From positions 231,832 to 295,831 of IMG/VR virus record IMGVR_UViG_3300023179_004209: a DNA stretch of 64,000 nucleotides. One strand, 5' to 3'. Shown piece by piece: positions 1 to 64,000 of this stretch (positions within the stretch are counted from its first letter, which is position 1; the number at the start of each line of letters is the position of its first letter). Position numbers and translations under genes: made by a program. The stretch comes from a virus. Lineage: Duplodnaviria; Heunggongvirae; Uroviricota; Caudoviricetes. The notes beneath the pieces were generated by a model that was given only the letters and a program-made list of their open reading frames with translations, made no database searches and was not told where the DNA came from.

Positions 1-96
1 GGCAAGTGGTATTATAGGAATGTAAATAAGACTGGTTCTACATTTGTTGAGTTGACCGCTCGTGTTTGTAAGTGTGATTGATGAAATATAAAAACA

Positions 97-267
97 ATGA
101 ATGTATTTAATCAACTTGAGATAGAGGGAGAACCTTTGTTAGAGAGTTGTGATGAGTGTAATGCGTTGATTGTGAATTGGGAAACTTTGACCAATAGTTT
201 CTTGACATTTGACAATCGTGTGGTGTGTAAAAAATGTTTGAAAGAAGAATTGGATGGGCAATTATGA
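97..267 (+). CDS. small Cys-rich (CxxC...CxxC) protein, 56 aa
   Basis: ATG..TGA ORF below the 60-aa cutoff of the track; two Cys pairs; no clear promoter. Confidence 0.3.
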   Translation: MNVFNQLEIEGEPLLESCDECNALIVNWETLTNSFLTFDNRVVCKKCLKEELDGQL

Positions 268-324
268 TGAATCTATTGATTTGTTTGATTTTGTGGTTGG
301 AAGAGAAAAAGTTAAAAAAAGTTG

Positions 325-353
325 TTGACTTCCCCGAAGAAATCCTGTAAAGT
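325..353 (+). promoter_or_regulatory. early promoter TTGACT-N17-TAAAGT
   Basis: -35 TTGACT 325-330, -10 TAAAGT 348-353, ATG at 363; member of repeated promoter family. Confidence 0.7.
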
Positions 354-362
354 ATAACCACG

Positions 363-629
363 ATGAAGATCAAATTGCTTGTTCTGGTTTCTCTGGTTCT
401 GGTTGGTGCTGGTTGTGATGGTAACACCGCTGCTAAAAGCTTTGGTGGTACTATGACGGTTGACTTGGAGAAGAACCAGAAGTTGGTGAATGTAACTTGG
501 AAGGATGGTGATACTCTGTGGTATCTTACTCGTCCTGCTCGTAGTGGTGAAACTCCTGAAACTTATACTTTCAAGGAAAAGTCTTCACTTGGTATTCTTG
601 ATGGTCAGGTGATTTTGATTGAACATTGA
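363..629 (+). CDS. small lipoprotein (signal peptide + lipobox-like VGAGC)
   Basis: ORF starts 9 nt after -10; MKIKLLVLVSLVLVGAGC. Confidence 0.6.
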   Translation: MKIKLLVLVSLVLVGAGCDGNTAAKSFGGTMTVDLEKNQKLVNVTWKDGDTLWYLTRPARSGETPETYTFKEKSSLGILDGQVILIEH

Positions 630-645
630 TAAAATATTACCCACG

Positions 646-861
646 ATGAAACTTTACGCTTTTGTTGTTTTTGAAACTGGTGGCTCTGGCGGTCTTGGCC
701 ATTATGGTAATCTTGTTAAGACTGGTTATGTTACCAAGAGTATTCTTGCTAGTAATGCTAATAAGTTTAGAAACAAACGAGTTAAAGTGATGTGTTCTGG
801 TGGTTATGTTTGTTATCCCAAGCGTAAACAAATTACTACTATTATTCCATTTTCAGTTTAA
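646..861 (+). CDS. hypothetical small protein (start moved to 646)
   Basis: ATG preceded by TAAAATATTACCCACG resembling the family -10/leader; in frame with track ORF 619..861. Confidence 0.5.
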   Translation: MKLYAFVVFETGGSGGLGHYGNLVKTGYVTKSILASNANKFRNKRVKVMCSGGYVCYPKRKQITTIIPFSV

Positions 862-881
862 TAATTTTTTGAAAAAAGTTG

Positions 882-910
882 TTGACTTCCCAGAAGAACT
901 CCTGTAGGAT
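882..910 (+). promoter_or_regulatory. early promoter TTGACT-N17-TAGGAT
   Basis: TTGACT 882-887, TAGGAT 905-910, ATG at 920. Confidence 0.7.
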
Positions 911-919
911 ATATCCACG

Positions 920-1045
920 ATGAACGCCGTCATTATTATTGTTACTTTGACATTTTCAGTTTTGTATTATCTTTCAGAGCTTGAAAGTGAAAGCTTTCTT
1001 CGTGATGTGGAGAGTGCAAAACGTGATTTGCGTGACTCTAACTAA
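920..1045 (+). CDS. 41-aa hydrophobic peptide
   Basis: ATG directly after promoter in the same ATATCCACG-ATG context as other family members; membrane-like. Confidence 0.45.
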   Translation: MNAVIIIVTLTFSVLYYLSELESESFLRDVESAKRDLRDSN

Positions 1046-1049
1046 AAAA

Positions 1050-1220
1050 ATGAAAATTAATCGTGAAGAACTTGTTATCGGATATATCGCTACTTTGGTT
1101 GCGGGTGTTTTATTTGCGCTCGGTCCACTTGGAAATGATCTAACAAAAGAAATGGCTTTGTTCTTTTTTAAACTGAGCGTTATTCTGTTTGTTATCTTTA
1201 GGGTAACAAAAGAAAAATAA
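1050..1220 (+). CDS. 56-aa membrane peptide
   Basis: internal ATG of track ORF 981..1220 after the stop of the previous peptide; hydrophobic. Confidence 0.35.
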   Translation: MKINREELVIGYIATLVAGVLFALGPLGNDLTKEMALFFFKLSVILFVIFRVTKEK

Positions 1221-1241
1221 AAAAACTAAATTATTTCCACT

Positions 1242-1484
1242 ATGATTGAAGAACCGGAATTGTCAATGAAGCTTAAGACATACACGGTGGTGTTGCGTAT
1301 AAATACGCTTGAGGATGAAAATACTGAGGGTGACCCTATTATTAGTGAATATTTTCAAAGTGAGTTAGAGAAGAAAATTAGAGAAGAACATATGTTTACT
1401 GATCAAAAAGGTGGAGCTTTGTTTCTTATTTCTAGAAATGTTGAGAATATTACGATGGTTCGGTCAATCTCAGCTTTCAAATAA
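1242..1484 (+). CDS. hypothetical acidic small protein
   Basis: ORF; ATG preceded by TATTTCCACT. Confidence 0.5.
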   Translation: MIEEPELSMKLKTYTVVLRINTLEDENTEGDPIISEYFQSELEKKIREEHMFTDQKGGALFLISRNVENITMVRSISAFK

Positions 1485-1501
1485 TTTTTGAAAAAAGTTG
1501 T

Positions 1502-1529
1502 TGACTTTTTGAATGGGGTGGTGTAAAGT
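1502..1529 (+). promoter_or_regulatory. early promoter TTGACT-N16-TAAAGT
   Basis: ATG at 1539 after ATTTCCACG. Confidence 0.7.
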
Positions 1530-1538
1530 ATTTCCACG

Positions 1539-1721
1539 ATGAAACTGATTGATGTTGATAACGCCGAGGTTGAAGTGGAAGATAGTTGGCAAGAGGAATG
1601 TCCCCAATGTGGTGACACGAATGTTCAATGCCACTACATCCCAAACTGGGATGCAACTCGTTGTTATGACTGCCTGGTTAACGAAGCGATCAAGTTTCAT
1701 TATCGGGTTGAAGAAAAGTAA
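1539..1721 (+). CDS. zinc-ribbon-like small protein (CPQC...CYDC)
   Basis: ORF; 4 Cys in two pairs. Confidence 0.55.
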   Translation: MKLIDVDNAEVEVEDSWQEECPQCGDTNVQCHYIPNWDATRCYDCLVNEAIKFHYRVEEK

Positions 1722-1730
1722 AAAAAGCGG

Positions 1731-1759
1731 TTGACTTCCCAGAGGAAAACCTGTAAAGT
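1731..1759 (+). promoter_or_regulatory. early promoter TTGACT-N17-TAAAGT
   Basis: ATG at 1769 after ATTTCCACG. Confidence 0.7.
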
Positions 1760-1768
1760 ATTTCCACG

Positions 1769-2002
1769 ATGAAGAACATCAATAAGTATAACGAGCGTAT
1801 TACCAAGTATAACGAGCGTATTACCAAGAACTGGAACGACTATTGTGATAAGCTTGAAGACTATTGCCGCCGTCGGCAAACCAAGAACCGCATCGCTGCC
1901 ATCCGCAAGACCATCAAGTATGTCAAGACGGGTGAGGCTGACAAGGAACTGGCTCTTCTCCTCAACCACCAGACAAGTATGCCTAAAAAAAGTTCACGAT
2001 AA
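1769..2002 (+). CDS. basic small protein with tandem KYNERIT repeat, GC-rich 3' half
   Basis: ORF behind promoter. Confidence 0.55.
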   Translation: MKNINKYNERITKYNERITKNWNDYCDKLEDYCRRRQTKNRIAAIRKTIKYVKTGEADKELALLLNHQTSMPKKSSR

Positions 2003-2005
2003 GGC

Positions 2006-2034
2006 TTGACTTTCGGGTGTGGTGATGGTAAAGT
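2006..2034 (+). promoter_or_regulatory. early promoter TTGACT-N17-TAAAGT driving a non-coding transcript
   Basis: No ORF downstream; transcript would start near 2041 (CAGTTGATCG). Confidence 0.55.
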
Positions 2035-2040
2035 ATTTTC

Positions 2041-2200
2041 AGTTGATCGTTAGATTCTAAAAGAATTGAAAATCAACTTCAGCTAACTCAAAGAGTGCCA
2101 GTCTATGAACCTTCGGGTGCCGAGCATGGGGCGACTGGTAATGTGTTGAGGAAATGGGAACCGGACCTGCTGACCAAACAATCAAAACCGGACGATTTTT
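2041..2200 (+). ncRNA. putative small RNA 1 (unknown function)
   Basis: promoter without ORF; GC-rich hairpins (CCTTCGGGTGCCGAGCATGGGGCG); T-run near 2196. Confidence 0.3.
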
Positions 2201-2211
2201 AGAAAAAGTTC

Positions 2212-2240
2212 TTTACAAGTCGGATAGTTCGTGGTAAATT
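2212..2240 (+). promoter_or_regulatory. promoter TTTACA-N17-TAAATT (copy 1 of a duplicated 40-nt promoter)
   Basis: identical 35-nt core repeated at 2497-2525. Confidence 0.5.
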
Positions 2241-2256
2241 AAATAATAAATAAATT

Positions 2257-2463
2257 ATGAATACCCGTGGATTCTACAAAACTACTATTACGTTTGAAGT
2301 GCTCAGTTTGGAACCTATTCCTGATGGAATGAGTTTGGAAGCAATTTCAACCATCGGTCATCCTATGAGTAATCCAAAACTTTCCCGTCTACAGATGAGT
2401 GAACGGGAGATGCGTGAAGAGCTCATAAAGATGGGTCACAATCCTGATTTCTTCAAATCGTAA
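2257..2463 (+). CDS. hypothetical small protein
   Basis: ORF. Confidence 0.45.
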   Translation: MNTRGFYKTTITFEVLSLEPIPDGMSLEAISTIGHPMSNPKLSRLQMSEREMREELIKMGHNPDFFKS

Positions 2464-2496
2464 TAGTGTTAGTCGTCTGATAAGTAAAAAAAGTTC

Positions 2497-2525
2497 TTTA
2501 CAAGTCGGATAGTTCGTGGTAAGAT
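2497..2525 (+). promoter_or_regulatory. promoter TTTACA-N17-TAAGAT (copy 2) driving a non-coding transcript
   Basis: followed by TTTTCAGTTGATGG as in small RNA 1; no ORF for about 950 nt. Confidence 0.5.
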
Positions 2526-2531
2526 ATTTTC

Positions 2532-3470
2532 AGTTGATGGGACCGGAAGGAATACGACTGGAAACCCTGAAACTAAAAGATTGACGGCATAACAACTTGG
2601 GAGAATGTAAGTTAACTTCATATTGCCCACAATGATTAAACGATTGCAATTCCGTGGAAGCAAGGAGCAGTCCGGTTAACTTTAATTCGACCAATGTAGC
2701 CATCCGGTTTCAATCCGGAGAACCAAGAAATAGAGGGCAGTGGGTTACGATTCACTGATAAATACTTGGATGTCAATCAACAATTTGTTAGTTATAGATG
2801 GTATTATATGAGTAGACGGAGAATGATGCCGACACGATTGTCGGTAATCGAACAGTAGGGGTATAATACAGGCAGTTATATGCGGACATTGAAGCTAACA
2901 AACCAATTTTTTAAGTTCTTTTTATAATTTGATTGAATATCTGATATTAGCTTAATTAGAGCCGTCTGTTAATTCAGCGAGGTGTAGTATCCAATCTACA
3001 TATCAGTAAAAATCAAATTGGTTGATGAGGTTCTAGACCAATCCAACATCTATAAAGCAGAGAAATTTGGGACTCTGCCATCAACCAAATGTTTTTTAAC
3101 CAAGCAATAGAGTTAGCTATCTTGACAAAGAATCAAATGACTCTGATAACAGCGTTGGGTGCTAGCAGTAACAACAAAGATCCCAAACGGAAACAGATAA
3201 TACGATTTTTTGCTTGGTTAATTCAATTTTTGAATAATATATACAGGCGGTCATTCTAAACTGATCTGATCAATTAGTGGTGAATGGGAGGTTCAAATCC
3301 TCTGTATGTTATTCAATAGCAAGTAACAGATAGACTATAGGTGTAGCATTCGGGCAATGCGCCGGTAATTACAGGAGACTAGGTTCAATTCCTAGACACT
3401 TACAACTTGGAACAAACGGGCGTTCTTAATTGAATATCCGGTGAAATCCTGAAAACTTGTTATTTTTTTC
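2532..3470 (+). ncRNA. ORF-free region with multiple hairpins, terminator-like elements and T-arm-like motifs (one or more sRNAs)
   Basis: no ORF >60 aa on + strand. 10-bp inverted repeats at 3016-3025/3078-3087 and 3097-3106/3209-3218. T-arm-like GGAGGTTCAAATCCTC (about 3287-3302) and CTAGGTTCAATTCCTAG (about 3375-3391). Confidence 0.3.
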
Positions 3471-3479
3471 ACTTTCCCC

Positions 3480-3508
3480 TTGACTTTTTTCCACGGGTAA
3501 CTTAATAT
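3480..3508 (+). promoter_or_regulatory. promoter TTGACT-N17-TAATAT
   Basis: ATG at 3518. Confidence 0.6.
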
Positions 3509-3517
3509 ATTTTTACA

Positions 3518-3691
3518 ATGAAATACAAGATGTTTGTTCTCCTTGAAGGCAAAAAGAAATTGATTGCTAGCACCAATAATTTCAGTGATTTTCAAACTCT
3601 TATGACTGAATTTGAAAAGTTTGAAATTCAATGGGAAGTTACTGAAAATGGTGATACTGTGTTTTCTACCTTTGCTTCTGTTTTGAACTAA
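3518..3691 (+). CDS. 57-aa hypothetical protein
   Basis: ORF below track cutoff, directly behind promoter. Confidence 0.45.
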   Translation: MKYKMFVLLEGKKKLIASTNNFSDFQTLMTEFEKFEIQWEVTENGDTVFSTFASVLN

Positions 3692-3700
3692 TATAATAAT

Positions 3701-4078
3701 ATGAATTACGCTAACTTTTTTGAACTTAAGGGTAAGACTATCACTTCAATTCAAGGTAGTAACTCTGATGATGGTGATACTATTATCACTACCAGTGATG
3801 GTTCTAGTTATACTCTAACGCATATACAAGATTGTTGTGAACATGTTAGAGTGTATGGTACTGTTGGTAATATTGATGATGTACTGAATGTAGAAGTAAT
3901 TGCTGCTGAGGATACTAATCCTATGGATAATCCTAATGCACCTGACTATAAGGCTTATGATTCTTCTACTTGGACTCAATTCAGAATTGTAACCAACAAA
4001 GGAACTTTTGAAATTTGGTGGTTGGGTGAATCAAATGGATATTACAGTGAAACTGTTTCCGTAATTAAGAACTCATAA
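3701..4078 (+). CDS. hypothetical protein
   Basis: ORF. Confidence 0.55.
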   Translation: MNYANFFELKGKTITSIQGSNSDDGDTIITTSDGSSYTLTHIQDCCEHVRVYGTVGNIDDVLNVEVIAAEDTNPMDNPNAPDYKAYDSSTWTQFRIVTNKGTFEIWWLGESNGYYSETVSVIKNS

Positions 4079-4082
4079 TAAT

Positions 4083-4274
4083 ATGAAAACTGAATATGAT
4101 TATTTAATTCTAGATGCAATGTCACAGTACGGTGGTAGTTTTGTAAAGCAATTGTCTAACCTTGCTAGGGTTGCGGATGCTACAAACTTTGCAAAGCTCA
4201 AGGTTACCTTTGCAAACTATTGGGAAGAATATGACCGTTTTCTTCCTGAATCTAACCAGAAACAGACGGTTTAA
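4083..4274 (+). CDS. hypothetical small protein
   Basis: ORF. Confidence 0.45.
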   Translation: MKTEYDYLILDAMSQYGGSFVKQLSNLARVADATNFAKLKVTFANYWEEYDRFLPESNQKQTV

Positions 4275-4286
4275 ACCGTGCCAGAA

Positions 4287-4318
4287 CCGCCCAGGATCCC
4301 TTATGGGCGGTTTTGTTT
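4287..4318 (+). terminator. Rho-independent terminator CCGCCCAGG..TGGGCGG + TTTT
   Basis: GC stem 4287-4293/4304-4310 and T-run. Confidence 0.65.
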
Positions 4319-4380
4319 GTCTGGCCAGGTGTCCAGATGGTTCCCACAAACCATGACCAAAAAAAAGTTTAAAAAAAGTT

Positions 4381-4409
4381 TTGACGGAACCATTGGCGGC
4401 TAGTATCTT
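4381..4409 (+). promoter_or_regulatory. promoter TTGACG-N17-TATCTT
   Basis: ATG at 4416. Confidence 0.5.
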
Positions 4410-4415
4410 CTTTCC

Positions 4416-4718
4416 ATGGTTAATGACTCTGTTCCCTTTGTTCCCACCCGTGATGACCTGATCAGCTACATCTCTGACACCTACAAGGAGATCAACGGTT
4501 TCCGTCCCCGGCCTGTTTGGTCTGAGTTGACCTACGAGCAGCTGGACAAGTGGGGTCGTGAGTTGGCGGCTGAGGTGGTCACCTACCGTAAGCAAGAGGT
4601 TGTCCGTAACCGTATTGCCCGTGGTCTCCGCCGTGCTCAGCAACGGGCTTGGGTTGAGAAGAAACGCAGTTACTTCACTGGTTCCACTTTCACCATTGGA
4701 AATGTTGTTAACTTCTAA
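4416..4718 (+). CDS. hypothetical protein encoded by an anomalously GC-rich (about 52%) gene
   Basis: ORF; composition contrasts with the 35% GC surroundings. Confidence 0.55.
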   Translation: MVNDSVPFVPTRDDLISYISDTYKEINGFRPRPVWSELTYEQLDKWGRELAAEVVTYRKQEVVRNRIARGLRRAQQRAWVEKKRSYFTGSTFTIGNVVNF

Positions 4719-4726
4719 AAAAGTTG

Positions 4727-4755
4727 TTGACATTGGTTTGGTCATATACTAATAT
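4727..4755 (+). promoter_or_regulatory. promoter TTGACA-N17-TAATAT
   Basis: ATG at 4767. Confidence 0.55.
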
Positions 4756-4766
4756 TTAAAAACAAT

Positions 4767-5129
4767 ATGAAAAACATTGTTCATGTGATTTATCCTGATG
4801 AAGCCGTTCATTCTTTTGTGATGGAGACTGATATGGTTGTTAGTGATATTCTGGAACGGGTATTTGCTGAATGGAATCACGGTTCTGGTATGGAATCTGA
4901 ATTGTTTATCAGGTCCAAGAAACGTTCATTGAGTGTCAATGATATTGTTTGTGTTAATGGTAAATATTATTTGTGTGAGTCTTTTGGATGGAATGAAGTG
5001 ACTCCACAATTTGTTAATGAACTGGAGGAGGAAGTTAGCAATCATCCTAATAGGATTCATGGTGCTTGGTTTGCATTGAATGATGTTATGTGGGACCGTA
5101 AGAGTAAGAACAATTTGGAACTTGTATAA
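4767..5129 (+). CDS. hypothetical protein
   Basis: ORF. Confidence 0.55.
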   Translation: MKNIVHVIYPDEAVHSFVMETDMVVSDILERVFAEWNHGSGMESELFIRSKKRSLSVNDIVCVNGKYYLCESFGWNEVTPQFVNELEEEVSNHPNRIHGAWFALNDVMWDRKSKNNLELV

Positions 5130-5135
5130 AAATTT

Positions 5136-5654
5136 ATGACTATTGAAAAGACTTATAAACTGACGATTAAAGACACTGCATATTTTCTAACTGAAGAAGA
5201 AGTAACAAAACTGTATGAACAGTGTCGTAAGGCATTGAATATTGATAATGCCCCTCCATACTTTCCTAATTATCCGCCGGGTGTAAGAAAGTTTGATGAT
5301 GATAAAACCAAACCATTAAATCCTACAACACCTAGTATTCCATATCCATATGATACTTATCCGTGGTATACGCCCAAGCATCCAAATGACACAGGTCATC
5401 CATATTGGACAGGACCTACTACAACTTGTGGCACAATTAACGCAGGTTCACCTGCTACAACTTGTGGCACAATTAAAGCCGGTGAAGGCATTTGTGTGAT
5501 GGATACAAATTGGCAAACCAATCTTTGTAATACTGTAAAGTCATCTAATGATATTAATTTTATATCAGATGACATGGCGGTTCATGAAGATAATCAAAAG
5601 TGGCGTTCTTCTGTAGAAAAAGCACTAGATAAGATTAATGCTGATAAAAAGTAA
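5136..5654 (+). CDS. hypothetical protein with tandem TTCGTI(N/K)AG repeat
   Basis: ORF; internal duplication. Confidence 0.55.
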   Translation: MTIEKTYKLTIKDTAYFLTEEEVTKLYEQCRKALNIDNAPPYFPNYPPGVRKFDDDKTKPLNPTTPSIPYPYDTYPWYTPKHPNDTGHPYWTGPTTTCGTINAGSPATTCGTIKAGEGICVMDTNWQTNLCNTVKSSNDINFISDDMAVHEDNQKWRSSVEKALDKINADKK

Positions 5655-5658
5655 TAAT

Positions 5659-5955
5659 ATGAAGAAGATTTATATTGAGAAGTTGGCAGAAGTACCCGGT
5701 GGATTACCTGCTAGAAATATGGATGAACATATTATGGGTAAACCTAATTATGATAACTACAGTAGCATTCCAATTGAATACAATTTGGAGGGTGTATTGA
5801 GTTATGATATTGAGGTGGGTAAACCTGTTGTTGTAGGTAGAACCAAGCGTAATGGTGTAGAAGCTTATGGCGTGTTTAGTACATCAAGGGTAACTGAGGT
5901 GGGTAACAACTATTTCAAAACACAGAATAGTGTATATAGTTATAAGTTTTTATGA
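5659..5955 (+). CDS. hypothetical protein
   Basis: internal ATG avoiding overlap with previous gene. Confidence 0.5.
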   Translation: MKKIYIEKLAEVPGGLPARNMDEHIMGKPNYDNYSSIPIEYNLEGVLSYDIEVGKPVVVGRTKRNGVEAYGVFSTSRVTEVGNNYFKTQNSVYSYKFL

Positions 5956-6134
5956 GGGCTATTAAGATTAAAGATTTACCGGATGGACCGTGGCGTGAAT
6001 ATGCGTTAGAAGCGCAACGGCGTGGAATTGAAATAGTTGGAGATGATATATTAAATGGGACTGATATAACGCTTATTGGTGCTATTGATATGATTAGAGA
6101 GTTGACGGAGAAGATTGAAAAGAAAACTGAATAA
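5952..6134 (+). CDS. hypothetical small protein
   Basis: ORF, 4-nt overlap with neighbour. Confidence 0.45.
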   Translation: MRAIKIKDLPDGPWREYALEAQRRGIEIVGDDILNGTDITLIGAIDMIRELTEKIEKKTE

Positions 6135-6140
6135 GTTTTT

Positions 6141-6488
6141 ATGAATATTACCGCTGCTAAAGATGTTCCTAATGTAGATCAAACTAGTATTTGGAAGGGA
6201 TTTTATGAGGCGCACTTTATGAGTGGTGAAGAAATAAACCAAAAGTATCCTATATTAAATACCAAGTGGAAATATTCAAATCATAAGCCAGTAACAGGTG
6301 GTAGTGAATATGGATACTACTATTCTTATTATAGGGATTGGAGTACTGAAGTAGTGACTGATCCGTGGTATAGAAATCTTATTAATAATGGTAATCCGAT
6401 TAATAAAAGTGAAATGGAAACTGTGTTTTCTACAACCGTGGAAGGCAACAAAGTTATATTAGTAATTTATCTAAATACATACGTATGA
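6141..6488 (+). CDS. hypothetical protein
   Basis: ORF. Confidence 0.5.
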   Translation: MNITAAKDVPNVDQTSIWKGFYEAHFMSGEEINQKYPILNTKWKYSNHKPVTGGSEYGYYYSYYRDWSTEVVTDPWYRNLINNGNPINKSEMETVFSTTVEGNKVILVIYLNTYV

Positions 6489-7048
6489 TTAACTATAAAC
6501 AACATTTGATTGACCGAGCAAATAATTTGGGTGTATATGATATTGCTTCTGTGGTAATTACAGATCCACGATTTGAATTGTGGAGTGGTAGTAGCAAAGA
6601 ACATCAACATCACTATGGTATGGGTGGTTTGATACAACATACATATGAAGTAGTTGAATTGTGTATTTCTAATTATATTTTATTAAAATTAGATGTTGAC
6701 CGAACTGAATTGTATTTGAGTGCGTTATTTCACGATTGTGGCAAAATGTGGGATTATGAACCAGTTAATGAAGAATATACAAAATGGCAAGGAACTGAAC
6801 ACAAACGAACTATTCATCATATCAGTCGTAGTGCAATTACTTGGAATCAGGCGTGTGCATTTCATAATTTCAAGTATGGTAAATATGCTGATAGTGTTAC
6901 CCACAACATTTTGTCACATCACGGACATCGTGAGTGGGGAAGTCCAGTGATGCCAAAGACTAAAGCTGCGTGGTTGTTGCATTTGTGTGATGGTATCAGT
7001 GCGAGAATGAATGATGCTGACAAGTGGGATTTTGTAAAAAAGGATTAA
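6485..7048 (+). CDS. HD-domain metal-dependent phosphohydrolase
   Basis: H..HD..H..H..D series: QHTYEV, FHDCGK, SHHGHREWG, HLCDGIS. Confidence 0.7.
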   Translation: MINYKQHLIDRANNLGVYDIASVVITDPRFELWSGSSKEHQHHYGMGGLIQHTYEVVELCISNYILLKLDVDRTELYLSALFHDCGKMWDYEPVNEEYTKWQGTEHKRTIHHISRSAITWNQACAFHNFKYGKYADSVTHNILSHHGHREWGSPVMPKTKAAWLLHLCDGISARMNDADKWDFVKKD

Positions 7049-7053
7049 AACAT

Positions 7054-7512
7054 ATGATTATACATAAAGATTGTAATATTTTTGATGGTGGTGCTCAAGG
7101 CATTATACATCAGGCGAATTGTCAAAACACTATGGGTAGTGGCATTGCTAGAGAAATTCGTGCTAGATATCCGGAGGCTTATGAAGTGGATTGTCTGACA
7201 ATTGCTGGTGACTATAAGAAGTTGGGTACATTTAGTAGTGTAAAGACTAATGATGGTAAATTTGTAATTTATAATTGTTATAGTCAGTATCGTTATGGGC
7301 GTGAAAAACGTCATACCAATTATGAAGCAGTTTATACTGGATTGAGTAGTATTGAACAAAATGCAAGAGAATTGGGATTAACTACACTTAGTTTGCCATA
7401 CAATATGGGATGTATGTTGGGTGGTGGTAGTTGGCGAATTGTTAGTGTGATCATTGATGAAGTTTTCAAAGATTCCCCAATAGATTTATATATTTGCAGG
7501 TATACCCCGTAA
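7054..7512 (+). CDS. Macro domain protein (ADP-ribose binding/processing)
   Basis: IFDGGAQGIIHQANCQNTMGSGIAREIRARYPE matches the Macro-domain N-terminal signature. Confidence 0.65.
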   Translation: MIIHKDCNIFDGGAQGIIHQANCQNTMGSGIAREIRARYPEAYEVDCLTIAGDYKKLGTFSSVKTNDGKFVIYNCYSQYRYGREKRHTNYEAVYTGLSSIEQNARELGLTTLSLPYNMGCMLGGGSWRIVSVIIDEVFKDSPIDLYICRYTP

Positions 7513-7519
7513 AAAAAGG

Positions 7520-7548
7520 TTGACTTGTTTTAAACTCCGTGGTAAAGT
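7520..7548 (+). promoter_or_regulatory. promoter TTGACT-N17-TAAAGT
   Basis: consensus family member; 30-nt leader to ATG 7586. Confidence 0.65.
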
Positions 7549-7585
7549 AGTGGAGTAATAAGAAACAACTAAAAAATAAAAAATT

Positions 7586-8197
7586 ATGGGATGTGACATT
7601 CATTTGTATATTGAGTATAAGTCTAAAGATGGATATGATCCTGCATGGCAAGGTTTTGGGGGAAATATTAATCCCGGCCGTAATTACGCAATGTTTGCAT
7701 TGATGGCAGATGTTCGTAACTATTATAGTGACGGAAAATTGCCTGTTTTGGTTGAACGCCGTGGTATGCCTGATGATGCGGGTTATACTGCAACGGATGA
7801 TAACCGAATCTATATTAGTGAAACTAAAAGTGAGGACTATGTTTCTATGGAAACTGCTAAGCGTTGGGTTAAGTCAGGCAGTAGCAAGTTCATCAACGAT
7901 AAGGATGGAAATCCAATTTGGGTTACTAATCCTGATGCACATAGTCATAGTTGGTTGACAACCAGTGAGTTTGAGAGTGTTATCAACAAGTATCTTGAAT
8001 TGGAAGCTGGTTGGCATAAAGTGCGTGTTGAGGAACATAACAAAATGGTTAAGGAAGAGAATATTCAGCCTGATAGTTGGGCTTATGCTCCTCCCTCTAT
8101 GGTTGATGAACCAGAGTATCAAGTTGTATTGGCTAGTTTGAAACGGTTTGAGGAACTTGGATATGATGCTCGTATTGTGTTTTGGTTTGACAACTGA
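7586..8197 (+). CDS. hypothetical protein
   Basis: ORF. Confidence 0.55.
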   Translation: MGCDIHLYIEYKSKDGYDPAWQGFGGNINPGRNYAMFALMADVRNYYSDGKLPVLVERRGMPDDAGYTATDDNRIYISETKSEDYVSMETAKRWVKSGSSKFINDKDGNPIWVTNPDAHSHSWLTTSEFESVINKYLELEAGWHKVRVEEHNKMVKEENIQPDSWAYAPPSMVDEPEYQVVLASLKRFEELGYDARIVFWFDN

Positions 8198-8339
8198 TTT
8201 ATATGAATCTAAAATGGGTGGAAGAAATACAACCAGTATTGGAAGAACAAGAGTTTATTTCTGGTATGCTTGAAATTGCTGAACAAAATGGCATCCGTTG
8301 TTGGGAATGGTGGTTAGAAGAAAAAGAAGAAGAATAATT

Positions 8340-8612
8340 ATGAAATTCAAAGTAAGTTATTACGATTATGACACTGATAAATATGTAACGAAGGATTGTG
8401 ATAGGATGGATTTTTCTAATGGAGAATTTTATTTTTATCCTGTAGATAATCCTGTTAAGATTTATAAGGGTATAGGTATTGACCATCCTAAAGTTAGTAT
8501 TCATCAAAACAATGATCGTATAAAAATTCATATTACAGGGTATCAATATATTATGGGAGAAGGTGGTTACGAAAGAACTGAAACTATTATTGAAAATGTA
8601 AGGGAAGATTGA
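8340..8612 (+). CDS. hypothetical protein
   Basis: internal ATG of track ORF 8298..8612. Confidence 0.5.
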   Translation: MKFKVSYYDYDTDKYVTKDCDRMDFSNGEFYFYPVDNPVKIYKGIGIDHPKVSIHQNNDRIKIHITGYQYIMGEGGYERTETIIENVRED

Positions 8613-8613
8613 T

Positions 8614-8892
8614 ATGAATAAAAAATTAGAATTAATGGTAGAATTAATGTATGTAATGGGACAATTTGGCAAAAACTTGACCGCAGAAAAAACTGCGGAA
8701 ATTATAGAACGAGATGGTAGTGTTGTTACAGGTTTTGTTGTGACTGACAAATATGGTAATGTTGGCATCATTGACAAAGGTGCGGTAAAATGGATTGACA
8801 AAGCTAAATTTTATGGTATGATGCATAATGAAATTGAATTTAACGGAGATGATTTGGTGAAGAGTGTAGAATCATTTGCTAAGACTATATGA
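8614..8892 (+). CDS. hypothetical protein; C-terminal 20 aa paralogous to N-terminus of 11442..11786
   Basis: ORF; EIEFNGDDLVKSVESFAKTI. Confidence 0.5.
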   Translation: MNKKLELMVELMYVMGQFGKNLTAEKTAEIIERDGSVVTGFVVTDKYGNVGIIDKGAVKWIDKAKFYGMMHNEIEFNGDDLVKSVESFAKTI

Positions 8893-9065
8893 AGTATCAA
8901 ATTATAGAAAGATTTGCGTGGTATTTTCCAGATAATGATATTGAAGTAAGCGTTTATCGTAAACAAAGTTATTTTCGTAGATTTATTATGTGGTTGTTTT
9001 TTGATGCTGAACTACGGACCTACTACAAGACACTTGACACTTGTAAGGTAAAAAAAGGTTGATAT
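8889..9065 (+). CDS. 58-aa hypothetical protein
   Basis: ORF below track cutoff, ATGA overlap. Confidence 0.3.
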
Positions 9066-9293
9066 ATGACTAAGAATGAGTTATTGAGTGCTTATAACAA
9101 GGTGTTGGCTGAGAATGTTGAATTACAGAATCAATTGGATTGGTATAAAAATTATGCTGATAGGTTGGTAGAACATAAGGATATGGTATGTTTACCGGCG
9201 GATTTGAAGAATTTGCGTGAAAGCAATCTAAAGTTGGCAACTGAGAATGAAGAGTTGAAGAAACTTATTATGGATAAGTGGTATGAAGATTAA
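9066..9293 (+). CDS. coiled-coil small protein
   Basis: ORF. Confidence 0.5.
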   Translation: MTKNELLSAYNKVLAENVELQNQLDWYKNYADRLVEHKDMVCLPADLKNLRESNLKLATENEELKKLIMDKWYED

Positions 9294-9558
9294 AGTTAAG
9301 AATATTAAGATTCCCAAATGTTTTCCGTATAAGGACTATACTTGTAAAGTTGATCGCCATAAATTTCACGCTAATTTATTTGAAGATAATGGTGGAGAGT
9401 TATCTGCAAAGATTGGTAGAGAGTTATATCTTGTCAAAGAAAATGGTAAATTGGAAGATTGGATTGATGAGGCTATGGAGATGAGTGATTTTTATCATAA
9501 TCTGGTTGACTTTCTAAAAGAAGTAAAGTATATTCATAACCAAGAGAAAAATGACTAA
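9283..9558 (+). CDS. hypothetical protein
   Basis: ORF. Confidence 0.5.
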   Translation: MKIKVKNIKIPKCFPYKDYTCKVDRHKFHANLFEDNGGELSAKIGRELYLVKENGKLEDWIDEAMEMSDFYHNLVDFLKEVKYIHNQEKND

Positions 9559-9913
9559 CGAAGAAATCAATAAAATTATTGCTGAATTTCGTGGGTGGGT
9601 GGAATATCATCCAACTCCAGAAAGCATATCCAAAGGATATCCTAGTTATTCTTATTGGACACCTCCGAGGGATTCAAAACAATTTGCTGAAAACTGGGGT
9701 AAATTAGAAATGGATTATCCGCCAGATTATTGTAATGATTTGAATGCAATGCATGACGCAGAAAATACACTAAATGATGATCAACAATATGAGTATGCTT
9801 ATGTGCTTGATGATTTGATTAAAAATCGTTCTTGTGAATTTGATTTGATTCACGCTTCTGCACGAATGCGAGCAGAAACTTTTGTAAGAACAATTAGTAA
9901 ATGGAAAGAATAG
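9551..9913 (+). CDS. hypothetical protein
   Basis: ORF. Confidence 0.5.
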   Translation: MTNEEINKIIAEFRGWVEYHPTPESISKGYPSYSYWTPPRDSKQFAENWGKLEMDYPPDYCNDLNAMHDAENTLNDDQQYEYAYVLDDLIKNRSCEFDLIHASARMRAETFVRTISKWKE

Positions 9914-10041
9914 TATGATTAAACAAACAAAAAAACATAGATTTTATGCGTGGTTACTTAAACATTTGATTTTGCCAAAATGTCTAAGAATGAGGCTTAT
10001 TAAAAAAGTAAGTGACACTGCTCAATATTGAATGTCAACAA

Positions 10042-10064
10042 CCCCTAGGATAAAGCCATAGGGG
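10042..10064. repeat. IS end hairpin CCCCTAGG-ATAAAG-CCATAGGGG (right end, overlaps tnpB stop)
   Basis: 8-bp stem with A bulge; near-identical copy at 11323-11345. Confidence 0.6.
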
Positions 10065-11211
10065 CTTGTAATGCTGTTGCTTTCACAACAGGCTTACATA
10101 CATTTGGCTGGTTGACGACAGCCTGCCCGTAAGTCAGGTAATTAGTCTGTGATACGGGAAGTTTGGACAATTTAGCAATATTGATTGCCGCATTAATGTC
10201 CGCATCATAAATAAGTCCATTCTTAGAGTAAAATCTACAACCTCTTCTTTCTCCATCACGATTTCCAGTTACACTATCAATCTGTGATGTATAATAAGGG
10301 CGAACTAGTAGAACCAATTTACCTTGATTCTCTGCCTTATAGCTTATTACTCTACGAAGTTCAAATATTGGAACTTGTCCAATTGAACGCTTATTTTGAT
10401 ATTTATTTTTTTTCTTTTTTATACCGACAAGATTTTCAAGCACGATTGTATCTGCTTCTGTGTTTAAAACTTCATTAGCAATCAAATGTGTTTGATTTCT
10501 ATTTTTGTTAGATTCTTTATGTTTTAACTTACGAAGATGTCTTCTGGCACTTTTAGTGCTTTTGGATTTGAGACTATCTTTTAAATGTCTCAATCTACGC
10601 TTATCTCCATTAAACTTTCTATCAATAATTATTCTACCATCACTACAAGCTGCATTACGACGAATGCCGATATCTACTCCTAAAGCGAGTTTTTGTTTTA
10701 ATGGTTCTTTAGGTTTATTATCAAATGTAAATGATATAAATAATTTACCATCATTTTCATAAATTAGAGGATCTGTATATTCATATTTGTCCAATAATTC
10801 CTTTAGTTTAGGATACACTACAAATTTAAATGATTGTCTTCCAGAAGTAGTAGTTATACGGATTGAATATTTATCAGTTTTGTTTTTTGAATAAAGTCTT
10901 TTATCTAAACGCATGGAAAGGTTTTTCTTTTCAATTGATTTTTTTAATCTGTGTTTATTTGACTTTGTAGATTTATAACTTGATAAACATTCTTGTTCTG
11001 CTTTAATAATAACTTGTGATGGTATATTTGGATATTGTTTTCTAATGTTATTATAAACTTTAGAATGTAAAACTAACAAACTATTTTTTGTTTCATTGAA
11101 TTGATGTTGTGAAGCAAAATTAAATACAACTTTATGCATTTCAAGAATTGACTTTAAACTATCAAAGTCTTCTTGATTTTTCATTAAAAGTTGTGTATTA
11201 TATGATATCAC
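10045..11211 (-). CDS. tnpB: TnpB (OrfB) RuvC-like RNA-guided nuclease family protein
   Basis: RuvC-I GVDIGIRRNAA, RuvC-II IVLENLVG, RuvC-III YDADINAAINIAK; zinc-finger Cys mostly lost. Confidence 0.75.
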   Translation of the reverse strand: MISYNTQLLMKNQEDFDSLKSILEMHKVVFNFASQHQFNETKNSLLVLHSKVYNNIRKQYPNIPSQVIIKAEQECLSSYKSTKSNKHRLKKSIEKKNLSMRLDKRLYSKNKTDKYSIRITTTSGRQSFKFVVYPKLKELLDKYEYTDPLIYENDGKLFISFTFDNKPKEPLKQKLALGVDIGIRRNAACSDGRIIIDRKFNGDKRRLRHLKDSLKSKSTKSARRHLRKLKHKESNKNRNQTHLIANEVLNTEADTIVLENLVGIKKKKNKYQNKRSIGQVPIFELRRVISYKAENQGKLVLLVRPYYTSQIDSVTGNRDGERRGCRFYSKNGLIYDADINAAINIAKLSKLPVSQTNYLTYGQAVVNQPNVCKPVVKATALQAPMALS

Positions 11212-11322
11212 TTCATATAAATATACACTATAAATACAAAAAGTGAAAAATAATGAAAAATATTTTTGTGGTTGACAAAATCAAGCGGTCAATGTATATT
11301 GATTACATAGTCGGAATTCCTC

Positions 11323-11345
11323 CCCCTAGGCTAAAGCCATAGGGG
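11323..11345. repeat. IS end hairpin CCCCTAGG-CTAAAG-CCATAGGGG (left end)
   Basis: same palindrome as 10042-10064. Confidence 0.6.
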
Positions 11346-11441
11346 TTTCCTTCCTCCAAAAAATATGAAGAAGAATGGTGGTGGATTGGATATAGTGATG
11401 GTGTGGATGATTATTCCAGAACTTTACATTTATAAAATAAT

Positions 11442-11786
11442 ATGAACAATAAAGAAATAGAATTTAATGTTGATGATTTAGTAAAAAGCGTTGAATCACT
11501 TGCTCAACATATAAAAAATGTACATTACGAAATGTATTATTTAAAAGAAGATTTGAACGAATATAAAAAAATAAACGAACTACAGCATAGGCTTATGAAA
11601 AACGCTGAAGAACGAGGTATAAAAAAAGGACTTCAAGAATCTCAAGAAGAATTACAAAAATATAAATCATTTGTAAATTCATTGCTTAGTCCCGAAGAAT
11701 ATGGTTATGCTGTTAGTGCTGAAGTGCGTGATCAAGCACGAATTTTGCTGGGTATGAAGCCAGTTGAAAGTAAATTAAAGAAATAA
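11442..11786 (+). CDS. coiled-coil protein; N-terminal EIEFNVDDLVKSVES motif
   Basis: ORF. Confidence 0.5.
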   Translation: MNNKEIEFNVDDLVKSVESLAQHIKNVHYEMYYLKEDLNEYKKINELQHRLMKNAEERGIKKGLQESQEELQKYKSFVNSLLSPEEYGYAVSAEVRDQARILLGMKPVESKLKK

Positions 11787-11787
11787 T

Positions 11788-12006
11788 ATGAATACAAAGT
11801 ATATAAGTATATATCCGCAATGGCATTGTAGAAATGGTGGTGGATTATTTGTTGGAATACGATTTCAATTTCCAGTGACTAACTATGATAGTGAAGCATT
11901 TGCTTCTAACCATACTTATAGTTGTTTACGCTTGACATTGGGACTATTAGTGTTTAGTATCAATGTAGAGGTAAAATACAATTATATTAAAATGTTACCC
12001 CAATGA
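11788..12006 (+). CDS. hypothetical small protein
   Basis: ORF. Confidence 0.4.
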   Translation: MNTKYISIYPQWHCRNGGGLFVGIRFQFPVTNYDSEAFASNHTYSCLRLTLGLLVFSINVEVKYNYIKMLPQ

Positions 12007-12350
12007 AATATGTTAAACTAATTGCCAAGCCTGATACTTGGTTTAAGGCGGGAACAGAAGCGTTTGATTACGACTGCTTTGGCAAACGAATTACGCTTGA
12101 GTCATACAATAAATGGCTCAAATCAGGCAGTATCTTGGCTAGAGGTATTCATATCTATGAAGATGGTGTTGAAGCTGAAGATGGTGAATTGTGCGGTATT
12201 GATGAATTTGATGTTGAAGTAGTTGAAGAAGAAAGGTTGATACAGACTAATCAAGTTGATGTTATGATTGAAATGGCAAAAGATTCTGACAAATTAGAGA
12301 GTGAGAATTTTATTGCAAAAGCAGCATTAAAAAATAATAACGAGGAATAA
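12003..12350 (+). CDS. acidic hypothetical protein
   Basis: ORF. Confidence 0.5.
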   Translation: MKYVKLIAKPDTWFKAGTEAFDYDCFGKRITLESYNKWLKSGSILARGIHIYEDGVEAEDGELCGIDEFDVEVVEEERLIQTNQVDVMIEMAKDSDKLESENFIAKAALKNNNEE

Positions 12351-12355
12351 TTAAT

Positions 12356-12688
12356 ATGATTTGTACCGCTAAACATCCTAATGATTATCATTTATTGACT
12401 CGACCAAAGATGAATGTTAAAATCTATGATTGTCAATGCAATGTGGTAGCGAATATAGAGGGAAATCTATCGTTAGATCTAATAGAGGACATTTATTCTA
12501 AAGAAGGACCACAGGCTGCAAAAGATGTTTGGTGGGAAACCTATTTGTGGATAAAAGAACAAGAGGCGATACAATATAAAGAAAAAGATATTCCGTGGCC
12601 TAAGCCATTAGATCCTCCAACTACTACTGCTGAGGCAGAAGCCAGACAAAGAAGGTTTGAAGATAATATCAGGTATATTCAAGGTTAA
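12356..12688 (+). CDS. hypothetical protein
   Basis: ORF. Confidence 0.5.
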   Translation: MICTAKHPNDYHLLTRPKMNVKIYDCQCNVVANIEGNLSLDLIEDIYSKEGPQAAKDVWWETYLWIKEQEAIQYKEKDIPWPKPLDPPTTTAEAEARQRRFEDNIRYIQG

Positions 12689-12695
12689 TATTCAA

Positions 12696-12932
12696 ATGAA
12701 AAATAGTTGTAAGCATCAGAGACTAGTAGAAGTAAAAACTCCCGTATATAATCATTATACTGGTGATGAATCTGTTGATATAAGTTGGGAATGGGAAGAT
12801 ACTTTTAAAGATATAGATTTGCATAGGTATAAATGCACACAATGTGGTGAAATTGGTTATTACTCAGGTGCTGCTGAAAATTACTATACCAAAGGAATCA
12901 AAAATCCTATGTTGGGACCAAGTTATGAATGA
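12696..12932 (+). CDS. zinc-ribbon small protein (CxxC)
   Basis: internal ATG of track ORF. Confidence 0.45.
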   Translation: MKNSCKHQRLVEVKTPVYNHYTGDESVDISWEWEDTFKDIDLHRYKCTQCGEIGYYSGAAENYYTKGIKNPMLGPSYE

Positions 12933-13299
12933 AGAAGAATTTGATATAAAGGACGATAGACGGACATACTATTACAACATTTTTGGCAAGATGGAACCAG
13001 ACTATGAAAGTATGTGTGCTTATTTATTGGATGAAGGTGTATTGTTTGTAAGTTCAGCAATCAGTAAACACAATGGTAAAGATTGTTTGGCATTGTATGT
13101 ATTAATTAATGATTATTTTGTACCCGCTTCAGATGGTGAAGAAGTAACATACGATGAATTGCCAAAGTTGTATGAATTGTATAAAGAAAAACAATGGGAT
13201 GGCGTGTCTCAATTTGTAGCAGATAAACGAGGTATTCCAAACATTTACTGGAAAGATAAAGGTAGCGCATTTCAGAAAAAAGTTGGGAATGAAAAATAA
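12925..13299 (+). CDS. hypothetical protein
   Basis: ATGAATGA overlap start. Confidence 0.5.
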   Translation: MNEEEFDIKDDRRTYYYNIFGKMEPDYESMCAYLLDEGVLFVSSAISKHNGKDCLALYVLINDYFVPASDGEEVTYDELPKLYELYKEKQWDGVSQFVADKRGIPNIYWKDKGSAFQKKVGNEK

Positions 13300-13338
13300 G
13301 TCTTGACTTAGTAATATATCAGTGATATATGTATTGAT

Positions 13339-13803
13339 ATGAACCGAAGAAAATTTATTACATCAACCGCACTTGCATTGCCATCCGTAGCAGTGTTTGG
13401 TGCAATATCAACGCAACCAGAAATGAATATGCTTTATAGAAAGCGTGATTTCATTTTTAATAGTGAAACCACGACTTATAGAAGTGCTACCAGTCTTTAT
13501 TCTAATGAGGATATGACGGAGTGGTGTAATAAGAATGGTTTGTATTATGCTAAAAATGATGAACTAAATAAACAACTTTTTAAACATCAAATAAATGACG
13601 ACTTAGTTTTTATGGATAAACATTTGTTTGATAGAGATAAGTCACTTAGTTATATAAAGTGTTATATAAATGGAAATGAACGCCAATTCTGGCATAAAGG
13701 TTATAAGCGTGTAGTAATAGACATTTTTACAACAGATGATAAAGAAATTTATTATTGGCCACAAAATAGTGTTGTGATTAGTTGTGTCTTTGGTGAAGCA
13801 TAA
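13339..13803 (+). CDS. secreted protein with Tat-like signal (RRKFITSTALALPSVAVFGA)
   Basis: twin-Arg motif and hydrophobic core. Confidence 0.55.
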   Translation: MNRRKFITSTALALPSVAVFGAISTQPEMNMLYRKRDFIFNSETTTYRSATSLYSNEDMTEWCNKNGLYYAKNDELNKQLFKHQINDDLVFMDKHLFDRDKSLSYIKCYINGNERQFWHKGYKRVVIDIFTTDDKEIYYWPQNSVVISCVFGEA

Positions 13804-13819
13804 TTTTTCAAAAAAGCTG

Positions 13820-13848
13820 TTGACTTCTGCGGAGGATTGGTGTAGGAT
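13820..13848 (+). promoter_or_regulatory. promoter TTGACT-N17-TAGGAT
   Basis: ATG at 13858 after ATATCCAAG. Confidence 0.65.
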
Positions 13849-13857
13849 ATATCCAAG

Positions 13858-13944
13858 ATGAATATTGAATTCCTAGCGGAAAATGCGGCGATGTTGGGAA
13901 TGATTCTGGGGATTGTTCTCATTTTGTGGATTGAAAATATTTAA
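13858..13944 (+). CDS. 28-aa hydrophobic peptide
   Basis: ATG in canonical position behind promoter. Confidence 0.3.
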   Translation: MNIEFLAENAAMLGMILGIVLILWIENI

Positions 13945-13953
13945 CAAAAGCTG

Positions 13954-13982
13954 TTGACTGATTAAGTAAAAAACAAATAAAA
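13954..13982 (+). promoter_or_regulatory. promoter TTGACT with weak -10
   Basis: GCTGTTGACT as in 13815-13825. Confidence 0.35.
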
Positions 13983-13984
13983 TT

Positions 13985-14114
13985 GTATCTTTTGTTAAGT
14001 TGTATATAGTTAATATTACAGGCTTCATTTCCTGTTCTAAAATTTAGCAGCCCTACTGCTAATATTAAAAAAGCCCCCAAGCTTTCCCTGATAGGCCCAC
14101 TATCAGGGTTTTTC
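13985..14114 (+). ncRNA. putative small RNA ending in a terminator
   Basis: hairpin AGCAGCCCTACTGCT, then terminator; no ORF. Confidence 0.3.
14086..14114 (+). terminator. Rho-independent terminator CCCTGATAG..TATCAGGG + TTTTT
   Basis: 8-bp stem and T-run. Confidence 0.65.
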
Positions 14115-14722
14115 ATTTTTATTTCAAATATATTTTTGTTTTTGTTGACGGCTAGATATTTATATACATAGCAATTTTGATTATCTCAATGTGGGCCATT
14201 GTATATGAGTCAAAATTCAATTGGAGCGGTAGAATAAAAAATGACCTGTATCTTGCTAACCGGAGATACTTGAATCAGACCGACCAGTCCAAAGCTCACG
14301 CAACAGAGCATAAAAATAAGAAAGTTAATTACTTTTCCTGAATACAATTTACCGGCCGTGATTAGAAATAATCAGAATATACTATTGTTGGTGTAAAATG
14401 TCTTTCATTATTTATGAATTGACGCACCGTGGAGTTTTGAGGTAGGCGTTCTCCCGCATATAGATGTAATAGATAGTATTGAGTTGCATAGCATCAGCTA
14501 TGGTTAATAGACTCTGTTATGTTGCGCATAGAACCTGTGTAGGACAGGGATCATATCCTACAGACGGCAGATATACATTATTGCAAACTACTATGATACA
14601 TATTTATACCTAGCAATAGGTGAATTGTATTCAGTAGTTTGCAAATCCGGCAGATGGAAGTTTGCCTAGCGGTTCAAATATAAATAAAGCGCTGTAACTT
14701 AATAAAATACTTATAGCATATT

Positions 14723-14983
14723 ATGACGCAGCAATTTAAAACATATACCAATAGTATTACCACTTTAATTGACGCAAACAATTATATACAACAAAAATAC
14801 GGAACTAATGCAATGTTAGAAGAAGTTGTTGTTGATGGTAAAACTAAATATCAATTTTGTAATATCCCCTCCGTCAAAAATTATCCCCATAAATTAAAAA
14901 ATGTTACATCTGCAATGAATGTATTGTTTGCGCATGAAAGAGGTTGGATTGCTTATAACAAAAATCTCAAAAATTCCAATTGA
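14723..14983 (+). CDS. hypothetical protein
   Basis: ORF; stop lies in the next -35. Confidence 0.5.
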   Translation: MTQQFKTYTNSITTLIDANNYIQQKYGTNAMLEEVVVDGKTKYQFCNIPSVKNYPHKLKNVTSAMNVLFAHERGWIAYNKNLKNSN

Positions 14984-15008
14984 CTTTCTATAAATTTGGT
15001 GGTAAACT
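14980..15008 (+). promoter_or_regulatory. promoter TTGACT-N17-TAAACT
   Basis: family member, repeated at 15211 and 15458. Confidence 0.6.
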
Positions 15009-15031
15009 TAAAAAGTAAAGTAAGTTAAACT

Positions 15032-15214
15032 ATGAACAATTGTAGAGTAATTTTGTTGCTTTTTGGTGGAGTTTATGTTCGTGTGGAATTCGGACCAAAA
15101 GATTTTGAAATTCAAGCGTTCAAAGAATTTCAAGACAAAGAAGAACAATTGTTCTTTTATCAGTGTGTATTGAACTATCTCAATGCCGAATGGATTAGTC
15201 TAAAAAGTTGTTGA
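15032..15214 (+). CDS. hypothetical small protein
   Basis: ORF; stop codon is the TGA inside the next TTGACT. Confidence 0.45.
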   Translation: MNNCRVILLLFGGVYVRVEFGPKDFEIQAFKEFQDKEEQLFFYQCVLNYLNAEWISLKSC

Positions 15215-15239
15215 CTTCTTATAAAGTGTGTGGTAAACT
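15211..15239 (+). promoter_or_regulatory. promoter TTGACT-N17-TAAACT
   Basis: near-identical to 14980 and 15458 copies. Confidence 0.6.
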
Positions 15240-15257
15240 TAAAAAGTAAATTAAACT

Positions 15258-15449
15258 ATGAATAAGAAATATCTTCTGTTCGCTGGCAATAGTCGCACTA
15301 CTGGGTGGGATGGGTTTATTGGAAAATTTGATTCTGAAAATGATGCCTACAAATTTCTTATCAGTCAGGATAACTTTGATTATGATTGGGCTGAAATTGT
15401 TGATATTGAACAGCTGAAGGTGGTTTGGACCGAAAGTGGAATGGACTAA
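15258..15449 (+). CDS. hypothetical small protein
   Basis: ORF. Confidence 0.5.
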   Translation: MNKKYLLFAGNSRTTGWDGFIGKFDSENDAYKFLISQDNFDYDWAEIVDIEQLKVVWTESGMD

Positions 15450-15457
15450 AAGATCAT

Positions 15458-15486
15458 TTGACTTGTTATAAAGTGTGTGGTAAAGT
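15458..15486 (+). promoter_or_regulatory. promoter TTGACT-N17-TAAAGT
   Basis: family member. Confidence 0.6.
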
Positions 15487-15492
15487 AGAGTT

Positions 15493-15624
15493 ATGTTAAA
15501 ATTCAAACTTACATTAATTTCAGGCTTGGTTGTTGAACATTTTTCAGATACTATGATTCAAGCAATTAAGTATGTGGAACATAGATTTGAAACAAGTGTG
15601 GTAAAAGCTGAAAAGGTAAACTAA
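15493..15624 (+). CDS. 43-aa hypothetical peptide
   Basis: first ATG after promoter, below track cutoff. Confidence 0.25.
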   Translation: MLKFKLTLISGLVVEHFSDTMIQAIKYVEHRFETSVVKAEKVN

Positions 15625-15625
15625 T

Positions 15626-15997
15626 ATGACACGGCAAATTAAATTTAGAGTATACAATAACAAACAAAACAAATGGGTTCACGGACCTGGCAATGAAGTG
15701 AATTTGTTTGGAGAAACAATTTTGTTTGGGGCATTTATGAATAATGTTCCTACAGAAGAATTGAATGATTGCGTTGCACTAGAATACACTGGCTTAACTG
15801 ATAAAAATGGTAAAGAAATTTACGAGGGTGATATTATTCATTTAAAATTTGGTGAGTTAAATGCCAACCTTGTGGTAAAGTGGGATAAATATATGGGCTT
15901 GAAATACCATAATGGAGGATGGACTTCTATGGTGCATGTTAATACCCACGGAGAAGTAATTGGCAATATTTTTGAACATAGTGAACTATTAAACTAA
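15626..15997 (+). CDS. YopX-like phage protein (paralog 1)
   Basis: YTGLTDKNGKEIYEGDII motif typical of the YopX family. Confidence 0.45.
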   Translation: MTRQIKFRVYNNKQNKWVHGPGNEVNLFGETILFGAFMNNVPTEELNDCVALEYTGLTDKNGKEIYEGDIIHLKFGELNANLVVKWDKYMGLKYHNGGWTSMVHVNTHGEVIGNIFEHSELLN

Positions 15998-15998
15998 T

Positions 15999-16430
15999 AT
16001 GAACAGACCAATTAAATTTAGAGTTTGGCTACCGTCACTAAATAAATTTGGTAGTGACAATAGTGTTTTTATGGATTGTTATGGTAAACTATATGGCGTT
16101 ACCAGACCCAGTTTAGTTGATGATTCACGAAGTATTGTCAACATTGGCCAATTCAAAGAATTTAGCGGACATACAATTCAATGGTATACTGGCTTAACTG
16201 ATAGCAACGATAAAGAAATTTACGAAGGTGATATTCTAATGTATAAGTCTGGTTCTATACCTACAACAGGTGTAATAGGACAAGTATTATATGAAGCTGA
16301 TGAAGGCGGTTATATCTTTCAATGGGAACGAAAAGGACCAAATCAACATCATATCAACCTAAATTGTGATGTAGCATTTGAGTCCGTCATTGTTGGCAAT
16401 ATTTTTGAACAAAGTGAACTATTAAAATGA
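15999..16430 (+). CDS. YopX-like phage protein (paralog 2)
   Basis: YTGLTDSNDKEIYEGDIL; shared C-terminal GNIFE(H/Q)SELL. Confidence 0.45.
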   Translation: MNRPIKFRVWLPSLNKFGSDNSVFMDCYGKLYGVTRPSLVDDSRSIVNIGQFKEFSGHTIQWYTGLTDSNDKEIYEGDILMYKSGSIPTTGVIGQVLYEADEGGYIFQWERKGPNQHHINLNCDVAFESVIVGNIFEQSELLK

Positions 16431-16629
16431 TTGTTTTAATTACTTATCTTGATAAAGAAACAAATACCAAAATGGTGAGTCACGGATACAATACAGAAAC
16501 CGATGAACTTGTTGTTTTGCCAAATTCTCCACTGCGTGAATTTGATTATTCATTTGATTCAGTGCATAGAGAGTATATACTAAACTAATCTTACGATAAT
16601 CTTCTGATAAACAAACACAATCTACCGAT

Positions 16630-17085
16630 ATGAATAAAAATATTAAAACCTGCCCAAATTGTGACGCATATGAAGTAAAAGGTGAATATCATTCTCTTTT
16701 TGGATGCGGTTCTTACTACTCTGATATGCGAATGGGAACGCCTACAATTACAGAGAAACGAGAAGGTTATAGATTTCACGAAACACTACAGTGCGCTCAT
16801 AACAGAATCGCAGTCTTAAATATTAGACTGCGTAAAGTTGAAGAATATGTTAAAAAACAAACAGAAGTTCCAGAAGTTCCAAAACAAACACTAAAAAGTC
16901 TTGAGGAACATAATAACAAAGCATATAACACTTTTGCCGCAGTCAATAACCTCAACTCTGGCTTTGCTTGTCCAAAGTGTGGAGAAGAATTGTATTATTC
17001 TAATCCCAATGTTATGTTGACAACATATCCTCCTAAACGAGGTGTGCAGTGTAACAAGTGCAATCATACAGATTATGTATACTAA
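16630..17085 (+). CDS. Cys-rich (multiple CxxC) protein
   Basis: ORF with 4 CxxC pairs. Confidence 0.5.
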   Translation: MNKNIKTCPNCDAYEVKGEYHSLFGCGSYYSDMRMGTPTITEKREGYRFHETLQCAHNRIAVLNIRLRKVEEYVKKQTEVPEVPKQTLKSLEEHNNKAYNTFAAVNNLNSGFACPKCGEELYYSNPNVMLTTYPPKRGVQCNKCNHTDYVY

Positions 17086-17087
17086 TT

Positions 17088-17468
17088 ATGAATGAAGCAT
17101 ATATATTTACCATCATTTTAATTGCTGTAGCAGTAATAGCAGTTATTGCATTTATTGTCGGCGTAATAGTAAAATACAAACAAAATAAAGATAACGCAAA
17201 CAAAAAGAAAGTATATATCAGTGATCTAGTAATCACATACTGCGGTGTAGGCACTGCACTAATGAACAAAAGAACAATCTCTTATAGAGATGTAACTGCT
17301 GAAGGTGCTCTAAAATCCAGACAAAAACAACAAGAGATGGCTAATAAAGCACATCAAACATTAGCAACATTATCAGATACAGATATTTTCAATTTTGAAG
17401 GTATTGTTGTAATTCACAAAAATCAATTCATTGCAATTGAACAAGGAACACATACTGAATATGAGTGA
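17088..17468 (+). CDS. membrane protein (N-terminal TM helix)
   Basis: internal ATG; hydrophobic IFTIILIAVAVIAVIAFIVGVIV. Confidence 0.5.
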   Translation: MNEAYIFTIILIAVAVIAVIAFIVGVIVKYKQNKDNANKKKVYISDLVITYCGVGTALMNKRTISYRDVTAEGALKSRQKQQEMANKAHQTLATLSDTDIFNFEGIVVIHKNQFIAIEQGTHTEYE

Positions 17469-17757
17469 TGAGATTAAATCAAGTTGGATTATTATTGAAA
17501 ATGATGATGTTTCTGTTTCAACTATTACACATCTTGCCAAATTATCTGGTTTAGCTAAATCATATTCTGAAGCAAAAAGTTTAATAAAAAGTGGGGGGTT
17601 ATACCTGAATAATAAAAAAATATCTGATATTAATAGAGAAATATCTACAGATGACTTATTATATAATAAATACATTTTGTTACGAAAAGGAAAATCAAAC
17701 TATTTTATATTCAAATTAAATCAAGATGAAACCTCAATGGCCAACACTGCAAGATAG
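17461..17757 (+). CDS. hypothetical protein
   Basis: internal ATG of track ORF. Confidence 0.45.
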   Translation: MSDEIKSSWIIIENDDVSVSTITHLAKLSGLAKSYSEAKSLIKSGGLYLNNKKISDINREISTDDLLYNKYILLRKGKSNYFIFKLNQDETSMANTAR

Positions 17758-17911
17758 ACTAAATCATCCATTAAAAGATGAACTTACAGCTTTACATCAA
17801 CTAAAACAAGTGTTACCATTGTCAAAACAAGCACAAAAATTATATGATAAACTATCTAAAAAATCTATTCAAGAAACCAGAAACAACGCCGGTAGAACAA
17901 CCGAAGAATAA
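17726..17911 (+). CDS. hypothetical small protein (overlaps neighbours)
   Basis: ORF only. Confidence 0.25.
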   Translation: MKPQWPTLQDRLNHPLKDELTALHQLKQVLPLSKQAQKLYDKLSKKSIQETRNNAGRTTEE

Positions 17912-18218
17912 ATATTATTTAGCTAAATATAGATCCAATGTATCTTTACATATTACCTACAATCAACTAGATACAGATGGTTATCACGAATACCGACAAT
18001 ATGAAAATATTGAAAGTGACGATAATGTGGTTTTTCTTGAACAAAAAAATAAATCAATTAAAGCATATCAAGAGGTAATTTCAAATATTAATGAACAACT
18101 AAAAGACAATTCAAGTGAATATATTATGGTGCAAAAAGTATTTCTTTTCAAAAAATCTGACTTTGTTAATGCAAAAATTATAATCAAAGATAATGACCTA
18201 TATGAATCTACCAACTAA
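17844..18218 (+). CDS. hypothetical protein
   Basis: ORF only. Confidence 0.35.
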   Translation: MINYLKNLFKKPETTPVEQPKNKYYLAKYRSNVSLHITYNQLDTDGYHEYRQYENIESDDNVVFLEQKNKSIKAYQEVISNINEQLKDNSSEYIMVQKVFLFKKSDFVNAKIIIKDNDLYESTN

Positions 18219-18873
18219 ACAACCTATTGATTCAGATAAAAAAGAAAAGTTAATTATCTTAAAAAAAGAGATAATTGATTGTTTACAGAAATCAAAGAAT
18301 TTTAAATTGATAAAAGAATATAAGAAAAAATTGACAGAACAATTCTTGTTAGAAGAAGGAGAGGAATTATTAAACAAACTTAAAAAATTAAGAGAACCAA
18401 AACCAAAAAAAGTTGGGTATGGCGTTATTGGTTCTTCAAAGTTAATTATATTAGAAAATAATCCTAAAAAAGGATATAAACTTAATGTTGGAGACAGATA
18501 TAAAGGTGAATATATTGGTAGAATTGGTGATATAGAATATCTGTGTAGTATTTCCGATCATTTAGACAAAATTTCTCGCACAGAAGAAAAATCTACAGAA
18601 AATCAAGTAATTGAAGGACAGATATTTTATCTTGCTAAATTATCAGATACAAATAGTGAAATATACAACATCGTTCAACGATATGTAAACTTTACAAGTA
18701 CATATGGATACGATAAAGATGAAGCCAAAAAAATAAAAGCGGAATGTATAAAAGAAATCAAAGAAATTTATGTGGCTAAAATTGTTAAAAATTATGATGT
18801 TACAAGAATTTCTGAATGGAATCAATACTCAAGAGTAGCTCAAAGAACTACAAAAAATAGATACAGAGGATAA
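18202..18873 (+). CDS. K/E-rich hypothetical protein, N-terminus MNLPTKQP
   Basis: start moved to MNLPTKQP, which is also the N-terminus of the next gene. Confidence 0.5.
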   Translation: MNLPTKQPIDSDKKEKLIILKKEIIDCLQKSKNFKLIKEYKKKLTEQFLLEEGEELLNKLKKLREPKPKKVGYGVIGSSKLIILENNPKKGYKLNVGDRYKGEYIGRIGDIEYLCSISDHLDKISRTEEKSTENQVIEGQIFYLAKLSDTNSEIYNIVQRYVNFTSTYGYDKDEAKKIKAECIKEIKEIYVAKIVKNYDVTRISEWNQYSRVAQRTTKNRYRG

Positions 18874-18878
18874 TTAGT

Positions 18879-19061
18879 ATGAATCTACCAACTAAACAAC
18901 CAGATGTAATTGAACTAACCAAGTCAATCAGAGAAATACACTATCAACTACAATTAGACTACCAAGCTCTAATGTTGAAAGCCACTACTCTACAAGCAGA
19001 AAATGAAGAACTAAAAGAAAGATTGGCTAAAATTGCAGAGAAAATCCAACTTGACATCTAA
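18879..19061 (+). CDS. coiled-coil small protein, N-terminus MNLPTKQP
   Basis: ORF. Confidence 0.45.
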   Translation: MNLPTKQPDVIELTKSIREIHYQLQLDYQALMLKATTLQAENEELKERLAKIAEKIQLDI

Positions 19062-19084
19062 AAAAGTTGTGGTATATTCATAAT

Positions 19085-19327
19085 ATGAAATTATATTCCA
19101 AAAAGAATAAAGAAGATCTATTTGATAGATTTGACATTGATATCCATTTTCCAATATTCAAATGGGGAACAAATTCAGGAAATGAATGGGTAAACGATTT
19201 TCCAACTAAATACATTGATATCAAATTTGATACACAATTAGTCTATAGAAAAGATGTTACCTGGACTTATTTTGAATTGTTGTTTTTAGGATTTGGCTTT
19301 ACTATCACTAAACAAAATAGTTACTAA
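19085..19327 (+). CDS. hypothetical protein
   Basis: internal ATG. Confidence 0.45.
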   Translation: MKLYSKKNKEDLFDRFDIDIHFPIFKWGTNSGNEWVNDFPTKYIDIKFDTQLVYRKDVTWTYFELLFLGFGFTITKQNSY

Positions 19328-19451
19328 AAAATATATGAATAAAAACAAATTAAATCTTAGAGAATTGTTAACAGATTGCTTGAGTGGATTCTTCTGTGGT
19401 GTTCTACTTTATAGCATAATTCTCTGGTTAAAACGATAATACAAACAATAT

Positions 19452-19898
19452 ATGAAATACAGAATTTGGAGCAAAAACGCACAGTGTTATACTCACGAAC
19501 CCTGTTACCCAGGTTCATCACTACATTGTGCATCAAACTATTACCTAGATAGTGATGGTAACATTGTTGACTTTGTAACAACTATTGGTGGTAATCAAGA
19601 CGATGCATCAAAATGTGATGTAGACCAAGAAGCTTATACTATTGAACTATGTACAGGCTTCAAAGCCACTAATGGTGAATATCTGTATGTAAATGATTTG
19701 GTAGAATTTCCGTTGGGTATTAAGACAAGTAAAGGTAAGATAATTTACGACCACTTTTGCTTTTGGATAGTTGAAAAACAAGGCGGCGTACTTAAGTTTG
19801 ACCAAAAGCCGTATACTTATTTGGGTAATTACAACAAGAATCCAGAAATCATCAATGCTCCAATCAAAATTGATAATGGTAATATAGGAGGACATTAA
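19452..19898 (+). CDS. hypothetical protein (possible distant YopX-like)
   Basis: ORF; TNGEYLYVNDLVEF. Confidence 0.45.
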   Translation: MKYRIWSKNAQCYTHEPCYPGSSLHCASNYYLDSDGNIVDFVTTIGGNQDDASKCDVDQEAYTIELCTGFKATNGEYLYVNDLVEFPLGIKTSKGKIIYDHFCFWIVEKQGGVLKFDQKPYTYLGNYNKNPEIINAPIKIDNGNIGGH

Positions 19899-19901
19899 TA
19901 T

Positions 19902-20132
19902 ATGAAATGTATCAAACGAGGAAGACCACCTGAACATAGAATTTGGCACGGAGAATGTCATAATTGTAATTCTGTATTTGAGGCACTTGAAGGTGAACTA
20001 ACTAACATAGAAAACGATTTTAGTTTATGCAAAGAAAATGCCAGATTTGCAAGAGCTATGTGTGAAATATGTAAGAGTAACTTTGTTCTTTATCCAGTAA
20101 AAGCAAACGCACGAGATTTCTATAATAAATGA
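19902..20132 (+). CDS. zinc-finger small protein (CxxC/HxxC)
   Basis: ORF. Confidence 0.45.
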   Translation: MKCIKRGRPPEHRIWHGECHNCNSVFEALEGELTNIENDFSLCKENARFARAMCEICKSNFVLYPVKANARDFYNK

Positions 20133-20232
20133 ATACCAACATTAAATCTGAACAACCCTATACCAGATACTTTTTAACCAACTCAAAAACAAAAGTAGCT
20201 AAAGTAAGAATTGTTCTATTATATAAAACAAA

Positions 20233-20679
20233 ATGAGAGACTTCATTTACAGAATTTGGGACATCAAACAAAAGAAGTATACTATGACCGCTTCACTATA
20301 TGGATGTGAAGGTCTTAGTCATCTTACTCAATGCTTTAACCGCAATGAATCTATCATTGAACAATACACTGGTTTACATGATAGTAAAGGTAACAGAATC
20401 TTTGAGGGAGATATTTTATACTTTGTTGGTAGATATATTTACACAGAACCAGTAGAAGTTATCTATTATGGATCTTCATATGGATGTATAACACATGATG
20501 AACGTGGTGTTCTAAAAGAATATACAGAACTAAATCACATAGTTCAACAATATCATCCAGAAGTTATTGGTAATAGACATCAACTGCCTTGTAAACCAGA
20601 CCACAACGGCGAGTGTATCCATTGCGACTGCTGGTTGTCCGATTGTCCACTTTTGAAAAAAAGTTCCGAAAGCCATTGA
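20233..20679 (+). CDS. YopX-like phage protein (paralog 3) with Cys-rich tail
   Basis: YTGLHDSKGNRIFEGDILYF. Confidence 0.45.
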   Translation: MRDFIYRIWDIKQKKYTMTASLYGCEGLSHLTQCFNRNESIIEQYTGLHDSKGNRIFEGDILYFVGRYIYTEPVEVIYYGSSYGCITHDERGVLKEYTELNHIVQQYHPEVIGNRHQLPCKPDHNGECIHCDCWLSDCPLLKKSSESH

Positions 20680-20704
20680 CTTTTTAGAAAAAGTCTGCGA
20701 TACT
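20676..20704 (+). promoter_or_regulatory. promoter TTGACT-N17-GATACT
   Basis: ATG at 20714; -35 overlaps the previous stop codon. Confidence 0.5.
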
Positions 20705-20713
20705 CTTATCAAG

Positions 20714-20899
20714 ATGAAACACGAAGGTAAGACGATTGAACCGAGGGATATCGTTAAGGCCAACGCTGAAATCTATCGTAACAACGAGTTGATTCGGATG
20801 GAAAAAGAAAACTACAATCGTTGGCTTGCTGTCCATACTGATGAAAAGACCAAGAAAAATCATCCCGACAAAAATGACTTTTTTAATTATGAAAACTGA
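20714..20899 (+). CDS. hypothetical small protein
   Basis: ORF. Confidence 0.45.
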   Translation: MKHEGKTIEPRDIVKANAEIYRNNELIRMEKENYNRWLAVHTDEKTKKNHPDKNDFFNYEN

Positions 20900-21071
20900 T
20901 GAATTTGTTCCGTTCAAGGTTTCAGAAAATATTGACAATTCAACCCCATTCATTGCTCTGAGTGATACTTATCCAAACGACAAGTTTGAACTTTGGACCA
21001 AGGAAAATTGGGAAGAAATGAAAGAAAAAAATTCTGAAAAAAGCGTTGACAGTTTCAAGTCTCTCTGGTAA
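20889..21071 (+). CDS. hypothetical small protein
   Basis: internal ATG; stop inside next promoter spacer. Confidence 0.4.
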   Translation: MKTDEFVPFKVSENIDNSTPFIALSDTYPNDKFELWTKENWEEMKEKNSEKSVDSFKSLW

Positions 21072-21074
21072 AGT
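21046..21074 (+). promoter_or_regulatory. promoter TTGACA-N17-TAAAGT
   Basis: family member; about 45-nt leader. Confidence 0.6.
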
Positions 21075-21120
21075 ATAAAAACAATAAGTTAAACAACAAA
21101 ACATAAAAAATAAAACAAAT

Positions 21121-21402
21121 ATGAAGGATACTACACTCAAGCAGCTCGTTCGTGACCGCAATGGCGATCCCCGTGGTATGGTGATTGCAACCGTGATTAA
21201 TAACACTGTCCGGTTTGGTTGGAGTTATACCAATACCAAGGCGGGTGACCGATTCAATAAGCAAAAGGCATTTGTTATTGCAACTGGTCGTGCTGAAAAG
21301 GGTTGGGGTGTTAATGTTAATGTTCCTCATCGTGTTGGTAAGGTTCTCGGTGAGATGGCTGACCGTTCCGTTCGTTATTACAAGGGTGTTCCCCTCGCTT
21401 AA
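21121..21402 (+). CDS. hypothetical protein, relatively GC-rich
   Basis: ORF. Confidence 0.55.
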   Translation: MKDTTLKQLVRDRNGDPRGMVIATVINNTVRFGWSYTNTKAGDRFNKQKAFVIATGRAEKGWGVNVNVPHRVGKVLGEMADRSVRYYKGVPLA

Positions 21403-21468
21403 TTATTCATCATAAAAAGGTTTAGGGTAATCCTTCCTTTCACAAAACCCCATTTAATTTATACTATT

Positions 21469-21657
21469 ATGGTTGATCTACTAAAATATATATCCGAAGG
21501 AATTACAAATTATCTAATCTTCATATTCACTATTCTGTTTCTATATATCTTTATAGTTGCAATTATCAATGTGTTTTTCAATAAGTTGATTGTAGCCATC
21601 GTTGCGGCCGCAGAAGTGATCAAGTCCAAGAACAAAAAATCTTCCAACGAAGACTGA
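21469..21657 (+). CDS. small membrane protein
   Basis: ORF with long hydrophobic stretch. Confidence 0.45.
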   Translation: MVDLLKYISEGITNYLIFIFTILFLYIFIVAIINVFFNKLIVAIVAAAEVIKSKNKKSSNED

Positions 21658-21677
21658 AAAAAAGTTTGCAGAGAGGC

Positions 21678-21706
21678 TTGACTCTACCCCCACCTTCCCC
21701 TATACT
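21678..21706 (+). promoter_or_regulatory. promoter TTGACT-N17-TATACT
   Basis: ATG at 21716 after CTGTTCCTACG. Confidence 0.6.
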
Positions 21707-21715
21707 GTTCCTACG

Positions 21716-23092
21716 ATGAATTTGAACTTTGAAGGTCTCCTTGAACCGCAGAAAAATCACTGCCTCAACCTCCTCTCCAGTCTCTTCACCAACGGATTTG
21801 CATTCGATGCAAGTCCCACTGGCACCGGCAAAACCTACTGTGCGTCATGGGTCGCCAAGAACTACGGTGCTTCCGTTGTAGTTCTCTGTCCCAAGAGTGT
21901 TCAAAAGAACTGGTTTGACACTCTCAAGAGCTTTGGTGTAGATAATCCTATCGTTATGACTTTTGAACGATTGGTTCGTGGTAATACTGAGTATTACAGT
22001 TTCAATATGAGTGATTATCTTAATCGTAAGACTATTTGGAAGTCTGAAGGTATTGAAGTTAACTTCCCCAAGAATAGTCTGGTTATTCTGGATGAAGTAC
22101 ATAAGTGTAAAGGTAAAAAGAGTCTTGCCGGTGAATGTCTTATTGCACTTAAGAATGCTGGATACAAGTTGTTGATGCTTAGTGCCAGTGCTGCTACCAA
22201 TGTTACTGAAATGAAGGCATTTGGTTATGCCACTCTTCTTCATAATGGTTATGGATATTTTGATTTCTGTAAGGATAACGGTGTTGATTTCAACCGTTTT
22301 GGTGCAATGAGTTGGGATGCAGATGCTCGTAAGTGTAAGGATGGTATGCTTCGTATCCATAACACTCTGTATAACACTGTTAATTGTGCCAGCCGAATGA
22401 ATCGTAAGGATTTTGGTGATATCTTCCCAGATAACCAAGTTATTGCCGATTCTTTTGATCTTGGTTCCAATACTTCTAAGTTGAAGTCTGTTTATGCCGA
22501 AATGGAATATGAGTTGATGAATTTGGAGGAGGATTCCAAGGAATATAGTGAACACGTTTTCGCTATTATTATGAAAGCTCGTCGTAATAGTGAAATTCTC
22601 AAGGTTCCTTCTATGGTCAACTGGATTATTGATATGTACCGTGAGGGTATTAGTCCTGTCGTGTTTGTTAATTTCACTGAAACTTTGGAAGCTATTGAAA
22701 AGCGTCTCATTGAATCTGGTGAGTTTACTGGTAAGATCAGTAAGATTGTTGGTGGTCAGTCTCCTAAGACTCGTAATAATGAGATTGAAAACTTCCAGAA
22801 GGATATTACCCGTGTTTGTTTGGTGATGATTCCCGCTGGTGCTGCTAGTGTTAGTCTTCATGACTTGAATGGTAATTATCCCCGTCATACACTGATTAAT
22901 CCTAGTTACAGTGCTATTAACACTCTTCAATCACTTGGTCGTTGTCATCGTGTTAATGGTAAGACTCCGGTGATTCAACGATTCTTCTTTGCTGAAGGTG
23001 TTGAAATTGAACAAAAGATGCGTCAACGAGTTAGTTTGCGTCTGACCAATCTGGATTGTTTGAATGATGGTGATTTTGCTATTAACAATTAA
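21716..23092 (+). CDS. SF2 DExH-box helicase
   Basis: motif I SPTGTGKT, II ILDEVHK, III SASAAT, VI QSLGRCHR. Confidence 0.75.
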   Translation: MNLNFEGLLEPQKNHCLNLLSSLFTNGFAFDASPTGTGKTYCASWVAKNYGASVVVLCPKSVQKNWFDTLKSFGVDNPIVMTFERLVRGNTEYYSFNMSDYLNRKTIWKSEGIEVNFPKNSLVILDEVHKCKGKKSLAGECLIALKNAGYKLLMLSASAATNVTEMKAFGYATLLHNGYGYFDFCKDNGVDFNRFGAMSWDADARKCKDGMLRIHNTLYNTVNCASRMNRKDFGDIFPDNQVIADSFDLGSNTSKLKSVYAEMEYELMNLEEDSKEYSEHVFAIIMKARRNSEILKVPSMVNWIIDMYREGISPVVFVNFTETLEAIEKRLIESGEFTGKISKIVGGQSPKTRNNEIENFQKDITRVCLVMIPAGAASVSLHDLNGNYPRHTLINPSYSAINTLQSLGRCHRVNGKTPVIQRFFFAEGVEIEQKMRQRVSLRLTNLDCLNDGDFAINN

Positions 23093-23105
23093 TTTATAAA
23101 ATAAC

Positions 23106-23372
23106 ATGAATACCACTCTGATTCCTGTCCGATACAACACTAACCGAAATGTCGCTGTTAATCGGTTGGTTGAAAATAATATCGTTGTCAATCTTGAAAA
23201 CAAAGACGACATTAAATCCAATATTGATCATTATCTGTTTAATGAGTTTTACACTTATGTACTTGTGAAGTTCAATAATACCATGTATATTTGTGAACCT
23301 ATTTCTGTTGAAAACAGGGAATATAGTCGTCGTACAATTAACTGGCATCCTTATGCCGATAAACTTAAATAA
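23106..23372 (+). CDS. hypothetical protein
   Basis: ORF. Confidence 0.5.
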   Translation: MNTTLIPVRYNTNRNVAVNRLVENNIVVNLENKDDIKSNIDHYLFNEFYTYVLVKFNNTMYICEPISVENREYSRRTINWHPYADKLK

Positions 23373-23377
23373 ACATT

Positions 23378-23566
23378 ATGGGAAGAGAAACAATTAAAGA
23401 TGGTAAGATGAATGTAGTTGGTTATGTAGATAAGACCTGTCACGGTACACGAATCAGTGACCGTAACAACAACTACAAAGGGTCATACTACACTAAATCC
23501 AATACCACGGTAGATAAAAGTGGTAAGATTGTAGGTAAAGGCAATCAAACGTTCAGACTCATCTAG
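23378..23566 (+). CDS. hypothetical small protein
   Basis: ORF. Confidence 0.45.
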   Translation: MGRETIKDGKMNVVGYVDKTCHGTRISDRNNNYKGSYYTKSNTTVDKSGKIVGKGNQTFRLI

Positions 23567-23573
23567 TAACACC

Positions 23574-23604
23574 CCCTCAATAATTAACCTTATTGAGGGT
23601 TTTC
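23574..23604 (+). terminator. Rho-independent terminator CCCTCAATA..TATTGAGGG + TTTT
   Basis: 9-bp stem and T-run. Confidence 0.65.
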
Positions 23605-23688
23605 ATTTATAGGGGGGGAGGGGTACCCCCAATAAATAAATAATAAAAAATTAATTGGTTAGATTGTTTGCTTATATTTATAAGCAAT

Positions 23689-24033
23689 ATGACTAAAGAA
23701 CAATTAAAATCATTGATTAGAGAATGTGTTTGCGAAATCCAACAATCATTGGAAGAAAAGAAACAAAAGAAAAAGGAAGCTCCTAAAGCACCAGAACCAA
23801 AAGCTGCAGCAAAACCAGCTCCAGTAAAGAAATTGGTAAAGAAACCAGTTAAAAAGAATTTGGCAAAGGTAGCACCACCAAAGGATAAATTGACCACATT
23901 TGACGCAGTTCAATTGGCAAGAAGAGCAGCTGATGCAGAAAAGAGAGGCAACAAACAAGCTGCTAAGGATTTGAACTTGGCTAAGCAAGCAGCTAACTAT
24001 ATGTTAAAGACTGGTAAGACCAAGGTAGATTAA
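23689..24033 (+). CDS. histone-H1-like Lys/Ala/Pro-rich DNA-binding protein with propeptide-like N-terminus MTKEQLKSLIRE
   Basis: KAPEPKAAAKPAPVKKLVKKPVKK low-complexity basic region; start adjusted to ATG after TATATTTATA. Confidence 0.55.
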   Translation: MTKEQLKSLIRECVCEIQQSLEEKKQKKKEAPKAPEPKAAAKPAPVKKLVKKPVKKNLAKVAPPKDKLTTFDAVQLARRAADAEKRGNKQAAKDLNLAKQAANYMLKTGKTKVD

Positions 24034-24057
24034 TTTCGTTTATATTCATATTGTTTA

Positions 24058-24089
24058 CCGCTTAGATTTAAAAGTCTAAGCGGTTTTTT
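24058..24089 (+). terminator. Rho-independent terminator
   Basis: CCGCTTAGA..TCTAAGCGG + TTTTTT. Confidence 0.7.
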
Positions 24090-24215
24090 ATTATTTATAA
24101 TAAGTCCTGTTTTTATTACTATATTTATATAAACTAAAAATTGACATTGTTCTGTTTCCATAATTTGTTATTAATTTTAATTGTCAATAAATGTAACAAT
24201 AAAAGGAAATAAATT

Positions 24216-25991
24216 ATGGCAATCAATATTTTTACACATATACGTAGAGGTTTATATGATAATGTTTACAATTGTATAGAAAAAGAAAAGGTGGATGTCA
24301 ATCAAAGAGATGATGACACTGGCAATCCACCACTGGTTGTTGCGGTAGAAGAAAACCAAATAGAAATAGTCAGATTACTATTAAACCACGGTGCTGATGC
24401 CAATTGTAAAGATTGGACCAGTAAAAATACCGCATTGGATGTAGCTGAACAAAAAGGTTTCAAAAATATTGCAGAAGTATTACAACAAAGAGGTGCAAAA
24501 TACAGTAGTGGTAGTAGTTTCCATTTAGCTGCAAAGAATGGTGATATCGTTTCTATCGAAGAAATGTTGAATAAAGGATGTGATATCAATGAAGTTGACG
24601 CAGGTAAAGGTTGGACTGCTCTACATTACGCTGTTAATTATGGACAAAAACACTTGGTTGAATATTTGATTATAAGAGGTGCAGATGTCAACAAGAAAGA
24701 TTTCTTGGGTAAAAACAATCCTATTGATGTATTATCCAACACCAATAGAGGTGAAATTGTTAAATTATTGAATAAATACGGTGCTAAATCCGCAGGTGGT
24801 GTTAGTATTCATTTCTGCGCAGAAACTGGTGATTTTGAAGGTGTACAATCATTCTTTGATAAAGATGGTAAAGTTAATGGTAGAGATGAAAAGAATGGAT
24901 GGATGCCATTACATTATGCCGTTAACGCTAACGATGTTGATATGGTGGAGTTTTTGGTACATTTGGGAGCAAATGTTAACGGTGCAGATTTTAAAGGTGA
25001 AATTGCTCCGTTAGACATTGCATTCAAGACTGGGAATGTAGAAATGCAAACATATCTACAATCCAAAGGTGCGCAAAGAAAGAAGAAACATGATACTGGT
25101 GGTGGTGGCAAAGATGTAACCATCTATATTACAGAAGAAGTCAAGAAACAAATTGCAATGTTTATTGAAAAGCGTGAAAAAGAAGAAGCTGCAATAAAGA
25201 AACATGAAGAAGAACAAACTGCAAAAGAACCTAAAAAGAAAGATGCACCAGCTAAGAAAATTAACTGGAAAGATTTCTTGAAACTTAAAGATATTCCAGT
25301 TGTAGAAAAGAAAGAAGAAAAGAAGGTAGAAGTGGTTAAACCCGTCAAACAAATTGTCAAGAAAGTTGAACAAGTTGATATAGAAGTTAAATCCAGTAGA
25401 TTACAATTGGATGTTGAACAAGAAGGTTACATATTCTTCATGGACATTGTTGCTTATAGTAAGAAAACAACTGATGAACAAAAGAAAGCTTGTAAAGATT
25501 TGGGTGCATTGGTTAAGTCTACAATGCAATATAAAACCGCTAATGCTCTTGAAAAGTTAATTATATTACCTACTGGTGACGGTATGGTATTGGGATTCTT
25601 TACTTATTTGGAAGATGCAATGAATTGTGCTATTGCTATAGCTAAAGCAGTAAAGGATAGACCAGATTTACAAATGAGAATGGGTGTACATTGTGGATCA
25701 GTAATTCCAATGGAAGACATCAATGGTAATCTTAACATTAGTGGTGACGGTATTAATTATGCTCAAAGAGTAATGGATGCGGGTGAAAGTAATCATTTAT
25801 TGGTTAGTTCAGCAGTAATGTTAAAGTATGACCGACCACCATATGTTTTGGTAAACGATCTGGGAGATGTAGTTGTAAAACATGGTGTAGTGATGCATTT
25901 GTATAGTTTACATGGTAGTGACTTTGGCAATAAAGCATTTCCATCTAGTAGAGTGAAGAAGGCAGAACCTACTGATTCAATCAAAAAATAG
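24216..25991 (+). CDS. ankyrin-repeat protein fused to class III nucleotidyl cyclase homology domain
   Basis: about 8 ANK repeats (GADANCKD, TALHYAV, PLHYAV...). K/E-rich linker. CHD motifs FFMDIVAYS, PTGDGMV, MRMGVHCGSV, SGDGINYAQRV. Confidence 0.65.
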   Translation: MAINIFTHIRRGLYDNVYNCIEKEKVDVNQRDDDTGNPPLVVAVEENQIEIVRLLLNHGADANCKDWTSKNTALDVAEQKGFKNIAEVLQQRGAKYSSGSSFHLAAKNGDIVSIEEMLNKGCDINEVDAGKGWTALHYAVNYGQKHLVEYLIIRGADVNKKDFLGKNNPIDVLSNTNRGEIVKLLNKYGAKSAGGVSIHFCAETGDFEGVQSFFDKDGKVNGRDEKNGWMPLHYAVNANDVDMVEFLVHLGANVNGADFKGEIAPLDIAFKTGNVEMQTYLQSKGAQRKKKHDTGGGGKDVTIYITEEVKKQIAMFIEKREKEEAAIKKHEEEQTAKEPKKKDAPAKKINWKDFLKLKDIPVVEKKEEKKVEVVKPVKQIVKKVEQVDIEVKSSRLQLDVEQEGYIFFMDIVAYSKKTTDEQKKACKDLGALVKSTMQYKTANALEKLIILPTGDGMVLGFFTYLEDAMNCAIAIAKAVKDRPDLQMRMGVHCGSVIPMEDINGNLNISGDGINYAQRVMDAGESNHLLVSSAVMLKYDRPPYVLVNDLGDVVVKHGVVMHLYSLHGSDFGNKAFPSSRVKKAEPTDSIKK

Positions 25992-26025
25992 TATATATTA
26001 GTAGATACGGTCATATTTATAATGT

Positions 26026-27453
26026 ATGACCGTATCTGAATTAAAATCATTAATAAAAGAAGTATTACTTGAAGCAGTACCATTTGATAAATCAACTGAT
26101 ATTGAATACGGACTAAAAGCCAAGTATGATGAATTGGGCGATTATACATTTGGTGTAGAATTTGAATTTGAACCTGTTGTAGAAGAACAGAATTTATCAA
26201 TGGATCAAATCATAGAAAAGTTGTCAGAGTTGATGGGATCATCATACCGTTATGATAATGGATTAACTGACGCATATAATTCGTGGGTTGAAGAACAAAG
26301 AAAAGAAGCGGCTTGGAAATGGAACCGATATGGAACCATTGATAATATTGATAGATATGATGAAGAATATGGTCCAATGAGTGTAGATACATTTGATAGT
26401 AGTGTTCCAGAACCAGAAAGAAATGATTTTGATAGTGATGATGAATACAATGAAGCATATGAAAAATATGATGAAGTAAGAAATGAAATAGACAGTGAAT
26501 ATGATCGTTGGGAAAGAAGAAATCGAGGTGATTATGTTGATGAATATTTAAGACTTTTAGCAAGAAGTGGAGAATGGACTGATTTTATTCCAGATAGTGA
26601 AATGACTGTAACTGATATGGAAAATGGTATTGATTCTGCGTATAACTTATTAGATAGTTTGGGTGAAGATGTAAGAAAAGATGATAAACCAGATAAAAAT
26701 ACATGGGCAGTAGGAGAAGACGGACCAAATGTTGAAATAAGAAGCAGACATATGAGACAAACTGGTCATGATTTTAATATTATTTCCAAAGTAGGAAATT
26801 GGGTAAGTGATCAAGCAACACACGGTAAAACTGGGATGCATATTCATATAGGAGTTCCAAGTGATTTTGATATGTTTGATGTATTGGCAATGAGTACATT
26901 GGTTGATGAAAAAGCTATTAAATCTGAAGTAGCCATGGATAGAGATTTTAACAGTTTTGCTAAATTGAGAAGAAGTTTGAGTAACGCAATTTATAACAGA
27001 ATTCATGAATACATGCGTAGACAATCTGAAAATGTACCAAAATCTTTTATTCTTACAAACGCACAAATGAAAGAAATATTATCTGGATTTGATCGTAATC
27101 ATGGTACAAATATTGCAGCATTTAGTGAACATAAAACAATTGAATTTAGATATTTGGGATCTGATATGGCAGATCAAGTATTAAAGTGGATATCTTATTT
27201 CTTGTTGTTACCTCGTATTGCTAAGAGTAGAAATCAGATAAAATTGGATACTATTTATAATGAACAAATAGTAGCTACCAGATTACCAGGCAAGATTAAA
27301 TTTGATTTGTTTAAGACTGATGAACCAAGAACTAGTGTTCCAATGCCAAAAGAACCTGCAGATTTAATCAAACAAAAAGCATTTGAATTACCAAGCAAAT
27401 TGGATATTGCGAAACAACAAGCTGCGGTTAAAAAACAATCGGGAACACAATAA
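26026..27453 (+). CDS. acidic protein with propeptide-like N-terminus MTVSELKSLIKE
   Basis: ORF; D/E-rich first half. Confidence 0.55.
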   Translation: MTVSELKSLIKEVLLEAVPFDKSTDIEYGLKAKYDELGDYTFGVEFEFEPVVEEQNLSMDQIIEKLSELMGSSYRYDNGLTDAYNSWVEEQRKEAAWKWNRYGTIDNIDRYDEEYGPMSVDTFDSSVPEPERNDFDSDDEYNEAYEKYDEVRNEIDSEYDRWERRNRGDYVDEYLRLLARSGEWTDFIPDSEMTVTDMENGIDSAYNLLDSLGEDVRKDDKPDKNTWAVGEDGPNVEIRSRHMRQTGHDFNIISKVGNWVSDQATHGKTGMHIHIGVPSDFDMFDVLAMSTLVDEKAIKSEVAMDRDFNSFAKLRRSLSNAIYNRIHEYMRRQSENVPKSFILTNAQMKEILSGFDRNHGTNIAAFSEHKTIEFRYLGSDMADQVLKWISYFLLLPRIAKSRNQIKLDTIYNEQIVATRLPGKIKFDLFKTDEPRTSVPMPKEPADLIKQKAFELPSKLDIAKQQAAVKKQSGTQ

Positions 27454-27472
27454 TTCTTATATTTATAACAAT

Positions 27473-28936
27473 ATGACATTGTTTGAACATATTTTGATTG
27501 AAGGTAGAGTGGATGATTTTAAGAATTTATTAAAAAATAAGTTCAGCATTGATTATGTTCAAAAGATTATCAATAGAGATACCAGCAAAAACCATAAGAA
27601 TTTGTTATGGATTGGTAAGATACTAAAAACAGAACCAGATATCAATGAAGAAGATTTGTTTAAAAATCTGGAAATATTCAACAAAGTAGCATCATCCACT
27701 GATTTGTATAGTTTTAAAGAGTATAGTACATTTTTGAGTTTCTTACAAAAGAAAAGTAAAGAAGTACAAATGGGTAAGATGGCTCAAATCAAAGCTGGTT
27801 CACGTACAATTAAAGATGATAAAAGATGGTTGGTAGTTGCACCAGAAACACATGATGCAAGTAGATATTTTGGTGGTGGTACCAGCTGGTGTATCAGTAC
27901 AAGCAATGATAGATACTGGAAAGATTATTATTATGCACAAACCATAGTAATGATTAAAGATAGAAGTAAGAAACCAGACAATGACTTGTTCAAAGTTGCC
28001 ATTGTTGGTAATGCCTATGAACAACTTTGGGATACTAGTTTTAGTGATAAGATAGATAAAATCAGAGAATTATCAAAACATGTAGATTTATATAATGTCA
28101 ATGACAATAAATTAAGTGGTGACCAAAAAATTAATTATTTAGGACAATTACCAGAAGATTTAATTGAAGACTTGATGAATTATTTTAATGATGATGATGT
28201 CTATGAAAGACAAACCAATCATTATTATGAACTTGCAAGAGAAAGATATGATGAAGGTGGTAAAGAAGAACTTTTGAAATCATTGTTTAATACTACGGTA
28301 GCGTATTTTGATGCGGATGTTGATTTTCATGCAGATGATTTTGGTGATTTAATGAGCAGACAATTTGCAGATGAAATTCAAGACGGTAATTGGGATGAAT
28401 TTTTAAGTGAACTATGGGGTGCATGTATAACTTATCAAGGTGTAGAGGATGATTCTTTTTATGCTGAAGTAAATACAAGAAATTTCAAAAACTTGATAAG
28501 TGATACCAGTTATGATTTAAATACCTATCTTGATTTAGCCAAAGAAGTATTGAAAAATGAGGATATATCAAATATGGATAACATCATAAAAGATGCGTTG
28601 ATTAAAACATCTGATAATGGTGATCCATATACTGTAATTAAAAGACAAGCAAATCAATTAAAAGATACAAATTATAATGATATAATATTATCATCATTAA
28701 ATGCATATAATGCAAAAAATAATCCTACTTTTATTCAAGGTCAGAGATCTTTGGGACCAGAATTTATGGGTATTGTAAATAAATTTAAACCAAAGAACAT
28801 TGAGGATGTAATTAAAGTGTTGAGTATCAATCCTAGAGCAAAGGATATGATTGATCAGATACAAAGATACAGAAGAGATTTGTATGAATCCAAGAAAAAG
28901 CGGACAATTAAATATAGAGATTTTTACAAATTATGA
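27473..28936 (+). CDS. hypothetical protein (N-terminus MTLFEHILIE)
   Basis: start moved to ATG after TATATTTATAACAAT to avoid 70-nt overlap. Confidence 0.5.
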   Translation: MTLFEHILIEGRVDDFKNLLKNKFSIDYVQKIINRDTSKNHKNLLWIGKILKTEPDINEEDLFKNLEIFNKVASSTDLYSFKEYSTFLSFLQKKSKEVQMGKMAQIKAGSRTIKDDKRWLVVAPETHDASRYFGGGTSWCISTSNDRYWKDYYYAQTIVMIKDRSKKPDNDLFKVAIVGNAYEQLWDTSFSDKIDKIRELSKHVDLYNVNDNKLSGDQKINYLGQLPEDLIEDLMNYFNDDDVYERQTNHYYELARERYDEGGKEELLKSLFNTTVAYFDADVDFHADDFGDLMSRQFADEIQDGNWDEFLSELWGACITYQGVEDDSFYAEVNTRNFKNLISDTSYDLNTYLDLAKEVLKNEDISNMDNIIKDALIKTSDNGDPYTVIKRQANQLKDTNYNDIILSSLNAYNAKNNPTFIQGQRSLGPEFMGIVNKFKPKNIEDVIKVLSINPRAKDMIDQIQRYRRDLYESKKKRTIKYRDFYKL

Positions 28937-29874
28937 ATAACGAAGGTATATCATTGATTGATACAAAGAAAGGTATTCCCAGATTAAATTTTAGATTTGA
29001 CAAAGATTATCCTGAAGATTTTATATCAATTGGTTCTGGAAAGTTCATCCAAAAAAGAACTGGTGATATTAATTTAATTTATTTGGCTCATAAATTCATG
29101 AGTGAAAAAGAGGTGATGGATCAATTGTCATTTTATATAAATCAAACAGACATTAATGCAAATCCTACCATTAATGCTAAAATTGCTAGATACCCAGATT
29201 TATTTTTCACATATAAAAAAGAAATAAGAAAAGCAATTAAAAACTTAAGTGCTACTGATTATATATCATTTACTGGTAAAAATATAGAACATGTTAAAAC
29301 AATGATACATAGAGGTATACTTGATTTTAACAATAGAATAAACTATGTTAAAGATTATGATTTGATTATTACTGTTCCTAGTCAAGCTCCGTTAAATCAA
29401 ATGATAATTAATGAATTTAAGAGTTATATAAATCCAGAAAAAACTTTGGTAATAGATGACTTTTTATTAAAAAACCGTGTTAAAGATATTAGATGGGATA
29501 ACAATGAATATTTGGAAGTAGAAGAAAGAGAAGGAAAAAATCCTGATCAAATTGCCAAAGTAAGAAAAATGAGAGATATTATGTTGAAAAGTATATATTC
29601 AAAAGGCAATCTAAATAAAGACTTTCAAGTAAAGATGGTAACCAAATCCAGTTTAAGAAGATATTTTCATAAGTTCATGCACATTAATGATAAACTAGAT
29701 GAACAATTATTTTTAAAGATTAACAATGGTAAAATACTAATTATTGATGATAGCTTTGGTTCAGGAGTAACTATGAAAGAATCATCAAGAGCGATTAAAC
29801 ATTTAAATCCTAAAACAGTTGACGCATTCATTCTGCTCCACGATTACGCACCAACAGCTAAAAAAACTGGTTGA
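28933..29874 (+). CDS. hypothetical protein
   Basis: ORF. Confidence 0.55.
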   Translation: MNNEGISLIDTKKGIPRLNFRFDKDYPEDFISIGSGKFIQKRTGDINLIYLAHKFMSEKEVMDQLSFYINQTDINANPTINAKIARYPDLFFTYKKEIRKAIKNLSATDYISFTGKNIEHVKTMIHRGILDFNNRINYVKDYDLIITVPSQAPLNQMIINEFKSYINPEKTLVIDDFLLKNRVKDIRWDNNEYLEVEEREGKNPDQIAKVRKMRDIMLKSIYSKGNLNKDFQVKMVTKSSLRRYFHKFMHINDKLDEQLFLKINNGKILIIDDSFGSGVTMKESSRAIKHLNPKTVDAFILLHDYAPTAKKTG

Positions 29875-29898
29875 CTTTTAAAAAAAGTATGTTAAAGT
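29871..29898 (+). promoter_or_regulatory. promoter TTGACT-N16-TAAAGT
   Basis: -35 overlaps stop of previous gene. Confidence 0.5.
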
Positions 29899-29906
29899 AA
29901 AAAAGT

Positions 29907-30086
29907 ATGAAGAACACTACAAATACATTGATTGAAAATCTAAAGAAACAAATCAAACTCCGTAAAGAAACACATACAGAATATGGTTATTTATATGCAA
30001 TTAAAACAGTCGCTGATGCAATTCTGCCATATGATGCTAGCAAATCTATTAAGCCAGCTATTATTCCTTCAGAATTTAACTTCTAA
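29907..30086 (+). CDS. 59-aa hypothetical protein
   Basis: first ATG after promoter; below track cutoff. Confidence 0.3.
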   Translation: MKNTTNTLIENLKKQIKLRKETHTEYGYLYAIKTVADAILPYDASKSIKPAIIPSEFNF

Positions 30087-30185
30087 ACTTTTCTGAATTA
30101 AAATTAACAGGAAGATTTTATAAAAACTAATTATTAAGCGCAACAAGCGCATTGAATAATTTTAAATATAATATTAATATAGAAT

Positions 30186-30329
30186 ATGGGAAAGAGCTAT
30201 AAAGACAAGTATAAGCGCAACAATAGTTTTGATAAACGCAGCAAGCGCATTAAGCAGGGAAAATCTAAATTTAAGTTTTCTGTAGAAGATGTTGGTAAGA
30301 AGCCAGTTTGGGATGATGAACAGGAGTAA
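30186..30329 (+). CDS. 47-aa highly basic (K/R-rich) peptide
   Basis: ORF below cutoff; flanked by AAGCGCAACAA repeats. Confidence 0.25.
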   Translation: MGKSYKDKYKRNNSFDKRSKRIKQGKSKFKFSVEDVGKKPVWDDEQE

Positions 30330-30402
30330 TTATATACTTGACAACTTACTAATTTTGTTATAGTATTGTAACGTAATATAAACTTAATATACAGAAATTA
30401 AA

Positions 30403-30717
30403 ATGGATACATTTACAGGATCGGTTGATGCGTTATTAGACCATTGTTCAAAACTAGATATCAAAGAAGTTGAAGAACAAATTAAATTAGATGAAAAACA
30501 AGAATGTCTCTCTATTATTATGAGAGATTGTGATTGTTCCCTTGAGGAAGCGGAACAAATTTATAATGATATTGCGTTAAATGAAGTAAAAGATACAATT
30601 GATCAATTGGTAAAAGAAGGAATTGTAGAAGTATCTGGATATAATGATGATGGTGAACCGTTGTTTACATTAACAGAACTTGGACGACAAATTCAAAAAG
30701 AACTAGGAAATAAGTAA
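30403..30717 (+). CDS. acidic hypothetical protein
   Basis: ORF followed by terminator. Confidence 0.5.
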   Translation: MDTFTGSVDALLDHCSKLDIKEVEEQIKLDEKQECLSIIMRDCDCSLEEAEQIYNDIALNEVKDTIDQLVKEGIVEVSGYNDDGEPLFTLTELGRQIQKELGNK

Positions 30718-30723
30718 ACTTTA

Positions 30724-30751
30724 ACCCGCTTAATATTAAGCGGGTTTTTTA
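30724..30751 (+). terminator. Rho-independent terminator ACCCGCTTAAT..ATTAAGCGGGT + TTTTTT
   Basis: perfect 11-bp palindrome and T-run. Confidence 0.75.
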
Positions 30752-30776
30752 TTATATTCATAATATTTATACAGAT

Positions 30777-32114
30777 ATGGATAAGAACTTAAAGAATGTA
30801 ATTTTAAAATTGGTCGAAGAAGTAATGACTGAAGCTCCTGCACCAGTTATTGAACCACCAACCAAACCAGCAGAAAGACCACCTGCTCCATCCAAGCCAG
30901 ATAAAAGACCCAATCCATTAAAACCAACAAAACCTGGCATTGCACCAAGACCAAAGGCTTTAAGTCACGATGTACAAGCATTCTTAAATCAAAGAAAGGG
31001 TTTAACTGAAAAAATTGATACGGGTGAGGATATACCAGATTTTATTGATCCAAGCAAAAGAGCCAAAATTGAAAATGAAAAGGACTATGTAGAACAAATT
31101 CTACCAGATTTAGGTCCAGAAGCAGATAGATATTTAGAAATTATTACCAGTGAAAGTTATCAACAAAATGTAAAAAGAGTAGCTTACTATCTTGGTATTA
31201 GTGTAGGTGAAATTCAATCCAAGTTTCCAAACTATCCAACAATGGTTATGTTGGCATTTAAAACACTAAATGATATCAAAAGAGCAGAATCTAGTTTAAA
31301 GAAACAATTAGAACAAATTGCAGTAGATGTAGTATTAGATTTACCAGAAAATAAGTTTATTAAACAATTAGTAGAAGATGGTGACATTATCGTTGATGCC
31401 AAATTAGGCAATGCTGACTTAACAAAAGCAGTTACCGCAGACAAAATGGATGAAGAAATGGATAATGGTCTAACAGTTGCAGAAAATCTTAATATGCAAC
31501 TGAACACTATGTTGAGTGGTGACACTGATGGTAAATTAAGAAGAACATTGGCTAACTATATGACACAAGGTGATGCAGTAAATAAATTATTCTTATTTAA
31601 TACTGTTTCAGATAAGTTAGATACAATGAGTCCAAATCTATCAAAAAAATACGGTGTATTAGCCGCAATTACACAAATAGGATATTATTTAACGCCGGAT
31701 TTTCCAATTACAAGTGATATCGTAAATATGGCTGCTGTAGGCAGTGAACAAGTGGTTCCAACTGGTGATAAATATACAATCAAAGCCAGAGCAATGACAT
31801 TTCCTTATCTAGTACATGAATTGGTAAAAGGAATTGGTGATTATATCAGTATGGATGTTGCTTCACAAGAAGAATTGGATACTGAAACAATGGACGATGA
31901 AATCAAACAGATTATGGCAGGTCCAGCATTGGAAATGAAGTTGAGAAAGTTGATTCCAGCCGATAAAATTGAATATTTGCCTATAATCAAGAAACTATTT
32001 TATAAGTTGCCAATTGAAACCATCAAGGATATATTACTTGGAGGTATGAAAGCTCAATCTTTCATGAACGGTTTGATAAAACAAGCCGAAGAAAGCATGG
32101 AAGATGTAGATTAA
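30777..32114 (+). CDS. protein with propeptide-like N-terminus (MDKNLKNVILKLVEE) and Pro-rich linker
   Basis: ORF; PAPVIEPPTKPAERPPAPSKPDKRPNPLKPTKPGIAPRPK. Confidence 0.55.
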   Translation: MDKNLKNVILKLVEEVMTEAPAPVIEPPTKPAERPPAPSKPDKRPNPLKPTKPGIAPRPKALSHDVQAFLNQRKGLTEKIDTGEDIPDFIDPSKRAKIENEKDYVEQILPDLGPEADRYLEIITSESYQQNVKRVAYYLGISVGEIQSKFPNYPTMVMLAFKTLNDIKRAESSLKKQLEQIAVDVVLDLPENKFIKQLVEDGDIIVDAKLGNADLTKAVTADKMDEEMDNGLTVAENLNMQLNTMLSGDTDGKLRRTLANYMTQGDAVNKLFLFNTVSDKLDTMSPNLSKKYGVLAAITQIGYYLTPDFPITSDIVNMAAVGSEQVVPTGDKYTIKARAMTFPYLVHELVKGIGDYISMDVASQEELDTETMDDEIKQIMAGPALEMKLRKLIPADKIEYLPIIKKLFYKLPIETIKDILLGGMKAQSFMNGLIKQAEESMEDVD

Positions 32115-32119
32115 AATGA

Positions 32120-32419
32120 ATGAAATTCAATCATCAATATTTGGGATATGAATCAGAAGAACAAAGAGATTTATATTCTTGTAATATATTAGATGATTAT
32201 GGAGTTCATGTTGGGTTTTGTAAGTATTATAAACCGTTGTTAGAGTTTGAAACGGTTTATATTGAATTCATTAATATAACTTATGAACACCGTAGAAGAG
32301 GTCATGCAACCGCAATGGTTAAAGAACTTCAACGAATGTATTATTTGAAATGGGATGGTAGATTAAGTGTAGACGGTAGGAAGTGGTATAATTCATTGAT
32401 GGAAAGACAAATAGTATAA
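32120..32419 (+). CDS. small GNAT-like acetyltransferase (tentative)
   Basis: HRRRGHATAMVKEL resembles GNAT motif A. Confidence 0.35.
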   Translation: MKFNHQYLGYESEEQRDLYSCNILDDYGVHVGFCKYYKPLLEFETVYIEFINITYEHRRRGHATAMVKELQRMYYLKWDGRLSVDGRKWYNSLMERQIV

Positions 32420-32431
32420 TATTTATACTAC

Positions 32432-33199
32432 ATGAAAGTCATCAAAGGAGACGTAAACTTAGATTGTTTAAATTTGAGAGAAATACCGGAAATTATCAAG
32501 GATGTTTCAATTGAAGGATCATTAAGTTTATATAATAACAATTTGCGTAGTCTTAAAAATTGTCCTAAAAAAATTATACGTCATTTAAATGTGGCTAATA
32601 ATAGAAGTTTACGTTCATTGGTTGGTGGACCAGAAGAAGTAGGTGCTATTGATGTACATAATTGTAATCTAACAAGTTTAGAAGGATTTCCAAAGATAGT
32701 TAAATCTGGCAATTTTTTAGGTGGTCGTGTAGATGTTAGTGGTAACAAATTGACTTCATTGGTTGGTTTACCAGAAGAATTGTCGGAGTTAGTGATATAT
32801 AATAATCCTGGTCTTAAAACATTGCAGGGTTGTCCTAAAATTATCCGTGGTGGTTTTGAAGCATTATGGTTACCAATTACCAATATGATTGGCGGTCCAA
32901 CTGTAATATATGATGATTTGTTGTTGTATGATACAGAAATAAATTCGTTGGAAGGATTTCCAAAAAAAGTTGGTGGCAACATTTTTCTAGGCAATACACC
33001 ACTTGGTAGTATATTATTTCCTAACAGAGTAACACCAGAAACAAAGAAAAAATCTGAGGAATTAATAAATAAAATACACAGTATATGTGATATTGGAGGT
33101 GGTATATACAGAACTGCAGATGATATTGAAGAAGAAAATCCAGAAATAGAAATGGATGATTATGAACCAGATGAATATGGAGGATTTCGCAGAGTATGA
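32432..33199 (+). CDS. LRR protein paralog 1 (LPX-type 20-22-aa repeats NxLTSLxGxP)
   Basis: about 9 repeats, e.g. NNLRSLKNCPKKI, CNLTSLEGFPKIV, NKLTSLVGLPEEL. Confidence 0.6.
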   Translation: MKVIKGDVNLDCLNLREIPEIIKDVSIEGSLSLYNNNLRSLKNCPKKIIRHLNVANNRSLRSLVGGPEEVGAIDVHNCNLTSLEGFPKIVKSGNFLGGRVDVSGNKLTSLVGLPEELSELVIYNNPGLKTLQGCPKIIRGGFEALWLPITNMIGGPTVIYDDLLLYDTEINSLEGFPKKVGGNIFLGNTPLGSILFPNRVTPETKKKSEELINKIHSICDIGGGIYRTADDIEEENPEIEMDDYEPDEYGGFRRV

Positions 33200-33921
33200 A
33201 ACGCAAACATTTTTATGATAATGTAGAATTAGATCATCTATTTCTAAAAGAAATACCAGATAATATTGCAATGTATGCGTGTCATGGTTTATATGATATA
33301 TCTGATAATAAACTTACATCATTAAAAAATTGTCCGTCATTTGTAAAAGATAATTTTAATTGCAGCCTTAATAACTTAACATCATTAAGAGATGGTCCAC
33401 AAGAAGTTCAAGGAAGTTATAATTGTGCTGATAATAAAATAACATCATTGGATGGTATTGCAAAAATTATTGGAGGAGGTGTAGATGTATCATATAATCA
33501 ATTGTCATCATTACAAGGTATTCCAACACTAAAATCTAATAGATTATTAAAAGTGAGTGATAATAAAATTACAAGTTTGATTGGATATGGATTTGAGTCA
33601 ATTGAATTTAGTTCATTTGATGTAACCTCAAATAAATTAACATCATTGGCAGGTAGTCCATATAGAGTGAATGCAAATTATGAATGTGATGCTAATCCAA
33701 TTGAAAACTTTGTGGGTGGTCCTAAATTTGTTGGAAGAAATTTTTATGCAACAAGTTTACGAAGTTTAAAATCAATTGAAGGATTACCACATGTAATTGA
33801 AGGTAGATTATTTATCAGTATGATTGATATGCGTAGAATATTTCCTGGTCTTGCTGACGGAAACATAATAAAAGAAATTAGATCTATCAGCAACATTATT
33901 GGTGGTATAGCTACAATATAA
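33196..33921 (+). CDS. LRR protein paralog 2
   Basis: NKLTSLKNCPSFV, NNLTSLRDGPQEV, NKITSLDGIAKII... Confidence 0.6.
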   Translation: MKRKHFYDNVELDHLFLKEIPDNIAMYACHGLYDISDNKLTSLKNCPSFVKDNFNCSLNNLTSLRDGPQEVQGSYNCADNKITSLDGIAKIIGGGVDVSYNQLSSLQGIPTLKSNRLLKVSDNKITSLIGYGFESIEFSSFDVTSNKLTSLAGSPYRVNANYECDANPIENFVGGPKFVGRNFYATSLRSLKSIEGLPHVIEGRLFISMIDMRRIFPGLADGNIIKEIRSISNIIGGIATI

Positions 33922-33925
33922 AATT

Positions 33926-34657
33926 ATGAAAAAAATAGAAGGATATGTAGATTTAAGTGATTATGACTTCAAAGAAGTACCGTCAATATTAAATGATGTT
34001 AGTATTGAAGGTATTCTAAATATAGCTGATAATCGCATAAAAAATTTAAACAACTTTCCTTTAAATTGTGAATCTGTTTATTTGTCAGGAAATCCATTAA
34101 CTAGTTTAGTTGGTATAAAACAAAAGTATATAAGGGATTTGGAAGCAAGTAGAACAAAGATTCAAAATTTGGAAGGATGTCCTGAAATTGTATCACAACT
34201 TTTAATAAAAAACTGTGCATCATTTAATAGTTTAAAAGGAACTTTAAAAGAAATCTCAGGTCAACCCGCATATTTGACTATAAGAGGTACTTCATTACAA
34301 ACATTAGAATATTGTCCAAAAACAAATAATAATGTTAGTTTTCGTCTTGATTTTAATAAAATAACATCATTAGTTGGTCTGCCAAATAAATGTCGTGATC
34401 TACATATCAGTGATAATAACTTAACTAGTCTAGTTGGATGTCCTCAACATATCAAGGGTGATTTTTATTGTAATAATAACAATTTGAAAACATTTGACGG
34501 ATTTCCCAAAGTAGTTGAAGGTATCATATATATGACACTTTCACCTATGTATGACAATCCATTGATGATGCAATCATATTATTTTGAAAAAGAAATTAGA
34601 AAAAGATGTAAAGTTTATGGTATATCATTGACTGAACCAAAAAATGTACAAATTTAA
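33926..34657 (+). CDS. LRR protein paralog 3
   Basis: same repeat type; N-terminal DFKEVPSILNDVSIEG shared with paralogs 1 and 4. Confidence 0.6.
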   Translation: MKKIEGYVDLSDYDFKEVPSILNDVSIEGILNIADNRIKNLNNFPLNCESVYLSGNPLTSLVGIKQKYIRDLEASRTKIQNLEGCPEIVSQLLIKNCASFNSLKGTLKEISGQPAYLTIRGTSLQTLEYCPKTNNNVSFRLDFNKITSLVGLPNKCRDLHISDNNLTSLVGCPQHIKGDFYCNNNNLKTFDGFPKVVEGIIYMTLSPMYDNPLMMQSYYFEKEIRKRCKVYGISLTEPKNVQI

Positions 34658-34668
34658 TAACTGATAAT

Positions 34669-35349
34669 ATGGGAAAATATATAAAAGGAGATGTAACATT
34701 ATCTGGACTTCATTTAAAGAAGCTGCCTGAAATATTAAAGGATTTAACAATTGAAGGCAGTATATTTTTGAGTGGAAATCAGCTCACTACATTAGAAAAT
34801 TTCCCGGAACTTGTAACGGAAAATATAATGTTAGGTTCAAATCCATTGGTTAGTTTAAAAGGTATAAAACAAACCGCTGTATCAACATTATCCATAGATA
34901 ACGGTAAATTTAGTAATTTGGAAGGATGTCCATCACACATTAATAAATTAAATATAGTGGGTAATAGTAACTTAAAAAGTCTAAAGGGACTTGCACCTCA
35001 TTTAATATCTTTAAAAATTATAGGTACACCATTGCAAACAATGGAATATTGCAATCAAAATATTCACGGTACATATCATCTTGAATTTAATTTATTAAAA
35101 TCTCTGGTTGGAATGCCAAAACAATGTAGAGAACTAAAAATAGGATTCAATCAATTAGAAAATTTTATTGGTGCTCCTGAAGTTGTACTTGGAGATTTTC
35201 AATGTTATCATAATCCAATACTATCATTGGAAGGATTTCCAAAATATGCAAAAAGAGTGATTATTAATAATTTTATGAAAGACAGAGAACTTACAAGAAG
35301 AGATGTAGCAAGAGTGTGTGAAGCAGAAGAAATTGTCATTTCAGTATAA
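34669..35349 (+). CDS. LRR protein paralog 4
   Basis: LHLKKLPEILKDLTIEGS; NQLTTLENFPELV etc. Confidence 0.6.
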   Translation: MGKYIKGDVTLSGLHLKKLPEILKDLTIEGSIFLSGNQLTTLENFPELVTENIMLGSNPLVSLKGIKQTAVSTLSIDNGKFSNLEGCPSHINKLNIVGNSNLKSLKGLAPHLISLKIIGTPLQTMEYCNQNIHGTYHLEFNLLKSLVGMPKQCRELKIGFNQLENFIGAPEVVLGDFQCYHNPILSLEGFPKYAKRVIINNFMKDRELTRRDVARVCEAEEIVISV

Positions 35350-35380
35350 TAATAAATTTCAAACTAATATTTATAAACAT

Positions 35381-36334
35381 ATGAAACAACTATTGACAGA
35401 AGCCAATCTAACAAATTTTTCAGAATTACTAACTGCCATTAACAAAGTATTGGACAACAAAGACATTCCACAATTTGCTGGTAGTGAAACCAATAAAGTA
35501 AGAGATTGGTTTGTAAAACAATATGTAAAAGCAATCAAAGAAGATGAAGTTGACCTACAATCATCCATCACACCACACAAATATAGTGAAGGTGAACCAG
35601 AATGGATGAATAAATCTGACATCATGGACTTTAGTGGTGAATTACCAGAAGATGTAGTTGATGAAATTGGTCATACAGTAGACTATTTTGCTACACTTGA
35701 CGCAAATGACTTGAGAAAAATCTACAAAGAACCATATAGAGTCATCAAACAAAAGGTACAAGAATGGGACAGAGAATTGGCATCAACATCAACTGATACC
35801 AAGAAGGAAGATAATCTAAAGAAAACCTTAGTCAAGGGTACTGATTATAAGATTATCAAGGAAGTATCTGGATTAAAGTGGGTAAAACTACTTACACCAA
35901 AATCAAAAGATGTTGAAGGTGATGTAATGGGACATTGTGTAGGTGGTGAAGGTTATGAAAACAGAGACATTTATTCATTATGGGATAATAGAGATAGATC
36001 TCATGTGACTATTGAAGCTGATGATAACAGAAAGACTATTCAACAAATCAAGGGTAAACAAAATAGAGAACCAGTTGAAAAATATCAACCAGCTTGTGTT
36101 GAATTCGTGGCTAATGCAATGTTGCAAGGATACAGAGTACAAGGTGACGGTGAAAACATTGGTATGATCAAACATAACAGTGAATATCACTTTGATGAAT
36201 TAAATGTATTACCAGAAAAATTCAGAAACAAAGAAATATTTAGAACTTGGGTAGATAAAATTTTCCCAACTGAAATATTCCCTAAACAACAAAAAGCTAT
36301 TGCTGATATTGCAAAAAGAATTGTTGAAGTATAA
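35381..36334 (+). CDS. hypothetical protein (N-terminus MKQLLTE)
   Basis: start moved to ATG after TAATATTTATAAACAT. Confidence 0.5.
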   Translation: MKQLLTEANLTNFSELLTAINKVLDNKDIPQFAGSETNKVRDWFVKQYVKAIKEDEVDLQSSITPHKYSEGEPEWMNKSDIMDFSGELPEDVVDEIGHTVDYFATLDANDLRKIYKEPYRVIKQKVQEWDRELASTSTDTKKEDNLKKTLVKGTDYKIIKEVSGLKWVKLLTPKSKDVEGDVMGHCVGGEGYENRDIYSLWDNRDRSHVTIEADDNRKTIQQIKGKQNREPVEKYQPACVEFVANAMLQGYRVQGDGENIGMIKHNSEYHFDELNVLPEKFRNKEIFRTWVDKIFPTEIFPKQQKAIADIAKRIVEV

Positions 36335-36378
36335 TATAATTAATTTGTTATGTTTGTATAATAATATATAATATTGTT

Positions 36379-36759
36379 ATGCATATACAATATCAGACCG
36401 TAACATTAGAAGGAATAAAGAAAACCGCAGATATAATGTATGGTATATACGAAATGGAGCATTCTGACAATGCTCCATTTAAGCGTTGGGTATGGACCGA
36501 TAGTGTATTTGGTGGGGTGTTACAAAAAATAGATACTATTGATTTTAGAATCAAGAGTCCTATTGACAATCTTTTAATAGTAAATGATAGTGTAAAGTTT
36601 TATCTTAAAAAGGATATACTCTGTAATTTGAGAATAGTAACTACTAACTATACAGAGTTAAAGATGAAATTGGATGAAAAATATAAAATAGATAATGACC
36701 CGAGAGATTTAGGAATTCTTATATTTGGTGTTAGCATTGGTTCATCTGAATTATTCTAA
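36379..36759 (+). CDS. hypothetical protein
   Basis: ORF. Confidence 0.5.
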   Translation: MHIQYQTVTLEGIKKTADIMYGIYEMEHSDNAPFKRWVWTDSVFGGVLQKIDTIDFRIKSPIDNLLIVNDSVKFYLKKDILCNLRIVTTNYTELKMKLDEKYKIDNDPRDLGILIFGVSIGSSELF

Positions 36760-36791
36760 TTTAATAATAAATCTATCATATTTATATCTAT

Positions 36792-37640
36792 ATGATTAAA
36801 TTGATAGATTTACTAAATGAAACGCCTATAGGTACATATACAACCATAGGTGACTTTGAAAAAGGTGCATCATATAAAGATCCAAGAGATAGAGCATCTG
36901 TTAGTCATCCAGTAACAGTACAAAAAGTCAAGGATATGTTGAAAAATACAATTGTTGACTTTGATTTTTACTTTGTTAACAAGCCTGGATTAAGACAATT
37001 TAGTGAAAAAGGTAAAGTACCATATGAATTCATTTTCAAACCAGTTCCAGAAGGTTTAGGATTGACACACGAAGAATTGGGTGATAGAAGTATAAACAGT
37101 GATAATATCACTGTATTCTTTGTAAGTAATACCGCTGCGGATAAAATTCCAATGACTGCGTGGACTATTGTTCATAGAGTTGGTCACGCAATGAATAGAA
37201 CACCACAGTTTCAAGAATATACAAACTGGTTGGATAAACAATTTGATGAATTACTTGCTTTGTATGGTAAACAAAAAGTAAATACCAGATATAGTTTTGG
37301 TGATAATGATTATAAAAGATCAAGAGTTTATGATTTAGCTAAGGGTAGATTATTCAATCATATAGGTACAATGCGTAGTGCTAGAGAAGGTAGAATACAT
37401 CTTAGACCATATGAATTTTACTATGAATTGTTTGTACAATATTTGAAAGACGGTGAAATTAAATTCAATCCATTGACCAAAAACATTTTGGTTGGTTATG
37501 GACCATATGGTAGTAAAAGTATTGCTTATACACAAAATTTAGCTGACGCACAAGAACATTTAAATATGATTGCAAATACAATACCATATTATGTTGAAGA
37601 TGTATTGAGAGCGAATGCTGGTGATATATTTGTAATGTAA
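36792..37640 (+). CDS. protein with N-terminal decapeptide MIKLIDLLNE (propeptide candidate 1)
   Basis: ORF; shares only the first 10 aa with the next three genes. Confidence 0.6.
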   Translation: MIKLIDLLNETPIGTYTTIGDFEKGASYKDPRDRASVSHPVTVQKVKDMLKNTIVDFDFYFVNKPGLRQFSEKGKVPYEFIFKPVPEGLGLTHEELGDRSINSDNITVFFVSNTAADKIPMTAWTIVHRVGHAMNRTPQFQEYTNWLDKQFDELLALYGKQKVNTRYSFGDNDYKRSRVYDLAKGRLFNHIGTMRSAREGRIHLRPYEFYYELFVQYLKDGEIKFNPLTKNILVGYGPYGSKSIAYTQNLADAQEHLNMIANTIPYYVEDVLRANAGDIFVM

Positions 37641-37641
37641 T

Positions 37642-37983
37642 ATGATTAAATTGATTGACATATTATTTGAAAATAAGGGTAACTATGTTTATCATTTGAC
37701 TAAGTTATCTAATTTAGACAGTATTAAAAAACACGGATTAAGACCTGCTATACCTGTCGATATGGATACTGAAGAAGAAGGTGTTTATTTATTTAAAACT
37801 GAAGAAGATGCGGAAGATGCATTACAAAATTGGTATGGTGATAGATACGATGATACAGAAGAGTTTGCAATATTGACCATAAAGACAGATGGTTTGAGAT
37901 TATTTTCAACATTAGCAGACTATGAATATGTTTCTTATGAAACAATACCGTCGTCAAATATAGTTAATATGGAAAAAATATGA
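37642..37983 (+). CDS. protein with N-terminal MIKLIDILFE (propeptide candidate 2)
   Basis: ORF. Confidence 0.6.
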   Translation: MIKLIDILFENKGNYVYHLTKLSNLDSIKKHGLRPAIPVDMDTEEEGVYLFKTEEDAEDALQNWYGDRYDDTEEFAILTIKTDGLRLFSTLADYEYVSYETIPSSNIVNMEKI

Positions 37984-38519
37984 TTAAACTCAAAGACATA
38001 TTGAAAGAGACAATCAATGATAGTATTGATTATGGATATCATTATACCAGCAAGAAAAATTATGAAAAGATAAAGACTGAAGGGTTGAAAATAAATCAGT
38101 CTATGCATATGACACTCAGAAATAATGAATGGATGTTAGATGCTTATGGTAAGATTCCTATATTTTTGGGTACAAAACCTCTTACACAATATGGTCCAAG
38201 AATACCAGTAGGTAGTGAATATGATTGGGTTTTATTAAAAGTAGATGTAAATGGTCTTGATATTTCTGCGGATATTGGTACAATGATTGACTTTGGTGCA
38301 TATATTGAAAAGGATGGTTTTTGGTTCAAACAAAAACCTTTTTGGTTAAATGATACTGAATTTAATTATGATGATTTGCAAGGCAGTGATAAATTGGATT
38401 TATATAAAGTAATAAGACAAACAAAATCGTTTGTAGTATTAGAAGATATAAGTTTGGATAGAATAAAACAGATAGATTATAAAGGAAAACTTTCAATCAA
38501 AAACTTTTTTAATATATAA
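37980..38519 (+). CDS. protein with N-terminal MIKLKDILKE (propeptide candidate 3)
   Basis: ORF. Confidence 0.6.
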   Translation: MIKLKDILKETINDSIDYGYHYTSKKNYEKIKTEGLKINQSMHMTLRNNEWMLDAYGKIPIFLGTKPLTQYGPRIPVGSEYDWVLLKVDVNGLDISADIGTMIDFGAYIEKDGFWFKQKPFWLNDTEFNYDDLQGSDKLDLYKVIRQTKSFVVLEDISLDRIKQIDYKGKLSIKNFFNI

Positions 38520-39019
38520 TGATTAAATTATCTCAATTAATAAATGAATTAAAATTGACAAATGATATGCGTATTCATATGTCAAAGAATCCATTTGAAT
38601 TGGAACAAAGAACATTCAAACAAAACATTGGAATGAAACCATTTGGATTTTGGTATGGTTTTGGTAGTGAATGGATTGACTGGACACGAAGTGAAGTGCC
38701 GGATTGGGTTGGTAAATACATTTATAGTGTTGATATTGGAAATTCCAATGTATTACAGATAAATACCCATATGGAATTGATGCAATTTAACCGTGAATAT
38801 CAATCCAATATAAGTGGTATTGGACATAGAAGACTAGAAGGTGAAGTAATTGACTGGAAAAAAGTTGCTGATAAGTATGATGGTATAGAAATCAATCCAT
38901 ATCAATTTGAAGCTAGATATCAATATTTATGGTATTATGGTTGGGATATTGCAAGTGGGTGTATATGGAATTTAAAGAATGTTAAACTAAAGTTGTTAAC
39001 TGATAAAGGAATAGAATGA
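38519..39019 (+). CDS. protein with N-terminal MIKLSQLINE (propeptide candidate 4)
   Basis: ORF. Confidence 0.6.
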   Translation: MIKLSQLINELKLTNDMRIHMSKNPFELEQRTFKQNIGMKPFGFWYGFGSEWIDWTRSEVPDWVGKYIYSVDIGNSNVLQINTHMELMQFNREYQSNISGIGHRRLEGEVIDWKKVADKYDGIEINPYQFEARYQYLWYYGWDIASGCIWNLKNVKLKLLTDKGIE

Positions 39020-39537
39020 ACTTGATTACAGAAAATAGACACAGTGAATTTGGTTGTTTAATGGCTATAGTTGAACCAACCAGAGGACCACACATCATTA
39101 AATTTGGTAAAACAATAGTACCACCACAAATTCTTTATACTGATCCAAATGATAGTAGCTATGGTTATGATGATGAACCACACATTACAGCTAAGTATGG
39201 TTATTCTCCTGACTTAACAAGAGCTAATTTAGCCACCATTCTACAAGGTATCAAACCATTTATTGTTAAACTTACTGGTTTAACCCAATTTCAAAATGAA
39301 AAGTATGATGTAGTCAAGTTTGATGTAGAAAAGAATGAGATATTATCTGAAATAAGACGAAGATGCGATTGTTATAAGAATGAGGATAAATACCCAGATT
39401 ACAAACCACATATGACATTGGCTTATGTACAAAAAGGTAAGTTTCCTCATATTAAAGAAGGATTAAACATATCTGTACCAGTCACCAGATTCAAATATAG
39501 TGGTCAAGACGGTAAAAAATTATACATCAATTTGTAA
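39016..39537 (+). CDS. 2H phosphoesterase superfamily protein (LigT / cyclic phosphodiesterase-like)
   Basis: two H-x-T-x motifs (EPHITAKY and KPHMTLAY) about 85 aa apart. Confidence 0.6.
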   Translation: MNLITENRHSEFGCLMAIVEPTRGPHIIKFGKTIVPPQILYTDPNDSSYGYDDEPHITAKYGYSPDLTRANLATILQGIKPFIVKLTGLTQFQNEKYDVVKFDVEKNEILSEIRRRCDCYKNEDKYPDYKPHMTLAYVQKGKFPHIKEGLNISVPVTRFKYSGQDGKKLYINL

Positions 39538-39586
39538 TATATAAAAAGTGCTCGTTTTAATTATAAAAAGTATATTTATAATTACT

Positions 39587-40543
39587 ATGAGCAAGTTTCT
39601 ATCACTAATTGTATTTTCGTTGTTTTTGATTGGTTGTACGACAACAATTAAGCCAGGACAACAAGTGAGCACTGCGCAAGATGCGGTTGCCAAACAAGAA
39701 AAGAAAATTGATCAAACATATGATGATTTGGTCAAGAATGACAAGCATAAAAGAGTACAAACATCTGTATTAGCTCAAGGTATTCAATATTCGTTACAAC
39801 AAGTAACCAATGCACCAATTCAAGTAGAAACTGCTAAGAATCTTAATGAAAGAGTTATCAGTATAGTTGGTTCACCACATTTAGACGAAATCAAAAGAAT
39901 CAAAGCTACAATCGACTTATTAAATTCATCATTGGCCGAAGAAAGAAAGAAGGGTGAAGAATTGTTGGGTCAAAGAGATGTTATCATTGATAAGTTACAG
40001 AAGGAAAAGAATGAATTAAAAGACAAATATGATGACCAACTTTGGCAAATGACTGATAAAGCCAAAGAAGTTGCAAAAGAATCTGATGCAAAACAAGCTA
40101 CTATTGATAGTATGAGTGGTATGTTTGGTCTTAATGCAGTTTTCTGGGGTCTTAAAAAGTTTTTCTTTAGTTGTTTAACCGCAATCATTATATTTGTTGT
40201 AGTATTTGCTTTATTAAGAATACTAGCAAGTGTACATCCAGCAGCTGGTGCAGCATTTAGTATATTCAACATGCTTGGTTCTGGAATCTTGAGTTTGGTT
40301 AAAGGATTAACACCAAAAGCATTTGAATTGGCTAATTTTGCATCAAAAGATAAGGTTGATGAATATAAGTCACCACTTACTAAGATAGTTGATGTAATTC
40401 AAGAACTCAAGGAAAAACAAAAAGAATCTCCTGAAAGAGTATATCCATTGACCGAAGTATTAAAGAGATTTGACAAAGAAATGGATAGCACTGAAAAAGA
40501 CTTGATTGATGATATTCTAAAAGAACAAAAATGGATTAAATAA
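39587..40543 (+). CDS. lipoprotein / membrane protein with coiled-coil region
   Basis: MSKFLSLIVFSLFLIGC lipobox; internal TM segments. Confidence 0.55.
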   Translation: MSKFLSLIVFSLFLIGCTTTIKPGQQVSTAQDAVAKQEKKIDQTYDDLVKNDKHKRVQTSVLAQGIQYSLQQVTNAPIQVETAKNLNERVISIVGSPHLDEIKRIKATIDLLNSSLAEERKKGEELLGQRDVIIDKLQKEKNELKDKYDDQLWQMTDKAKEVAKESDAKQATIDSMSGMFGLNAVFWGLKKFFFSCLTAIIIFVVVFALLRILASVHPAAGAAFSIFNMLGSGILSLVKGLTPKAFELANFASKDKVDEYKSPLTKIVDVIQELKEKQKESPERVYPLTEVLKRFDKEMDSTEKDLIDDILKEQKWIK

Positions 40544-40546
40544 TTT

Positions 40547-40927
40547 ATGGACACTAATACTATACACACTATTTCGCAACAAGTTTTGGAAAACACTGCT
40601 CAAGATATGACAGGCAAATATGTCTGGATGTTCTTGGCTGGTTTAGTTGTATTGATGTTTAAATCAAGCATTGAAAAGTTAGCCGCAGCATTATTTATGT
40701 TTATTGGTTCTGACTATAAAGAAGATGATGTTGTATATGTTGACGGCAAGCCTGGCAGAATTGTTCGTGTAGGACTAACTAAAACAGTTTTCTTTATTTA
40801 TGATGTCGTAGACGGCAAAGTTGTTAGCGGTAATAAATTGGTAGTTCAAAACGAAAGACTCGCAGGTCTTAATATTGAAAAACCTTTACCTAACTTGGAC
40901 CTTAGTAGGTTCAAGAAAAATGACTAA
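40547..40927 (+). CDS. membrane protein (1 TM)
   Basis: YVWMFLAGLVVLMF hydrophobic helix. Confidence 0.5.
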   Translation: MDTNTIHTISQQVLENTAQDMTGKYVWMFLAGLVVLMFKSSIEKLAAALFMFIGSDYKEDDVVYVDGKPGRIVRVGLTKTVFFIYDVVDGKVVSGNKLVVQNERLAGLNIEKPLPNLDLSRFKKND

Positions 40928-40929
40928 CA

Positions 40930-41571
40930 ATGTTAAAATCATTATTATCACTACTATTAACTACAACAATATTTGCAGCGGAATTTGAATCGGTAAATTA
41001 TTATACAAAGAATTACCTATTTGACGCTCAAATATATTCTGTCAATACTTTCGTATCCGAAAACACACTTAGCCATCAACTAGGTGATTTTACGCCGCAT
41101 CTTGACTATGTACAATACCAAGGTTTGGATAAATATAAAGAAAGTGACTTTGGATTTGGTAGTGAATATAAACTAACAGATAAACTAAATTTGGATGTAG
41201 GTAGTTGGTATTACTATTATTACAGTGCAGGTGACCATTATTTTGAACCATACGCATCATTAACTTATGATTGGATAGTATCACCAACATTATATTTTAG
41301 TATGATAACATACAATAATACACCTAGAGCAACAATAAGCTTTGATTATAACAAAGATTTTAATGAAAAGCTGCATTTGAATGTAAGACCAGTGATTGGT
41401 ACTGCAGACTATGATGTAAGATATGGTTATTATGGTATAGTATTTGGTTTGGATTACAATGTAAATAAGAATTTTACATTGTTTACTGTTACAGAAGTTG
41501 ATAAACCTTTTAGTTCACCTGACGATAGTATCGTATACACTTATTCATTTGGAATCAAATTATCCCTATGA
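40930..41571 (+). CDS. secreted Tyr-rich beta-rich protein (possible outer-membrane protein)
   Basis: signal peptide MLKSLLSLLLTTTIFAA; alternating aromatic pattern. Confidence 0.5.
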   Translation: MLKSLLSLLLTTTIFAAEFESVNYYTKNYLFDAQIYSVNTFVSENTLSHQLGDFTPHLDYVQYQGLDKYKESDFGFGSEYKLTDKLNLDVGSWYYYYYSAGDHYFEPYASLTYDWIVSPTLYFSMITYNNTPRATISFDYNKDFNEKLHLNVRPVIGTADYDVRYGYYGIVFGLDYNVNKNFTLFTVTEVDKPFSSPDDSIVYTYSFGIKLSL

Positions 41572-43007
41572 AATTTCTTAAATTCAATTTGAGATTCGCA
41601 TTATCTACCAGCACACTATTCATTTTAGTGTTGGTAAGTATGGTATATTTCTTTTTGTTAATATTTGCAATTGAAGATATTGCAAAGAATAGTTTGAAAA
41701 GAAGTTTAAATACCTCGGTGAATATTTGTAGCAGTATTCTTGACCCAAATGAAATTGAAAAGTTAACTGAATATGAACAAGAAAAAAGCGAAGTATTTAT
41801 CAATTACAGAAAGTCTATCAAAGAAATAAAGAAAGAAGTAGAAGATATTAAATTTGTTTATATTGTAAGACAAACGGGTACAAATATCACTTATATAATA
41901 GATTGTGGTGATGATGTATCCGAACAAGCTAAATTGGGTGAAATATATGATGATGCGGGTGATGGATTGAAAGAATTATTTAACAATCCAGTTGAAGGTG
42001 TAACATTTGAGAAAGAATATTATACAGACAAGTGGGGTACATTTTTATCCGCATATAAACCAATATTTAAAAACGGTAAAATCATATATGCAGTTTGCAG
42101 TGATATCAAGTCAGTTGATGTTGAAAAGTATATATCAAATTATAAAAAGAAGTTTACTTGTGCATTTTTTACATTGTTAATTGTTATATTTCCAATCATA
42201 TGTTGGATAACAAATATGATTAGAAGACCACTTAATAAGTTAAGAGATGAAATTCTCAAGTTAAAAGATTTGGATGTAGATGAACATATTGATTTTAAGA
42301 GTAGTATCAGTGAAGTAAATGATATGATTGACGCAACTGATAAGGTAAAAACTGGTTTAAGATCATTTTCAAAGTATGTACCTGACAAGGTTGTAAAACA
42401 ATTGATAAGTCAAGGTAAGGATGCAAAAATTGGTGGGGAAAAAGAATATGTAACAATACTATTTAGTGACATTGAAGGATTTACAAGTATATCTGAAAAC
42501 AATGATACTCAAGAAGTTGTAACTGCATTAAATGAATATTTTGATATCTATGTACATTGTTTGGAAGAAAGTGGTGCAACTGTTGATAAATTCATTGGTG
42601 ACGCTGTAATGTCATTTTGGAATGCACCAAGTAAAGTTGAAAACCATGAATTTATTGCGGTCAAAACTGCAATGGAAATTGTCAAAGAAATTAATAAATT
42701 GAATCAAAAATGGAAAACTGAAGGTAAGAAATTTACATTCAAAACCAGAATAGGTATCAATTCTGGTGAAGTTATTGTCGGTAATATTGGTTCGACAAAC
42801 CGTATCAATTATACTGTTACTGGTGATCCTGTTAATTTGGCATCAAGATTAGAAGCGTCAAATAAACAATACAATACAACAATTTTAGTAAGTGAATCTG
42901 TTTATAATAAAACAAAAGAGTCAATTGATTATAATTATATTGACACAGTGAAGGTAAAAGGAAAAGAAATATATGTAAAAGTATATCAACCCGTTAAACT
43001 CAAGTAA
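41568..43007 (+). CDS. transmembrane sensor class III adenylyl/guanylyl cyclase
   Basis: TM1, about 150-aa extracytoplasmic domain, TM2, linker, then CHD. CHD motifs FSDIEGFTSISE, KFIGDAVMSFWNAP, RIGINSGEVIVGNIGS, TVTGDPVNLASRLE. Confidence 0.75.
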   Translation: MKFLKFNLRFALSTSTLFILVLVSMVYFFLLIFAIEDIAKNSLKRSLNTSVNICSSILDPNEIEKLTEYEQEKSEVFINYRKSIKEIKKEVEDIKFVYIVRQTGTNITYIIDCGDDVSEQAKLGEIYDDAGDGLKELFNNPVEGVTFEKEYYTDKWGTFLSAYKPIFKNGKIIYAVCSDIKSVDVEKYISNYKKKFTCAFFTLLIVIFPIICWITNMIRRPLNKLRDEILKLKDLDVDEHIDFKSSISEVNDMIDATDKVKTGLRSFSKYVPDKVVKQLISQGKDAKIGGEKEYVTILFSDIEGFTSISENNDTQEVVTALNEYFDIYVHCLEESGATVDKFIGDAVMSFWNAPSKVENHEFIAVKTAMEIVKEINKLNQKWKTEGKKFTFKTRIGINSGEVIVGNIGSTNRINYTVTGDPVNLASRLEASNKQYNTTILVSESVYNKTKESIDYNYIDTVKVKGKEIYVKVYQPVKLK

Positions 43008-43013
43008 CAAATT

Positions 43014-43790
43014 ATGAAATTCGCAACACCAAGAAGTATTAAAAATACATCATTACAACTATTCAACAAACACGATGAAAGATTATTAGTACTTTACGAT
43101 TACTTGATTAACATTTGTAATTATGGTGATGACAAATATCATAGACTAGAAACAAAATATCACGATTTGTATCATTTTTTAACGAGTACATCTGTATTTC
43201 TTGATGTATATGTTAGTATTGTCAATAAAAATATCATTAAATTAAATGAACAAGATTTCTTTTGCGGTGTTGTTGCTACAATGTATCATGATATAGGATT
43301 TTTAAAGTTAAAAGAAGATGAAAATGGAACGGGGGCACAATATATTAATACACATGTAGAAAGAGGATGTCACTTTATAGGTAATAATTTTGACGGTATA
43401 TTAACTGAAGAAGAAAAGAGTAGAATTTGTAATTTAATAATGGTAACGGATTATTTTAAAAAGGTAGAGAATTTAGAAATAGACCATGTTGGTGCTTGTG
43501 TTGCTTTGGGTGATTGGTTGAGTCAAATGGGTGATGAACAATATGTAGAAAAATTAAGTAAATTGTATCAAGAATTTGATGAATTTCAGAAATATCACAA
43601 TTTGAATATGTACAATGGATTGCAAGATTTGATAAGCAAAACACCAGGATTTTGGTATAAATTGGTTAAACCATTGCTTGATAGTAAATTTTATGCGTTA
43701 TATGAGTACACATCCAGTAACTATATTGTAATGATTGAAAATAATATCAACCGATTAGTTAAAGAATATAACTTAAATTATGTAATCTAA
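43014..43790 (+). CDS. HD-domain phosphohydrolase
   Basis: LYHFLTS..MYHDIGF HD motif; downstream His/Asp. Confidence 0.55.
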   Translation: MKFATPRSIKNTSLQLFNKHDERLLVLYDYLINICNYGDDKYHRLETKYHDLYHFLTSTSVFLDVYVSIVNKNIIKLNEQDFFCGVVATMYHDIGFLKLKEDENGTGAQYINTHVERGCHFIGNNFDGILTEEEKSRICNLIMVTDYFKKVENLEIDHVGACVALGDWLSQMGDEQYVEKLSKLYQEFDEFQKYHNLNMYNGLQDLISKTPGFWYKLVKPLLDSKFYALYEYTSSNYIVMIENNINRLVKEYNLNYVI

Positions 43791-44105
43791 GTTCTCATCA
43801 CATCTTTCAAACACACATTTAATATTTTCAGGCTTTCTTCTAAATCTACCCAATTTAGGGTGTTCACTACTATACACAGTCAATCGTTGACAAGATAGTG
43901 CATATCCTATCAAATCTCTGCTCAATCCATTTCTTTCGTGGGTTACTATCATATAGTTTTCATCTGGTACATCCAATTCAAATGTAGTTACTATTCTATA
44001 TGTCTTTTTAACGCTTTTGGGTTGTAACGGTTGATTTTCCATACTCAAATATATAATATTAAATTTAGTATAAAAACAATTATAAATCCTATTTATGTAT
44101 AACAA
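43773..44105 (-). CDS. hypothetical protein on minus strand
   Basis: ORF convergent with HD gene; start may be at internal MENQ. Confidence 0.45.
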   Translation of the reverse strand: MLYINRIYNCFYTKFNIIYLSMENQPLQPKSVKKTYRIVTTFELDVPDENYMIVTHERNGLSRDLIGYALSCQRLTVYSSEHPKLGRFRRKPENIKCVFERCDENLDYII

Positions 44106-44116
44106 AGGAATATTAT

Positions 44117-44347
44117 ATGAGACAAATCGGAGGAATTGTTAGTTTGAAACCAATCGGAGTTATGTCAAATAACCCAGGCATGAGTGCAGGTCAAATTGAA
44201 GCAAATCAACTTGCTGCAGAACAAAGACAAGCACAACAACAAGCCAGAGTTGACGCATTGGTTGATAAATTGGCACAACAACATCAAGCCAATCAAATGA
44301 AACCAATTGATCCAGGCGCAACAAAAAGATGGTCTGTAAAATATTAA
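44117..44347 (+). CDS. Gln/Ala-rich small protein
   Basis: ORF. Confidence 0.45.
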   Translation: MRQIGGIVSLKPIGVMSNNPGMSAGQIEANQLAAEQRQAQQQARVDALVDKLAQQHQANQMKPIDPGATKRWSVKY

Positions 44348-44369
44348 TTTATAAAATAGTAACTGTTAT

Positions 44370-44795
44370 ATGGGCAAAGTATCTTTAAGTAATAAAATTG
44401 CAGAAGAGCCACCACCAGTAAAAAAGAAAATAATGTTGCCTGTTCTTACTAAAAAAGAATGGATTACATTCATATCATATAGCATTTGTTTGCCAACTAT
44501 TGGTATTTTTATTGGTTATCTTTTATTCAAAGATATAAAAACAGACAATTCTCTTAATATATTACAAAACGAATTGAATGTAAAACTACAAACAACATCC
44601 AAACAATTAAACAAAATTGACGACGAAGATTTATATAAAGTTGTAATGGAAAAAAAAGGTAAGAAAATAGAAGAATTAAAAGAACAGTTAAACGATATAG
44701 AACAATTCAAGATTAAACAATCAAACGAAGTAGTACAATTCGTAAATAATAAAAAAGATGAATTAAAAAAGAAAGAAATCTTATATCACAGATAA
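44370..44795 (+). CDS. membrane-anchored coiled-coil protein
   Basis: TM CLPTIGIFIGYLLF. Confidence 0.5.
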   Translation: MGKVSLSNKIAEEPPPVKKKIMLPVLTKKEWITFISYSICLPTIGIFIGYLLFKDIKTDNSLNILQNELNVKLQTTSKQLNKIDDEDLYKVVMEKKGKKIEELKEQLNDIEQFKIKQSNEVVQFVNNKKDELKKKEILYHR

Positions 44796-44804
44796 TTATA
44801 GTAT

Positions 44805-45170
44805 ATGGACTTAATAACTAAATTCTTAACTCTACATAATCAATTGAAGGTTTACCATTGGCAAACTGACAGCTATGCACAACACCAAGCTTTCGGTGGT
44901 GCTTATGATGAATTCACAGGATTGATTGACCAATTCATTGAAGAATTCATGGGTAAATATTCAAGAATAATGAATAAAGAAGGATTCAAAGCAGTATCAT
45001 CTAACATCACTGATAAAGATCCAGAGAAATTCATTGAAGAATATATAACATTCCTCATTGTTGAATTGCCTAAAGGTCTAAGTGAAAAAGACACAAACTT
45101 ATTAAACATAAGAGATGAAATGTTGGGCGAATTACAAAAACTCAAATACCTACTCACACTAAATAAATAA
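44805..45170 (+). CDS. hypothetical protein
   Basis: ORF followed by terminator. Confidence 0.5.
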   Translation: MDLITKFLTLHNQLKVYHWQTDSYAQHQAFGGAYDEFTGLIDQFIEEFMGKYSRIMNKEGFKAVSSNITDKDPEKFIEEYITFLIVELPKGLSEKDTNLLNIRDEMLGELQKLKYLLTLNK

Positions 45171-45196
45171 CACTAGAATACAATAAAAAATTTCTA

Positions 45197-45232
45197 AGTC
45201 TGAGTAGGATAAAACTTACTCAGACTTTTTTA
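45197..45232 (+). terminator. Rho-independent terminator AGTCTGAGTA..TACTCAGACT + TTTTT
   Basis: 10-bp stem. Confidence 0.75.
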
Positions 45233-45266
45233 TTGACAAAATTAACCGTCAAACTATCATAACCAT

Positions 45267-45470
45267 ATGAAAATCAAAATGTTAAAAAATATTGATGTAG
45301 ACATTGACAAAACCAAACTCCAAGAAGTTTGGCCAAAATATCTCCACCGCAATGATGTTTTTAATGTTGACAAAATTGAAACCATCTGCGAAGATAAAGT
45401 CAATCTGGTACTAGACAACGGAGATGTCCTACTTGAAGTACCAAACAAGTCATTCACTCCAGTTTTTTAA
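45267..45470 (+). CDS. hypothetical small protein
   Basis: ORF. Confidence 0.45.
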   Translation: MKIKMLKNIDVDIDKTKLQEVWPKYLHRNDVFNVDKIETICEDKVNLVLDNGDVLLEVPNKSFTPVF

Positions 45471-45478
45471 AAAAAGTG

Positions 45479-45507
45479 TTGACTACGATCAGTTTCAATG
45501 GTAAATT
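45479..45507 (+). promoter_or_regulatory. promoter TTGACT-N17-TAAATT for tRNA-Arg
   Basis: immediately upstream of tRNA. Confidence 0.55.
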
Positions 45508-45530
45508 GATCATGTTCTTTAAATCATAAT

Positions 45531-45606
45531 GTCCCTATAGCTCAAACGGATAGAGCATCTGCCTTCTAAGCAGATGATCCAGGTTCGATTCCTGGTGGGG
45601 ATACCA
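45531..45606 (+). tRNA. tRNA-Arg (anticodon TCT)
   Basis: hand-folded cloverleaf. Acceptor GTCCCTA/TGGGGAT with wobbles; D-stem GCTC/GAGC; anticodon arm TCTGC-CTTCTAA-GCAGA; T-arm CCAGG-TTCGATT-CCTGG; A+CCA. Confidence 0.7.
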
Positions 45607-45668
45607 TTTTTTGAACATATTTATAAATTTGTATATATTTATATGTTCAAACTTCTCTAAAAAAGAAG

Positions 45669-45696
45669 TTGATTCTTTGAAAATTTGCGGTAAGAT
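45669..45696 (+). promoter_or_regulatory. promoter TTGATT-N17-TAAGAT followed by the AGTAGTAAGT..GTTCTTT motif
   Basis: one of four promoters in the RNA cluster followed by GTAGTAAGT. Confidence 0.45.
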
Positions 45697-45823
45697 AAAG
45701 AAGTAGTAAGTAATTTGTTCTTTCAGCATGGTGGGAGAAGCACTCCTCTAGAACATCTTCGTATGGCGGAACTGCCTTGACCTTTAATCAAAGGGGGTCA
45801 CCAACGAAAGAAACAAATTACTG

Positions 45824-45852
45824 TTGACAAAAGAATAAATCGTGGTAAGATA
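45824..45852 (+). promoter_or_regulatory. promoter TTGACA-N17-TAAGAT followed by AGTAGTAAGTTCTTTAAAA
   Basis: as above. Confidence 0.5.
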
Positions 45853-45936
45853 AAAAAGTAGTAAGTTCTTTAAAATAAAAATATGAAAGTAAAGGATTAC
45901 TAATCTTTTGCTTATAATGTATAATATATATTCTAT

Positions 45937-46368
45937 ATGGAACATAGTAAACAAAAAGGCAATTTAGGATTTTCTGCAACTCTCAAAGAATTACATAAAC
46001 TTGGATATAATGTATTTACTGAAGTTGGAGATTACTCTAAAATAGATATGATAGTTGAGGTAAAGAATAAATTAATTAAACTTCAAGTTAAATACATTAC
46101 GGATTCAAATGGAAAAGTAACTTTAAACTTACAAAAAAGTGGACCAAATGGGTATAGATACAAGTATACAGAACTTGATATAGATTTGTTCAGTATTTAC
46201 TTACCTACTTTAGATAAAGTAATTTTTGTACCTGCTAAATTAGCTTGTAAGAATACTAAAGCATTTAGCATTAGATTTAATGAAAGTAAAAATCATCAAA
46301 GTAAACATATTAATTATATAAGTGAATTTGAAGATTTAAATAAAACACTAAACAATTTAGTTCTTTAA
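45937..46368 (+). CDS. hypothetical protein embedded in the tRNA cluster
   Basis: ORF; stop codon lies within the GTTCTTTAAAA motif. Confidence 0.5.
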   Translation: MEHSKQKGNLGFSATLKELHKLGYNVFTEVGDYSKIDMIVEVKNKLIKLQVKYITDSNGKVTLNLQKSGPNGYRYKYTELDIDLFSIYLPTLDKVIFVPAKLACKNTKAFSIRFNESKNHQSKHINYISEFEDLNKTLNNLVL

Positions 46369-46375
46369 AATTTAT

Positions 46376-46451
46376 GGGATTGTAGCTCAATTGGCAGAGC
46401 AGTTCGCTTTTAACGAATTGGTTGACGGTTCAAGTCCGTCCGGTCCCACCA
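46376..46451 (+). tRNA. tRNA-Lys (anticodon TTT)
   Basis: GGGATTG..CGGTCCC acceptor; anticodon loop CTTTTAA; T-arm GACGG-TTCAAGT-CCGTC; A+CCA. Confidence 0.7.
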
Positions 46452-46457
46452 TTTAAT

Positions 46458-46532
46458 GGCGTTATCGTCTATCGGCTAGGACACTGGACTTTCACTCCGG
46501 TAAGAGGGGTTCGATTCCCCTTAACGCTACCA
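46458..46532 (+). tRNA. tRNA-Glu (anticodon TTC)
   Basis: GGCGTTA..TAACGCT acceptor; anticodon loop CTTTCAC; T-arm GGGG-TTCGATT-CCCC. Confidence 0.65.
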
Positions 46533-46721
46533 TTTTGTTTGTCCGTTGCTTAAAAGAAACGGAATGGTGGAGGGTAAATAACCAAAACACCCCTAGAGTT
46601 GGAAGTTCTCTTAAAAAACTTCTTGGTTGCGGGGATGAGTCATGGTATACTTTGTTTGTTGGGTGGACAAAGTATTCAATAAACACACCCAACACAATTT
46701 ATATAGTTCTTTAAAATTCAA

Positions 46722-46878
46722 TAGCTGGCGGCAGGTTAGATCTGGGGGTGGCTCATAACCATTCATTAAGTAGGTGCGATTCCTATGCTTCAGCAACCAT
46801 TTGAATGGCTGGGGTTTCAGCAAACGACGAATCCTCATAAGGTTTGTTAAGTGGGGGCAGCACCCATACCAGCTACCA
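46722..46878 (+). ncRNA. tRNA-like / mini tmRNA-like element (acceptor-like stem + T-like arm + CCA; internal GCA AAC GAC GAA TCC TCA TAA)
   Basis: 5' TAGCTGG pairs with 3' CCAGCTA followed by CCA; hairpin GTGGG-GGCAGCA-CCCAT; exact 12-mer of canonical tmRNA tag start at 46820. Confidence 0.3.
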
Positions 46879-46970
46879 TTTACGCCCGGAGAATATCCGA
46901 TCAATACGCAACACGGAAAGAAACCTCCTCTAAAGGGAAACTTGCTAGTAGCGGGCGACGATTTTAGATG

Positions 46971-46998
46971 TTGACAAAACATCAATGTGTGATAAGAT
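46971..46998 (+). promoter_or_regulatory. promoter TTGACA-N16-TAAGAT
   Basis: drives short RNA ending at terminator 47109-47141. Confidence 0.5.
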
Positions 46999-47004
46999 GA
47001 TTTT

Positions 47005-47141
47005 AAGGTTAGTTGAGTCCGTTACCTTAGATTAAAAACTCAACAGTGTTTGATCAGAGCTTCTATAATAAATGATCTCTCGACCAGTAGATAGCTGGTT
47101 ACATTTTCAGTGGTTTTGAAGATAAAACCACTCGGATTTTT
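47005..47141 (+). ncRNA. putative small RNA between promoter and terminator
   Basis: hairpin GTTGAGT..ACTCAAC and terminator hairpin AGTGGTTTT..AAAACCACT + TTTTT; no ORF. Confidence 0.4.
47109..47141 (+). terminator. Rho-independent terminator
   Basis: 9-bp stem + CGGATTTTT. Confidence 0.6.
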
Positions 47142-47166
47142 AGTTAGTTCTTTAACAAAACAATTT

Positions 47167-47252
47167 GCGGGGTGTCAGAAGTCTGGTATCTGGCTACGCT
47201 CATAACGTAGTGCCATTTGGCCTCGGAGGTTCAAATCCTCCCCCCGCTACCA
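47167..47252 (+). tRNA. long-variable-arm tRNA with anticodon CAT (identity uncertain)
   Basis: D-stem CAGA/TCTG; anticodon arm CTACG-CTCATAA-CGTAG; 14-nt variable arm; T-arm GGAGG-TTCAAAT-CCTCC; 6-bp acceptor GCGGGG/CCCCGC; ends ..TACCA. Confidence 0.5.
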
Positions 47253-47258
47253 TTTAGT

Positions 47259-47350
47259 GGCCTCAAGATGTAAGGTGCATGGGGAGACTTATAATCTCTA
47301 TAATCGCTCGATTGGCGTTCTGGGCAGTTCGATTCTGCATGAGGCTACCA
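47259..47350 (+). tRNA. type II tRNA, Leu/Tyr-like body with anticodon loop CTTATAA (apparent anticodon TAT)
   Basis: acceptor GGCCTCA/TGAGGCT; anticodon stem GGAGA/TCTCT; long variable arm; T-loop TTCGATT; A+CCA. Confidence 0.5.
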
Positions 47351-47529
47351 TTTTTGATCGTGTAATGGAATTAGACATACGGATGATGGGTAGCACAAAG
47401 TTACGTTACTTGGAGTGGTTTCCAAGTGTAGTTGAAGCAAATTGTGTCCATCAGACGGGTGCTAGATATAGTCTAACCAACCTTGAAACTAGTTGTGGGT
47501 ATTCCAGTCCCACCACGATCACATTTTAC

Positions 47530-47613
47530 GGGTGTGTGATGTAATGGCAGCCATGCAGCACTCAAAATGCTGTGGAGAAATCCGTGGGGGTTCAAGTCCC
47601 TCCATACCCACCA
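47530..47613 (+). tRNA. tRNA-Leu (anticodon CAA)
   Basis: acceptor GGGTGTG/CATACCC; anticodon arm CAGCA-CTCAAAA-TGCTG; long variable arm; T-loop TTCAAGT; A+CCA. Confidence 0.6.
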
Positions 47614-47660
47614 TTTTTATTGTTCATTGAAAATTAGTAGACGCAAAGTAATTTGTATTT

Positions 47661-48350
47661 ATGTCTTCCAAAATACTACTTATTAGTATGAAAAAGATAG
47701 ATATACAAGAGTTAACAATTGCAACAAAAACATCTATATCATACGCTGAAGTTTTAAAAAAGTTAAGACTGAAGCAAAGTGGTTCAATGCAAAGTCGTAT
47801 TAAGAACGAGATTAAAAATCTTGGACTAGATATTAGTCACTTTACTGGACAAGCGTGGTGTAGAGGTAAAAATTCTTATCAAGACAAAAGAATAAGAAAC
47901 AAATATTCTGATGAAATTATTTTTACTGAAAATAGTAATGTTTCAAACGTTGTAGTAAAAAACAGATTGAAGTCAAATCCAAATTATATACATAAATGTG
48001 AATTATGTTCTATTAAAGAGTGGTATGACCCGTTTGAAAACAAAATCAAACCAGTAAATTTAGAACTTGACCATATAAATGGCAATGAAAGAGATAACAG
48101 AAAAGAAAATTTAAGATTGATTTGTTCTAATTGTCATAGTTTTACTCCTACATATAAAGGGAGAAACATTAATAAAACTTTTAGAAATGGTGAAAAGAAA
48201 ATATCTGATGATGTTTTGATAGAACAATTAAAAACAAAAAACATAAGACAAACTTTAATTTCAGTTGGAATGTCTGCTTCTGGTGAAAATTATGAAAGAT
48301 GTAAAATTTTGAAAAACCAGTTGACAACAAAGAATGATGTGGTAAGATGA
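47661..48350 (+). CDS. HNH homing endonuclease inserted between tRNA genes
   Basis: ELDHINGNERDNRKENLRLICSNCHSF HNH motif. Confidence 0.7.
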   Translation: MSSKILLISMKKIDIQELTIATKTSISYAEVLKKLRLKQSGSMQSRIKNEIKNLGLDISHFTGQAWCRGKNSYQDKRIRNKYSDEIIFTENSNVSNVVVKNRLKSNPNYIHKCELCSIKEWYDPFENKIKPVNLELDHINGNERDNRKENLRLICSNCHSFTPTYKGRNINKTFRNGEKKISDDVLIEQLKTKNIRQTLISVGMSASGENYERCKILKNQLTTKNDVVR

Positions 48351-48351
48351 A
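48323..48351 (+). promoter_or_regulatory. promoter TTGACA-N17-TAAGAT inside the 3' end of the HNH gene, followed by AGTAGTAAGT..GTTCTTTAAAA
   Basis: same architecture as 45824 promoter. Confidence 0.5.
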
Positions 48352-48387
48352 AGAGTAGTAAGTGATGGTTCTTTAAAAACTTTTAGT

Positions 48388-48476
48388 GGGCAAGTGGCGA
48401 AATTGGAGAACCGCAAGGGACTTAAAATCCCTTACATTAGAAACGCTGTGGGTTCGAATCCCACCTTGCCTACCAT
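48388..48476 (+). tRNA. tRNA-Leu (anticodon TAA)
   Basis: acceptor GGGCAAG/CTTGCCT; anticodon arm AGGGA-CTTAAAA-TCCCT; long variable arm; T-arm GTGGG-TTCGAAT-CCCAC; A+CCA. Confidence 0.65.
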
Positions 48477-48499
48477 TTTTTGATAGTTCTTTAACAATT

Positions 48500-48810
48500 T
48501 AAGATAGTGGCGGAACAACAATTAGTTTAGTTGTAACGCACAATATATGGCGTTGAAAAACGTTGTATATTGGTTGGAGTAAGAATCATGGAGGGTAAGT
48601 CTATGGAGAATTTGAGGTCGTTCAACCTCAAATTTGAGCGTATCGGGACCGTAGCTAAAATTTAAATGATAAATCGTAGCCCGTTGTGGGGAAAACAAAA
48701 TCCCATCAGTCATCAACACAAGGAGTAATTACCCGTGTGGACTGTGGATGAATAACCAGTCATGATTAAGAAACTTGGAGGTAATCATTAGTCCTTCCTA
48801 TTTTGATTTA
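48500..48810 (+). ncRNA. uncharacterized structured non-coding segment
   Basis: no ORF; hairpins GAGGTCGTTCAACCTC, CGTTGAAAAACG; preceded by GTTCTTTAACA motif. Confidence 0.25.
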
Positions 48811-48814
48811 ATAT

Positions 48815-48887
48815 GCGGGTCAAGTGTAAAGAGAGCACGTTAGTCTACCAGACTAAAAGGCGAAATGCAAAGTTCGGACCCGCTCCA
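48815..48887 (+). ncRNA. tRNA-like RNA lacking an anticodon loop
   Basis: 7-bp acceptor GCGGGTC/GACCCGC + T + CCA. D-like hairpin GTG/CAC. Middle arm is 6-7-bp stem TTAGTCT/AGACTAA with 3-5-nt loop. T-like hairpin CGAA/TTCG. Confidence 0.35.
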
Positions 48888-48897
48888 TTTTAGTAAT

Positions 48898-48990
48898 GGC
48901 TCTGTGATGTATGGTGCATGGGCAGACTTATAATCTGTATAATCCCTAGATTTGGGTGCTGATAGGGTTCAATTCCCTACGGAGCCACCA
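48898..48990 (+). tRNA. type II tRNA paralog of 47259..47350, anticodon loop CTTATAA (apparent anticodon TAT)
   Basis: acceptor GGCTCTG/CGGAGCC; anticodon stem GCAGA/TCTGT; about 24-nt variable region; T-arm TAGGG-TTCAATT-CCCTA; A+CCA. Confidence 0.5.
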
Positions 48991-49000
48991 TTTTAAATAT

Positions 49001-49112
49001 GGATCAATAGCTCAATTGGTTAGAGCGAAGAACTCTTTCTCTGCTTATAAACTAAAAGTATAAGTAGGAAATAATTCTTGGGTTATCGGTTCAAGTCCGG
49101 TTTGATCCACCA
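49001..49112 (+). tRNA. tRNA gene with about 35-nt insertion in the anticodon loop (possibly CAT anticodon after removal)
   Basis: acceptor GGATCAA/TTGATCC + A + CCA. D-arm GCTC-AATTGGTTA-GAGC. Anticodon stem AAGAA/TTCTT encloses 42 nt beginning CT and ending AA. T-arm ATCGG-TTCAAGT-CCGGT. Confidence 0.5.
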
Positions 49113-49115
49113 TCT

Positions 49116-49655
49116 TTAAAGATTAATTAATCCACCGTGTAATTCTCCATGACAGTTTCTGCATACAAGAATACACTTGTCAAGTTCAGTTTTTAATTTG
49201 TCAAAAGAATATGTTCTTAAATCGGAAATAGAATATTCTTTTTCGTTTGGATTGGTATGATGAAAATCCAATGATCCTATGTATTTATTATAACCACAAA
49301 AAACACATTTACCGCCTTTCATATCAACACATTTTTCCTTTAATTCTTTTTGCTTTTTATAAGCAATTTCATCATTACATTTTTTACACCAACTATGTAT
49401 TTTTCCATTTGAACTTATATAGAAATTATTTTTGTTTAATTCTTTTTGAGATTTACATTTTGGACATATTTTCAATTCAATTCCATTTTCATTTTTAATA
49501 ATTTCTTTTTTTCTAGTTTTATATATTGGTTTTGTTTTTAATCCAAATTTTTTCAACCAATGCCTGACTGTGGTTTGTCCTTTTCCTATACTTTTTGCAA
49601 TTTGATGCGTTGATAGTCCTTGTTCAATCATTAATGTCAAATCAGATTCATTCAT
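49116..49655 (-). CDS. HNH endonuclease with N-terminal HTH
   Basis: CRNCHGELHGG, FHHTNPNEKE, multiple CxxC; HTH QIAKSIGKGQTTVRHWLKKFG. Confidence 0.65.
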   Translation of the reverse strand: MNESDLTLMIEQGLSTHQIAKSIGKGQTTVRHWLKKFGLKTKPIYKTRKKEIIKNENGIELKICPKCKSQKELNKNNFYISSNGKIHSWCKKCNDEIAYKKQKELKEKCVDMKGGKCVFCGYNKYIGSLDFHHTNPNEKEYSISDLRTYSFDKLKTELDKCILVCRNCHGELHGGLINL

Positions 49656-49730
49656 AGTTCAATAAAGTTATATTTTACATTTATAAATATAAATGAACTA
49701 ATTGAAAATCGTTAAAATTATTCAATAAAA

Positions 49731-49760
49731 AACCCCGTCATTAATTTGACGGGGTTTATT
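49731..49760 (-). terminator. Rho-independent terminator (strong on minus strand)
   Basis: CCCCGTCA..TGACGGGG with A-run before and T-run on complement. Confidence 0.65.
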
Positions 49761-49771
49761 GCTTTATATGA

Positions 49772-50395
49772 TTAAGGATTGATTGGATCTGGTGGTGTAG
49801 GAGACATGATTGTTAATGTTGCTGGATTGCTTGTTACGGTTTGACCGTTGTTTCCAGAAACGATAACTGTATAAGAACCTGCGTCACTTTCTTGAACACT
49901 TGCAATTGTATAAGTTGAATTAGTAGCATCAACTATATTTGTACCATCTTTAGTCCATTGGTAAGATAGATCTGATGGACCACTTGCAACCACAGTAAAT
50001 GTTAATGATGAACCAGTTGGAACTGCTTGATTAGCTGGTTGTTGTACAATTGAAGGTGGCAACCAAGGTAGAGGTAGAATTACTACTGGTGGATTGATTT
50101 GATTATCAATTTGATTTTGAACATTGGTTTCGTAACTATTTTTTTGTTCAGTACCCATCGAATCCCAAACCCATCCAAGAACTTGATCTTGAGTTAATTG
50201 GTTATAAGGAGTAAATTGTGAACCAGAATGATATGTTACTCCTGTTGCGCCATAAACTCTACCATTATATGTGATATTATTTACTGTTTCGGAACCAACG
50301 CAGTCCCAATGAACTGTAAATACTACATCTGTGTTTTGTTCATATGTAGGATAACATTCTAATGTTCCCACTCTCCAATTAATTGTTGCGCTCAT
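49772..50395 (-). CDS. protein with C-terminal Ig-like domain (N-terminal domain paralogous to next gene)
   Basis: TGSSLTFTVVASGPSDLSYQWTKDG..DAGSYTVIVSGNNG I-set-like pattern. Confidence 0.55.
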   Translation of the reverse strand: MSATINWRVGTLECYPTYEQNTDVVFTVHWDCVGSETVNNITYNGRVYGATGVTYHSGSQFTPYNQLTQDQVLGWVWDSMGTEQKNSYETNVQNQIDNQINPPVVILPLPWLPPSIVQQPANQAVPTGSSLTFTVVASGPSDLSYQWTKDGTNIVDATNSTYTIASVQESDAGSYTVIVSGNNGQTVTSNPATLTIMSPTPPDPINP

Positions 50396-50409
50396 ATTAT
50401 TTTATTAAA

Positions 50410-50793
50410 TTAAGGTTGTACACTACCAGTTGATTGCCATGGTAGAGGTAAGTTTACGATTGTAGGATTGATCATTTGTTGAACTTGATCGGTAACATAA
50501 TTATCGATTGCATCTTTTTGAGATCCGATTTGTCCAAATACCCATCCCATAACAATTTGATTTGTTAGTTGGCTGAATGGAACAAAGCTACCACTATCCC
50601 ATGATCCACTATTTAATGTTAATTCTGTAGTATTTGGGTAGTATGTTTTTACTTCGCTTCCACTTTGTGGTCCTACTTGAGCTATACCAGAACCGATACA
50701 ACTCCATCCTACTTTAACTACTACATCTGTATATTGATCGTATTGAGTATAACATTGTATACTGTCAACATTGTAATTGATTGTTACTGCCAT
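50410..50793 (-). CDS. paralog of N-terminal domain of 49772..50395
   Basis: MAVTINYNVDSIQCY vs MSATINWRVGTLECY; shared VILPLPW motif. Confidence 0.5.
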   Translation of the reverse strand: MAVTINYNVDSIQCYTQYDQYTDVVVKVGWSCIGSGIAQVGPQSGSEVKTYYPNTTELTLNSGSWDSGSFVPFSQLTNQIVMGWVFGQIGSQKDAIDNYVTDQVQQMINPTIVNLPLPWQSTGSVQP

Positions 50794-50880
50794 AAATTAT
50801 AAAATTCCTTTCGGCATATAAATATTGACAAAAGTTCAAATCGTGTTAGTATTTAATAACAATTAATAAATATAAACTAT

Positions 50881-51120
50881 ATGGCACACTTTGTAAAACT
50901 ATCGGTATTGGATCCTGGTCATGATGATATGGAAAATCAGAACAATAGAAAATATAATCCACAATTAATTAATTTGGATATGGTAATTAATGTAGAACAA
51001 TCTAAAGTTCACAGTTTAATTTTTACCAAGAATAATTTGACGCATCCGATTAGAGTGAGAGAGAGTCTTGATGAGATTCTTTCTTTGTCACGGGGATGTA
51101 ATAAAGTTTTGAATGGATAA
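50881..51120 (+). CDS. hypothetical small protein
   Basis: ORF; divergent promoter region 50800-50880. Confidence 0.45.
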   Translation: MAHFVKLSVLDPGHDDMENQNNRKYNPQLINLDMVINVEQSKVHSLIFTKNNLTHPIRVRESLDEILSLSRGCNKVLNG

Positions 51121-51129
51121 ATACTATAT

Positions 51130-51444
51130 ATGAGTATGATAAAAAAGTTTTTTAAAACAGTTATTAATAAGTTTGGTTGTGATGAGTGTCATAATAAGGA
51201 ATTATTGATGGCTGTTTTGGAGAGTAATAAACAACAAATTGAAAGGTTAAATAATATTATGTCAGCACTAACTAATCTACAAGACGCATTGAATCGTTTG
51301 ACTACCGCAACTGATACTGCAGTAACAGTATTGAACACTCCACATCCAACCGAAGAAGCACTACAAGCTGCTGCTGATTTGGTAAATTCACAAGCTGCTC
51401 GTTTGGAAGCTGCTAGTGATAACGATCCAACTACTGTAGCCTAA
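51130..51444 (+). CDS. hypothetical protein
   Basis: ORF. Confidence 0.5.
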   Translation: MSMIKKFFKTVINKFGCDECHNKELLMAVLESNKQQIERLNNIMSALTNLQDALNRLTTATDTAVTVLNTPHPTEEALQAAADLVNSQAARLEAASDNDPTTVA

Positions 51445-51453
51445 TTTATAGTT

Positions 51454-51705
51454 ATGTTTGGATCAACAGAAGGACAGAGACCGCAACAGAAACTAAGTGT
51501 AAAAGACACCAGTGAAGTTGTATGTGATACTTGTAAAGGTAATGTGTTTAGTGAAGGAATGTTTTTACGAAAGGTAAGTGCTTTACTTACTGGACAACCA
51601 AAAGATTCATATCTTCCTATTGCTACATTTTACTGTGTCAAGTGTCATACAGTTAATGATTGTTTTATTCCAGAGGAATTGAAGAATAAGATTCAATTGA
51701 TTTAA
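51454..51705 (+). CDS. zinc-ribbon small protein
   Basis: CDTCKG..CVKCH. Confidence 0.5.
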   Translation: MFGSTEGQRPQQKLSVKDTSEVVCDTCKGNVFSEGMFLRKVSALLTGQPKDSYLPIATFYCVKCHTVNDCFIPEELKNKIQLI

Positions 51706-51726
51706 TTGTAATATAAGTAGAGTATA

Positions 51727-51760
51727 ACCCCTACAGATTTTAATGTCTGTGGGGTTTTTT
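51727..51760 (+). terminator. Rho-independent terminator
   Basis: CCCCTACAGA..TCTGTGGGG + TTTTTT. Confidence 0.7.
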
Positions 51761-51776
51761 ATTTATATTTATAGAT

Positions 51777-52172
51777 ATGGATGCTGATATAAAGAAAGAA
51801 TTTATGACATTGTTACCCGAATTATTTGCGGTAATAAAGAATAAATTGAATTTGCAAACAACCCCTAAGATAATCTTGAAAAAAGATCAAGACAATTCAA
51901 ACAATATCTTGGGTAAAACTGCTTACTACAATCCAGCAGACAAAAGTATTACTTTATTCATTCTAGATCGTCATCCAAAAGATATACTTAGATCATTTGC
52001 ACATGAATGTGTTCATTTGTATCAACATGAAAACAATATGTATGGTATTGGTGAAAATGAATCTGGTGATACTCATTATGCTCAAAATGATACTGAATTG
52101 AGAAAAGCTGAAAAACAAGCATATCTCCTTGGAAATATGATGTTTCGTGATTGGGAAGACAGTAAGAAGTAA
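51777..52172 (+). CDS. HExxH-motif protein (putative small metallopeptidase-like)
   Basis: FAHECVHLYQH. Confidence 0.35.
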   Translation: MDADIKKEFMTLLPELFAVIKNKLNLQTTPKIILKKDQDNSNNILGKTAYYNPADKSITLFILDRHPKDILRSFAHECVHLYQHENNMYGIGENESGDTHYAQNDTELRKAEKQAYLLGNMMFRDWEDSKK

Positions 52173-52379
52173 TTAATACATTATTACTTTTACCATTGGA
52201 ATTAAATCTTTTACAAAACCTTCGTCAATTAAGTATTGTGCAATTCTGTCAATTTGAGGTTTGATATCCTTGAATTTGGTACCGTCTCTGTTATGAACCT
52301 TAATTAACTTTTCATCTTCAATTGTAACTTCAATTCCATAAAAGATTCCGTCCACAATTTTAGATTTTTGCTTTTTCAT
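52173..52379 (-). CDS. hypothetical small protein on minus strand
   Basis: ORF. Confidence 0.4.
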   Translation of the reverse strand: MKKQKSKIVDGIFYGIEVTIEDEKLIKVHNRDGTKFKDIKPQIDRIAQYLIDEGFVKDLIPMVKVIMY

Positions 52380-52470
52380 AGGTTTTAGTTCACTTATATA
52401 AATATCAAATGTAATCTTTAATAGTTCTTTTAATTTGACATTTTAATATTTTATAGTATAGTCTAAATAT

Positions 52471-53037
52471 ATGGATCTTGACGCTAAAAAAATCAACGAA
52501 AGCTTAGAAAAAGCTGAAGCTACTGAATTGAAACCTTGGTACAGAACCAATAAGTATGGTGATTGGATATTGGACCACCTTGCCTATGGATGGCGTATCT
52601 ATTACAGATATTATGATGTAAAACGATGGATTATTAGTACCTATCAACGAATTCGTTATGGTGTAAGTGATAGTGAATGTTGGAGTTTGGACTGGACATT
52701 TACGAATTTTATTCTACCCAGACTAAAACATTTCAAGAAAATCAATGTTCATACACATCCACCTGATATTACATATGAACAGTGGCACCAAATCTTGGAT
52801 GAACTGATTTGGACATTTGAATATATGCATGATGAAGAAAAGTTCAATCCAATGCCTCCGGTTATGTATGTGCGTCTTGGTAACATGGATGATTACTTTA
52901 AAAATATTAACCGTGAAAAAACACCAGAACAAAAACAAGCTTGGGCTGAATATCTGAAGAAAAATGAAGAACTAGAAGAACGTCGTAAAAAAGGAATGCA
53001 ATTGTTCGTAAAATATTATCAACAACTATGGGATTAA
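52471..53037 (+). CDS. hypothetical protein
   Basis: ORF. Confidence 0.5.
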   Translation: MDLDAKKINESLEKAEATELKPWYRTNKYGDWILDHLAYGWRIYYRYYDVKRWIISTYQRIRYGVSDSECWSLDWTFTNFILPRLKHFKKINVHTHPPDITYEQWHQILDELIWTFEYMHDEEKFNPMPPVMYVRLGNMDDYFKNINREKTPEQKQAWAEYLKKNEELEERRKKGMQLFVKYYQQLWD

Positions 53038-53546
53038 ATTATACACCTCCAGATTGGAACGAATGGTTTTTGCAAGGAGTTTATTGGGTTGCAAGTAAAT
53101 CCAAAGATCCCAAAACTAAGATTGGTGCTCTTATTGTAAAAGATAAACGAATCATTTCAACAGGATACAATGGTATTCCTATTGGAGTAGATGATAAAAA
53201 TGAATTACGACATGAAAGACCAGAAAAATACAAATGGTATGAACACGGTGAACGCAATGCGATTTATGCTGCTGCTAAATATGGCATTGATACAAACGGA
53301 TCGATATTATACACCAATGCTTTGCCATGTGCTGATTGTGCTAGGGGTATAATTCAAAGTGGTATCAAATGTGTTTATATACACCAACAATTCAATGATT
53401 TGTGTAATTCAACACAAAGAGAACAATGGAAAGGACATGACAATGCTACTTTCACAATGTTCAATGAATCTGGAATAGAAATTCATACAATTGATAGAAT
53501 TTTGGGATGTAAAGCATATTTTGACGGAAAAGTGTTTGACATTTAA
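53028..53546 (+). CDS. dCMP deaminase (cytidine/deoxycytidylate deaminase family)
   Basis: HGERNA and PCADCA zinc-binding motifs. Confidence 0.75.
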   Translation: MGLNYTPPDWNEWFLQGVYWVASKSKDPKTKIGALIVKDKRIISTGYNGIPIGVDDKNELRHERPEKYKWYEHGERNAIYAAAKYGIDTNGSILYTNALPCADCARGIIQSGIKCVYIHQQFNDLCNSTQREQWKGHDNATFTMFNESGIEIHTIDRILGCKAYFDGKVFDI

Positions 53547-53569
53547 AAAAAGTGTGATAGTCTGTTCAT

Positions 53570-53782
53570 ATGATCAACAATAACGAACTGTTCGCTAAGG
53601 TACTGGCTGAAAATCCTCTTCCTTATCGTTTTGGCGACAAGGTAAACACTAACCGTGGTATTGGTTATATCAGTGGTTATAATTTCAAGGACCGTGAAAA
53701 GACTTGGAAGTTTACTATTCGTCCTTATGGATTGCCTAATTATTATATTGATGTTGAAACCGTATATGGAAAGGTAGACTAA
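53570..53782 (+). CDS. hypothetical small protein
   Basis: ORF. Confidence 0.45.
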   Translation: MINNNELFAKVLAENPLPYRFGDKVNTNRGIGYISGYNFKDREKTWKFTIRPYGLPNYYIDVETVYGKVD

Positions 53783-53786
53783 GTTT

Positions 53787-53948
53787 ATGGAATTTGAATC
53801 AAATACAGATATTCTAAGAGATTTAATGGATCAACTTCACACTTTACACAAAGAAAATGCTAGGTTGATGCAAAAGATTGAAGCGTTAGAAAAACATAAT
53901 GAGGAATTGAATCGTAAGTTGAAGAGTATTCAAGCATTATTTCTATGA
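53787..53948 (+). CDS. 53-aa coiled-coil peptide
   Basis: ORF below cutoff. Confidence 0.3.
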   Translation: MEFESNTDILRDLMDQLHTLHKENARLMQKIEALEKHNEELNRKLKSIQALFL

Positions 53949-54115
53949 AATTATTTTTAGTATTTTTTATTAATTTGGCACTATCGTTGGGTACAAGTAT
54001 ATTGCTTTATAAGTCATTTAAAGTGGATGTATCACCTACAATTATTTCTATTGGATTGATTGTTGCGTATATGTTTTTACCACAACGATTTCATGATTGG
54101 ATTGCTGAAAAATGA
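53945..54115 (+). CDS. 56-aa membrane peptide
   Basis: ORF below cutoff, ATGA overlaps. Confidence 0.3.
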   Translation: MKLFLVFFINLALSLGTSILLYKSFKVDVSPTIISIGLIVAYMFLPQRFHDWIAEK

Positions 54116-54357
54116 ATATTAGACCATCACAATGTTTTGAATGTGAGACTGGTACATACAAAGATGTAAATGTCAATTATTTCTCACAATTAAGCGGGGG
54201 AAGAAGTCTTGTAACTAAAGATGTAACAATTCAACGGTGTGATACTTGTGGTGCTGAAATCTTAGATTCTAAAGCGTCTAAGATAATTGAATCAAATATT
54301 GAACGTAATTTTCCAGGTTATTATGAACGTACACGTTCCAGAAGAGTTGAAAAATAA
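54112..54357 (+). CDS. zinc-ribbon small protein
   Basis: CFECETG..CDTCGAE. Confidence 0.5.
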   Translation: MNIRPSQCFECETGTYKDVNVNYFSQLSGGRSLVTKDVTIQRCDTCGAEILDSKASKIIESNIERNFPGYYERTRSRRVEK

Positions 54358-54367
54358 ATATCCATAT

Positions 54368-54523
54368 ATGGAATTTAGGGGTAAACAGCGTCAATTAAAT
54401 GATAGAACAGTGATTGAAACGTACAATCCTGCAACTAATCAGACATTTTTCTATAGCTTTGATGAAGACTTTTTTTGGTTTCCCGGTCAAATTCCAGACT
54501 ACAAACTTCCAAAAGTGTCTTGA
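54368..54523 (+). CDS. hypothetical small protein
   Basis: internal ATG. Confidence 0.35.
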   Translation: MEFRGKQRQLNDRTVIETYNPATNQTFFYSFDEDFFWFPGQIPDYKLPKVS

Positions 54524-54548
54524 CTTGTTATAAAGTGTGTGGTAATCT
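54520..54548 (+). promoter_or_regulatory. promoter TTGACT-N17-TAATCT
   Basis: CTTGACTTGTTATAAAGTGTGTGGTAA identical core to 15458 promoter. Confidence 0.6.
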
Positions 54549-54554
54549 AGACTT

Positions 54555-55076
54555 ATGAATGAACAAACCTATATGAAGCTTGGTGATGTCGTGAAACGTC
54601 CTGTTTTTGATGTAAAAAACATCAACCGTGAAAATCCTCGTTTCAAACATCTGGTGGATAGTTACCAGAAGTGGAATAGTGATAATGATATTGATGAACC
54701 TCGTTCAACATATGAAAATGATATTATTGAATGTCTTGGTCAATATGATTTGGATGGATTTGCACTTGCTCAACATTTGAAGGACTATGTGTATGTTGAG
54801 CCTGATAGTGAACTTGTCCATATTCTGGATGATGTTCTTTTTGTCAAGAGTTCACTTGAACGAGAAATGTTGAGTCAATGGGTTAAGGAAAACTTCTTGA
54901 CCATTCCAGATGATGTAGTTGGTAAGAAGGTTAATGCAAAACAAGGTTTTCGTAAGTATGAGAATCACTACATTACTGGAATTAAGCCAGAAACTTATCA
55001 AGTAACTGTTAGTGATAATCCTAAGAAATACGGTGGTTATATTGTTGGGTTTGAAAATGTAACTTTTGTTGACTAA
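54555..55076 (+). CDS. hypothetical protein
   Basis: ORF behind promoter. Confidence 0.55.
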   Translation: MNEQTYMKLGDVVKRPVFDVKNINRENPRFKHLVDSYQKWNSDNDIDEPRSTYENDIIECLGQYDLDGFALAQHLKDYVYVEPDSELVHILDDVLFVKSSLEREMLSQWVKENFLTIPDDVVGKKVNAKQGFRKYENHYITGIKPETYQVTVSDNPKKYGGYIVGFENVTFVD

Positions 55077-55302
55077 TATGAATGTAGGACAATTGATTGA
55101 ACAATTAAAGAATTACCCGCAGGATTTACGGGTGGTTGTTCGTGGTTATGAAGGTGGATACAATGATGTAGACACATTTGAAACGCTCAATCTTGTGCTT
55201 AACTACTATGATGAATGGTACTATGGTAAACATGAGGATGTTTCATCCATCTTTAATGAAGAAGTTAAAGCTAATGCTGTTGATGCATTACAAATTGGAT
55301 AG
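55066..55302 (+). CDS. hypothetical small protein
   Basis: ORF. Confidence 0.45.
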   Translation: MLTNMNVGQLIEQLKNYPQDLRVVVRGYEGGYNDVDTFETLNLVLNYYDEWYYGKHEDVSSIFNEEVKANAVDALQIG

Positions 55303-55303
55303 A

Positions 55304-55642
55304 ATGAACGTTAAGGATACATCCATAATTCCCAATGGAGATTATTGTTATACTTGGATTGAAGTTCCAAGTGAAAGTAACAACTATCGTGGTAAGGTAA
55401 AACAATGTCCTTATTATGATTGTAAGAACATCAATGGTGTAGAATTTCCTTGGTGTAATTATTTAGAATTGGGTGGCACTCCCGGTGATAAAAAATGGAA
55501 GGGTTGGGAAGATCATAACAAAGCAGATGAAGTTCTTACAGAACACTTTGGAAGCAAAGAAAAAATGGAAGAAAAACTGCCTTTGTTTCTACTATTTGAT
55601 AGTTGCAAAGAATGTGGCGTAAATGCTGAAGATGAACCTTGA
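55304..55642 (+). CDS. Cys-rich hypothetical protein
   Basis: internal ATG. Confidence 0.45.
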   Translation: MNVKDTSIIPNGDYCYTWIEVPSESNNYRGKVKQCPYYDCKNINGVEFPWCNYLELGGTPGDKKWKGWEDHNKADEVLTEHFGSKEKMEEKLPLFLLFDSCKECGVNAEDEP

Positions 55643-55666
55643 CTTTCTTTAAAGTCATGGTAAATT
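55639..55666 (+). promoter_or_regulatory. promoter TTGACT-N16-TAAATT
   Basis: ATG at 55673. Confidence 0.55.
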
Positions 55667-55672
55667 GATTGT

Positions 55673-56764
55673 ATGAAGATTGACATTCAAAAGGTTGACC
55701 TCACCCAATTTATGGTGCATGAACATTCACTTAATGGTGAAATTGTCCAGTTGATTCAGCCCCAACATATTGGCACTAAATGGCATCAAGACAACAAGCA
55801 TATGCGTAGTGTAATTGTGAATTATGCAGGTGAAGTTATCAGTGCAGGTTTTCCTAAGTTTACCAACTGGGGTGAGAATCCTGATCACTTTCCTGTTCCT
55901 AATTCATTGAAGCATTGCACCGTTGTTGAAAAGCTTGATGGTTCATTGTTGATTGTTAGTAAGTATAATGGTCAATATATTCTACGTACCCGTGGAACTG
56001 TTGATGCTTCTACTATGGCTAATGGTCATGAACTTGAAATTTTCAAGAACACTATTTTATCCAAGTTGGCTGATAACAATGATACTTGGGATTATTCAGT
56101 GCTTTTTGAGTGGTTGTCTCCTATCAACAAGATTGTTTTGAACTACGGTGATGAACCTTCTTGGAGATTGATTGGGTTTATTAACCACATCAACTATTCA
56201 CTTGCACAACAAGATATGTTGGACGCTATGGCTAAGAAGTATGGATTTGATCGTCCTCCTACCTATACTTTTTCTGATGTTCAAGATCTGTTAAAGGATG
56301 TTGACCAATGGAGAGGTAAGGAAGGTGTAGTTGTTTATTCAAAGAATGACCAAATGCTTCACAAGGTAAAGGGTGCTTGGTATCTTGCTCTACATCATAT
56401 GAAGAGCGAGTTGTCAAACATTGAGAAGGTTATAGATGTATGGTTGGAACAGAGTATGCCTGACTATCAGACTTTCTATAGTTATATCTTTACCACCTTT
56501 GATTACGAATTGGCTGAACAGTGCCGTGGTATGATTAGCCGTATTTGTGATGCTAAGAAGGAAGTGGATATGATTGTGGTTGGTATGAATGAATTTGTGA
56601 ATAACAGACTCAAGACTCTACCTACTCGTAAGTTACAGGCTGAACAAGTAATTTCAGCTTATGGTAATACTAATAGAGCTTCATTTTTGTTCAAGTTGCT
56701 TGATGGTAAGTCGTTAGGCAAAGAAGAATATAAGAAGTTACTATTTCAAGTATTGAAAAACTAA
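55673..56764 (+). CDS. ATP-dependent RNA ligase, T4 Rnl1-like
   Basis: motif I EKLDGSLL (KxDGS as in T4 RnlA KEDGSL); later EGVVVYSK and HKVKGAWY. Confidence 0.6.
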   Translation: MKIDIQKVDLTQFMVHEHSLNGEIVQLIQPQHIGTKWHQDNKHMRSVIVNYAGEVISAGFPKFTNWGENPDHFPVPNSLKHCTVVEKLDGSLLIVSKYNGQYILRTRGTVDASTMANGHELEIFKNTILSKLADNNDTWDYSVLFEWLSPINKIVLNYGDEPSWRLIGFINHINYSLAQQDMLDAMAKKYGFDRPPTYTFSDVQDLLKDVDQWRGKEGVVVYSKNDQMLHKVKGAWYLALHHMKSELSNIEKVIDVWLEQSMPDYQTFYSYIFTTFDYELAEQCRGMISRICDAKKEVDMIVVGMNEFVNNRLKTLPTRKLQAEQVISAYGNTNRASFLFKLLDGKSLGKEEYKKLLFQVLKN

Positions 56765-56771
56765 AACAATA

Positions 56772-56805
56772 CCCTACTAATTAAAATAAATTGGTAGGGT
56801 TTTTT
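56772..56805 (+). terminator. Rho-independent terminator
   Basis: CCCTAC..GTAGGG + TTTTTT. Confidence 0.65.
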
Positions 56806-56868
56806 CTTGCATATGTATGTATGATAGTCAATAGTGGCTATCATAACACACAAACACAAAGGAAAAAT

Positions 56869-57084
56869 ATGGCAGATAATAATAAAACTCCCTACGAATT
56901 GCGTTGGGAAATTCTAAAAGAAATGATCGGTATTACCAGAGAAGAGTGGGCTACCAAAAAAGAGTTAGCTCAATACAACGCCGAAAAAAGTGGTAAATCA
57001 CTTGAATATATCGGTGATATTCCATTACACGATGCGTTGCAGCGTGCAGAAAATGTATATACATCGTTTATTTGTAAGAAGTAA
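56869..57084 (+). CDS. hypothetical small protein
   Basis: ATG behind SD-like AAAGGAAAAAT. Confidence 0.45.
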   Translation: MADNNKTPYELRWEILKEMIGITREEWATKKELAQYNAEKSGKSLEYIGDIPLHDALQRAENVYTSFICKK

Positions 57085-57106
57085 TCATTTAAAGAACTAA
57101 CAATGA

Positions 57107-57137
57107 CCCCCACTATTAATTTAGTGGGGGTTTTTTA
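57107..57137 (+). terminator. Rho-independent terminator CCCCCACTA..TAGTGGGGG (copy 1 of 3)
   Basis: near-identical copies at 58312 and 59206. Confidence 0.75.
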
Positions 57138-57161
57138 TTTTTTGTATATATTTATAATGAT

Positions 57162-58283
57162 ATGAGTAAACTACTTAATGAAACATTTCAAAAACATTTA
57201 GGACTTCTTAAAAAGAAACTTAATGAAGCAGGTCAATATGAATTACCTTTAAGTGGTGATACACAGTCAACTAATGATCTTAGTTCTGAAGTCAAGGATG
57301 AGTTTTGGAATAATTTTCAAAAGATGTCAGTTAAAGATTTCGTAGATAAATATGGAAAAAAATTTTCAGATCCTAAATTTCATGCATTTATAAGTGCAGG
57401 ATTGGGTGATAAAATAAATGATGAAGGTTTTGAAGTAACACAAGTTTCGCCATTGGTTACCACATTATCACCTACACAGAGGGAAATTGGATTTGGTAAT
57501 AGTTTAAATGATTTGATAAAAGCAACATACAATGAAAGTGTTCAATTAGAAGAACTTGATAATATGTTAAAAGGCAAAAATGTCAAATTAAAAGCAAAAA
57601 CAGGTGAAGTACCAATAGTAATTTTTAATAATAAATATATAATAGATGGACATCATAGATGGAGTAAAATTTATTGTGCTAACAAAACCGCAACAGTATT
57701 TTGTTTGAATTTTGAATGTCCGGCTTTAAAAAATGATCCTTCAATGGCATTAAAAGCGTTTCATTTAGCAATTGCTAAAATGTTAAAAAATTCTCCAACT
57801 GAAAATAAATCCGGTAAAAATTTATTTGAATCAAATAGAAATGAAGTATATCAATATATTTATGAAATATTAGTTTTACCACATAACAAAGCATTTTTAG
57901 ATGTATACAAAAAACATAGTAATCTTATAAATCCAAACTTAAATGAAGCGGAACAACTAGATTTGATTGATCCAGAAACAACATTAAATTCAAAAACATT
58001 GAAGTATGTAGATCCATTTGCAAAAACAGTTTCATTGTATATTTCTGATAATGCTGCAGCTTTAATAGGTAATAGTAAGCCTGCTACTGATACACCAAGA
58101 AGTCATATGCCTCAAACTGATAAAGCACCAGGATATGAAGATGCATTAGAAAAAGGTGAAATTAATTTCTTACCTGATAAAGTTACTGAAAAAATGGTCA
58201 ATGAAACATTTCAAAGACATTTGACTCTTCTTCACAAGAAGTTGAATTTAAATGAAAATGTAGACATCAATAACATACAATAA
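57162..58283 (+). CDS. protein with N-terminal MSKLLNETFQKHLGLLKKKLNE motif repeated near its own C-terminus
   Basis: ORF; C-terminal KMVNETFQRHLTLLHKKLNLNE. Confidence 0.55.
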   Translation: MSKLLNETFQKHLGLLKKKLNEAGQYELPLSGDTQSTNDLSSEVKDEFWNNFQKMSVKDFVDKYGKKFSDPKFHAFISAGLGDKINDEGFEVTQVSPLVTTLSPTQREIGFGNSLNDLIKATYNESVQLEELDNMLKGKNVKLKAKTGEVPIVIFNNKYIIDGHHRWSKIYCANKTATVFCLNFECPALKNDPSMALKAFHLAIAKMLKNSPTENKSGKNLFESNRNEVYQYIYEILVLPHNKAFLDVYKKHSNLINPNLNEAEQLDLIDPETTLNSKTLKYVDPFAKTVSLYISDNAAALIGNSKPATDTPRSHMPQTDKAPGYEDALEKGEINFLPDKVTEKMVNETFQRHLTLLHKKLNLNENVDINNIQ

Positions 58284-58311
58284 ATTGTAATTTAAAATAT
58301 TAATCAATAAC

Positions 58312-58340
58312 CCCCACTATTAATTTAGTGGGGTTTTTAT
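58312..58340 (+). terminator. Rho-independent terminator (copy 2)
   Basis: CCCCACTA..TAGTGGGG + TTTTT. Confidence 0.75.
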
Positions 58341-58386
58341 TTTTTGTATATATTTATATTTAACACAAAGGAAAAATTTTAAACAT

Positions 58387-59181
58387 ATGAGTGATAAACT
58401 AAACGAAACATTTCAAAAGCATCTTAAATTGCTTCACGAACACTTAAATATAAATGAAGCATATGGTGACCCTGCGCATCTTGATTGGGCTATGAGAGAT
58501 CCAGGTGAAAGACCTGATTGGGATCCTGATGGACTAACAGGAATAAAACAACCATCATCATATAGACCTGCACGAAATTACGATCCCGAAGAAGAAAAAA
58601 GAAATCAATTCAATAAAACTGTAGCAGGTGTTGCTAGAAATATGGGAGTTAACGGTTATGATTTAGTAAGATATTTAAATCAAATTAAACAAGACGGTAA
58701 AAAAGATTGGGAAACAACGGATGAATTAAATCCAGATAAGGATAGACAAATTTACGGACACGATAATTTTGACAAAGCTGCGTTTAAAAGATGGTTAGAG
58801 AGAGATAAAGAAGAATCAGAAAGAAATTATAAAGCCCGACAAGAAAAAGATAAACTAGAAGCACCATCCAGAGAAATTAATTCTGCAGCTGAAGCTATTA
58901 GTTCAGATATGACTCAGTTAATACATAGTATAGGTTTAATTAAATGGCAAGTATTTAAATTAAAAAGTTACGAAGGAAAACTTAAGTATTTAAGTGATCA
59001 TTTTGAAAAAAATGAAGATAAACTAAAAAATGATACATTCAAATACACAAGCGGCTATGAAGATCTTAAACCATACTTTGATAAGTATTCTGAAAACGAT
59101 CAAAAAGCTAAACTTATATTACTCGCAGCAATTAAAAAGAGTGAAAAATCATGGGCTGCTAGAGGATTTTTTGAACAATAA
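58387..59181 (+). CDS. protein with N-terminal MSDKLNETFQKHLKLLHEHLN motif
   Basis: ORF. Confidence 0.55.
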   Translation: MSDKLNETFQKHLKLLHEHLNINEAYGDPAHLDWAMRDPGERPDWDPDGLTGIKQPSSYRPARNYDPEEEKRNQFNKTVAGVARNMGVNGYDLVRYLNQIKQDGKKDWETTDELNPDKDRQIYGHDNFDKAAFKRWLERDKEESERNYKARQEKDKLEAPSREINSAAEAISSDMTQLIHSIGLIKWQVFKLKSYEGKLKYLSDHFEKNEDKLKNDTFKYTSGYEDLKPYFDKYSENDQKAKLILLAAIKKSEKSWAARGFFEQ

Positions 59182-59205
59182 ACTTATAAAATATTGAATC
59201 AATAA

Positions 59206-59232
59206 CCCCGCTATTAATTTAGTGGGGTTTTT
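59206..59232 (+). terminator. Rho-independent terminator (copy 3)
   Basis: CCCCGCTA..TAGTGGGG + TTTTTT. Confidence 0.75.
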
Positions 59233-59258
59233 TATTTTAAGTGGATATTTATATTGAT

Positions 59259-59645
59259 ATGACCAAGACACAATTGAAACAATTGATAAAAGAGTGTTTA
59301 AATGAAATTGATTTTGCACCTGGTTTTAGACCAACACATGATTTAACCATAGTTTCAACTGTTACTGGTAGTGATGTAGATGATTTAAAAACTTATATAT
59401 TAGAATTACATAGAGTTTTAAAAGCTAATTTTGGTAATGATGTACAGTTTGAAGAAAAATTAAAAATGTCTATGTTGTCAAACGGAGATAAAAAAATTGA
59501 AACCACATTCACTATTATTGATATAATTGATGATTTAATGTCAAAAACAGTAAGAGAAAATCTACAATATATACATGAACAATTAACAATGTGGTCAATA
59601 AATCAAGATTTAGTAATAGACTTTACTTTCAAGATTAAAAAATAG
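59259..59645 (+). CDS. protein with propeptide-like N-terminus MTKTQLKQLIKE
   Basis: start adjusted to ATG after TATTTATATTGAT. Confidence 0.5.
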   Translation: MTKTQLKQLIKECLNEIDFAPGFRPTHDLTIVSTVTGSDVDDLKTYILELHRVLKANFGNDVQFEEKLKMSMLSNGDKKIETTFTIIDIIDDLMSKTVRENLQYIHEQLTMWSINQDLVIDFTFKIKK

Positions 59646-59650
59646 ATAAG

Positions 59651-59686
59651 AAAAAACCCCACCGTTAAAAGTGGGGTTATTTGTTT
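59651..59686. terminator. bidirectional Rho-independent terminator
   Basis: AAAAAA-CCCCAC..GTGGGG-TTATTTGTTTG between convergent genes. Confidence 0.65.
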
Positions 59687-59687
59687 G

Positions 59688-60005
59688 TTAGTTCTTCTTT
59701 GGTTTTGTTGGTCTATCACCATCTTTTGATGGACCATCATGTTTTGGACCTCTTGGACCACCTGGTGGTGGACCAAAACTTCTCAAAGTCTTACGATCAT
59801 CATCACTGACCTTGGTGCGTTCTTCCTTGTCCAACTTACCGTCTTTGTTTGCGTCATATTTAGCAATTAATTCAGCACGTTGCTTCTTTTGTTCCTCAGT
59901 CAACTTTGGACGGGGAGGACGGCCTTCACCTGGAGGTGGACCTTTTGGACCTTCTTGAGCATTTAGGGTAAATGCTGCGGCTAATACTAATAGATACTTA
60001 TACAT
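59688..60005 (-). CDS. secreted EF-hand calcium-binding protein
   Basis: signal peptide MYKYLLVLAAAFTLNA; canonical 12-residue loop DANKDGKLDKEE; Pro/Gly-rich flanks. Confidence 0.6.
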   Translation of the reverse strand: MYKYLLVLAAAFTLNAQEGPKGPPPGEGRPPRPKLTEEQKKQRAELIAKYDANKDGKLDKEERTKVSDDDRKTLRSFGPPPGGPRGPKHDGPSKDGDRPTKPKKN

Positions 60006-60140
60006 ATATTTTCCTTTCGTTTAGTAACCACCATAGATTACACTCTATACATAACATATTACATACCCATAACAAACATCTTTTACACCTCCTTTACAAT
60101 TTTCTATTGACTTTATAACAACTTATGTTACAGTAACAAC

Positions 60141-60596
60141 ATGAGTACAATTTATATCGCCGTTGGATTGCCTGGAAGCGGTAAATCCACATACGCAAAG
60201 AACTTTATTAAAGGAAAAGACATTGAATACCTAAGTAGTGATGAATTACGAGCTGTATTTGGTAAAAGTGAAGAAGATCAAACGGTGACTCCACTTGTTT
60301 TTGGTCACATCAAAAGAAAGGTTGACGAATTTCTAAAAGATGGTAAAAATGTATTGGTTGATGCAACCAGTGTAAACCGTAGAGAACGATCTGATTACAT
60401 CAACACCGCAAAGAAATATGGCGCAAAAGTAATTGCTCTTGTTTTCAAGATGGATCGTGCTGGTTTGATTACACGAAATCAAAAGAGAGGTCAAGAAGGT
60501 GGCAGAGTTGTACCTGATTGGGTTATTGATAAGATGTTAACAAAGTATGAAGAACCTTCTACCAGTGAAGGTATTGATGAAATAATTTATGTTTGA
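60141..60596 (+). CDS. P-loop polynucleotide 5'-kinase (Pnkp kinase-domain-like)
   Basis: Walker A GLPGSGKST; size and context with phosphoesterase and RNA ligase. Confidence 0.6.
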   Translation: MSTIYIAVGLPGSGKSTYAKNFIKGKDIEYLSSDELRAVFGKSEEDQTVTPLVFGHIKRKVDEFLKDGKNVLVDATSVNRRERSDYINTAKKYGAKVIALVFKMDRAGLITRNQKRGQEGGRVVPDWVIDKMLTKYEEPSTSEGIDEIIYV

Positions 60597-61233
60597 AAGA
60601 CCACTAAAACTTATTCATAATGATGATCACCGTGTGTATTTCACCAGTGATACTCATTTTAACCATGATAAGGCTTTTATTTATGAAGCCCGTGGTTATA
60701 AAAACCGTTATGAACACAATGATGCTTTGATTGCAAAGATCAATGAAGTGGTGCGTCCAGAAGATACACTGTTTCATCTTGGTGATTTTTGTCTGAATAT
60801 TACTCCGCCTGAATTTGAATCGATTCTTAGTAGAATTAACTGCAATAACATTGCTTATATTTGGGGCAACCATAATAGTTGTATTCGTAGAGTCTATGAA
60901 GATTCGGTAACAACTCAATATGGTAGGGATGTGGAAGTATATCCATATGCAATTGGTAAACTCACTTATCTGGGTTATTACAAGGAAGTGATCGTAAATG
61001 GTCATATGATTGTTATACATCATTTTCCCCACCAAATTTGGAATCAAATGCAAAAGAATGCTTGGCAATTGAGTGGACATAGCCACTACACCAATCCAAC
61101 CACTCAAGTAGAATATCCAGACAATAAAATTCTGGATGTTGGTTGGGATGGTCACGGTAAACCGTTGTCATTTCCAGAGATTCAGAAGATAATGATGAAT
61201 AAAAATCATATCAAGCATGATAAACATCATTAA
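60589..61233 (+). CDS. calcineurin-like metallophosphoesterase (Pnkp phosphatase-domain-like)
   Basis: SDTHFNHD, HLGDF, WGNHN, HH, GHSH motif series. Confidence 0.6.
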   Translation: MFERPLKLIHNDDHRVYFTSDTHFNHDKAFIYEARGYKNRYEHNDALIAKINEVVRPEDTLFHLGDFCLNITPPEFESILSRINCNNIAYIWGNHNSCIRRVYEDSVTTQYGRDVEVYPYAIGKLTYLGYYKEVIVNGHMIVIHHFPHQIWNQMQKNAWQLSGHSHYTNPTTQVEYPDNKILDVGWDGHGKPLSFPEIQKIMMNKNHIKHDKHH

Positions 61234-61241
61234 AAATACAA

Positions 61242-61270
61242 ATCCTCTCCGTAAAAAGAGAGGATTTTTT
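61242..61270 (+). terminator. Rho-independent terminator
   Basis: ATCCTCTC..GAGAGGAT + TTTTTT. Confidence 0.75.
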
Positions 61271-61272
61271 GT

Positions 61273-61300
61273 TGACTTTCTATAAAACCCGTGGTAGATT
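61273..61300 (+). promoter_or_regulatory. promoter TTGACT-N16-TAGATT
   Basis: TTGACTTTCTATAAAACCCGTGGTAGATT; ATG 61310. Confidence 0.6.
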
Positions 61301-61309
61301 GAGTTCGTT

Positions 61310-61786
61310 ATGTCAAAACCATACATTCACGCTCAAAGTTCCGTCCGTAAATTCGGCGGTAAACCAGAAGATTATGAACCCATACACGCTTTTATGGATT
61401 GTAGTAAGGGTGCAATTGCGGATAACCGACATCGTGCTCTAACACACAATAGTTGGTTTCTTAGTAATATTCTGGAACGAGTAAAATTTGCCAATAGTGG
61501 ACCAGAAACCAGTGATCATCGTTTTCCTACCATTATCAATAGTGATGGACGTAGTGTGAGTGTACGGGACATTGGTGAACAACATTGTTTGGAAGACTTT
61601 GCTAATAAGTTTATTCCTTCAGCACAAGATTATCTGGCTGAAATGGAGTTCAAGAGTTGGATGCAGAATGGCATTTCACATCCTCCTAGCTTTGTCAAGA
61701 TTGATGAAGGTCGTAAATCCCGTGCTAAAAATGGTTTGACTTCTAAAACTTTCGGTGGTAGTATCAAAAATGTAATTGGAGATTAA
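61310..61786 (+). CDS. hypothetical protein
   Basis: ORF behind promoter. Confidence 0.55.
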   Translation: MSKPYIHAQSSVRKFGGKPEDYEPIHAFMDCSKGAIADNRHRALTHNSWFLSNILERVKFANSGPETSDHRFPTIINSDGRSVSVRDIGEQHCLEDFANKFIPSAQDYLAEMEFKSWMQNGISHPPSFVKIDEGRKSRAKNGLTSKTFGGSIKNVIGD

Positions 61787-61799
61787 TAAAACAAAACAT

Positions 61800-62186
61800 A
61801 TGAAAGAATCACTTAAGAAAATTGAAGAGCTAAAGAATCAACTCAACACAGTTAAGTCAGAACTCCAGAATGAGTTTAAGGCTGAACTAAAGAAGATCTT
61901 TGTTGATAATCCTACACTGGACAGCATTGAGATGTATCTTAATAACCACGAATTTAACGATGGTGGCGCAACCTCATTCTATATTGGATATGAAGATCTC
62001 AAGATTGTAGTAGAAGGTGAAGAAGTTGAACGTGAGTGGGATAATGCAACGAAGGAATATAAACCAAATCCAGTGCTTGAATCACTAATTGAACTTTTTG
62101 GTGATGTTCAGTGTATCCATGAAGACCTATATGGTGATGAATATGAACATCTATCTATTACCCGTGAGGACGTTCTAAACTATTAA
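61800..62186 (+). CDS. hypothetical protein
   Basis: internal ATG. Confidence 0.5.
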   Translation: MKESLKKIEELKNQLNTVKSELQNEFKAELKKIFVDNPTLDSIEMYLNNHEFNDGGATSFYIGYEDLKIVVEGEEVEREWDNATKEYKPNPVLESLIELFGDVQCIHEDLYGDEYEHLSITREDVLNY

Positions 62187-62189
62187 TAT

Positions 62190-62579
62190 ATGAGTACATA
62201 TCGTAGAGCCACATTACAGGATTTAGCCAAACTTGGTTATGTTCCTAATGCACAAAAGTATAGTGAACATATTGCGTTTGCCAAGAAGTATTATCCTCCT
62301 GAGGCAACCACAATGGTTATGGTAGTTCATAGTGAGTACAATGATAGTACCTATGATAATAGTTTTCAGTATATCATTGTATATGACACGGAGGGTAATG
62401 AACTTCCTCCATTGAAGAAGACTGCCAAGGAATGTCGTGAACATTGGACTACTGAGTATCTGCCTATTCCAAACACAAGCCACGGTCATTATGGTGCATC
62501 TGAATCAGATGAACCTTTGGAAGATGTAGTTATTCCATTAACCTCAGAAGTTCCAGAACTTTATATCAAGGAGAATTAA
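62190..62579 (+). CDS. hypothetical protein
   Basis: ORF. Confidence 0.5.
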   Translation: MSTYRRATLQDLAKLGYVPNAQKYSEHIAFAKKYYPPEATTMVMVVHSEYNDSTYDNSFQYIIVYDTEGNELPPLKKTAKECREHWTTEYLPIPNTSHGHYGASESDEPLEDVVIPLTSEVPELYIKEN

Positions 62580-62582
62580 TAT

Positions 62583-62819
62583 ATGTTTAGTAATAAAAAT
62601 ATTGTAAAGTATTGTGCAAAGTATTTTGTTCTTTTGACGGTGGGTGCTTACGTTTTTAACACATCCGTAATATTCATTAATCAAAAGAGTGACGTTGCAA
62701 ATCTTATCGGGTCCGCACTTTTTGCTGGACTTTTCGTTGGGACGCTGTTAATCTTAAAAAGTGATGTGACCAAGTTGGTCAAGAACATCAACAAAACTGA
62801 AAATAAAGAAAATGAATAA
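62583..62819 (+). CDS. small membrane protein (2 TM)
   Basis: hydrophobic segments. Confidence 0.45.
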   Translation: MFSNKNIVKYCAKYFVLLTVGAYVFNTSVIFINQKSDVANLIGSALFAGLFVGTLLILKSDVTKLVKNINKTENKENE

Positions 62820-63717
62820 GAAAATCGTTAGTCTGATTGCTAGTGTCGTCGCCATCGCCGCCTTTACTGGTTGTGATCGGGTTGAACCGGGATATGTTGG
62901 TATTAAGGTGAACCAGTGGGGTAGTCAGAAAGGAGTCAATGATTTTCCGTTGGTTACTGGTGGTGTGTTCTACAACCCCATCACTGAGGACATCTACAAG
63001 TTCCCAACCTTTATGCAAAATGCTGTGTGGGATCGTGAACGTGGTAGTAAGGAAAGTCCCGGTGATGACAGTGTGACCTTTAATAGTATTGAAGGTGCTG
63101 TTGTTAATGCTGACATTGCTCTTGCTTATACGTTTGTGGCAGAGAAAGTTCCTCAGATCTTTGTTGAATTCCGTCAGTCACCAGAGATTATTACTCATGG
63201 ATTTATGCGAAATGAGATTAATAACGCATTCAACCGTGTTGCTAGTACCATGAAGGCTAGTGATATCTTTGGTGAGAGAAAGCAGTACCTTCTTGACAAT
63301 GTTAAGAGTAATCTTAACGCACAACTTGGTCCCAAGGGATTTAGGTTTGAATTGATCAGTTTCCATGGTGGTCTTCGTGTTGATCAGAGTGTTCAGACCC
63401 GTATCAACGCAGTCCTAGAGGCTAGTCAAAAGGCTATTGAAGCTGAAACCAAGGTTCGTCAAAGTAAGGCTGAGGCGGATCAAGTGATTGAAAAGGCCCG
63501 TGGTGAGAAGGAAAGTAACATTGCTAAGGCAGAGGGTGAAGCACGTAGTATTGCTCTTAAGGCAGAAGCACAGTCCAAGGCTAACTTGGTTTTGGCTCAG
63601 TCTCTAACCCCGGCACTGGTTCAGTATGAAGCTCTTCAGAGGTGGGATGGTAAGTTGCCGGTATATAATGGAGGTGGTGTTGTACCGTTCGTTAACATTG
63701 GAAACACCAACCGATAA
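62812..63717 (+). CDS. SPFH/band-7 domain lipoprotein (HflK/C-prohibitin-like)
   Basis: lipobox AAFTGC; C-terminal Ala/Glu/Lys-rich coiled coil QVIEKARGEKESNIAKAEGEARSIALKAEAQSKANLVLAQ. Confidence 0.55.
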   Translation: MNKKIVSLIASVVAIAAFTGCDRVEPGYVGIKVNQWGSQKGVNDFPLVTGGVFYNPITEDIYKFPTFMQNAVWDRERGSKESPGDDSVTFNSIEGAVVNADIALAYTFVAEKVPQIFVEFRQSPEIITHGFMRNEINNAFNRVASTMKASDIFGERKQYLLDNVKSNLNAQLGPKGFRFELISFHGGLRVDQSVQTRINAVLEASQKAIEAETKVRQSKAEADQVIEKARGEKESNIAKAEGEARSIALKAEAQSKANLVLAQSLTPALVQYEALQRWDGKLPVYNGGGVVPFVNIGNTNR

Positions 63718-63738
63718 GTGGTAGGAAAAGTGGAGAAA

Positions 63739-63766
63739 CCCGTCAGAGAAATCTGTCGGGTTTTTT
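63739..63766 (+). terminator. Rho-independent terminator
   Basis: CCCGTCAGA..TCTGTCGGG + TTTTTT. Confidence 0.7.
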
Positions 63767-63796
63767 GTTGACTTCGTATAAACCGTATGGTAGATT
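63767..63796 (+). promoter_or_regulatory. promoter TTGACT-N17-TAGATT
   Basis: same core as 61273 promoter; SD-like AAGGAG in leader. Confidence 0.6.
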
Positions 63797-63819
63797 TAAG
63801 GAGTAATTGAAAGGATAAA

Positions 63820-64000
63820 ATGACTACTGAACGTAAATTGGCTAGTGTTGTTAAGATTGTTGACATTCAACCTATTCCGGGTGCTGATGCTATTGTAGTG
63901 GCTACCGTTAAGGGTTGGAAGGTTGTAGTAAAGGTTAATGAATACAAGGTGGGTGATTTGGCTGTTTATTATGAGATTGACAGCTTTTTGCCTATTCGTC
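63820..64000 (+). CDS. partial gene; N-terminal OB-fold tRNA-binding (Myf/EMAP-II/CsaA-like) domain
   Basis: LASVVKIVDIQPIPGADAIVVATVKGWKVVVKVNEYKVGDLAVYYEIDS pattern; runs off window. Confidence 0.4.
   Translation, partial: MTTERKLASVVKIVDIQPIPGADAIVVATVKGWKVVVKVNEYKVGDLAVYYEIDSFLPIR

Follow-up and report, generated by a model that had tools for sequence, protein, structure and literature searches.

A phage tRNA with a long variable arm and a UAU anticodon, probably an isoleucine tRNA for AUA codons

In textbooks, a long variable arm marks a tRNA as one for Leu, Ser, bacterial Tyr or Sec. To our knowledge, the exceptions are the nematode nev-tRNAs and the bacterial allo-tRNAs, both of which are linked to mistranslation. 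A 93-nt tRNA gene in a 64,000-nt stretch of viral DNA (the window) combines such an arm with an isoleucine anticodon, UAU. The gene, copy B or 'B type', lies at 48898-48990 on the + strand. The window has a GC content of 33% and encodes a helicase, a T4-type RNA ligase (55673-56764), a transposase, HNH and PD-(D/E)XK endonucleases, an adenylate cyclase and ankyrin proteins; its make-up suggests a portion of a large genome from an uncultivated phage. Close relatives in metagenomes number in the thousands and include a 196-kb contig. A search of cultured phages with the helicase protein returned Rhodothermus phage RM378 (25%) as its sole match and no close cultured relative.

The gene and its long-armed family

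Copy B was recognized by ARAGORN, Rfam and a covariance model of its own family. ARAGORN called tRNA(tat) genes at 48898-48990 and at 47259-47350, and the Rfam tRNA model (RF00005) gave copy B 39.3 bits against a gathering score of 29 (E=8.6e-5 over the whole window). The gene reads GGCTCTG-TG-ATGT-ATGGT-GCAT-GG-GCAGA-CTTATAA-TCTGT-ATAATCCCTAGATTTGGGTGCTGA-TAGGG-TTCAATT-CCCTA-CGGAGCC-A-CCA, and the parts named in the original prediction were found in place: a 7-bp acceptor stem GGCTCTG/CGGAGCC (48898-48904/48980-48986) with one U6-G67 wobble, the discriminator A73 (48987) with an encoded CCA end (48988-48990), an anticodon arm made of the stem GCAGA/TCTGT and the loop CTTATAA (48922-48938), and a T arm TAGGG-TTCAATT-CCCTA (48963-48979), all on the + strand, as is the D arm (48907-48919). 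The variable region (48939-48962, +), foreseen as about 24 nt long, is 24 nt and consists of an ATAA linker, a stem (U)CCC/GGG(U), a loop TAGATTT and a 3' linker GCTGA. The anticodon (TAT, 48929-48931, +) is UAU because the Rfam alignment puts CUUAUAA in the canonical loop register, with the cmscan posterior at '*' across the loop. It stayed TAT after covariance-model alignment and the score lies above threshold, the two points on which the prediction had been staked. Copy B is a real tRNA gene, far beyond chance.

A second, diverged long-armed UAU gene had also been proposed, and it is present as copy A ('A type', 92 nt) at 47259-47350 (+), supported by ARAGORN, the family model and the alignment. 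The two copies have the D arm, the anticodon loop and the design of the variable arm in common; the acceptor stem, the T arm and the stem pairs differ. Copy A falls under the generic Rfam tRNA threshold and is identical in 9 loci. Across 8 independent viral contigs copy B keeps 99-100% identity, against 56-95% in the flanking 200 nt, a mark of strong purifying selection on the gene.

Pattern scans of viral contigs yielded ~45 contigs carrying a gene of this kind, all uncultivated, on which ARAGORN called tRNA(tat) genes of 90-95 nt; together they hold 17 distinct sequences. The family covariance model (R1) was built from 12 of these, leaving 5 outside training. It returned 24 matches at 75-105 bits, including the 5 untrained sequences, with copy B at 102.3 bits and copy A at 92.7 bits, and scored all other tRNAs (343 kb) at 45.5 bits or less. 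The family is sharply bounded. In species-representative bacterial and archaeal genomes, a pattern scan gave 29 matches, 2 of them family tRNAs, both on short phage-like contigs in MAG bins; at the others the matched site is not within a called tRNA. Among cultured phages (INPHARED), DNA searches at near and distant range with the cluster and two family members found no such tRNA. As far as seen, the family is restricted to phages. No protein gene common to the flanks of distant members was found within ~5 kb.

The cloverleaf is well supported by comparison of the 12 distinct members, where pairing holds in 94.3% of cells and both sides have changed in 19 of 25 pairs. None of 500 shuffled controls reached the family pairing values, and shifted registers pair at 32-44%. 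Covariation takes in the complete acceptor stem (seven pairs) and anticodon stem (five pairs), four of the five T-stem pairs and a fifth helix, that of the variable arm, where pair 50:60 is CG, GC, UA or AU between two invariant C:G pairs. The T-stem pair 68:84 covaries, and the acceptor branch is therefore 7/5. Set against these changing stems, a few elements are near-invariant across the 17 sequences: the anticodon UAU within a loop C/U-U-U-A-U-A-A/C, A73, the AUAA that follows the anticodon stem, the variable-stem core C-N-C/G-N-G and its loop UAGAUU. The proposal that the anticodon loop is held by selection is borne out in that CUUAUAA or a near variant, always with UAU, occurs in all 17 while the stems have diverged by compensatory changes. 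Scanned for on its own, the variable arm occurs in UAU tRNAs only; the other 2 matches are chance hits in non-tRNA sequence without a called tRNA.

Members fall into two subgroups. One (C, D, G, H, I, M and N) has the canonical U8-A9 and a D arm UAGCUCAAYGGYAGAGC or UAGUUUAAYGGUAGAAC, the former found in half of the long-armed family, with generic Rfam tRNA scores of 61-64 bits. In the other (A, B, E, F, J and L), to which the two copies of the window belong, the D loop is short, position 8 is A or U, and an additional G stands ahead of the anticodon stem. By the definition of class II as a variable region of at least 10 nt with its own stem-loop, copy B belongs to that class, with 24 nt and a covarying helix. 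The class II core, however, consists of a 3-bp D stem and only 1-2 unpaired nucleotides ahead of the variable stem, and it is absent: the D stem is 4 bp, and the variable stem is preceded by four unpaired nucleotides (AUAA) and followed by 4-5. The body of copy B thus looks like a class-I-like 7/5 cloverleaf, with a hairpin and its linkers (~19 extra nt) apparently inserted in the variable loop. A pairing between the variable loop and the anticodon arm, favoured by the minimum free energy (MFE) fold of copy B, was dropped, as it is not conserved in other members. When the tRNA body was compared with its nearest neighbours among 263 phage tRNAs, a weak test, the ancestry signal was mixed and uninformative and showed no Leu affinity.

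A second odd group of UAU tRNA-like sequences, not called by ARAGORN, was seen in related contigs (L084 3190-3274, L106 4863-4947, L089 2217-2300, L101 1536-1621 and L109 3691-3774). These have a 7-bp acceptor, ~7 nt in place of the D arm and the loop CUUAUAA, followed by AUAAUCG..., a ~28-nt extra region with a GG hairpin and a short T arm. Their family-model scores are 35-39 bits.

The tRNA cluster and its other unusual members

Both copies lie in a tRNA cluster at 45531-49112 (+) that runs Arg(UCU), Lys(UUU), Glu(UUC), an initiator-like CAU tRNA with an extra arm, UAU copy A, Leu(CAA), Leu(UAA), UAU copy B and a CAU tRNA with a 35-nt insert. This gene order is kept in relatives, and structured spacers separate the genes. 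The cluster is a mobile-element hotspot: genes for a PD-(D/E)XK endonuclease (45937-46368, +) and an HNH endonuclease (47661-48350, +) lie inside it, and the cluster of a relative carries a group I intron (L016, 8293-8478; Rfam 71.4 bits).

A consensus scan located a putative promoter, TTGACA-N16-(TG)TAAGAT, at 48321-48348 (+), with 10/12 matches and an extended -10 TG. The same module occurs in three identical copies (45824, 46971 and 48321), each upstream of a cluster block. Downstream of the third lie Leu(UAA), a 420-nt spacer and copy B, and no terminator-like site was found between this module and 49112. The module is therefore a likely transcript start for Leu(UAA), the spacer, copy B and the next tRNA. 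Two TATAAT-like boxes within copy B were rejected as promoters, since other family members are without them.

The spacers hold RNA-motif matches of their own (46533-46640 and 48492-48716, +), to wcaG at 32 bits (gathering 42) and manA at 17.9 bits (gathering 55), both sub-threshold, and several inter-tRNA spacers end in ...ACCATTT, as tRNAs do. The wcaG and manA RNA motifs are known near tRNAs in phage and cyanobacterial contexts.

Other tRNAs of the cluster and of related arrays depart from the usual forms as well. The CAU tRNA after copy B (49001-49112, +) scores 55.1 bits with Rfam. Its ortholog in L002, L005, L007, L008 and L012, likewise located after copy B, is a tRNA(CAU) of 76 nt; the window gene is interrupted between C34 and A35 of the anticodon by a 35-nt insertion, TTTCTCTGCTTATAAACTAAAAGTATAAGTAGGAA, that contains a 6-bp hairpin. 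At this length the insert cannot be a group I intron, and it may represent a mini-intron or an insertion that inactivates the gene. Relatives also have tRNA matches of 102-123 nt (L010 8684-8806 and 8225-8326, L016 9502-9612, L087 9234-9350 and L022 9049-9154). The initiator-like tRNA (47166-47252, +), TGCGGGG...CCCCGCTACCA with anticodon CAU, has a 14-nt variable arm, TGCCATTTGGCCTC, and its orthologs in L002, L004 and L008 are ordinary, at 77-79 nt. Related arrays include Pro(UGG), Thr, Asn(GUU) and Met tRNAs with long arms (L017 697-784, L022 1792-1878, L088 3104-3194 and L084 2501-2590). The window's own Leu tRNAs are normal, at 84-88 nt; class-I-shaped Leu tRNAs (76-78 nt, A73; anticodons CAA, UAA, UAG, CAG and AAG) were found in L002 (1969-2045 and 2127-2202) and in many other loci. 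Two related contigs carry a tmRNA with the tag peptide ANKKSKVISYNFTSKKTSKKSGLALAA beside near-complete tRNA sets (L006 1678-2077 and L013 5990-6389).

Probable isoleucine identity and the meaning of ATA

Taken together, the sequence data indicate that copy B is probably a functional phage tRNA that reads AUA and would be charged with isoleucine by the host IleRS. The identity set of E. coli IleRS was reportedly worked out by Nureki in 1994. Its determinants in the anticodon loop are A35, U36, A37 and A38, to which A73 is added, and those in the body are C4:G69, U12:A23 and C29:G41. Copy B has A35, U36, A37, A38 and A73. In the family, all 17 sequences have U36, A37 and A73 and, after allowing for a MAFFT shift of two K-type rows, A35; A38 is found in 15, with C in L117 and L118. 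The body determinants, which are of the E. coli type and may not be those of the host, are less uniform: U:A at alignment columns 12:23 in 12/12 members, C4:G69 in 8/12 (copy B has U4:A69) and C29:G41 in 1/12. A1:U72 occurs in two of these 12 sequences, D_L017 and G_L026.

The arrays themselves offer a close comparator. In L014, L019 and L029-L031, the slot after Leu(UAA), copy B's slot here, is taken by an ordinary 77-nt tRNA-Ile(UAU). Such class I tRNAs (L014, L016 and L019) agree with copy B in the anticodon, the loop CUUAUAA, A73, the 7/5 branch and the position in the cluster, and presumably do the same job, reading AUA without lysidine. Phage T4 tRNA-Ile and Mycoplasma mobile tRNA-Ile2(UAU) are further ordinary class I comparators. 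Where these have a variable loop of 5 nt, the long-armed family has 23-24 nt that include a conserved hairpin, and the subgroup of copy B has a 5-nt D loop, an extra nucleotide before the anticodon stem and often A at position 8. Tyr(GUA), Ile(GAU) and Leu(UAA) tRNAs co-occur with the long-armed tRNA(UAU) in L026, L110 and L117. It counts against isoleucine charging that UAU tRNAs are reportedly charged poorly by E. coli IleRS (Taniguchi, 2013) and that no IleRS is known to take a long-armed tRNA, as does the scarcity of C29:G41 and the U4:A69 pair of copy B.

What the phage proteins take ATA to mean can be read from codon replacements. ATA makes up 328 of the 1163 Ile codons in the window (28%). 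A search with the cyclase gave only relatives of 75-96% identity, and the ATA-rich genes are without a Pfam family, so no distant homologs were at hand for a Codetta-like test; replacements within the family were used instead. Window ORFs were aligned to 50 related loci and each alternative codon was counted once per site; the alignments use the standard code, and the relatives compared carry the same tRNA. At 187 ATA sites the alternatives were ATT 48, ATC 27, GTA 24, GTT 12, TTA 12, ATG 11, TTG 6 and CTT 6, giving a profile of I 0.41, V 0.22, L 0.16 and M 0.06. This matches the profiles of ATT (I 0.44, V 0.24, L 0.10) and ATC (I 0.56, V 0.21, L 0.09) and differs from those of TTA (L 0.59, I 0.11), ATG and TAT. 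Third-position changes of A to T or C at ATA are ~5x commoner than the same changes at the first position, and ATA-to-ATG is infrequent next to synonymous transitions, TTA-to-TTG for one. Given this third-position bias and the rarity of ATA-to-ATG, ATA acts in the phage proteome as an isoleucine codon rather than one for Leu, Met, Tyr or Ser; the residue could, however, be delivered by the host tRNA-Ile2 or the phage CAU tRNAs.

Use of ATA across genes tracks that of TTA (rho 0.54) and AGA (rho 0.51), other codons read by phage tRNAs. Seven genes (7586-8197, 16630-17085, 21716-23092, 54555-55076, 55673-56764, 61776-62186 and 62812-63717), among them those of the helicase, the RNA ligase and an SPFH protein, are nearly without ATA (1 codon), TTA (6) and AGA (8), which elsewhere in the window account for 31%, 39% and 68% of their codon families. 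This suggests two expression or origin classes of genes, one of them independent of phage tRNAs, although the split was defined by ATA and TTA use itself and is hence partly circular.

Other identities have to be weighed against isoleucine, beginning with the tRNA-Tyr kinship implied by the original prediction. Bacterial tRNA-Tyr(GUA) is a class II tRNA that has the long variable arm, A73 and G1:C72 in common with copy B, and the anticodon stem of copy B does equal that of E. coli tRNA-Tyr except for the last pair. The likeness is not shared by other members, which have GGAGA, CAACG, GCAGU, GCGUG, CCAGC, CUAGC and CGCGU in this place. A coincidence is indicated because the stem covaries freely and related phages carry true tRNA-Tyr(GUA) in the same arrays (L017, L026, L110 and L117). 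Moreover, copy B has UAU instead of GUA and lacks U35, the main TyrRS determinant, and its D arm is class-I-like with a 4-bp stem. A degenerate tRNA-Tyr or a pseudogene with a mutated anticodon, for which the modest Rfam score might also speak, is scarcely credible in the face of strong purifying selection, unbroken helices and extensive covariation, and we consider this reading refuted by the comparative data. Nearly as improbable is a serine-accepting missense tRNA of the allo-tRNA kind. The (8/4) allo-tRNAs, reported from Clostridia, Proteobacteria and Acidobacteria, resemble copy B in the long variable arm, the metagenomic discovery and the anticodon, UAU being one of their predominant anticodons, and are defined by a branch of 8/4 or 9/3, a discriminator G73 or U73, a D stem that is long and capped by a tetraloop, and an extended anticodon stem (Mukai 2017, PMC5389517). 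The single-sequence MFE fold of copy B does have an 8-bp acceptor and a 4-bp T stem. That fold is rejected by the family covariation, in which the fifth T-stem pair covaries, the branch is 7/5 and position 8 is A or U and mostly unpaired. The discriminator is always A and never G or U, the anticodon stem is 5 bp, the D stem is 4 bp with a 5-8-nt loop, and Ser codons account for 4 of 183 ATA replacements. With both the 8/4 structure and G73/U73 absent, copy B is not an allo-tRNA, and the serine reading is largely refuted.

A leucine-charged missense tRNA deserves more attention, though we consider it unlikely. Its model is the eukaryotic nematode nev-tRNA-Ile(UAU), which clusters with tRNA-Leu(UAA), shares its D and variable arms and is leucylated in vitro (Hamashima 2012, PMC3333845). 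In a phage analogue, the class II shape and A73 would attract LeuRS, which ignores the anticodon, and AUA would be read partly as Leu. A73 with a long arm is indeed a feature of class II tRNA-Leu, UAA is a single change away from UAU, and Leu makes up 16% of the replacements at ATA sites, against 10% at ATT and 9% at ATC. A small Leu excess is nevertheless expected, because ATA and TTA are single-step neighbours, and ATA swaps with ATT or ATC ~5x oftener than with TTA or CTA, with mutation types held equal. The alignment of both paralogs with Leu(UAA), which the original prediction had suggested as a check and which here also took in Leu(CAA), revealed conservation between the paralogs, described above, and no D or variable arm in common with the Leu tRNAs of the window; a Leu-derived tRNA of the nev type was rejected on this ground. 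The phage tRNA differs from nev-tRNA in its class-I-type D arm with a 4-bp stem, which also sets it apart from the phage Leu tRNAs of the same arrays, in a variable arm unrelated to Leu arms and in that ATA acts as isoleucine. Since relatives have class-I-shaped Leu tRNAs, arm and identity are uncoupled in these phages. The remaining reading concerns purpose more than identity: a non-translational or defence tRNA. It could act as a decoy or as a replacement that resists nucleases, its arm blocking a host enzyme that cleaves tRNAs or marking self for a phage nuclease. Defence nucleases that cleave the variable or anticodon loop of tRNAs have been described (PMC13096335, PMC10264068), and such defences are common. 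Other normally class I tRNAs in these arrays are long-armed too, namely the initiator-like tRNA here and Pro, Thr, Asn and Met tRNAs in relatives, and the window encodes the T4-type RNA ligase. A pure steric shield, however, would need no invariant loop tied to one anticodon, and the other long-armed tRNAs have arms of unrelated sequence. As defence is also compatible with normal decoding, it would add to an isoleucine tRNA rather than replace it, and as an explanation on its own it has a small chance.

A possible role of the arm in AUA decoding

If copy B is an isoleucine tRNA, its working may be outlined as follows. It would be co-transcribed with neighbouring tRNAs from the sigma-70-type phage promoter at 48321, trimmed to a tRNA that already ends in CCA, charged with Ile by the host IleRS and used to decode AUA for the AT-rich majority of phage genes, in the company of phage decoders of other A-ending codons (AGA, AAA, GAA and UUA). 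Because its loop and the AUAA are conserved across diverged lineages, and only with UAU, the arm is most likely a sequence-specific handle tied to AUA decoding, a role that we favour on comparative grounds over that of a general steric shield. The handle might provide an extra contact for the aminoacylation of a U34 tRNA-Ile, or it might serve as a determinant or anti-determinant for a wobble-modification enzyme that keeps U34 off AUG. A SpoU-family RNA methyltransferase and a second methyltransferase are encoded in the 196-kb relative (L119 19400-19930), with no homolog in the window; they are possible tRNA-modifying partners of the long-armed tRNA. We tentatively suggest that the arm could be a new kind of determinant, for identity or for modification, whose UAGAUU loop is recognized by a host or phage protein, and that phages could thus deploy a U34 tRNA-Ile for AUA in lysidine-dependent hosts; in a rarer variant, Leu charging would make AUA ambiguous during infection.

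Our full-text literature searches turned up no description of a phage tRNA-Ile with a long variable arm. Closest to it come nev-tRNA-Ile(UAU) and allo-tRNA(UAU), and copy B belongs to neither. In contrast to those tRNAs, a class II-shaped tRNA with an Ile anticodon is here under strong purifying selection in many phage lineages, while ATA still behaves as isoleucine. Generic tools score such genes low or name them by the anticodon alone, which matters for annotation. Long-armed initiator, Thr, Asn and Pro tRNAs together with short-armed Leu tRNAs suggest that phage arrays explore tRNA architectures that cells do not. AUA decoding is a classic weak spot of the genetic code, and an arm sequence tied to one anticodon points to an undescribed recognition element at this spot. 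If this is true, a class II-shaped tRNA-Ile would be a third solution to the problem of telling AUA from AUG.

Follow-up and report, generated by a model that had tools for sequence, protein, structure and literature searches.

How can a phage tRNA gene whose anticodon is split by 35 nt, an insertion too short to be a group I intron, stay otherwise well maintained? Splicing of tRNA introns by proteins is regarded as a feature of archaea and eukaryotes. Bacteria and their viruses are thought to have only self-splicing introns, a textbook view restated in 2026 (PMC13011429). The gene discussed here lies at positions 49001-49112 (+) of a 64,000-nucleotide stretch (64 kb, hereafter the window) of a freshwater phage. 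The answer tentatively preferred below is that the insertion is a homing-endonuclease-linked intervening sequence of a tRNA(CAU) gene, which does not splice itself and is cut out and resealed by proteins. The first-pass annotation had named a mini-intron and a processing substrate among four possibilities, with no choice between them; these two are close to this reading, in which excision is a candidate step.

The gene is 112 nt long including the insertion and has all the parts of a canonical tRNA: an acceptor stem (GGATCAA/TTGATCC), a D arm (GCTC-AATTGGTTA-GAGC), a variable loop (GGGTT), a T arm (ATCGG-TTCAAGT-CCGGT), and an encoded discriminator A followed by CCA. It matches the full Rfam tRNA model (RF00005, model positions 1-71) with 55.1 bits against a gathering score of 29 (E=3.9e-09), which places it in the family. 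The alignment puts 39 nt where the model has 4 loop positions, and the anticodon stem AAGAA (49028-32)/TTCTT (49075-79) encloses 42 nt (49033-49074). The initial description of an intact canonical tRNA with an insertion of about 35 nt is thus borne out by the re-read sequence and by Rfam. ARAGORN misses the gene in its default mode and reports a 77-nt tRNA with a 35-nt intron in its intron mode. The features of the locus are collected in Table 1.

Table 1. Features of the window that bear on the interrupted tRNA gene
Feature	Coordinates	Strand	Basis or remark
2H (LigT-like) phosphoesterase	39016..39537	+	Pfam PF13563 E=3.4e-10; weak Acb1 match
PD-(D/E)XK endonuclease, I-Ssp6803I family	45937..46368	+	Pfam PF11645 E=3.1e-20; PDB 2ost E=7e-4
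Second free-standing HNH endonuclease, inside tRNA cluster	47661..48350	+	phrog_10822 E=3.2e-41
Sigma-70-like promoter, TTGACA-16-TAAGAT with TG	48321..48348	+	consensus match only
tRNA-Ile(UAU), 93 nt, long extra arm	48898..48990	+	ends 10 nt before the target tRNA
5' exon of tRNA(CAU)	49001..49035	+	acceptor 5' strand, D arm, AAGAA, loop C32 U33 C34
Insertion, 35 nt, TTTCTCTGCTTATAAACTAAAAGTATAAGTAGGAA	49036..49070	+	folded; missing from uninterrupted orthologues
3' exon	49071..49112	+	A35 U36 A37 A38, TTCTT, variable loop, T arm, acceptor 3' strand, A73, CCA
Free-standing HNH homing endonuclease, 179 aa	49116..49655	-	PHROG phrog_2255 E=2.8e-34
Bidirectional intrinsic-terminator-like hairpin	49730..49757		directly after the tRNA in relatives without the HNH gene
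T4 Rnl1-type RNA ligase	55673..56764	+	Pfam PF09511 E=3.6e-15; phrog_562 E=3.8e-38
Polynucleotide-kinase-type P-loop kinase (end healing)	60141..60596	+	AAA_33 E=4e-26; phrog_505 'polynucleotide kinase' E=5.7e-22
Phosphoesterase, candidate 3'-end healing	60589..61233	+	phrog_547 E=5.2e-39; overlaps kinase gene end

The uninterrupted orthologues in sister phages carry the loop CTCATAA with the anticodon CAT. The insertion point at the DNA level is therefore between C34 (49035) and A35 (49071), and the ancestral anticodon is CAT, as the first-pass annotation had deduced by removing the insert between positions 34 and 35. The predicted junction of the 77-nt spliced tRNA joins GAAGAACTC directly to ATAATTCTT. 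Excision being a candidate, a spliced product would contain GAGCGAAGAACTCATAATTCTTGGGTT (window type) or GAGCAGTGAACTCATAATTCATCGGTT (L070 type; L numbers designate the contigs and loci of relatives), and unspliced RNA AACTCTTTCTCTGC and GTAGGAAATAATTC. Another excision register would give the loop CUCUUAA and the anticodon CUU (Lys), hence a recoded gene; the sequence permits it in every variant, and the intron mode of ARAGORN parses all the hairpin alleles in this way. The program merely assumes an intron position near the eukaryotic one, the insertion is clean in CTC/ATAA, the uninterrupted and group-I-interrupted orthologues all read CAT and the cluster already has a tRNA-Lys(UUU), so that a change of identity seems highly improbable.

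The insert folds on itself into a 13-bp hairpin made of 4 bp (49036-39 with 49068-71), a 1-nt bulge at 49040 and 9 bp (49041-49 with 49059-67), closed by a 9-nt loop (49050-58). An internal hairpin had been noted from the start, but the 6 bp assigned to it were too few. The predicted fold of the 112-nt RNA has an energy of -31.2 kcal/mol (z = -3.6; none of 200 shuffles was as good) and places a 3x3 internal loop (CUC/UAA) between the anticodon stem and the insert helix; a CUC/AUAA internal loop is an alternative pairing register of the same fold.

The suggestion of a nested mobile mini-element, if a repeated element is meant, finds no support. The window contains one copy when up to 3 mismatches are allowed (no REP- or MITE-like repeat), blastn-short over 377 kb of fetched loci found no second copy, and pattern scans of IMG/VR returned only the target tRNA and one chance coding match (L004). 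A repeated palindromic mobile element was rejected on these grounds. The insert contains no recognizable promoter or terminator. Sixteen nucleotides of it match the antisense strand of the ligase gene, 15 of the 16 in the window; this match is perfect only in relatives that lack the target tRNA and is therefore judged to be due to chance.

Three allelic states occur among sister phage contigs: an uninterrupted gene (L002, L025-27, L048, L057/58), a 257-nt group I intron (L005-7 and L009) and, with small variations, the 35/36-nt hairpin (L001, L003/L008, L010, L039-47, L070-77, L089-91). The hairpin allele exists as five sequence variants in more than 25 contigs from JGI, ENA and Logan assemblies; its presence in many independent assemblies rules out an artefact of assembly. 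The slot after tRNA-Ile(UAU) is always filled by some tRNA(CAU) in the relatives. Beyond these phages, megablast of 45000-50000 found no relative among GenBank phages, and the sole distant GenBank phage match for the target tRNA is a 29-nt stretch in a Stenotrophomonas phage tRNA-Met. The 12 matches of the 5' half of the tRNA in IMG/VR are all unrelated coding sequence. A T-arm/acceptor pattern hit bacterial genomes only twice, by chance, in coding sequence of Ktedonobacterales MAGs, with no host copy and no prophage. Further alleles sought by protein searches and contig look-ups gave only bulge and loop variants and one singleton.

The 257-nt insertion lies between U33 and C34, one bond upstream of the hairpin, follows a U and ends in G; that of L005 scores 29 bits with the Rfam Intron_gpI model (RF00028, E=1.5e-5), below the gathering score of 50. 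Another group I intron interrupts tRNA-Leu(UAA) in L001 (71 bits with RF00028). Introns of this type are known in anticodon loops of bacterial and phage tRNAs, for instance in Anabaena tRNA-Leu, in Azoarcus tRNA-Ile and in Synechocystis tRNA-fMet, the last with I-Ssp6803I (PMC3984707, PMC1995217, PMC13011429). The present locus resembles them in the interrupted tRNA(CAU) anticodon loop, in the existence of uninterrupted alleles and in the nearby homing endonucleases, which include a member of the I-Ssp6803I family. They are more than 200 nt long, against 35 nt here, and have what the insert lacks, namely a catalytic core, a U before the 5' junction, a terminal G and pairing with an internal guide. 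The insert thus cannot self-splice by group I chemistry. Its length had indeed been judged insufficient for a group I intron, and none of the intron and ribozyme families of Rfam matches it at E<=1. Over 45000-49600, neither RF00028 (catalytic core, P3-P9) nor any small self-cleaving ribozyme family (hammerhead, twister, pistol, hatchet, HDV-like) gives a match at E<=1.

The neighbouring group I intron and that of tRNA-Leu(UAA) in L001 raise the question of whether the hairpin is a degenerate group I intron whose core has been deleted, left as a scar or spliced in trans by another phage ribozyme. A short likeness to the intron 3' end (AAAAGTATAAGTAG / AAAACTAT-AGTAG) points in that direction, but it is not significant (shuffle p = 0.32 to 0.97). 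The bonds differ (34/35 vs 33/34), the 5' exon ends in C instead of U and the insert in A instead of G, no sequence pairs with the 5' exon as an internal guide, and no register combines a U before the 5' junction, a terminal G and a 7-nt loop. The 64-kb window contains no group I intron at the gathering threshold. Such an origin appears very improbable; a derivation of the insert from a group I intron was rejected, as local alignments to the tRNA(CAU) intron and to the L001 tRNA-Leu intron are no better than those of shuffled sequences.

If the hairpin is never removed, the tRNA is non-functional and the gene is dead; it would persist by immunity or linkage to homing endonucleases, or by recency. 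The first-pass annotation had included an inactivated gene among its options, and would have taken uninterrupted relatives together with other disabling mutations in this copy as evidence against its reading. Uninterrupted relatives do exist, but neither the window copy nor the four other hairpin-bearing variants have any disabling change in their exons. The loop nucleotides CTC and ATAA are kept exactly in the hairpin alleles, which are at least as common in databases as the uninterrupted ones. Over seven distinct alleles, 99% of the cells of the pairing table are paired, with double-sided changes at three tRNA pairs (3:70, 28:42, 29:41); none of 500 shuffles matches this covariation score. 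Inactivation is therefore not favoured. A strong promoter-like site upstream and the position of the gene in a row of tRNAs also argue against it.

The upper anticodon stem is the variable part of the gene. It varies by compensatory changes and has five haplotypes in six alleles, whose acceptor, D and T arms hardly differ. Homing normally co-converts markers as close as 6-7 nt, as in T4 intron homing. Pair 28:42 lies 6-7 nt from the insert and has three Watson-Crick versions among the hairpin alleles alone (A-U, U-A and G-C), which is difficult to reconcile with a dead gene that spreads by homing. The diversity of upper-stem haplotypes is also what escape from an endonuclease would look like.

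Other observations are in line with a dead gene. No excision mechanism can be named for the hairpin. The relatives are close (6-25% diverged) and heavily mosaic, so that the conservation of the insert and the differences between the stems could reflect recombination or homing and not selection. Identical 112-nt alleles occur in three downstream contexts, a pattern expected from recent gene conversion. The hairpin allele L003 and the group I allele L005 share the stem haplotype GGGAA/TTCCT. The cluster also holds further tRNA(CAU) genes, as well as odd tRNA-like sequences that may be degenerate, hence dead tRNA genes may persist in it. Balancing these points, a dead gene is considered rather unlikely, but it is the main rival of the preferred reading and only somewhat less probable.

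The relation with homing endonucleases is visible at the 3' end of the gene. The stop codon of the 179-aa HNH gene lies 3 nt past the CCA, and this gene is an insertion/deletion polymorphism among the relatives. HNH genes of the phrog_2255 type abut the tRNA in the window and in L089-91, which have the hairpin, and in L005, L007 and L009, which have the group I intron. A 133-aa HNH of the phrog_10822 type abuts the hairpin allele in L001, L003/8 and L070-77 (in L001 at 9618-10019(-), phrog_10822 match at 1.3e-17). No uninterrupted allele has an abutting HNH gene. Counted as distinct contexts, 6/9 interrupted alleles are abutted by HNH genes vs 0/4 uninterrupted ones (one-sided Fisher p about 0.05), an association that rests on few independent contexts. 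I-Ssp6803I, whose family is represented upstream in the cluster, serves the group I intron of tRNA-fMet as its homing endonuclease and recognizes the anticodon region specifically (PMC1995217). The anticodon stem-loop is likely the DNA stretch that the homing endonucleases of the cluster target.

In collaborative homing, described for F-CphI and psbA of cyanophage S-PM2 and for mobE and I-TevIII of T4 (PMC2790892, PMC6083498, PMC3984707), a free-standing endonuclease gene lies beside a gene with an ORF-less interruption, and the uninterrupted alleles lack the endonuclease. The arrangement is the same here: a free-standing endonuclease gene beside the interrupted tRNA gene is missing at the uninterrupted alleles. 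According to the preferred reading, the insert would split an endonuclease recognition site, as the ORF-less group I intron would in sister phages, and the interrupted allele would be immune to cutting and would be copied together with the endonuclease gene beside it. The genes of the known examples stay functional because the protecting element is a self-splicing intron. Here, in contrast, no route out of the RNA is known for one of the two protecting elements, and the cleavage specificity is putative.

The preferred reading supposes that such a route is provided by proteins. The folded insert would hold both exon ends side by side above a normal anticodon stem, a putative endonuclease would cut both insert junctions, and the loop would be healed by the phage kinase/phosphoesterase and sealed by the Rnl1-type ligase, yielding a 77-nt tRNA(CAU). 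Judged by sequence similarity, the heal-and-seal set of the window is complete, with an Rnl1-family ligase, a polynucleotide kinase and a phosphoesterase. The ligase matches T4 RNA ligase 1 (PDB 2c5u and 5tt6) with E about 1e-10. Rnl1-type ligases are the class of enzymes that reseal broken tRNA anticodon loops. Also in favour of the preferred reading are the zero differences between the window and L039 over 48888-49113, between flanks that are 6-10% diverged, the restriction of variation in the insert to the bulge and the loop except for one singleton, and the constant filling of the slot after tRNA-Ile(UAU) by a tRNA(CAU). The 2H phosphoesterase could be a cyclic phosphodiesterase or, equally, an anti-defence enzyme.

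Further points count against the preferred reading. No endonuclease that would make the two cuts was found. Ligase and kinase sets for tRNA repair are common among large phages, and uninterrupted relatives also have at least the beginning of the ligase gene (window 55639-56000 matches L025-27). The insert helix has no covariation, 12 of its 13 pairs never varying among the seven distinct alleles. Finally, the singleton, in L001, disrupts the sole G-C pair of the lower helix; the bulge of L001 is 2 nt.

In T4, Pnkp and Rnl1 repair the tRNA that is cleaved by the anticodon nuclease PrrC (PMC3014915, PMC3400036). This system shows that a ligase of this type, a kinase and a phosphoesterase can reseal an anticodon loop held by its stem, but it mends a single host-inflicted nick in a host tRNA and removes no segment. 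A parallel for removal by enzymes is that of archaeal and eukaryal tRNA introns with a bulge-helix-bulge (BHB) motif, which are excised by a splicing endonuclease and a ligase (PMC4090602, PMC3400036). They too are short, hairpin-forming insertions in the anticodon loop that need protein enzymes, and the phage has enzymes of the healing and sealing types. An intron of exactly this type, cut by a splicing endonuclease, would have a typical length, and the topology is loosely similar, with 3 unpaired nt (UAA) on the 3' strand, a 4-bp helix and a bulge on the 5' strand; the end-healing kinase and phosphoesterase would also fit. The 5' strand, however, has 3 unpaired nt directly opposite, the distal bulge has 1-2 nt and not 3, cleavage at the BHB positions would produce a loop of 8-9 nt, and the insertion is at the non-canonical bond 34/35 and not 37/38. 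When the predicted fold was checked by hand, the two 3-nt bulges on opposite strands were absent and no 7-nt loop resulted, and the motif was rejected. The junctions match none of the known splicing motifs: they have neither a BHB nor a U before the 5' junction, and the insert lacks a terminal G. This is a bacterial virus, and no tRNA_int_endo (EndA) homologue was found among the 60 window ORFs scanned with Pfam. A true BHB intron is scarcely credible.

Inserted helices are also cut out of other RNAs. RNase III removes the intervening sequences of bacterial rRNAs (PMC8708148), and in SOS splicing hairpin-forming transposons leave animal mRNAs, with the participation of RTCB (PMC12779559). The likeness is that of a helix inserted in a structural RNA, or of an insertion recognized by its paired ends. 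The rRNA pieces, however, stay unjoined, which would be fatal to an anticodon loop, and SOS splicing is known only in animals. On geometric reasoning, the 2-nt stagger of RNase III would remove anticodon bases; a hand check of this geometry on the predicted fold gave no 7-nt loop, and RNase III was rejected.

A more specific version of the preferred reading, which is held with somewhat greater doubt, is that the phage splices its own tRNA: a structure-specific endonuclease of the phage or the host would excise the hairpin at 34/35, and the kinase/phosphoesterase and Rnl1 would rejoin the loop. Such a hairpin would be an inexpensive replacement for a group I intron that arose in an arms race with homing endonucleases.

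The unspliced 112-nt RNA could itself be the product, a tRNA-like molecule with a rod-like anticodon arm that acts, for example, as a regulator whose hairpin binds a protein, or as a decoy or inhibitor of a host anticodon nuclease or a tRNA-modifying enzyme. Its structure is stable and self-contained, the anticodon stem remains paired although the anticodon is split, and the phage has many genes of counter-defence type (Macro, HD, 2H phosphoesterase, cyclases, RNA repair). The exact conservation of seven loop nucleotides would be needless for a decoy, though, the other alleles of the locus are decoding tRNAs, ordinary or group-I-interrupted, and the hairpin has neither covariation nor an identified partner. 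This possibility is regarded as improbable.

The closest precedent for the locus is found in the Lak megaphages, whose tRNA genes contain 'enigmatic' introns that were not classified by Rfam (Devoto et al., bioRxiv 10.1101/356790). As described there, the Lak introns are similar in being identical in sequence across cohorts, in being absent from some relatives and in having no known splicing mechanism. Compared by description, they differ in that one looks like a nested tRNA and in that the phages exceed 540 kb and infect gut Prevotella; the preprint reports neither a link to homing endonucleases nor an allelic group I intron. The hairpin may also explain these unclassified tRNA introns of megaphages.

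One locus in natural phage populations thus exists as an uninterrupted gene, with a group I intron, or with a hairpin that cannot splice itself although the rest of the gene is well maintained. Excision of the hairpin, if it takes place, amounts to a new splicing route and gives the Rnl1/Pnk 'repair' enzymes of large phages a natural task other than defence against host nucleases. Protein splicing, if true, would define a third class of tRNA introns, neither ribozyme nor BHB, and the first protein-dependent tRNA splicing in the bacterial world. If the hairpin stays in place, the locus shows that an insertion which kills a tRNA gene can become fixed through an arms race of homing endonucleases. 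With a 112-nt RNA and three candidate endonucleases, the system is small enough for direct tests.

The target tRNA is probably co-transcribed with tRNA-Ile(UAU). Judging from its consensus, the sigma-70-like promoter could account for the transcription of tRNA-Leu(UAA), a structured RNA, tRNA-Ile and the target tRNA. A tRNA(CAU) would be either Met or Ile2, and E. coli genomes contain no match to the sequence of the spliced tRNA. In an Ile2 tRNA, the hairpin might keep the CAU anticodon split until C34 is modified. As a lead on isotype only, a TilS-family gene adjoins a different tRNA(CAU) in L067-69, not in the window.

The tRNA(CAU) gene at 49001-49112 (plus strand) reads GGATCAATAGCTCAATTGGTTAGAGCGAAGAACTC (5′ exon), TTTCTCTGCTTATAAACTAAAAGTATAAGTAGGAA (insert) and ATAATTCTTGGGTTATCGGTTCAAGTCCGGTTTGATCCACCA (3′ exon), and all the tRNA elements listed in the first-pass annotation are present. 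It aligns end to end with the Rfam tRNA model (55.1 bits for a threshold of 29), 39 nt occupying 4 loop positions of the model; ARAGORN recovers the gene in intron mode but not by default. The anticodon stem, AAGAA (49028-32)/TTCTT (49075-79), encloses 42 nt. In the predicted fold (−31.2 kcal/mol, z = −3.6) the acceptor, T and anticodon stems are kept and the extra nucleotides form a rod. The hairpin described earlier within the insert is therefore present, but it has 13 bp (4 bp + 9 bp) in this predicted fold rather than 6.

Features of the tRNA(CAU) locus and its alleles in related contigs (L-numbers, public assemblies)
Feature	Window position, or contigs	Remark
PD-(D/E)XK protein, I-Ssp6803I family	45937-46368	tRNA cluster
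HNH endonuclease gene	47661-48350	tRNA cluster
Promoter-like site	48321-48348	upstream of last four RNA genes
Second HNH gene	49116-49655	minus strand; stop codon 3 nt past the tRNA(CAU) CCA
Terminator	49730-49757	beyond second HNH gene
Rod, next to anticodon stem (predicted)		3x3 internal loop, CUC/UAA
Rod, lower helix (predicted)	49036-39 with 49068-71	4 bp, UUUC with GAAA
Rod, bulge (predicted)	49040	1 nt
Rod, upper helix (predicted)	49041-49 with 59-67	9 bp, CUGCUUAUA with UAUAAGUAG
Rod, end (predicted)		9-nt loop
2H phosphoesterase	39016-39537
T4 Rnl1-type ligase	55673-56764
Polynucleotide kinase	60141-60596
Phosphoesterase	60589-61233	overlaps kinase gene
Uninterrupted allele	L002, L025/26/27, L048, L057/58	loop CTCATAA
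257-nt insertion allele	L005, L006, L007, L009 (incomplete)	same exons, split after U33; insertion ends in G
Hairpin, window type	window, L010, L039-47, L091
Hairpin, window type plus one loop G	L089/90
Hairpin, G-bulge long-loop insert	L003/L008 and L070-77	two variants (exon backgrounds)
Hairpin, singleton	L001	G to A in lower helix

Relatives were gathered from public contigs with a T-arm/acceptor sequence search, then with the neighbouring proteins. They come from freshwater metagenomes, and no close relative of the window was found among GenBank phages. The comparison of orthologs, which the first-pass annotation had proposed, reveals three states of the gene: uninterrupted, split by a 257-nt insertion, or split by the hairpin, in five sequence variants. 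For the 257-nt insertion, the Rfam group I intron model gives E=1.5e-5, under the curated cut-off, with conserved core segments aligned. Comparing the uninterrupted orthologues with the hairpin alleles establishes that the extra DNA was inserted cleanly between C34 and A35, and that the ancestral anticodon is CAT, as had been deduced by removing the insert at this point.

ORF-less group I introns of 257-258 nt occur in two tRNA genes of these phages, in tRNA(CAU) at U33|C34 (L005 501-834, L006 825-1158, L007 4253-4586) and in tRNA-Leu(UAA) at U34|A35 (L001 8269-8602); their 3′ ends share GGTAGTGAAAACTATAGT...

The hairpin itself is not a group I intron: as noticed from the start, 35 nt without a core is too short, and the insert is preceded by C instead of U, ends in A instead of G and has no sequence able to guide the 5′ exon. 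A group I remnant is improbable, since the insert aligns to the allelic intron no better than shuffled sequences do. A BHB intron is the least credible proposal: in the predicted fold the unpaired nucleotides lie opposite one another, where the motif would have them staggered over a 4-bp helix, the distal bulge has only 1-2 nt, and cuts of the BHB type would leave 8-9 nt in the loop (motif as interpreted from PMC4090602). No known ribozyme family matches the insert, and the 2-nt stagger of RNase III would, by reasoning, remove anticodon bases. The suggestion of a nested mobile mini-element, in the sense of a repeated element, is not supported, no copy of the hairpin being found beyond this tRNA in the window, IMG/VR or other loci.

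The seven distinct alleles have standard pairs in 99% of base-pair cells, with changes on both sides at three pairs (3:70, 28:42 and 29:41), and no shuffle reached their covariation score. In the loop, CTC and ATAA never vary. The window and L039 are identical over 48888-49113, for flanks that differ by 6-10%. These observations favour a gene under selection but fall short of proof. The main competing explanation, a dead gene kept by linkage, is a possibility to which we give somewhat less credit than to the leading reading below. The phage family is highly mosaic, the identical 112-nt allele is found with three different downstream contexts, and one stem haplotype occurs both in a hairpin allele and in an allele with the group I intron, so recent gene conversion can mimic conservation. 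Against a dead gene, the exons of the hairpin alleles show no disruptive change, and pair 28:42 is A-U, U-A or G-C among hairpin alleles alone. The helix of the insert shows no covariation among the alleles compared; its few variable sites lie in the bulge and the loop, and one singleton breaks a pair. A functional unspliced RNA is unlikely.

That some tRNA(CAU), from three unrelated sequence families, fills the slot behind tRNA-Ile(UAU) in all relatives counts indirectly for function. In L067 (1904-2572, minus strand), L068 and L069, a gene for a PP-loop protein of 222 aa (PF01171, to which the lysidine synthase TilS belongs) has an HNH gene on one side and, on the other, a different tRNA(CAU) that occupies this slot; this hints that the slot may hold tRNA-Ile2, but the window has no homologue of this protein. 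The tRNA(CAU) of another family (L083 about 1762-1826, minus strand; L086; L028 3574-3650), also in this slot, combines a D loop of 13 nt with a T arm, GTCAG-GACGGATG-CTGAC, that is non-canonical, and is likewise adjoined by an HNH gene.

The gene is the last of a tRNA cluster (45531-49112) in which endonuclease genes are scattered; the promoter-like site and the terminator flank the last four RNA genes and the second HNH gene. An HNH gene abuts the tRNA in six of nine distinct contexts of interrupted alleles and in none of four of uninterrupted alleles. The 179-aa type adjoins the 3′ end of hairpin (window, L089-91) and group I alleles (L005/7/9), and the 133-aa type that of hairpin alleles L001, L003/8 and L070-77; homologues also adjoin other tRNA genes. 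Variation is concentrated in the upper anticodon stem, for which six alleles show five haplotypes; the acceptor, D and T arms are near-constant. An HNH gene beside interrupted alleles only is the pattern of collaborative homing: the uninterrupted allele is cleaved by a free-standing endonuclease, while an ORF-less insertion that occupies the cleavage site protects its allele and is itself copied along (PMC2790892, PMC3984707). This is the standard explanation for the group I allele, and the hairpin, one phosphodiester away, would have the same effect on DNA. We infer that the endonuclease is specific for the uninterrupted allele. L039-45 have the window-type hairpin without an abutting HNH gene; a SegE-like GIY-YIG endonuclease gene lies inside their tRNA cluster (L039 6363-7067; L040-45), so that the group as a whole has four endonuclease families in a single tRNA cluster.

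At the RNA level, the insert ends pair with each other in the predicted fold, which would hold the exon ends together atop the intact anticodon stem, arranged as in an anticodon loop that has been nicked. Two cuts at the insert ends, followed by healing and sealing by the ligase, kinase and phosphoesterases encoded in the window, could restore the loop. These enzymes show capacity, not use: large phages commonly have such repair genes, and relatives with the uninterrupted allele also carry at least part of the ligase gene. Excision of 35 nt after CTC would give CAU, and after CTCT or CTCTT, CUU. The latter register (Lys) is the output of ARAGORN in intron mode, but it is very improbable, because the orthologues argue for CAU. 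A stretch of the insert, AAAAGTATAAGTAGGA, is complementary to the coding strand of the ligase gene (56257-56272, minus strand match) at 15/16 positions in the window and 16/16 in L023/L024, which both lack this tRNA; this is probably chance in AT-rich DNA.

An interrupted tRNA gene is thus confirmed, and its first interpretation is supported in part. Our leading reading, held tentatively, is an endonuclease-linked intervening sequence needing protein-mediated excision. The one precedent found is that of the Lak megaphages, whose tRNAs contain 'enigmatic', highly conserved introns that Rfam failed to classify, introns in phage tRNAs being stated as previously unreported (bioRxiv 10.1101/356790). 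Compared by description, both are unclassified phage tRNA intervening sequences, a kind known but unexplained. The present case adds the exact insertion point, a series of alleles of which one has a group I intron, a homing-endonuclease context and a candidate sealing machinery.

The cluster has other unusual RNAs. Three tRNAs of 87-93 nt with anticodons CAT and TAT have long extra arms (47166-47252, 47259-47350, 48898-48990); in bacteria such an arm normally marks tRNAs for Leu, Ser or Tyr. The last, the 93-nt tRNA(UAU), is near-invariant in all relatives. Two tRNA-like sequences (46724-46799 and 46807-46878) with CTCATAA/CCTCATAAGG anticodon-type loops, T-arm-like hairpins and ...ACCA ends are called by neither ARAGORN nor Rfam, and may be tRNA(CAU) genes that are degenerate or highly unusual. 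Sub-threshold Rfam matches to wcaG (32 bits vs 42) and manA RNA motifs (46533-46640 and 48492-48716) fall within the long conserved non-coding stretches that separate the tRNAs; L001 is 94% identical to the window over 48477-48898.

Elsewhere, the window (about 32% G+C, AT-rich and phage-like) encodes a TnpB/IS605 OrfB-type protein (10045-11211, minus strand; Cas12f1-like TNB domain, OrfB_IS605). Accessory genes unusual for a phage (24216-25991, 41568-43007, 26026-27453, 7024-7512 and 6485-7048) encode an ankyrin-repeat protein with a cyclase domain, a second adenylate/guanylate cyclase, an amidoligase, a Macro domain and an HD domain, and probably have counter-defence or signalling functions.

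Follow-up and report, generated by a model that had tools for sequence, protein, structure and literature searches.

The window, a 64,000-nt stretch of DNA from a large uncultured phage, encodes a real and probably functional RNA heal-and-seal repair module, comprising an Rnl1-family RNA ligase, a polynucleotide 5'-kinase, a metallophosphoesterase (MPP) and a further, Rnl5-family RNA ligase. The four genes form three promoter-to-terminator units, Rnl1, kinase-MPP and Rnl5, and we favour, with some reservation, the reading that they act against host RNA damage. All four proteins belong to these families, with matches well outside chance for Rnl1, kinase and MPP, and these three also have intact catalytic residues. 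An earlier note on this DNA had listed three of the genes, and their + strand frames were recovered at the same positions together with their motifs: the ligase at 55673-56764 (363 aa), the kinase at 60141-60596 (151 aa) and the MPP at 60589-61233 (214 aa). Its families, separate genes, tRNA-Lys and 2H phosphoesterase also stand, but the adjacency of tRNA-Lys, the identity of the right-edge gene, a dispersed layout as a general feature, the link to the 2H gene and the evidence for tRNA-based evasion do not.

Identification of the ligase, kinase and phosphatase

In profile searches, the product of 55673-56764 matched PF09511 (E=3.6e-15, 56.9 bits, cutoff 28.3), phrog_562 (E=3.8e-38 over aa 35-353) and the T4 Rnl1 structures 2c5u, 5tt6 and 9do4 (E~1e-10), and it is predicted to be an ATP-dependent, end-sealing RNA ligase. 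The EKLDGS motif lies at aa 86-91, and K87/D89/G90, E146, E217-G218 and K231/K233 aligned with T4 K99/D101/G102, E159, E227-G228 and K240/K242. T4 Rnl1 gave the top Foldseek matches and Candida Trl1-LIG the fourth-best, from a model of poor quality (pLDDT 62). The proposed Rnl1-like ligase was thus confirmed, with Rnl1 as its HMM family, and it falls with T4 Rnl1, away from DNA ligases and capping enzymes. It is a divergent member, only ~18-26% identical to the Rnl1 proteins of cultured phages. Its tRNA specificity is unproven, because it scored 84 bits against the NCBIfam T4 RnlA equivalog, under the 242-bit cutoff, and because the structural model is poor.

T4 gp63 has a dual role that includes tail-fibre attachment, and the PHROG/GenBank family label reads "RNA ligase and tail fiber protein attachment catalyst". 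It is nevertheless very improbable that the gene here is kept mainly for non-catalytic virion assembly and lies near the kinase and MPP without meaning, since all nucleotidyl-transferase catalytic residues are kept, the gene sits among early-type promoters and not structural genes, and unrelated phages likewise link it to the kinase and MPP.

The 151-aa protein of 60141-60596 matched AAA_33 (E=4e-26) and the kinase region of TIGR04075 (1.2e-20), and its best solved relatives were the kinase domain of Clostridium thermocellum Pnkp (CthPnkp; 4gp7, 2e-14), Pnkp1 (4xrp) and T4 Pnk (1ly1, 7.6e-9). Besides the P-loop GLPGSGKST (aa 9-17), it keeps the general base Asp with its partner Arg and the lid arginines; K15, S16, D34, R37, T76, R112, R116 and R122 aligned with K21, S22, D38, R41, T80, R116, R120 and R123 of CthPnk. 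The P-loop kinase of the earlier note can therefore be specified as a stand-alone polynucleotide 5'-kinase with all CthPnk/T4 Pnk catalytic residues, predicted to heal 5'-OH ends.

The kinase stop and the MPP start overlap by 8 nt (ATGTTTGA), which suggests translational coupling. The MPP (60589-61233) matched phrog_547 (E=5e-39) and belongs to the aq_1665/COG4186 clade of stand-alone binuclear enzymes. The motifs SDTHFNH (20-26), GDF (65-67), GNHN (93-96) and GHSH (163-166) complete the active site of the calcineurin-type phosphoesterase that had been proposed here; the metal ligands are all invariant or nearly so among homologues, and the predicted model is of high confidence. At least ~120 close homologues among the matches listed are all ~214 aa, and none of the best 150 representatives at 50% clustering exceeds 299 aa. 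Fusion of the kinase and MPP was looked for in relatives and never found, two of them even having ~1 kb inserted between the genes, so the separate ORFs do not reflect a frameshift. The MPP is predicted to heal 2',3'-cyclic-phosphate or 3'-phosphate ends. Its structural neighbours in a fold search were LpxH, YfcE, MJ0936, nucleases and Mre11/SbcD, and the fold assigns no substrate; no clade member with demonstrated activity was found in the literature searched. PMC2190708 places the CthPnkp phosphatase itself in the metallophosphoesterase superfamily, of which λ-phosphatase is the exemplar, and on that basis the earlier idea that grouping with Ser/Thr phosphatases would speak against a repair role is ill-posed.

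A second RNA ligase at the right edge

The gene at 63820-64000 (+ strand), of which the window holds the first 60 codons, had been taken for a tRNA-binding-domain gene. A generic tRNA-binding protein was rejected: the fragment matched the N-terminal OB domain of the Rnl5 (DraRnl/NgrRnl, DRB0094-type) nick-sealing RNA ligases (PF21189, E=1.6e-22; TIGR02306, E=6e-16) and is 87% identical to 338-aa orthologues in relatives. These orthologues, in which the catalytic domain is seen, carry PF21189 plus PF09414 and align end to end with NgrRnl (5cot, E=2.9e-70).

Transcription units and inserted cargo

A sigma-70-like promoter, TTGACT-N16-TAAATT (55639-55666), stops 7 nt short of the Rnl1 ATG, so a leaderless transcript is predicted, and no Shine-Dalgarno sequence was seen upstream of this gene. 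The motif family has 37 copies on the + strand against 2.6 expected. Another copy (60107-60134) has the same 7-nt spacing to the kinase ATG, and a third (63768-63796) precedes Rnl5, whose leader contains an AAGGAG/AAGGA ribosome-binding site. Intrinsic-terminator-like hairpins lie directly 3' of Rnl1 (56771-56800; 12-bp stem, then a T-run) and of MPP (61240-61267), the latter closing a bicistronic kinase-MPP unit, and a terminator-plus-promoter unit recurs at 63758-63796 (repeat family D5). We counted the overlap, the common promoter type and the flanking terminators in favour of a repair module, which would be expressed early from these host-type promoters.

The gaps from Rnl1 to the kinase (3.4 kb) and from MPP to Rnl5 (2.6 kb) are filled by cargo. 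In the first, a three-gene insertion outside the module (57088-59678, + strand; repeats D1-D4) holds 57162-58283, whose product has a ParB-like nuclease domain, followed by 58387-59181 and 59259-59645. Each has a repeated ~75-nt terminator and A/T-rich unit ahead and a related leader peptide at its start, and relatives hold other genes at this position.

Conservation of the module

The order Rnl1, kinase, MPP was kept in 18/18 close relatives spanning all three genes (three further close loci, incomplete at one end, are outside this count), and Rnl5 follows MPP in every relative reaching far enough downstream. The Rnl1-to-kinase gap falls to ~0.5 kb in locus L012; in L011 and L022-L024 only ~0.09 kb separates MPP from Rnl5. 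The "dispersed" toolkit of the earlier note thus describes this genome only, the relatives being nearly contiguous in the order Rnl1, kinase-MPP, Rnl5. The ancestral cassette was compact and the layout here is derived, through insertion of promoter/terminator-bounded cargo cassettes.

Beyond the lineage, where the MPP is 28-42% identical, kinase and MPP are adjacent in L029, L032 and L045, Rnl5-kinase-MPP is contiguous in L030/L031, and Rnl1 and MPP lie near one another in L028. Among cultured phages, the arrangement is contiguous MPP-Rnl1-Pnk in Phapecoctavirus Schickermooser, Rnl1 and a separate Pnk-MPP pair in Vequintavirus Bas59, Rnl1-kinase-small ORF-MPP in Vibrio Thalassavirus Dax, and MPP, three small genes, then Rnl1-kinase in a Pakpunavirus-like Pseudomonas phage, whose group also has Rnl5. 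Counts of the small kinase and MPP track each other by genus (Escherichia 198/209, Pseudomonas 173/181, Klebsiella 36/39, Campylobacter 23/23). The conserved order in relatives and the cassette in unrelated cultured phages together indicate a functional link between kinase, MPP and ligase.

Several lineages also have DNA ligase genes no more than a few kb from the module. Mammalian PNKP heals DNA ends, T4 Pnkp can do so in vitro, and polynucleotide kinases of the T4 Pnk family accept DNA. The kinase-MPP pair might accordingly turn 3'-phosphate/5'-OH nicks or breaks in DNA into substrates for a phage ATP-dependent DNA ligase, with the RNA ligases as mere neighbours. ATP-dependent DNA ligase genes lie ~2-3 kb past Rnl5 in L003/L004, ~2 kb upstream of MPP in the Pseudomonas phage and, in Schickermooser, ~0.75 kb away from the kinase; genes of DNA metabolism, dCMP deaminase among them, are also close by, and the MPP's structural neighbours include Mre11/SbcD and MPE nucleases. 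We regard this as unlikely, since the immediate recurrent neighbours are RNA ligases and not a DNA ligase in at least five independent lineages: kinase-MPP abuts Rnl5 in L011, L022-L024 and L030/L031, and Rnl1 in L012, Dax and Bas59. In addition, the nearest characterised kinase relatives, CthPnk and Pnkp1, come from RNA repair systems.

The 2H phosphoesterase and the tRNA genes

The 2H phosphoesterase that had been assigned to the toolkit exists (39016-39537, + strand; HITA and HMTL motifs; PF13563, E=3.4e-10; TIGR02258, E=3.6e-6; a weak Acb1 match, E=0.001), but its association with the module is doubtful: it lies 16 kb upstream of the ligase, and it was absent within ±10 kb of the MPP or module in all relatives examined. 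It bears on another reading, in which the MPP heals no ends and is a nuclease or a phosphodiesterase on small-molecule signals (cyclic (oligo)nucleotides of CBASS, Pycsar or type III CRISPR, or ADP-ribose derivatives); any RNA repair would then use the kinase with the 2H protein as cyclic phosphodiesterase, as in Trl1. Many cultured phages, such as Staphylococcus Kayvirus, Vibrio D319 and Streptomyces Beuffert, carry the MPP without a neighbouring kinase or RNA ligase, so it is not obligately tied to RNA repair. Its structural neighbours include the phosphodiesterases YfcE, MJ0936, GpdQ and Rv0805, the window encodes a macro domain besides the 2H enzyme, and calcineurin-like phosphodiesterases of jumbo phages are predicted counter-nucleotide enzymes (PMC7824862). 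Against this, kinase-MPP adjacency in the same order persists where MPP identity is as low as ~28-42% and in unrelated phage taxa, the two genes appear translationally coupled in this lineage, the 2H gene is remote and without synteny, and no KptA/Tpt1 for the 2'-phosphate left by the 2H route was detected. An MPP outside end healing is therefore improbable, to a similar degree as DNA-end healing.

The tRNA-Lys(UUU) gene (46376-46451) exists as well, not next to the ligase but 9.2 kb upstream, within an eight-tRNA cluster (45531-49112, + strand) of Arg-UCU, Lys-UUU, Glu-UUC, CAU, two UAU, Leu-CAA and Leu-UAA, accompanied by an interrupted tRNA(CAU). By codon usage, this set fits the phage's own commonest codons and is fully explained by codon supply. 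For that reason the tRNAs give no specific evidence for anticodon-nuclease evasion, and the suggestion that they are replacements serving as a countermeasure was not borne out; it is possible that they are substrates of the module or replacements.

Within the cluster, the tRNA(CAU) gene at 49001-49112 is interrupted by 35 nt inside the anticodon. The insertion, a hairpin, lies exactly between nucleotides 34 and 35, orthologues in relatives are intact 76-nt genes, and an independent metagenome contig, differing in its downstream context, has the identical interrupted allele. Excision would leave a broken anticodon loop, the canonical Rnl1 substrate, and the module might thus serve the phage's own RNA processing, rejoining the tRNA halves after an enzyme has removed the insertion, as a viral analogue of Trl1-type splicing. 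Such a role seems quite unlikely: the module is kept in relatives with uninterrupted tRNA(CAU) and in cultured phages, inspection of the predicted fold revealed no bulge-helix-bulge motif, neither a ribozyme match nor a splicing endonuclease was identified, the single insertion variant gives no covariation evidence, and other tRNA(CAU) genes in the cluster could allow the interrupted copy to be tolerated as a pseudogene.

Comparison with known repair systems

T4 Pnkp (PseT) and Rnl1 (gp63), which counter PrrC, share with the window the logic of 5'-kinase, 2',3'/3'-phosphatase and Rnl1-type ligase; the ligases have their Pfam family and catalytic motifs in common, and the PseT N-terminal domain is homologous to the window kinase (~33% identity over 117 aa). 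Unlike PseT, however, the window kinase is a stand-alone 151-aa protein unfused to a phosphatase, and the phosphatase is a binuclear metallophosphoesterase where T4 has a HAD/DxDxT acylphosphatase. The window set also adds the Rnl5-type ligase, and a cognate host nuclease, PrrC, is known for T4 only.

The nearest solved kinase relatives, with common catalytic residues, come from C. thermocellum Pnkp-Hen1 and Capnocytophaga Pnkp1-Rnl-Hen1. In bacterial Pnkp the phosphatase likewise belongs to the metal-dependent MPP superfamily, but kinase, phosphatase and an Rnl4-type ligase form one polypeptide with a Hen1 methyltransferase partner, whereas the window has separate genes, Rnl1 plus Rnl5, and no Hen1 was seen. 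Fungal and plant Trl1 joins ligase, kinase and 2H cyclic phosphodiesterase; the window encodes an Rnl1-like ligase, a P-loop kinase and a 2H protein, but these are unfused, the 2H gene is unlinked, and the conserved partner of the kinase is the MPP.

Bas59, Schickermooser/phAPEC8-like phages, the Pakpunavirus-like group and Dax have the same three families in separate genes, adjacent or within ~2 kb, at only ~25-35% identity and without the cargo spacing seen in the window. In the literature searched, no biochemically characterised member of these cassettes came to light. Rnl5, which shares its OB plus nucleotidyltransferase architecture with Deinococcus DraRnl and Naegleria NgrRnl, is syntenic with the cassette in the window lineage and located elsewhere in the genome in the Pakpunavirus-like group. 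Its physiological role is called uncharted in PMC5397189; its place beside the kinase-MPP pair, here and in L030/L031, suggests a heal-and-seal context.

Discussion

For the favoured reading, repair of host-inflicted RNA damage, we propose the following pathway. A metal-independent host RNase, for example an anticodon nuclease or a different RNase used in defence, would cut tRNA or other RNA; the aq_1665-type MPP would strip the cyclic or 3' phosphate to leave a 3'-OH; the translationally coupled kinase would phosphorylate the 5'-OH; and either ATP-dependent ligase could seal the break. Rnl1 may take breaks in single-stranded loops, the anticodon loop for instance, and Rnl5 nicks in duplex RNA. 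The MPP substrate, this division of labour and host defence as the source of damage are the conjectural parts of the scheme.

A "layered defence" against host nucleases is plausible, and a general version of the idea had already been put forward for jumbo phages (PMC7824862). Phage RNA-repair sets of this kind have already been described by comparative genomics, and just such a module has been predicted in print, with a minority of jumbo phages having calcineurin-like phosphatases (PMC7824862). The repair set of this large uncultured phage is therefore well supported yet fairly ordinary, being already annotated in several cultured phages; together, its kinase, MPP and two RNA ligases could mend RNA cut by host defences.

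Sequence features of the window

The window has a G+C content of 32.8%, and its genes are short, tightly packed and mainly on one strand, with intrinsic terminators and either Shine-Dalgarno or leaderless starts, which gives it a bacteriophage-like look. Megablast search with 7 kb of the window against the collection of cultured phages gave no match at the nucleotide level. Metagenomes are rich in close relatives of the window proteins, carried on contigs that reach 215-231 kb. This pointed to a large or jumbo phage lineage, as yet uncultured, as the source of the window.

The earlier note had proposed an RNA repair toolkit built on three ORFs, and all three were found on the plus strand with the motifs it described: an RNA ligase (Rnl1) at 55673-56764 (363 aa, EKLDGS), a polynucleotide kinase (Kin) at 60141-60596 (151 aa, GLPGSGKST), and a metallophosphoesterase (MPP) at 60589-61233 (214 aa; SDTHFNH, GDF, GNHN and GHSH). 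The kinase and phosphoesterase genes overlap by 8 nt (ATGTTTGA).

Rnl1 groups with T4 RNA ligase 1

Rnl1 scored 56.9 bits against PF09511, above the curated family cutoff of 28.3, and matched phrog_562 over residues 35-353 (E=3.8e-38). Entries of T4 Rnl1 were the sole matches in a PDB sequence search. In motif I, K87-L-D89-G90 of the window protein aligns to T4 K99-E-D101-G102, in which the lysine is the adenylylated residue, and this KxDG motif is invariant across 21 homologues. For motifs III, IV and V, E146, E217-G218 and K231/K233 align to T4 E159, E227-G228 and K240/K242, residues known from mutational studies of Rnl1. The score against NCBIfam TIGR02308, the T4 RnlA equivalog model, was 84.1 bits and so below its cutoff of 242, and the nearest Rnl1 of a cultured phage is ~26% identical. 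Judged by sequence, the predicted ligase is a member of a divergent subfamily and no RnlA equivalog.

The AlphaFold (AF2) model of Rnl1 was of low confidence (overall pLDDT 62) because only close homologues were available. Foldseek on this low-confidence model placed T4 Rnl1 at the top and after it the ligase domain of fungal Trl1; DNA ligases came far lower, at E>0.2. In the same poor model (overall 62), the C-terminus forms a helical region at residues 250-362 with pLDDT ~78-92, and the TM score to T4 Rnl1 is only 0.28. The all-helical C-terminal domain of T4 Rnl1 confers tRNA specificity. The PF09511 match, the PDB search and the Foldseek ranking placed the ligase in the Rnl1 family, as the earlier note had suggested, and not with DNA ligases or capping enzymes.

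Kin is a predicted stand-alone polynucleotide 5'-kinase

The solved structures closest to Kin are the kinase domain of Clostridium thermocellum Pnkp (CthPnk; E=2e-14) and Pnkp1; PSTK and T4 Pnk come next. The catalytic or essential residues of CthPnk are K21, S22, D38, R41, T80, R116, R120 and R123 (PMC3902929), and all of them are kept in Kin, in the same order, as K15, S16, D34, R37, T76, R112, R116 and R122. K15 and S16, which align to CthPnk K21 and S22, lie in the P-loop (G9-LPGSGKST-17). The general base D34 and its partner R37, of the 5'-OH acceptor site, stand in SSDELR, aligned to SSDFCR of CthPnk (D38/R41; D35/R38 in T4), while the lid and nucleobase-stacking arginines R112, R116 and R122 and the acceptor threonine T76 correspond to CthPnk R116, R120, R123 and Thr80. 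Among cultured phages, Kin matched the kinase domain of T4 PseT and genes named 'polynucleotide kinase' in actinophages and Bacillus phages. All these results indicated that this stand-alone 151-aa P-loop protein is a polynucleotide 5'-kinase.

Unlike the bifunctional Pnkp enzymes (T4 PseT and bacterial Pnkp), Kin has its own stop codon after 151 aa and no fused phosphatase domain. Consistent with this, TIGR04075 gave 73 bits on Kin against a cutoff of 750 and matched the kinase region alone, so Kin is no bifunctional Pnkp.

MPP has a complete active site and belongs to the COG4186 clade

The binuclear metallophosphoesterase site of MPP is complete, with the DxH, GD, GNH, H and GHxH metal-ligand motifs all present, and D21, H23, D66, N94, H95, H145, H164 and H166 are invariant or nearly invariant in 52-57 homologues. 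The predicted structure of MPP is confident (pLDDT 96). The family is phrog_547, or COG4186 in the depositors' annotation, and MPP is similar over its full length to the aq_1665/COG4186/phrog_547 clade. A search with the family profile found 1xm7 at E=2e-11 and λ-phosphatase at no better than E=0.7, and similarity to 1g5b or 4j6o, representing the λ-phosphatase/CthPnkp-phosphatase clade, did not go beyond the superfamily core. Orthology of MPP to CthPnkp or λ phosphatase was ruled out by the family profile together with the structure comparison. A crystal structure from the aq_1665/COG4186 clade has been available since 2004; no published activity for the clade was found in the literature searched. 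From the conserved adjacency of MPP to Pnk and RNA ligase genes, we infer that it acts as an RNA 2',3'-cyclic phosphodiesterase/3'-phosphatase.

The earlier note had also raised a comparison with relatives to see whether the overlapping kinase and phosphatase ORFs are a frameshifted fusion. A frameshifted fusion was ruled out, since every relative carries kinase and phosphatase as separate genes. About 120 close MPP homologues among the matches listed are ~214 aa long, and the best 150 representatives (50% clustering, down to ~31% identity) span 85-299 aa without a kinase-length extension. Two relatives (L011 and L020) have an insert of ~1 kb that parts Kin from MPP. The homologue lengths, the separate genes and these inserts all showed that the pair is never fused in relatives.

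The right edge encodes a second RNA ligase

At the right edge of the window, the earlier note had seen a gene with a tRNA-binding domain. The N-terminal OB-like domain encoded there (63820-63999, +) matched PF21189 (E=1.6e-22) and TIGR02306 (E=6e-16), and the ORF is predicted from these matches to be the N-terminus of an Rnl5 (DRB0094/DraRnl/NgrRnl) RNA ligase. Its orthologues in relatives are 338 aa long, are 87% identical to it over the shared 60 residues, and carry both PF21189 and PF09414 (E=4e-25), the C-terminal adenylyltransferase domain, which in the window gene lies beyond the edge. These orthologues align end-to-end with NgrRnl of Naegleria (E=2.9e-70). PF21189, TIGR02306 and the NgrRnl alignment ruled out a tRNA-binding protein. 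With the right-edge ORF assigned to Rnl5, the window holds two RNA ligases of different families. One study calls the physiological role of Rnl5 uncharted (PMC5397189).

Gene order is conserved and spacing is variable

Rnl1, Kin, MPP and Rnl5 were mapped on 21 close relatives among metagenomic viral loci. Their order was invariant and their spacing variable: the distance from Rnl1 to Kin is between ~0.5 kb (L012) and ~4.9 kb, and that from MPP to Rnl5 between ~0.09 kb (L011, L022-L024) and ~3.7 kb. The genes in between vary by genome (DnaJ, sulfatase, methyltransferase or SPFH; a ParB-like nuclease in the window). In the window, a repeated unit of ~75 nt, consisting of a terminator and an A/T-rich part, stands before each cargo gene between Rnl1 and Kin, and the leader-coding segment of these genes is also repeated (families D1-D4). 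The variable spacing, the differing intervening genes and the repeat-flanked cargo argue that the layout is a compact cassette split by inserted cargo bounded by regulatory units. The toolkit is therefore dispersed in the window, as the earlier note described it, but this is not its original state.

The product of a small minus-strand ORF at 59688-60005 has a predicted signal peptide and, after it, an EF-hand-like segment rich in Pro, Gly and Lys. At the corresponding place just upstream of the kinase, a minus-strand gene of 112-115 aa is present in relatives (L001 8808-9146, L003 9067-9414).

The linkage was also found in more distant viral contigs, whose MPP is 28-42% identical to that of the window. 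Kin and MPP are adjacent and in the same order in three of them (L029, L032 and L045, the last again with Kin upstream of MPP), Rnl5-Kin-MPP is contiguous in L030/31, and Rnl1 lies beside MPP in L028. Two divergent MPP representatives lie on contigs of ~1 kb, which were not informative. In cultured phages, MPP-Rnl1-Pnk is contiguous in Phapecoctavirus Schickermooser, Rnl1 precedes a Pnk-MPP pair in Vequintavirus Bas59, MPP is followed by three small genes and then Rnl1-Kin in a Pakpunavirus-like Pseudomonas phage, whose group also has Rnl5, and the order is Rnl1-Kin-small ORF-MPP in Vibrio Thalassavirus Dax. Across the phage collection, counts of the small kinase and of MPP per genus are closely parallel. 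MPP without Kin or RNA ligase neighbours was found in Kayvirus, Vibrio D319 and Streptomyces Beuffert, so the association is not universal.

Promoters and boundary units of the module

A sigma-70-like, extended -10 promoter motif, TTGAC(T/A)-N16/17-TAnnnT, occurs 37 times on the plus strand against 2.6 expected, for example at 325-353, 1731-1759, 19051-19078, 53536-53563, 54520-54548, 55639-55666, 60107-60134, 61272-61300 and 63768-63796. Thirteen copies end 7-12 nt before a start codon without a Shine-Dalgarno sequence, which implies many leaderless early transcripts across the window. The motif ends exactly 7 nt before the start codons of both Rnl1 and Kin, neither of which has a Shine-Dalgarno sequence, and the transcripts of these two genes would thus be leaderless. 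A promoter of this type also precedes Rnl5, there with a leader that contains a ribosome-binding site. Terminator-like hairpins number 19 in the window against 4.1 expected, and stand directly 3' of Rnl1, of each cargo gene and of MPP. The module is thus organized as three units, Rnl1, Kin-MPP and Rnl5, all with host-type promoters, from which it is probably expressed early.

Near-identical units of terminator hairpin plus promoter were observed at gene boundaries (57088-57165, 58292-58367 and 59187-59262; 61262-61300 and 63758-63796). They resemble the 'promoter-early stem-loop' cassettes that are thought to drive modular gene shuffling in T4-type phages. Such repeated boundary units probably explain the variable cargo between the repair genes.

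Nine ORFs have related leaders ending in (L/I)xE, such as MIKLKDILKE, MTKTQLKQLIKE and MSKLLNE-TFQKHL. They start at 23689, 26026, 36792, 37642, 37980, 38519, 57162, 58387 and 59259, and a further one starts at 264 of L044, a JGI contig. The peptide NETFQ(K/R)HL was found again near the C-terminus of 57162-58283, and the ORFs at 57162, 58387 and 59259 share an A/T-rich upstream unit unlike the TTGACT promoters. The leaders resemble the capsid-targeting sequences of T4, which are cleaved by the prohead protease. By this analogy, the leader-bearing proteins may be packaged and ejected.

The tRNA set matches codon use of the phage

ARAGORN found eight tRNAs, decoding AGA, AAA, GAA, AUA, UUA, UUG and AUG. 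No codons are used more in window genes than AAA and GAA; AGA accounts for 58% of Arg codons, and TTA and TTG together for 65% of Leu codons. The tRNAs had been proposed as replacements against host anticodon nucleases; codon supply is sufficient to explain the set, which therefore gives no specific support to nuclease evasion. Moreover, tRNA-Lys is not next to the ligase gene but lies 9.2 kb away from it.

The 2H phosphoesterase of the earlier note is a real enzyme gene with two HxT/S motifs and a Pfam match, but its link to the module did not hold, as it lies 16 kb away and is not syntenic; no 2H homologue was found within +/-10 kb of MPP in 30+ loci. The protein has a weak Acb1-like match and no match in a PDB sequence search. 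Directly upstream of it, four leader-bearing ORFs stand in a row (36792-39019, +). Two of these (37642-37983 and 37980-38519) have YH(L/Y)T...I..(H/E)GL motifs, which bring to mind KptA-like enzymes or others of the ADP-ribosyltransferase fold. Searches of both for such enzymes gave a sub-threshold DUF7002 match alone, with no NCBIfam or PHROG match, and 37980-38519 had no match in PDB.

All tRNA genes of the cluster encode their own CCA end. Three plus-strand tRNAs (47166-47252, 47259-47350 and 48898-48990) are unusually long, with class-II-like long variable arms; one is an 87-nt CAU tRNA and two are 92-93-nt UAU tRNAs with discriminator A73. Their aminoacylation identity may be Ile or Leu-like. 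The long tRNAs are kept in relatives, except that the second position in one locus (L043) holds a UAU tRNA of normal length, 77 nt. Free-standing homing-endonuclease-like genes also lie amid the cluster at 45937-46368 (+), 47661-48350 (+) and 49116-49655 (-), one with a PD-(D/E)XK domain (PF11645) and two of the HNH/zinc-ribbon type.

An interrupted tRNA(CAU) gene

A tRNA-like gene of 112 nt at 49001-49112 (+), missed by ARAGORN, was detected with Rfam. It is a tRNA(CAU) whose anticodon is split exactly between nucleotides 34 and 35 by an insertion of 35 nt (49036-49070). The fold of the insertion is a 4+9-bp hairpin that stacks onto the anticodon stem via a 3x3 internal loop. Orthologues at the same position in relatives are intact 76-nt tRNA(CAU) genes (L042 8727-8802, L038 15958-16033), from which the interrupted gene differs by a compensatory acceptor-stem change. 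The insertion is single-copy in the window, and further interrupted copies are absent from IMG/VR. An identical interrupted allele was found in one independent JGI contig (L044 106-217) in a different downstream context; as this sole other copy in JGI metagenomes is identical, no covariation test is possible. The minus-strand homing-type gene at 49116-49655, which starts 4 nt past this tRNA gene in the window, does not occur in L044.

The insertion is too short, at 35 nt, to be a group I intron. Inspection of the fold revealed no bulge-helix-bulge motif, Rfam at E<=0.1 no ribozyme, and no splicing endonuclease was found. The gene may be a tolerated pseudogene. The insertion, placed within the anticodon, could also be read as a functional protein-spliced intron, with the broken anticodon loop healed and sealed by Kin, MPP and Rnl1 of the phage. 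We consider this very improbable, because the module is also conserved in relatives in which the tRNA is intact. If true, no earlier case of a Trl1-like pathway for enzymatic tRNA splicing would be known from a bacterial virus, and the repair module would have a housekeeping substrate.

Other genes in the window

An HD-domain protein gene at 6485-7048 (+), with a YhaM-like HD region, is directly followed by a gene at 7054-7512 (+) for a DarG-like macro-domain protein (phrog_335), and the pair could process ADP-ribose derivatives or reverse ADP-ribosylation. A TnpB/IS605 OrfB-like gene with a Cas12f-like TNB domain lies at 10045-11184 (-), and 17461-17757 (+) encodes a small stand-alone S4/TyrRS-C-terminal-like RNA-binding protein (PF22421, E=3e-12). 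Within 24216-25991, 41568-43007 and 32432-35349 (+), we observed a protein that joins ankyrin repeats to an adenylate/guanylate-cyclase domain, a second, putative membrane-anchored cyclase-like protein recognized by eye, and a four-paralogue array of ~225-255-aa leucine-rich-repeat-like proteins.

A predicted heal-and-seal RNA repair pathway

Given the families to which the proteins belong, the intact catalytic sites of Kin, MPP and Rnl1 and the conserved linkage observed here, the best-supported reading of the module is a heal-and-seal RNA repair pathway. MPP would act on ends with a 2',3'-cyclic phosphate or a 3'-phosphate and leave a 3'-OH, Kin would phosphorylate 5'-OH ends, and the two ligases would divide the sealing, Rnl1 acting on loop breaks and Rnl5 on duplex nicks. 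The damage would presumably come from host anticodon nucleases or other defence RNases. The RNA repair concept is already present in comparative genomics of jumbo phages (PMC7824862), and phage tRNAs together with 2H, KptA and Macro enzymes have been given the same role (PMC7824862; PMC9503650). The cassette is already annotated in cultured phages, and the module fits the known phage counter to RNA-cleaving host defences. In the literature searched, we did not find the generality of the split Pnk-MPP pair or its direct linkage to Rnl5.

These results lead to the testable prediction that the aq_1665/COG4186, phrog_547 clade of metallophosphoesterases supplies the phosphatase half of a split Pnkp and is conserved, in many lineages of phages, beside a small polynucleotide kinase. 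They also provide a genomic context for Rnl5, which lies directly beside the end-healing pair in the window lineage and in distant contigs. Since the same cassette is present in cultured, tractable phages, including E. coli Bas59 and phAPEC8-like phages and Pseudomonas PAK_P1-like phages, the predicted pathway could be tested directly against known tRNA-targeting defences.
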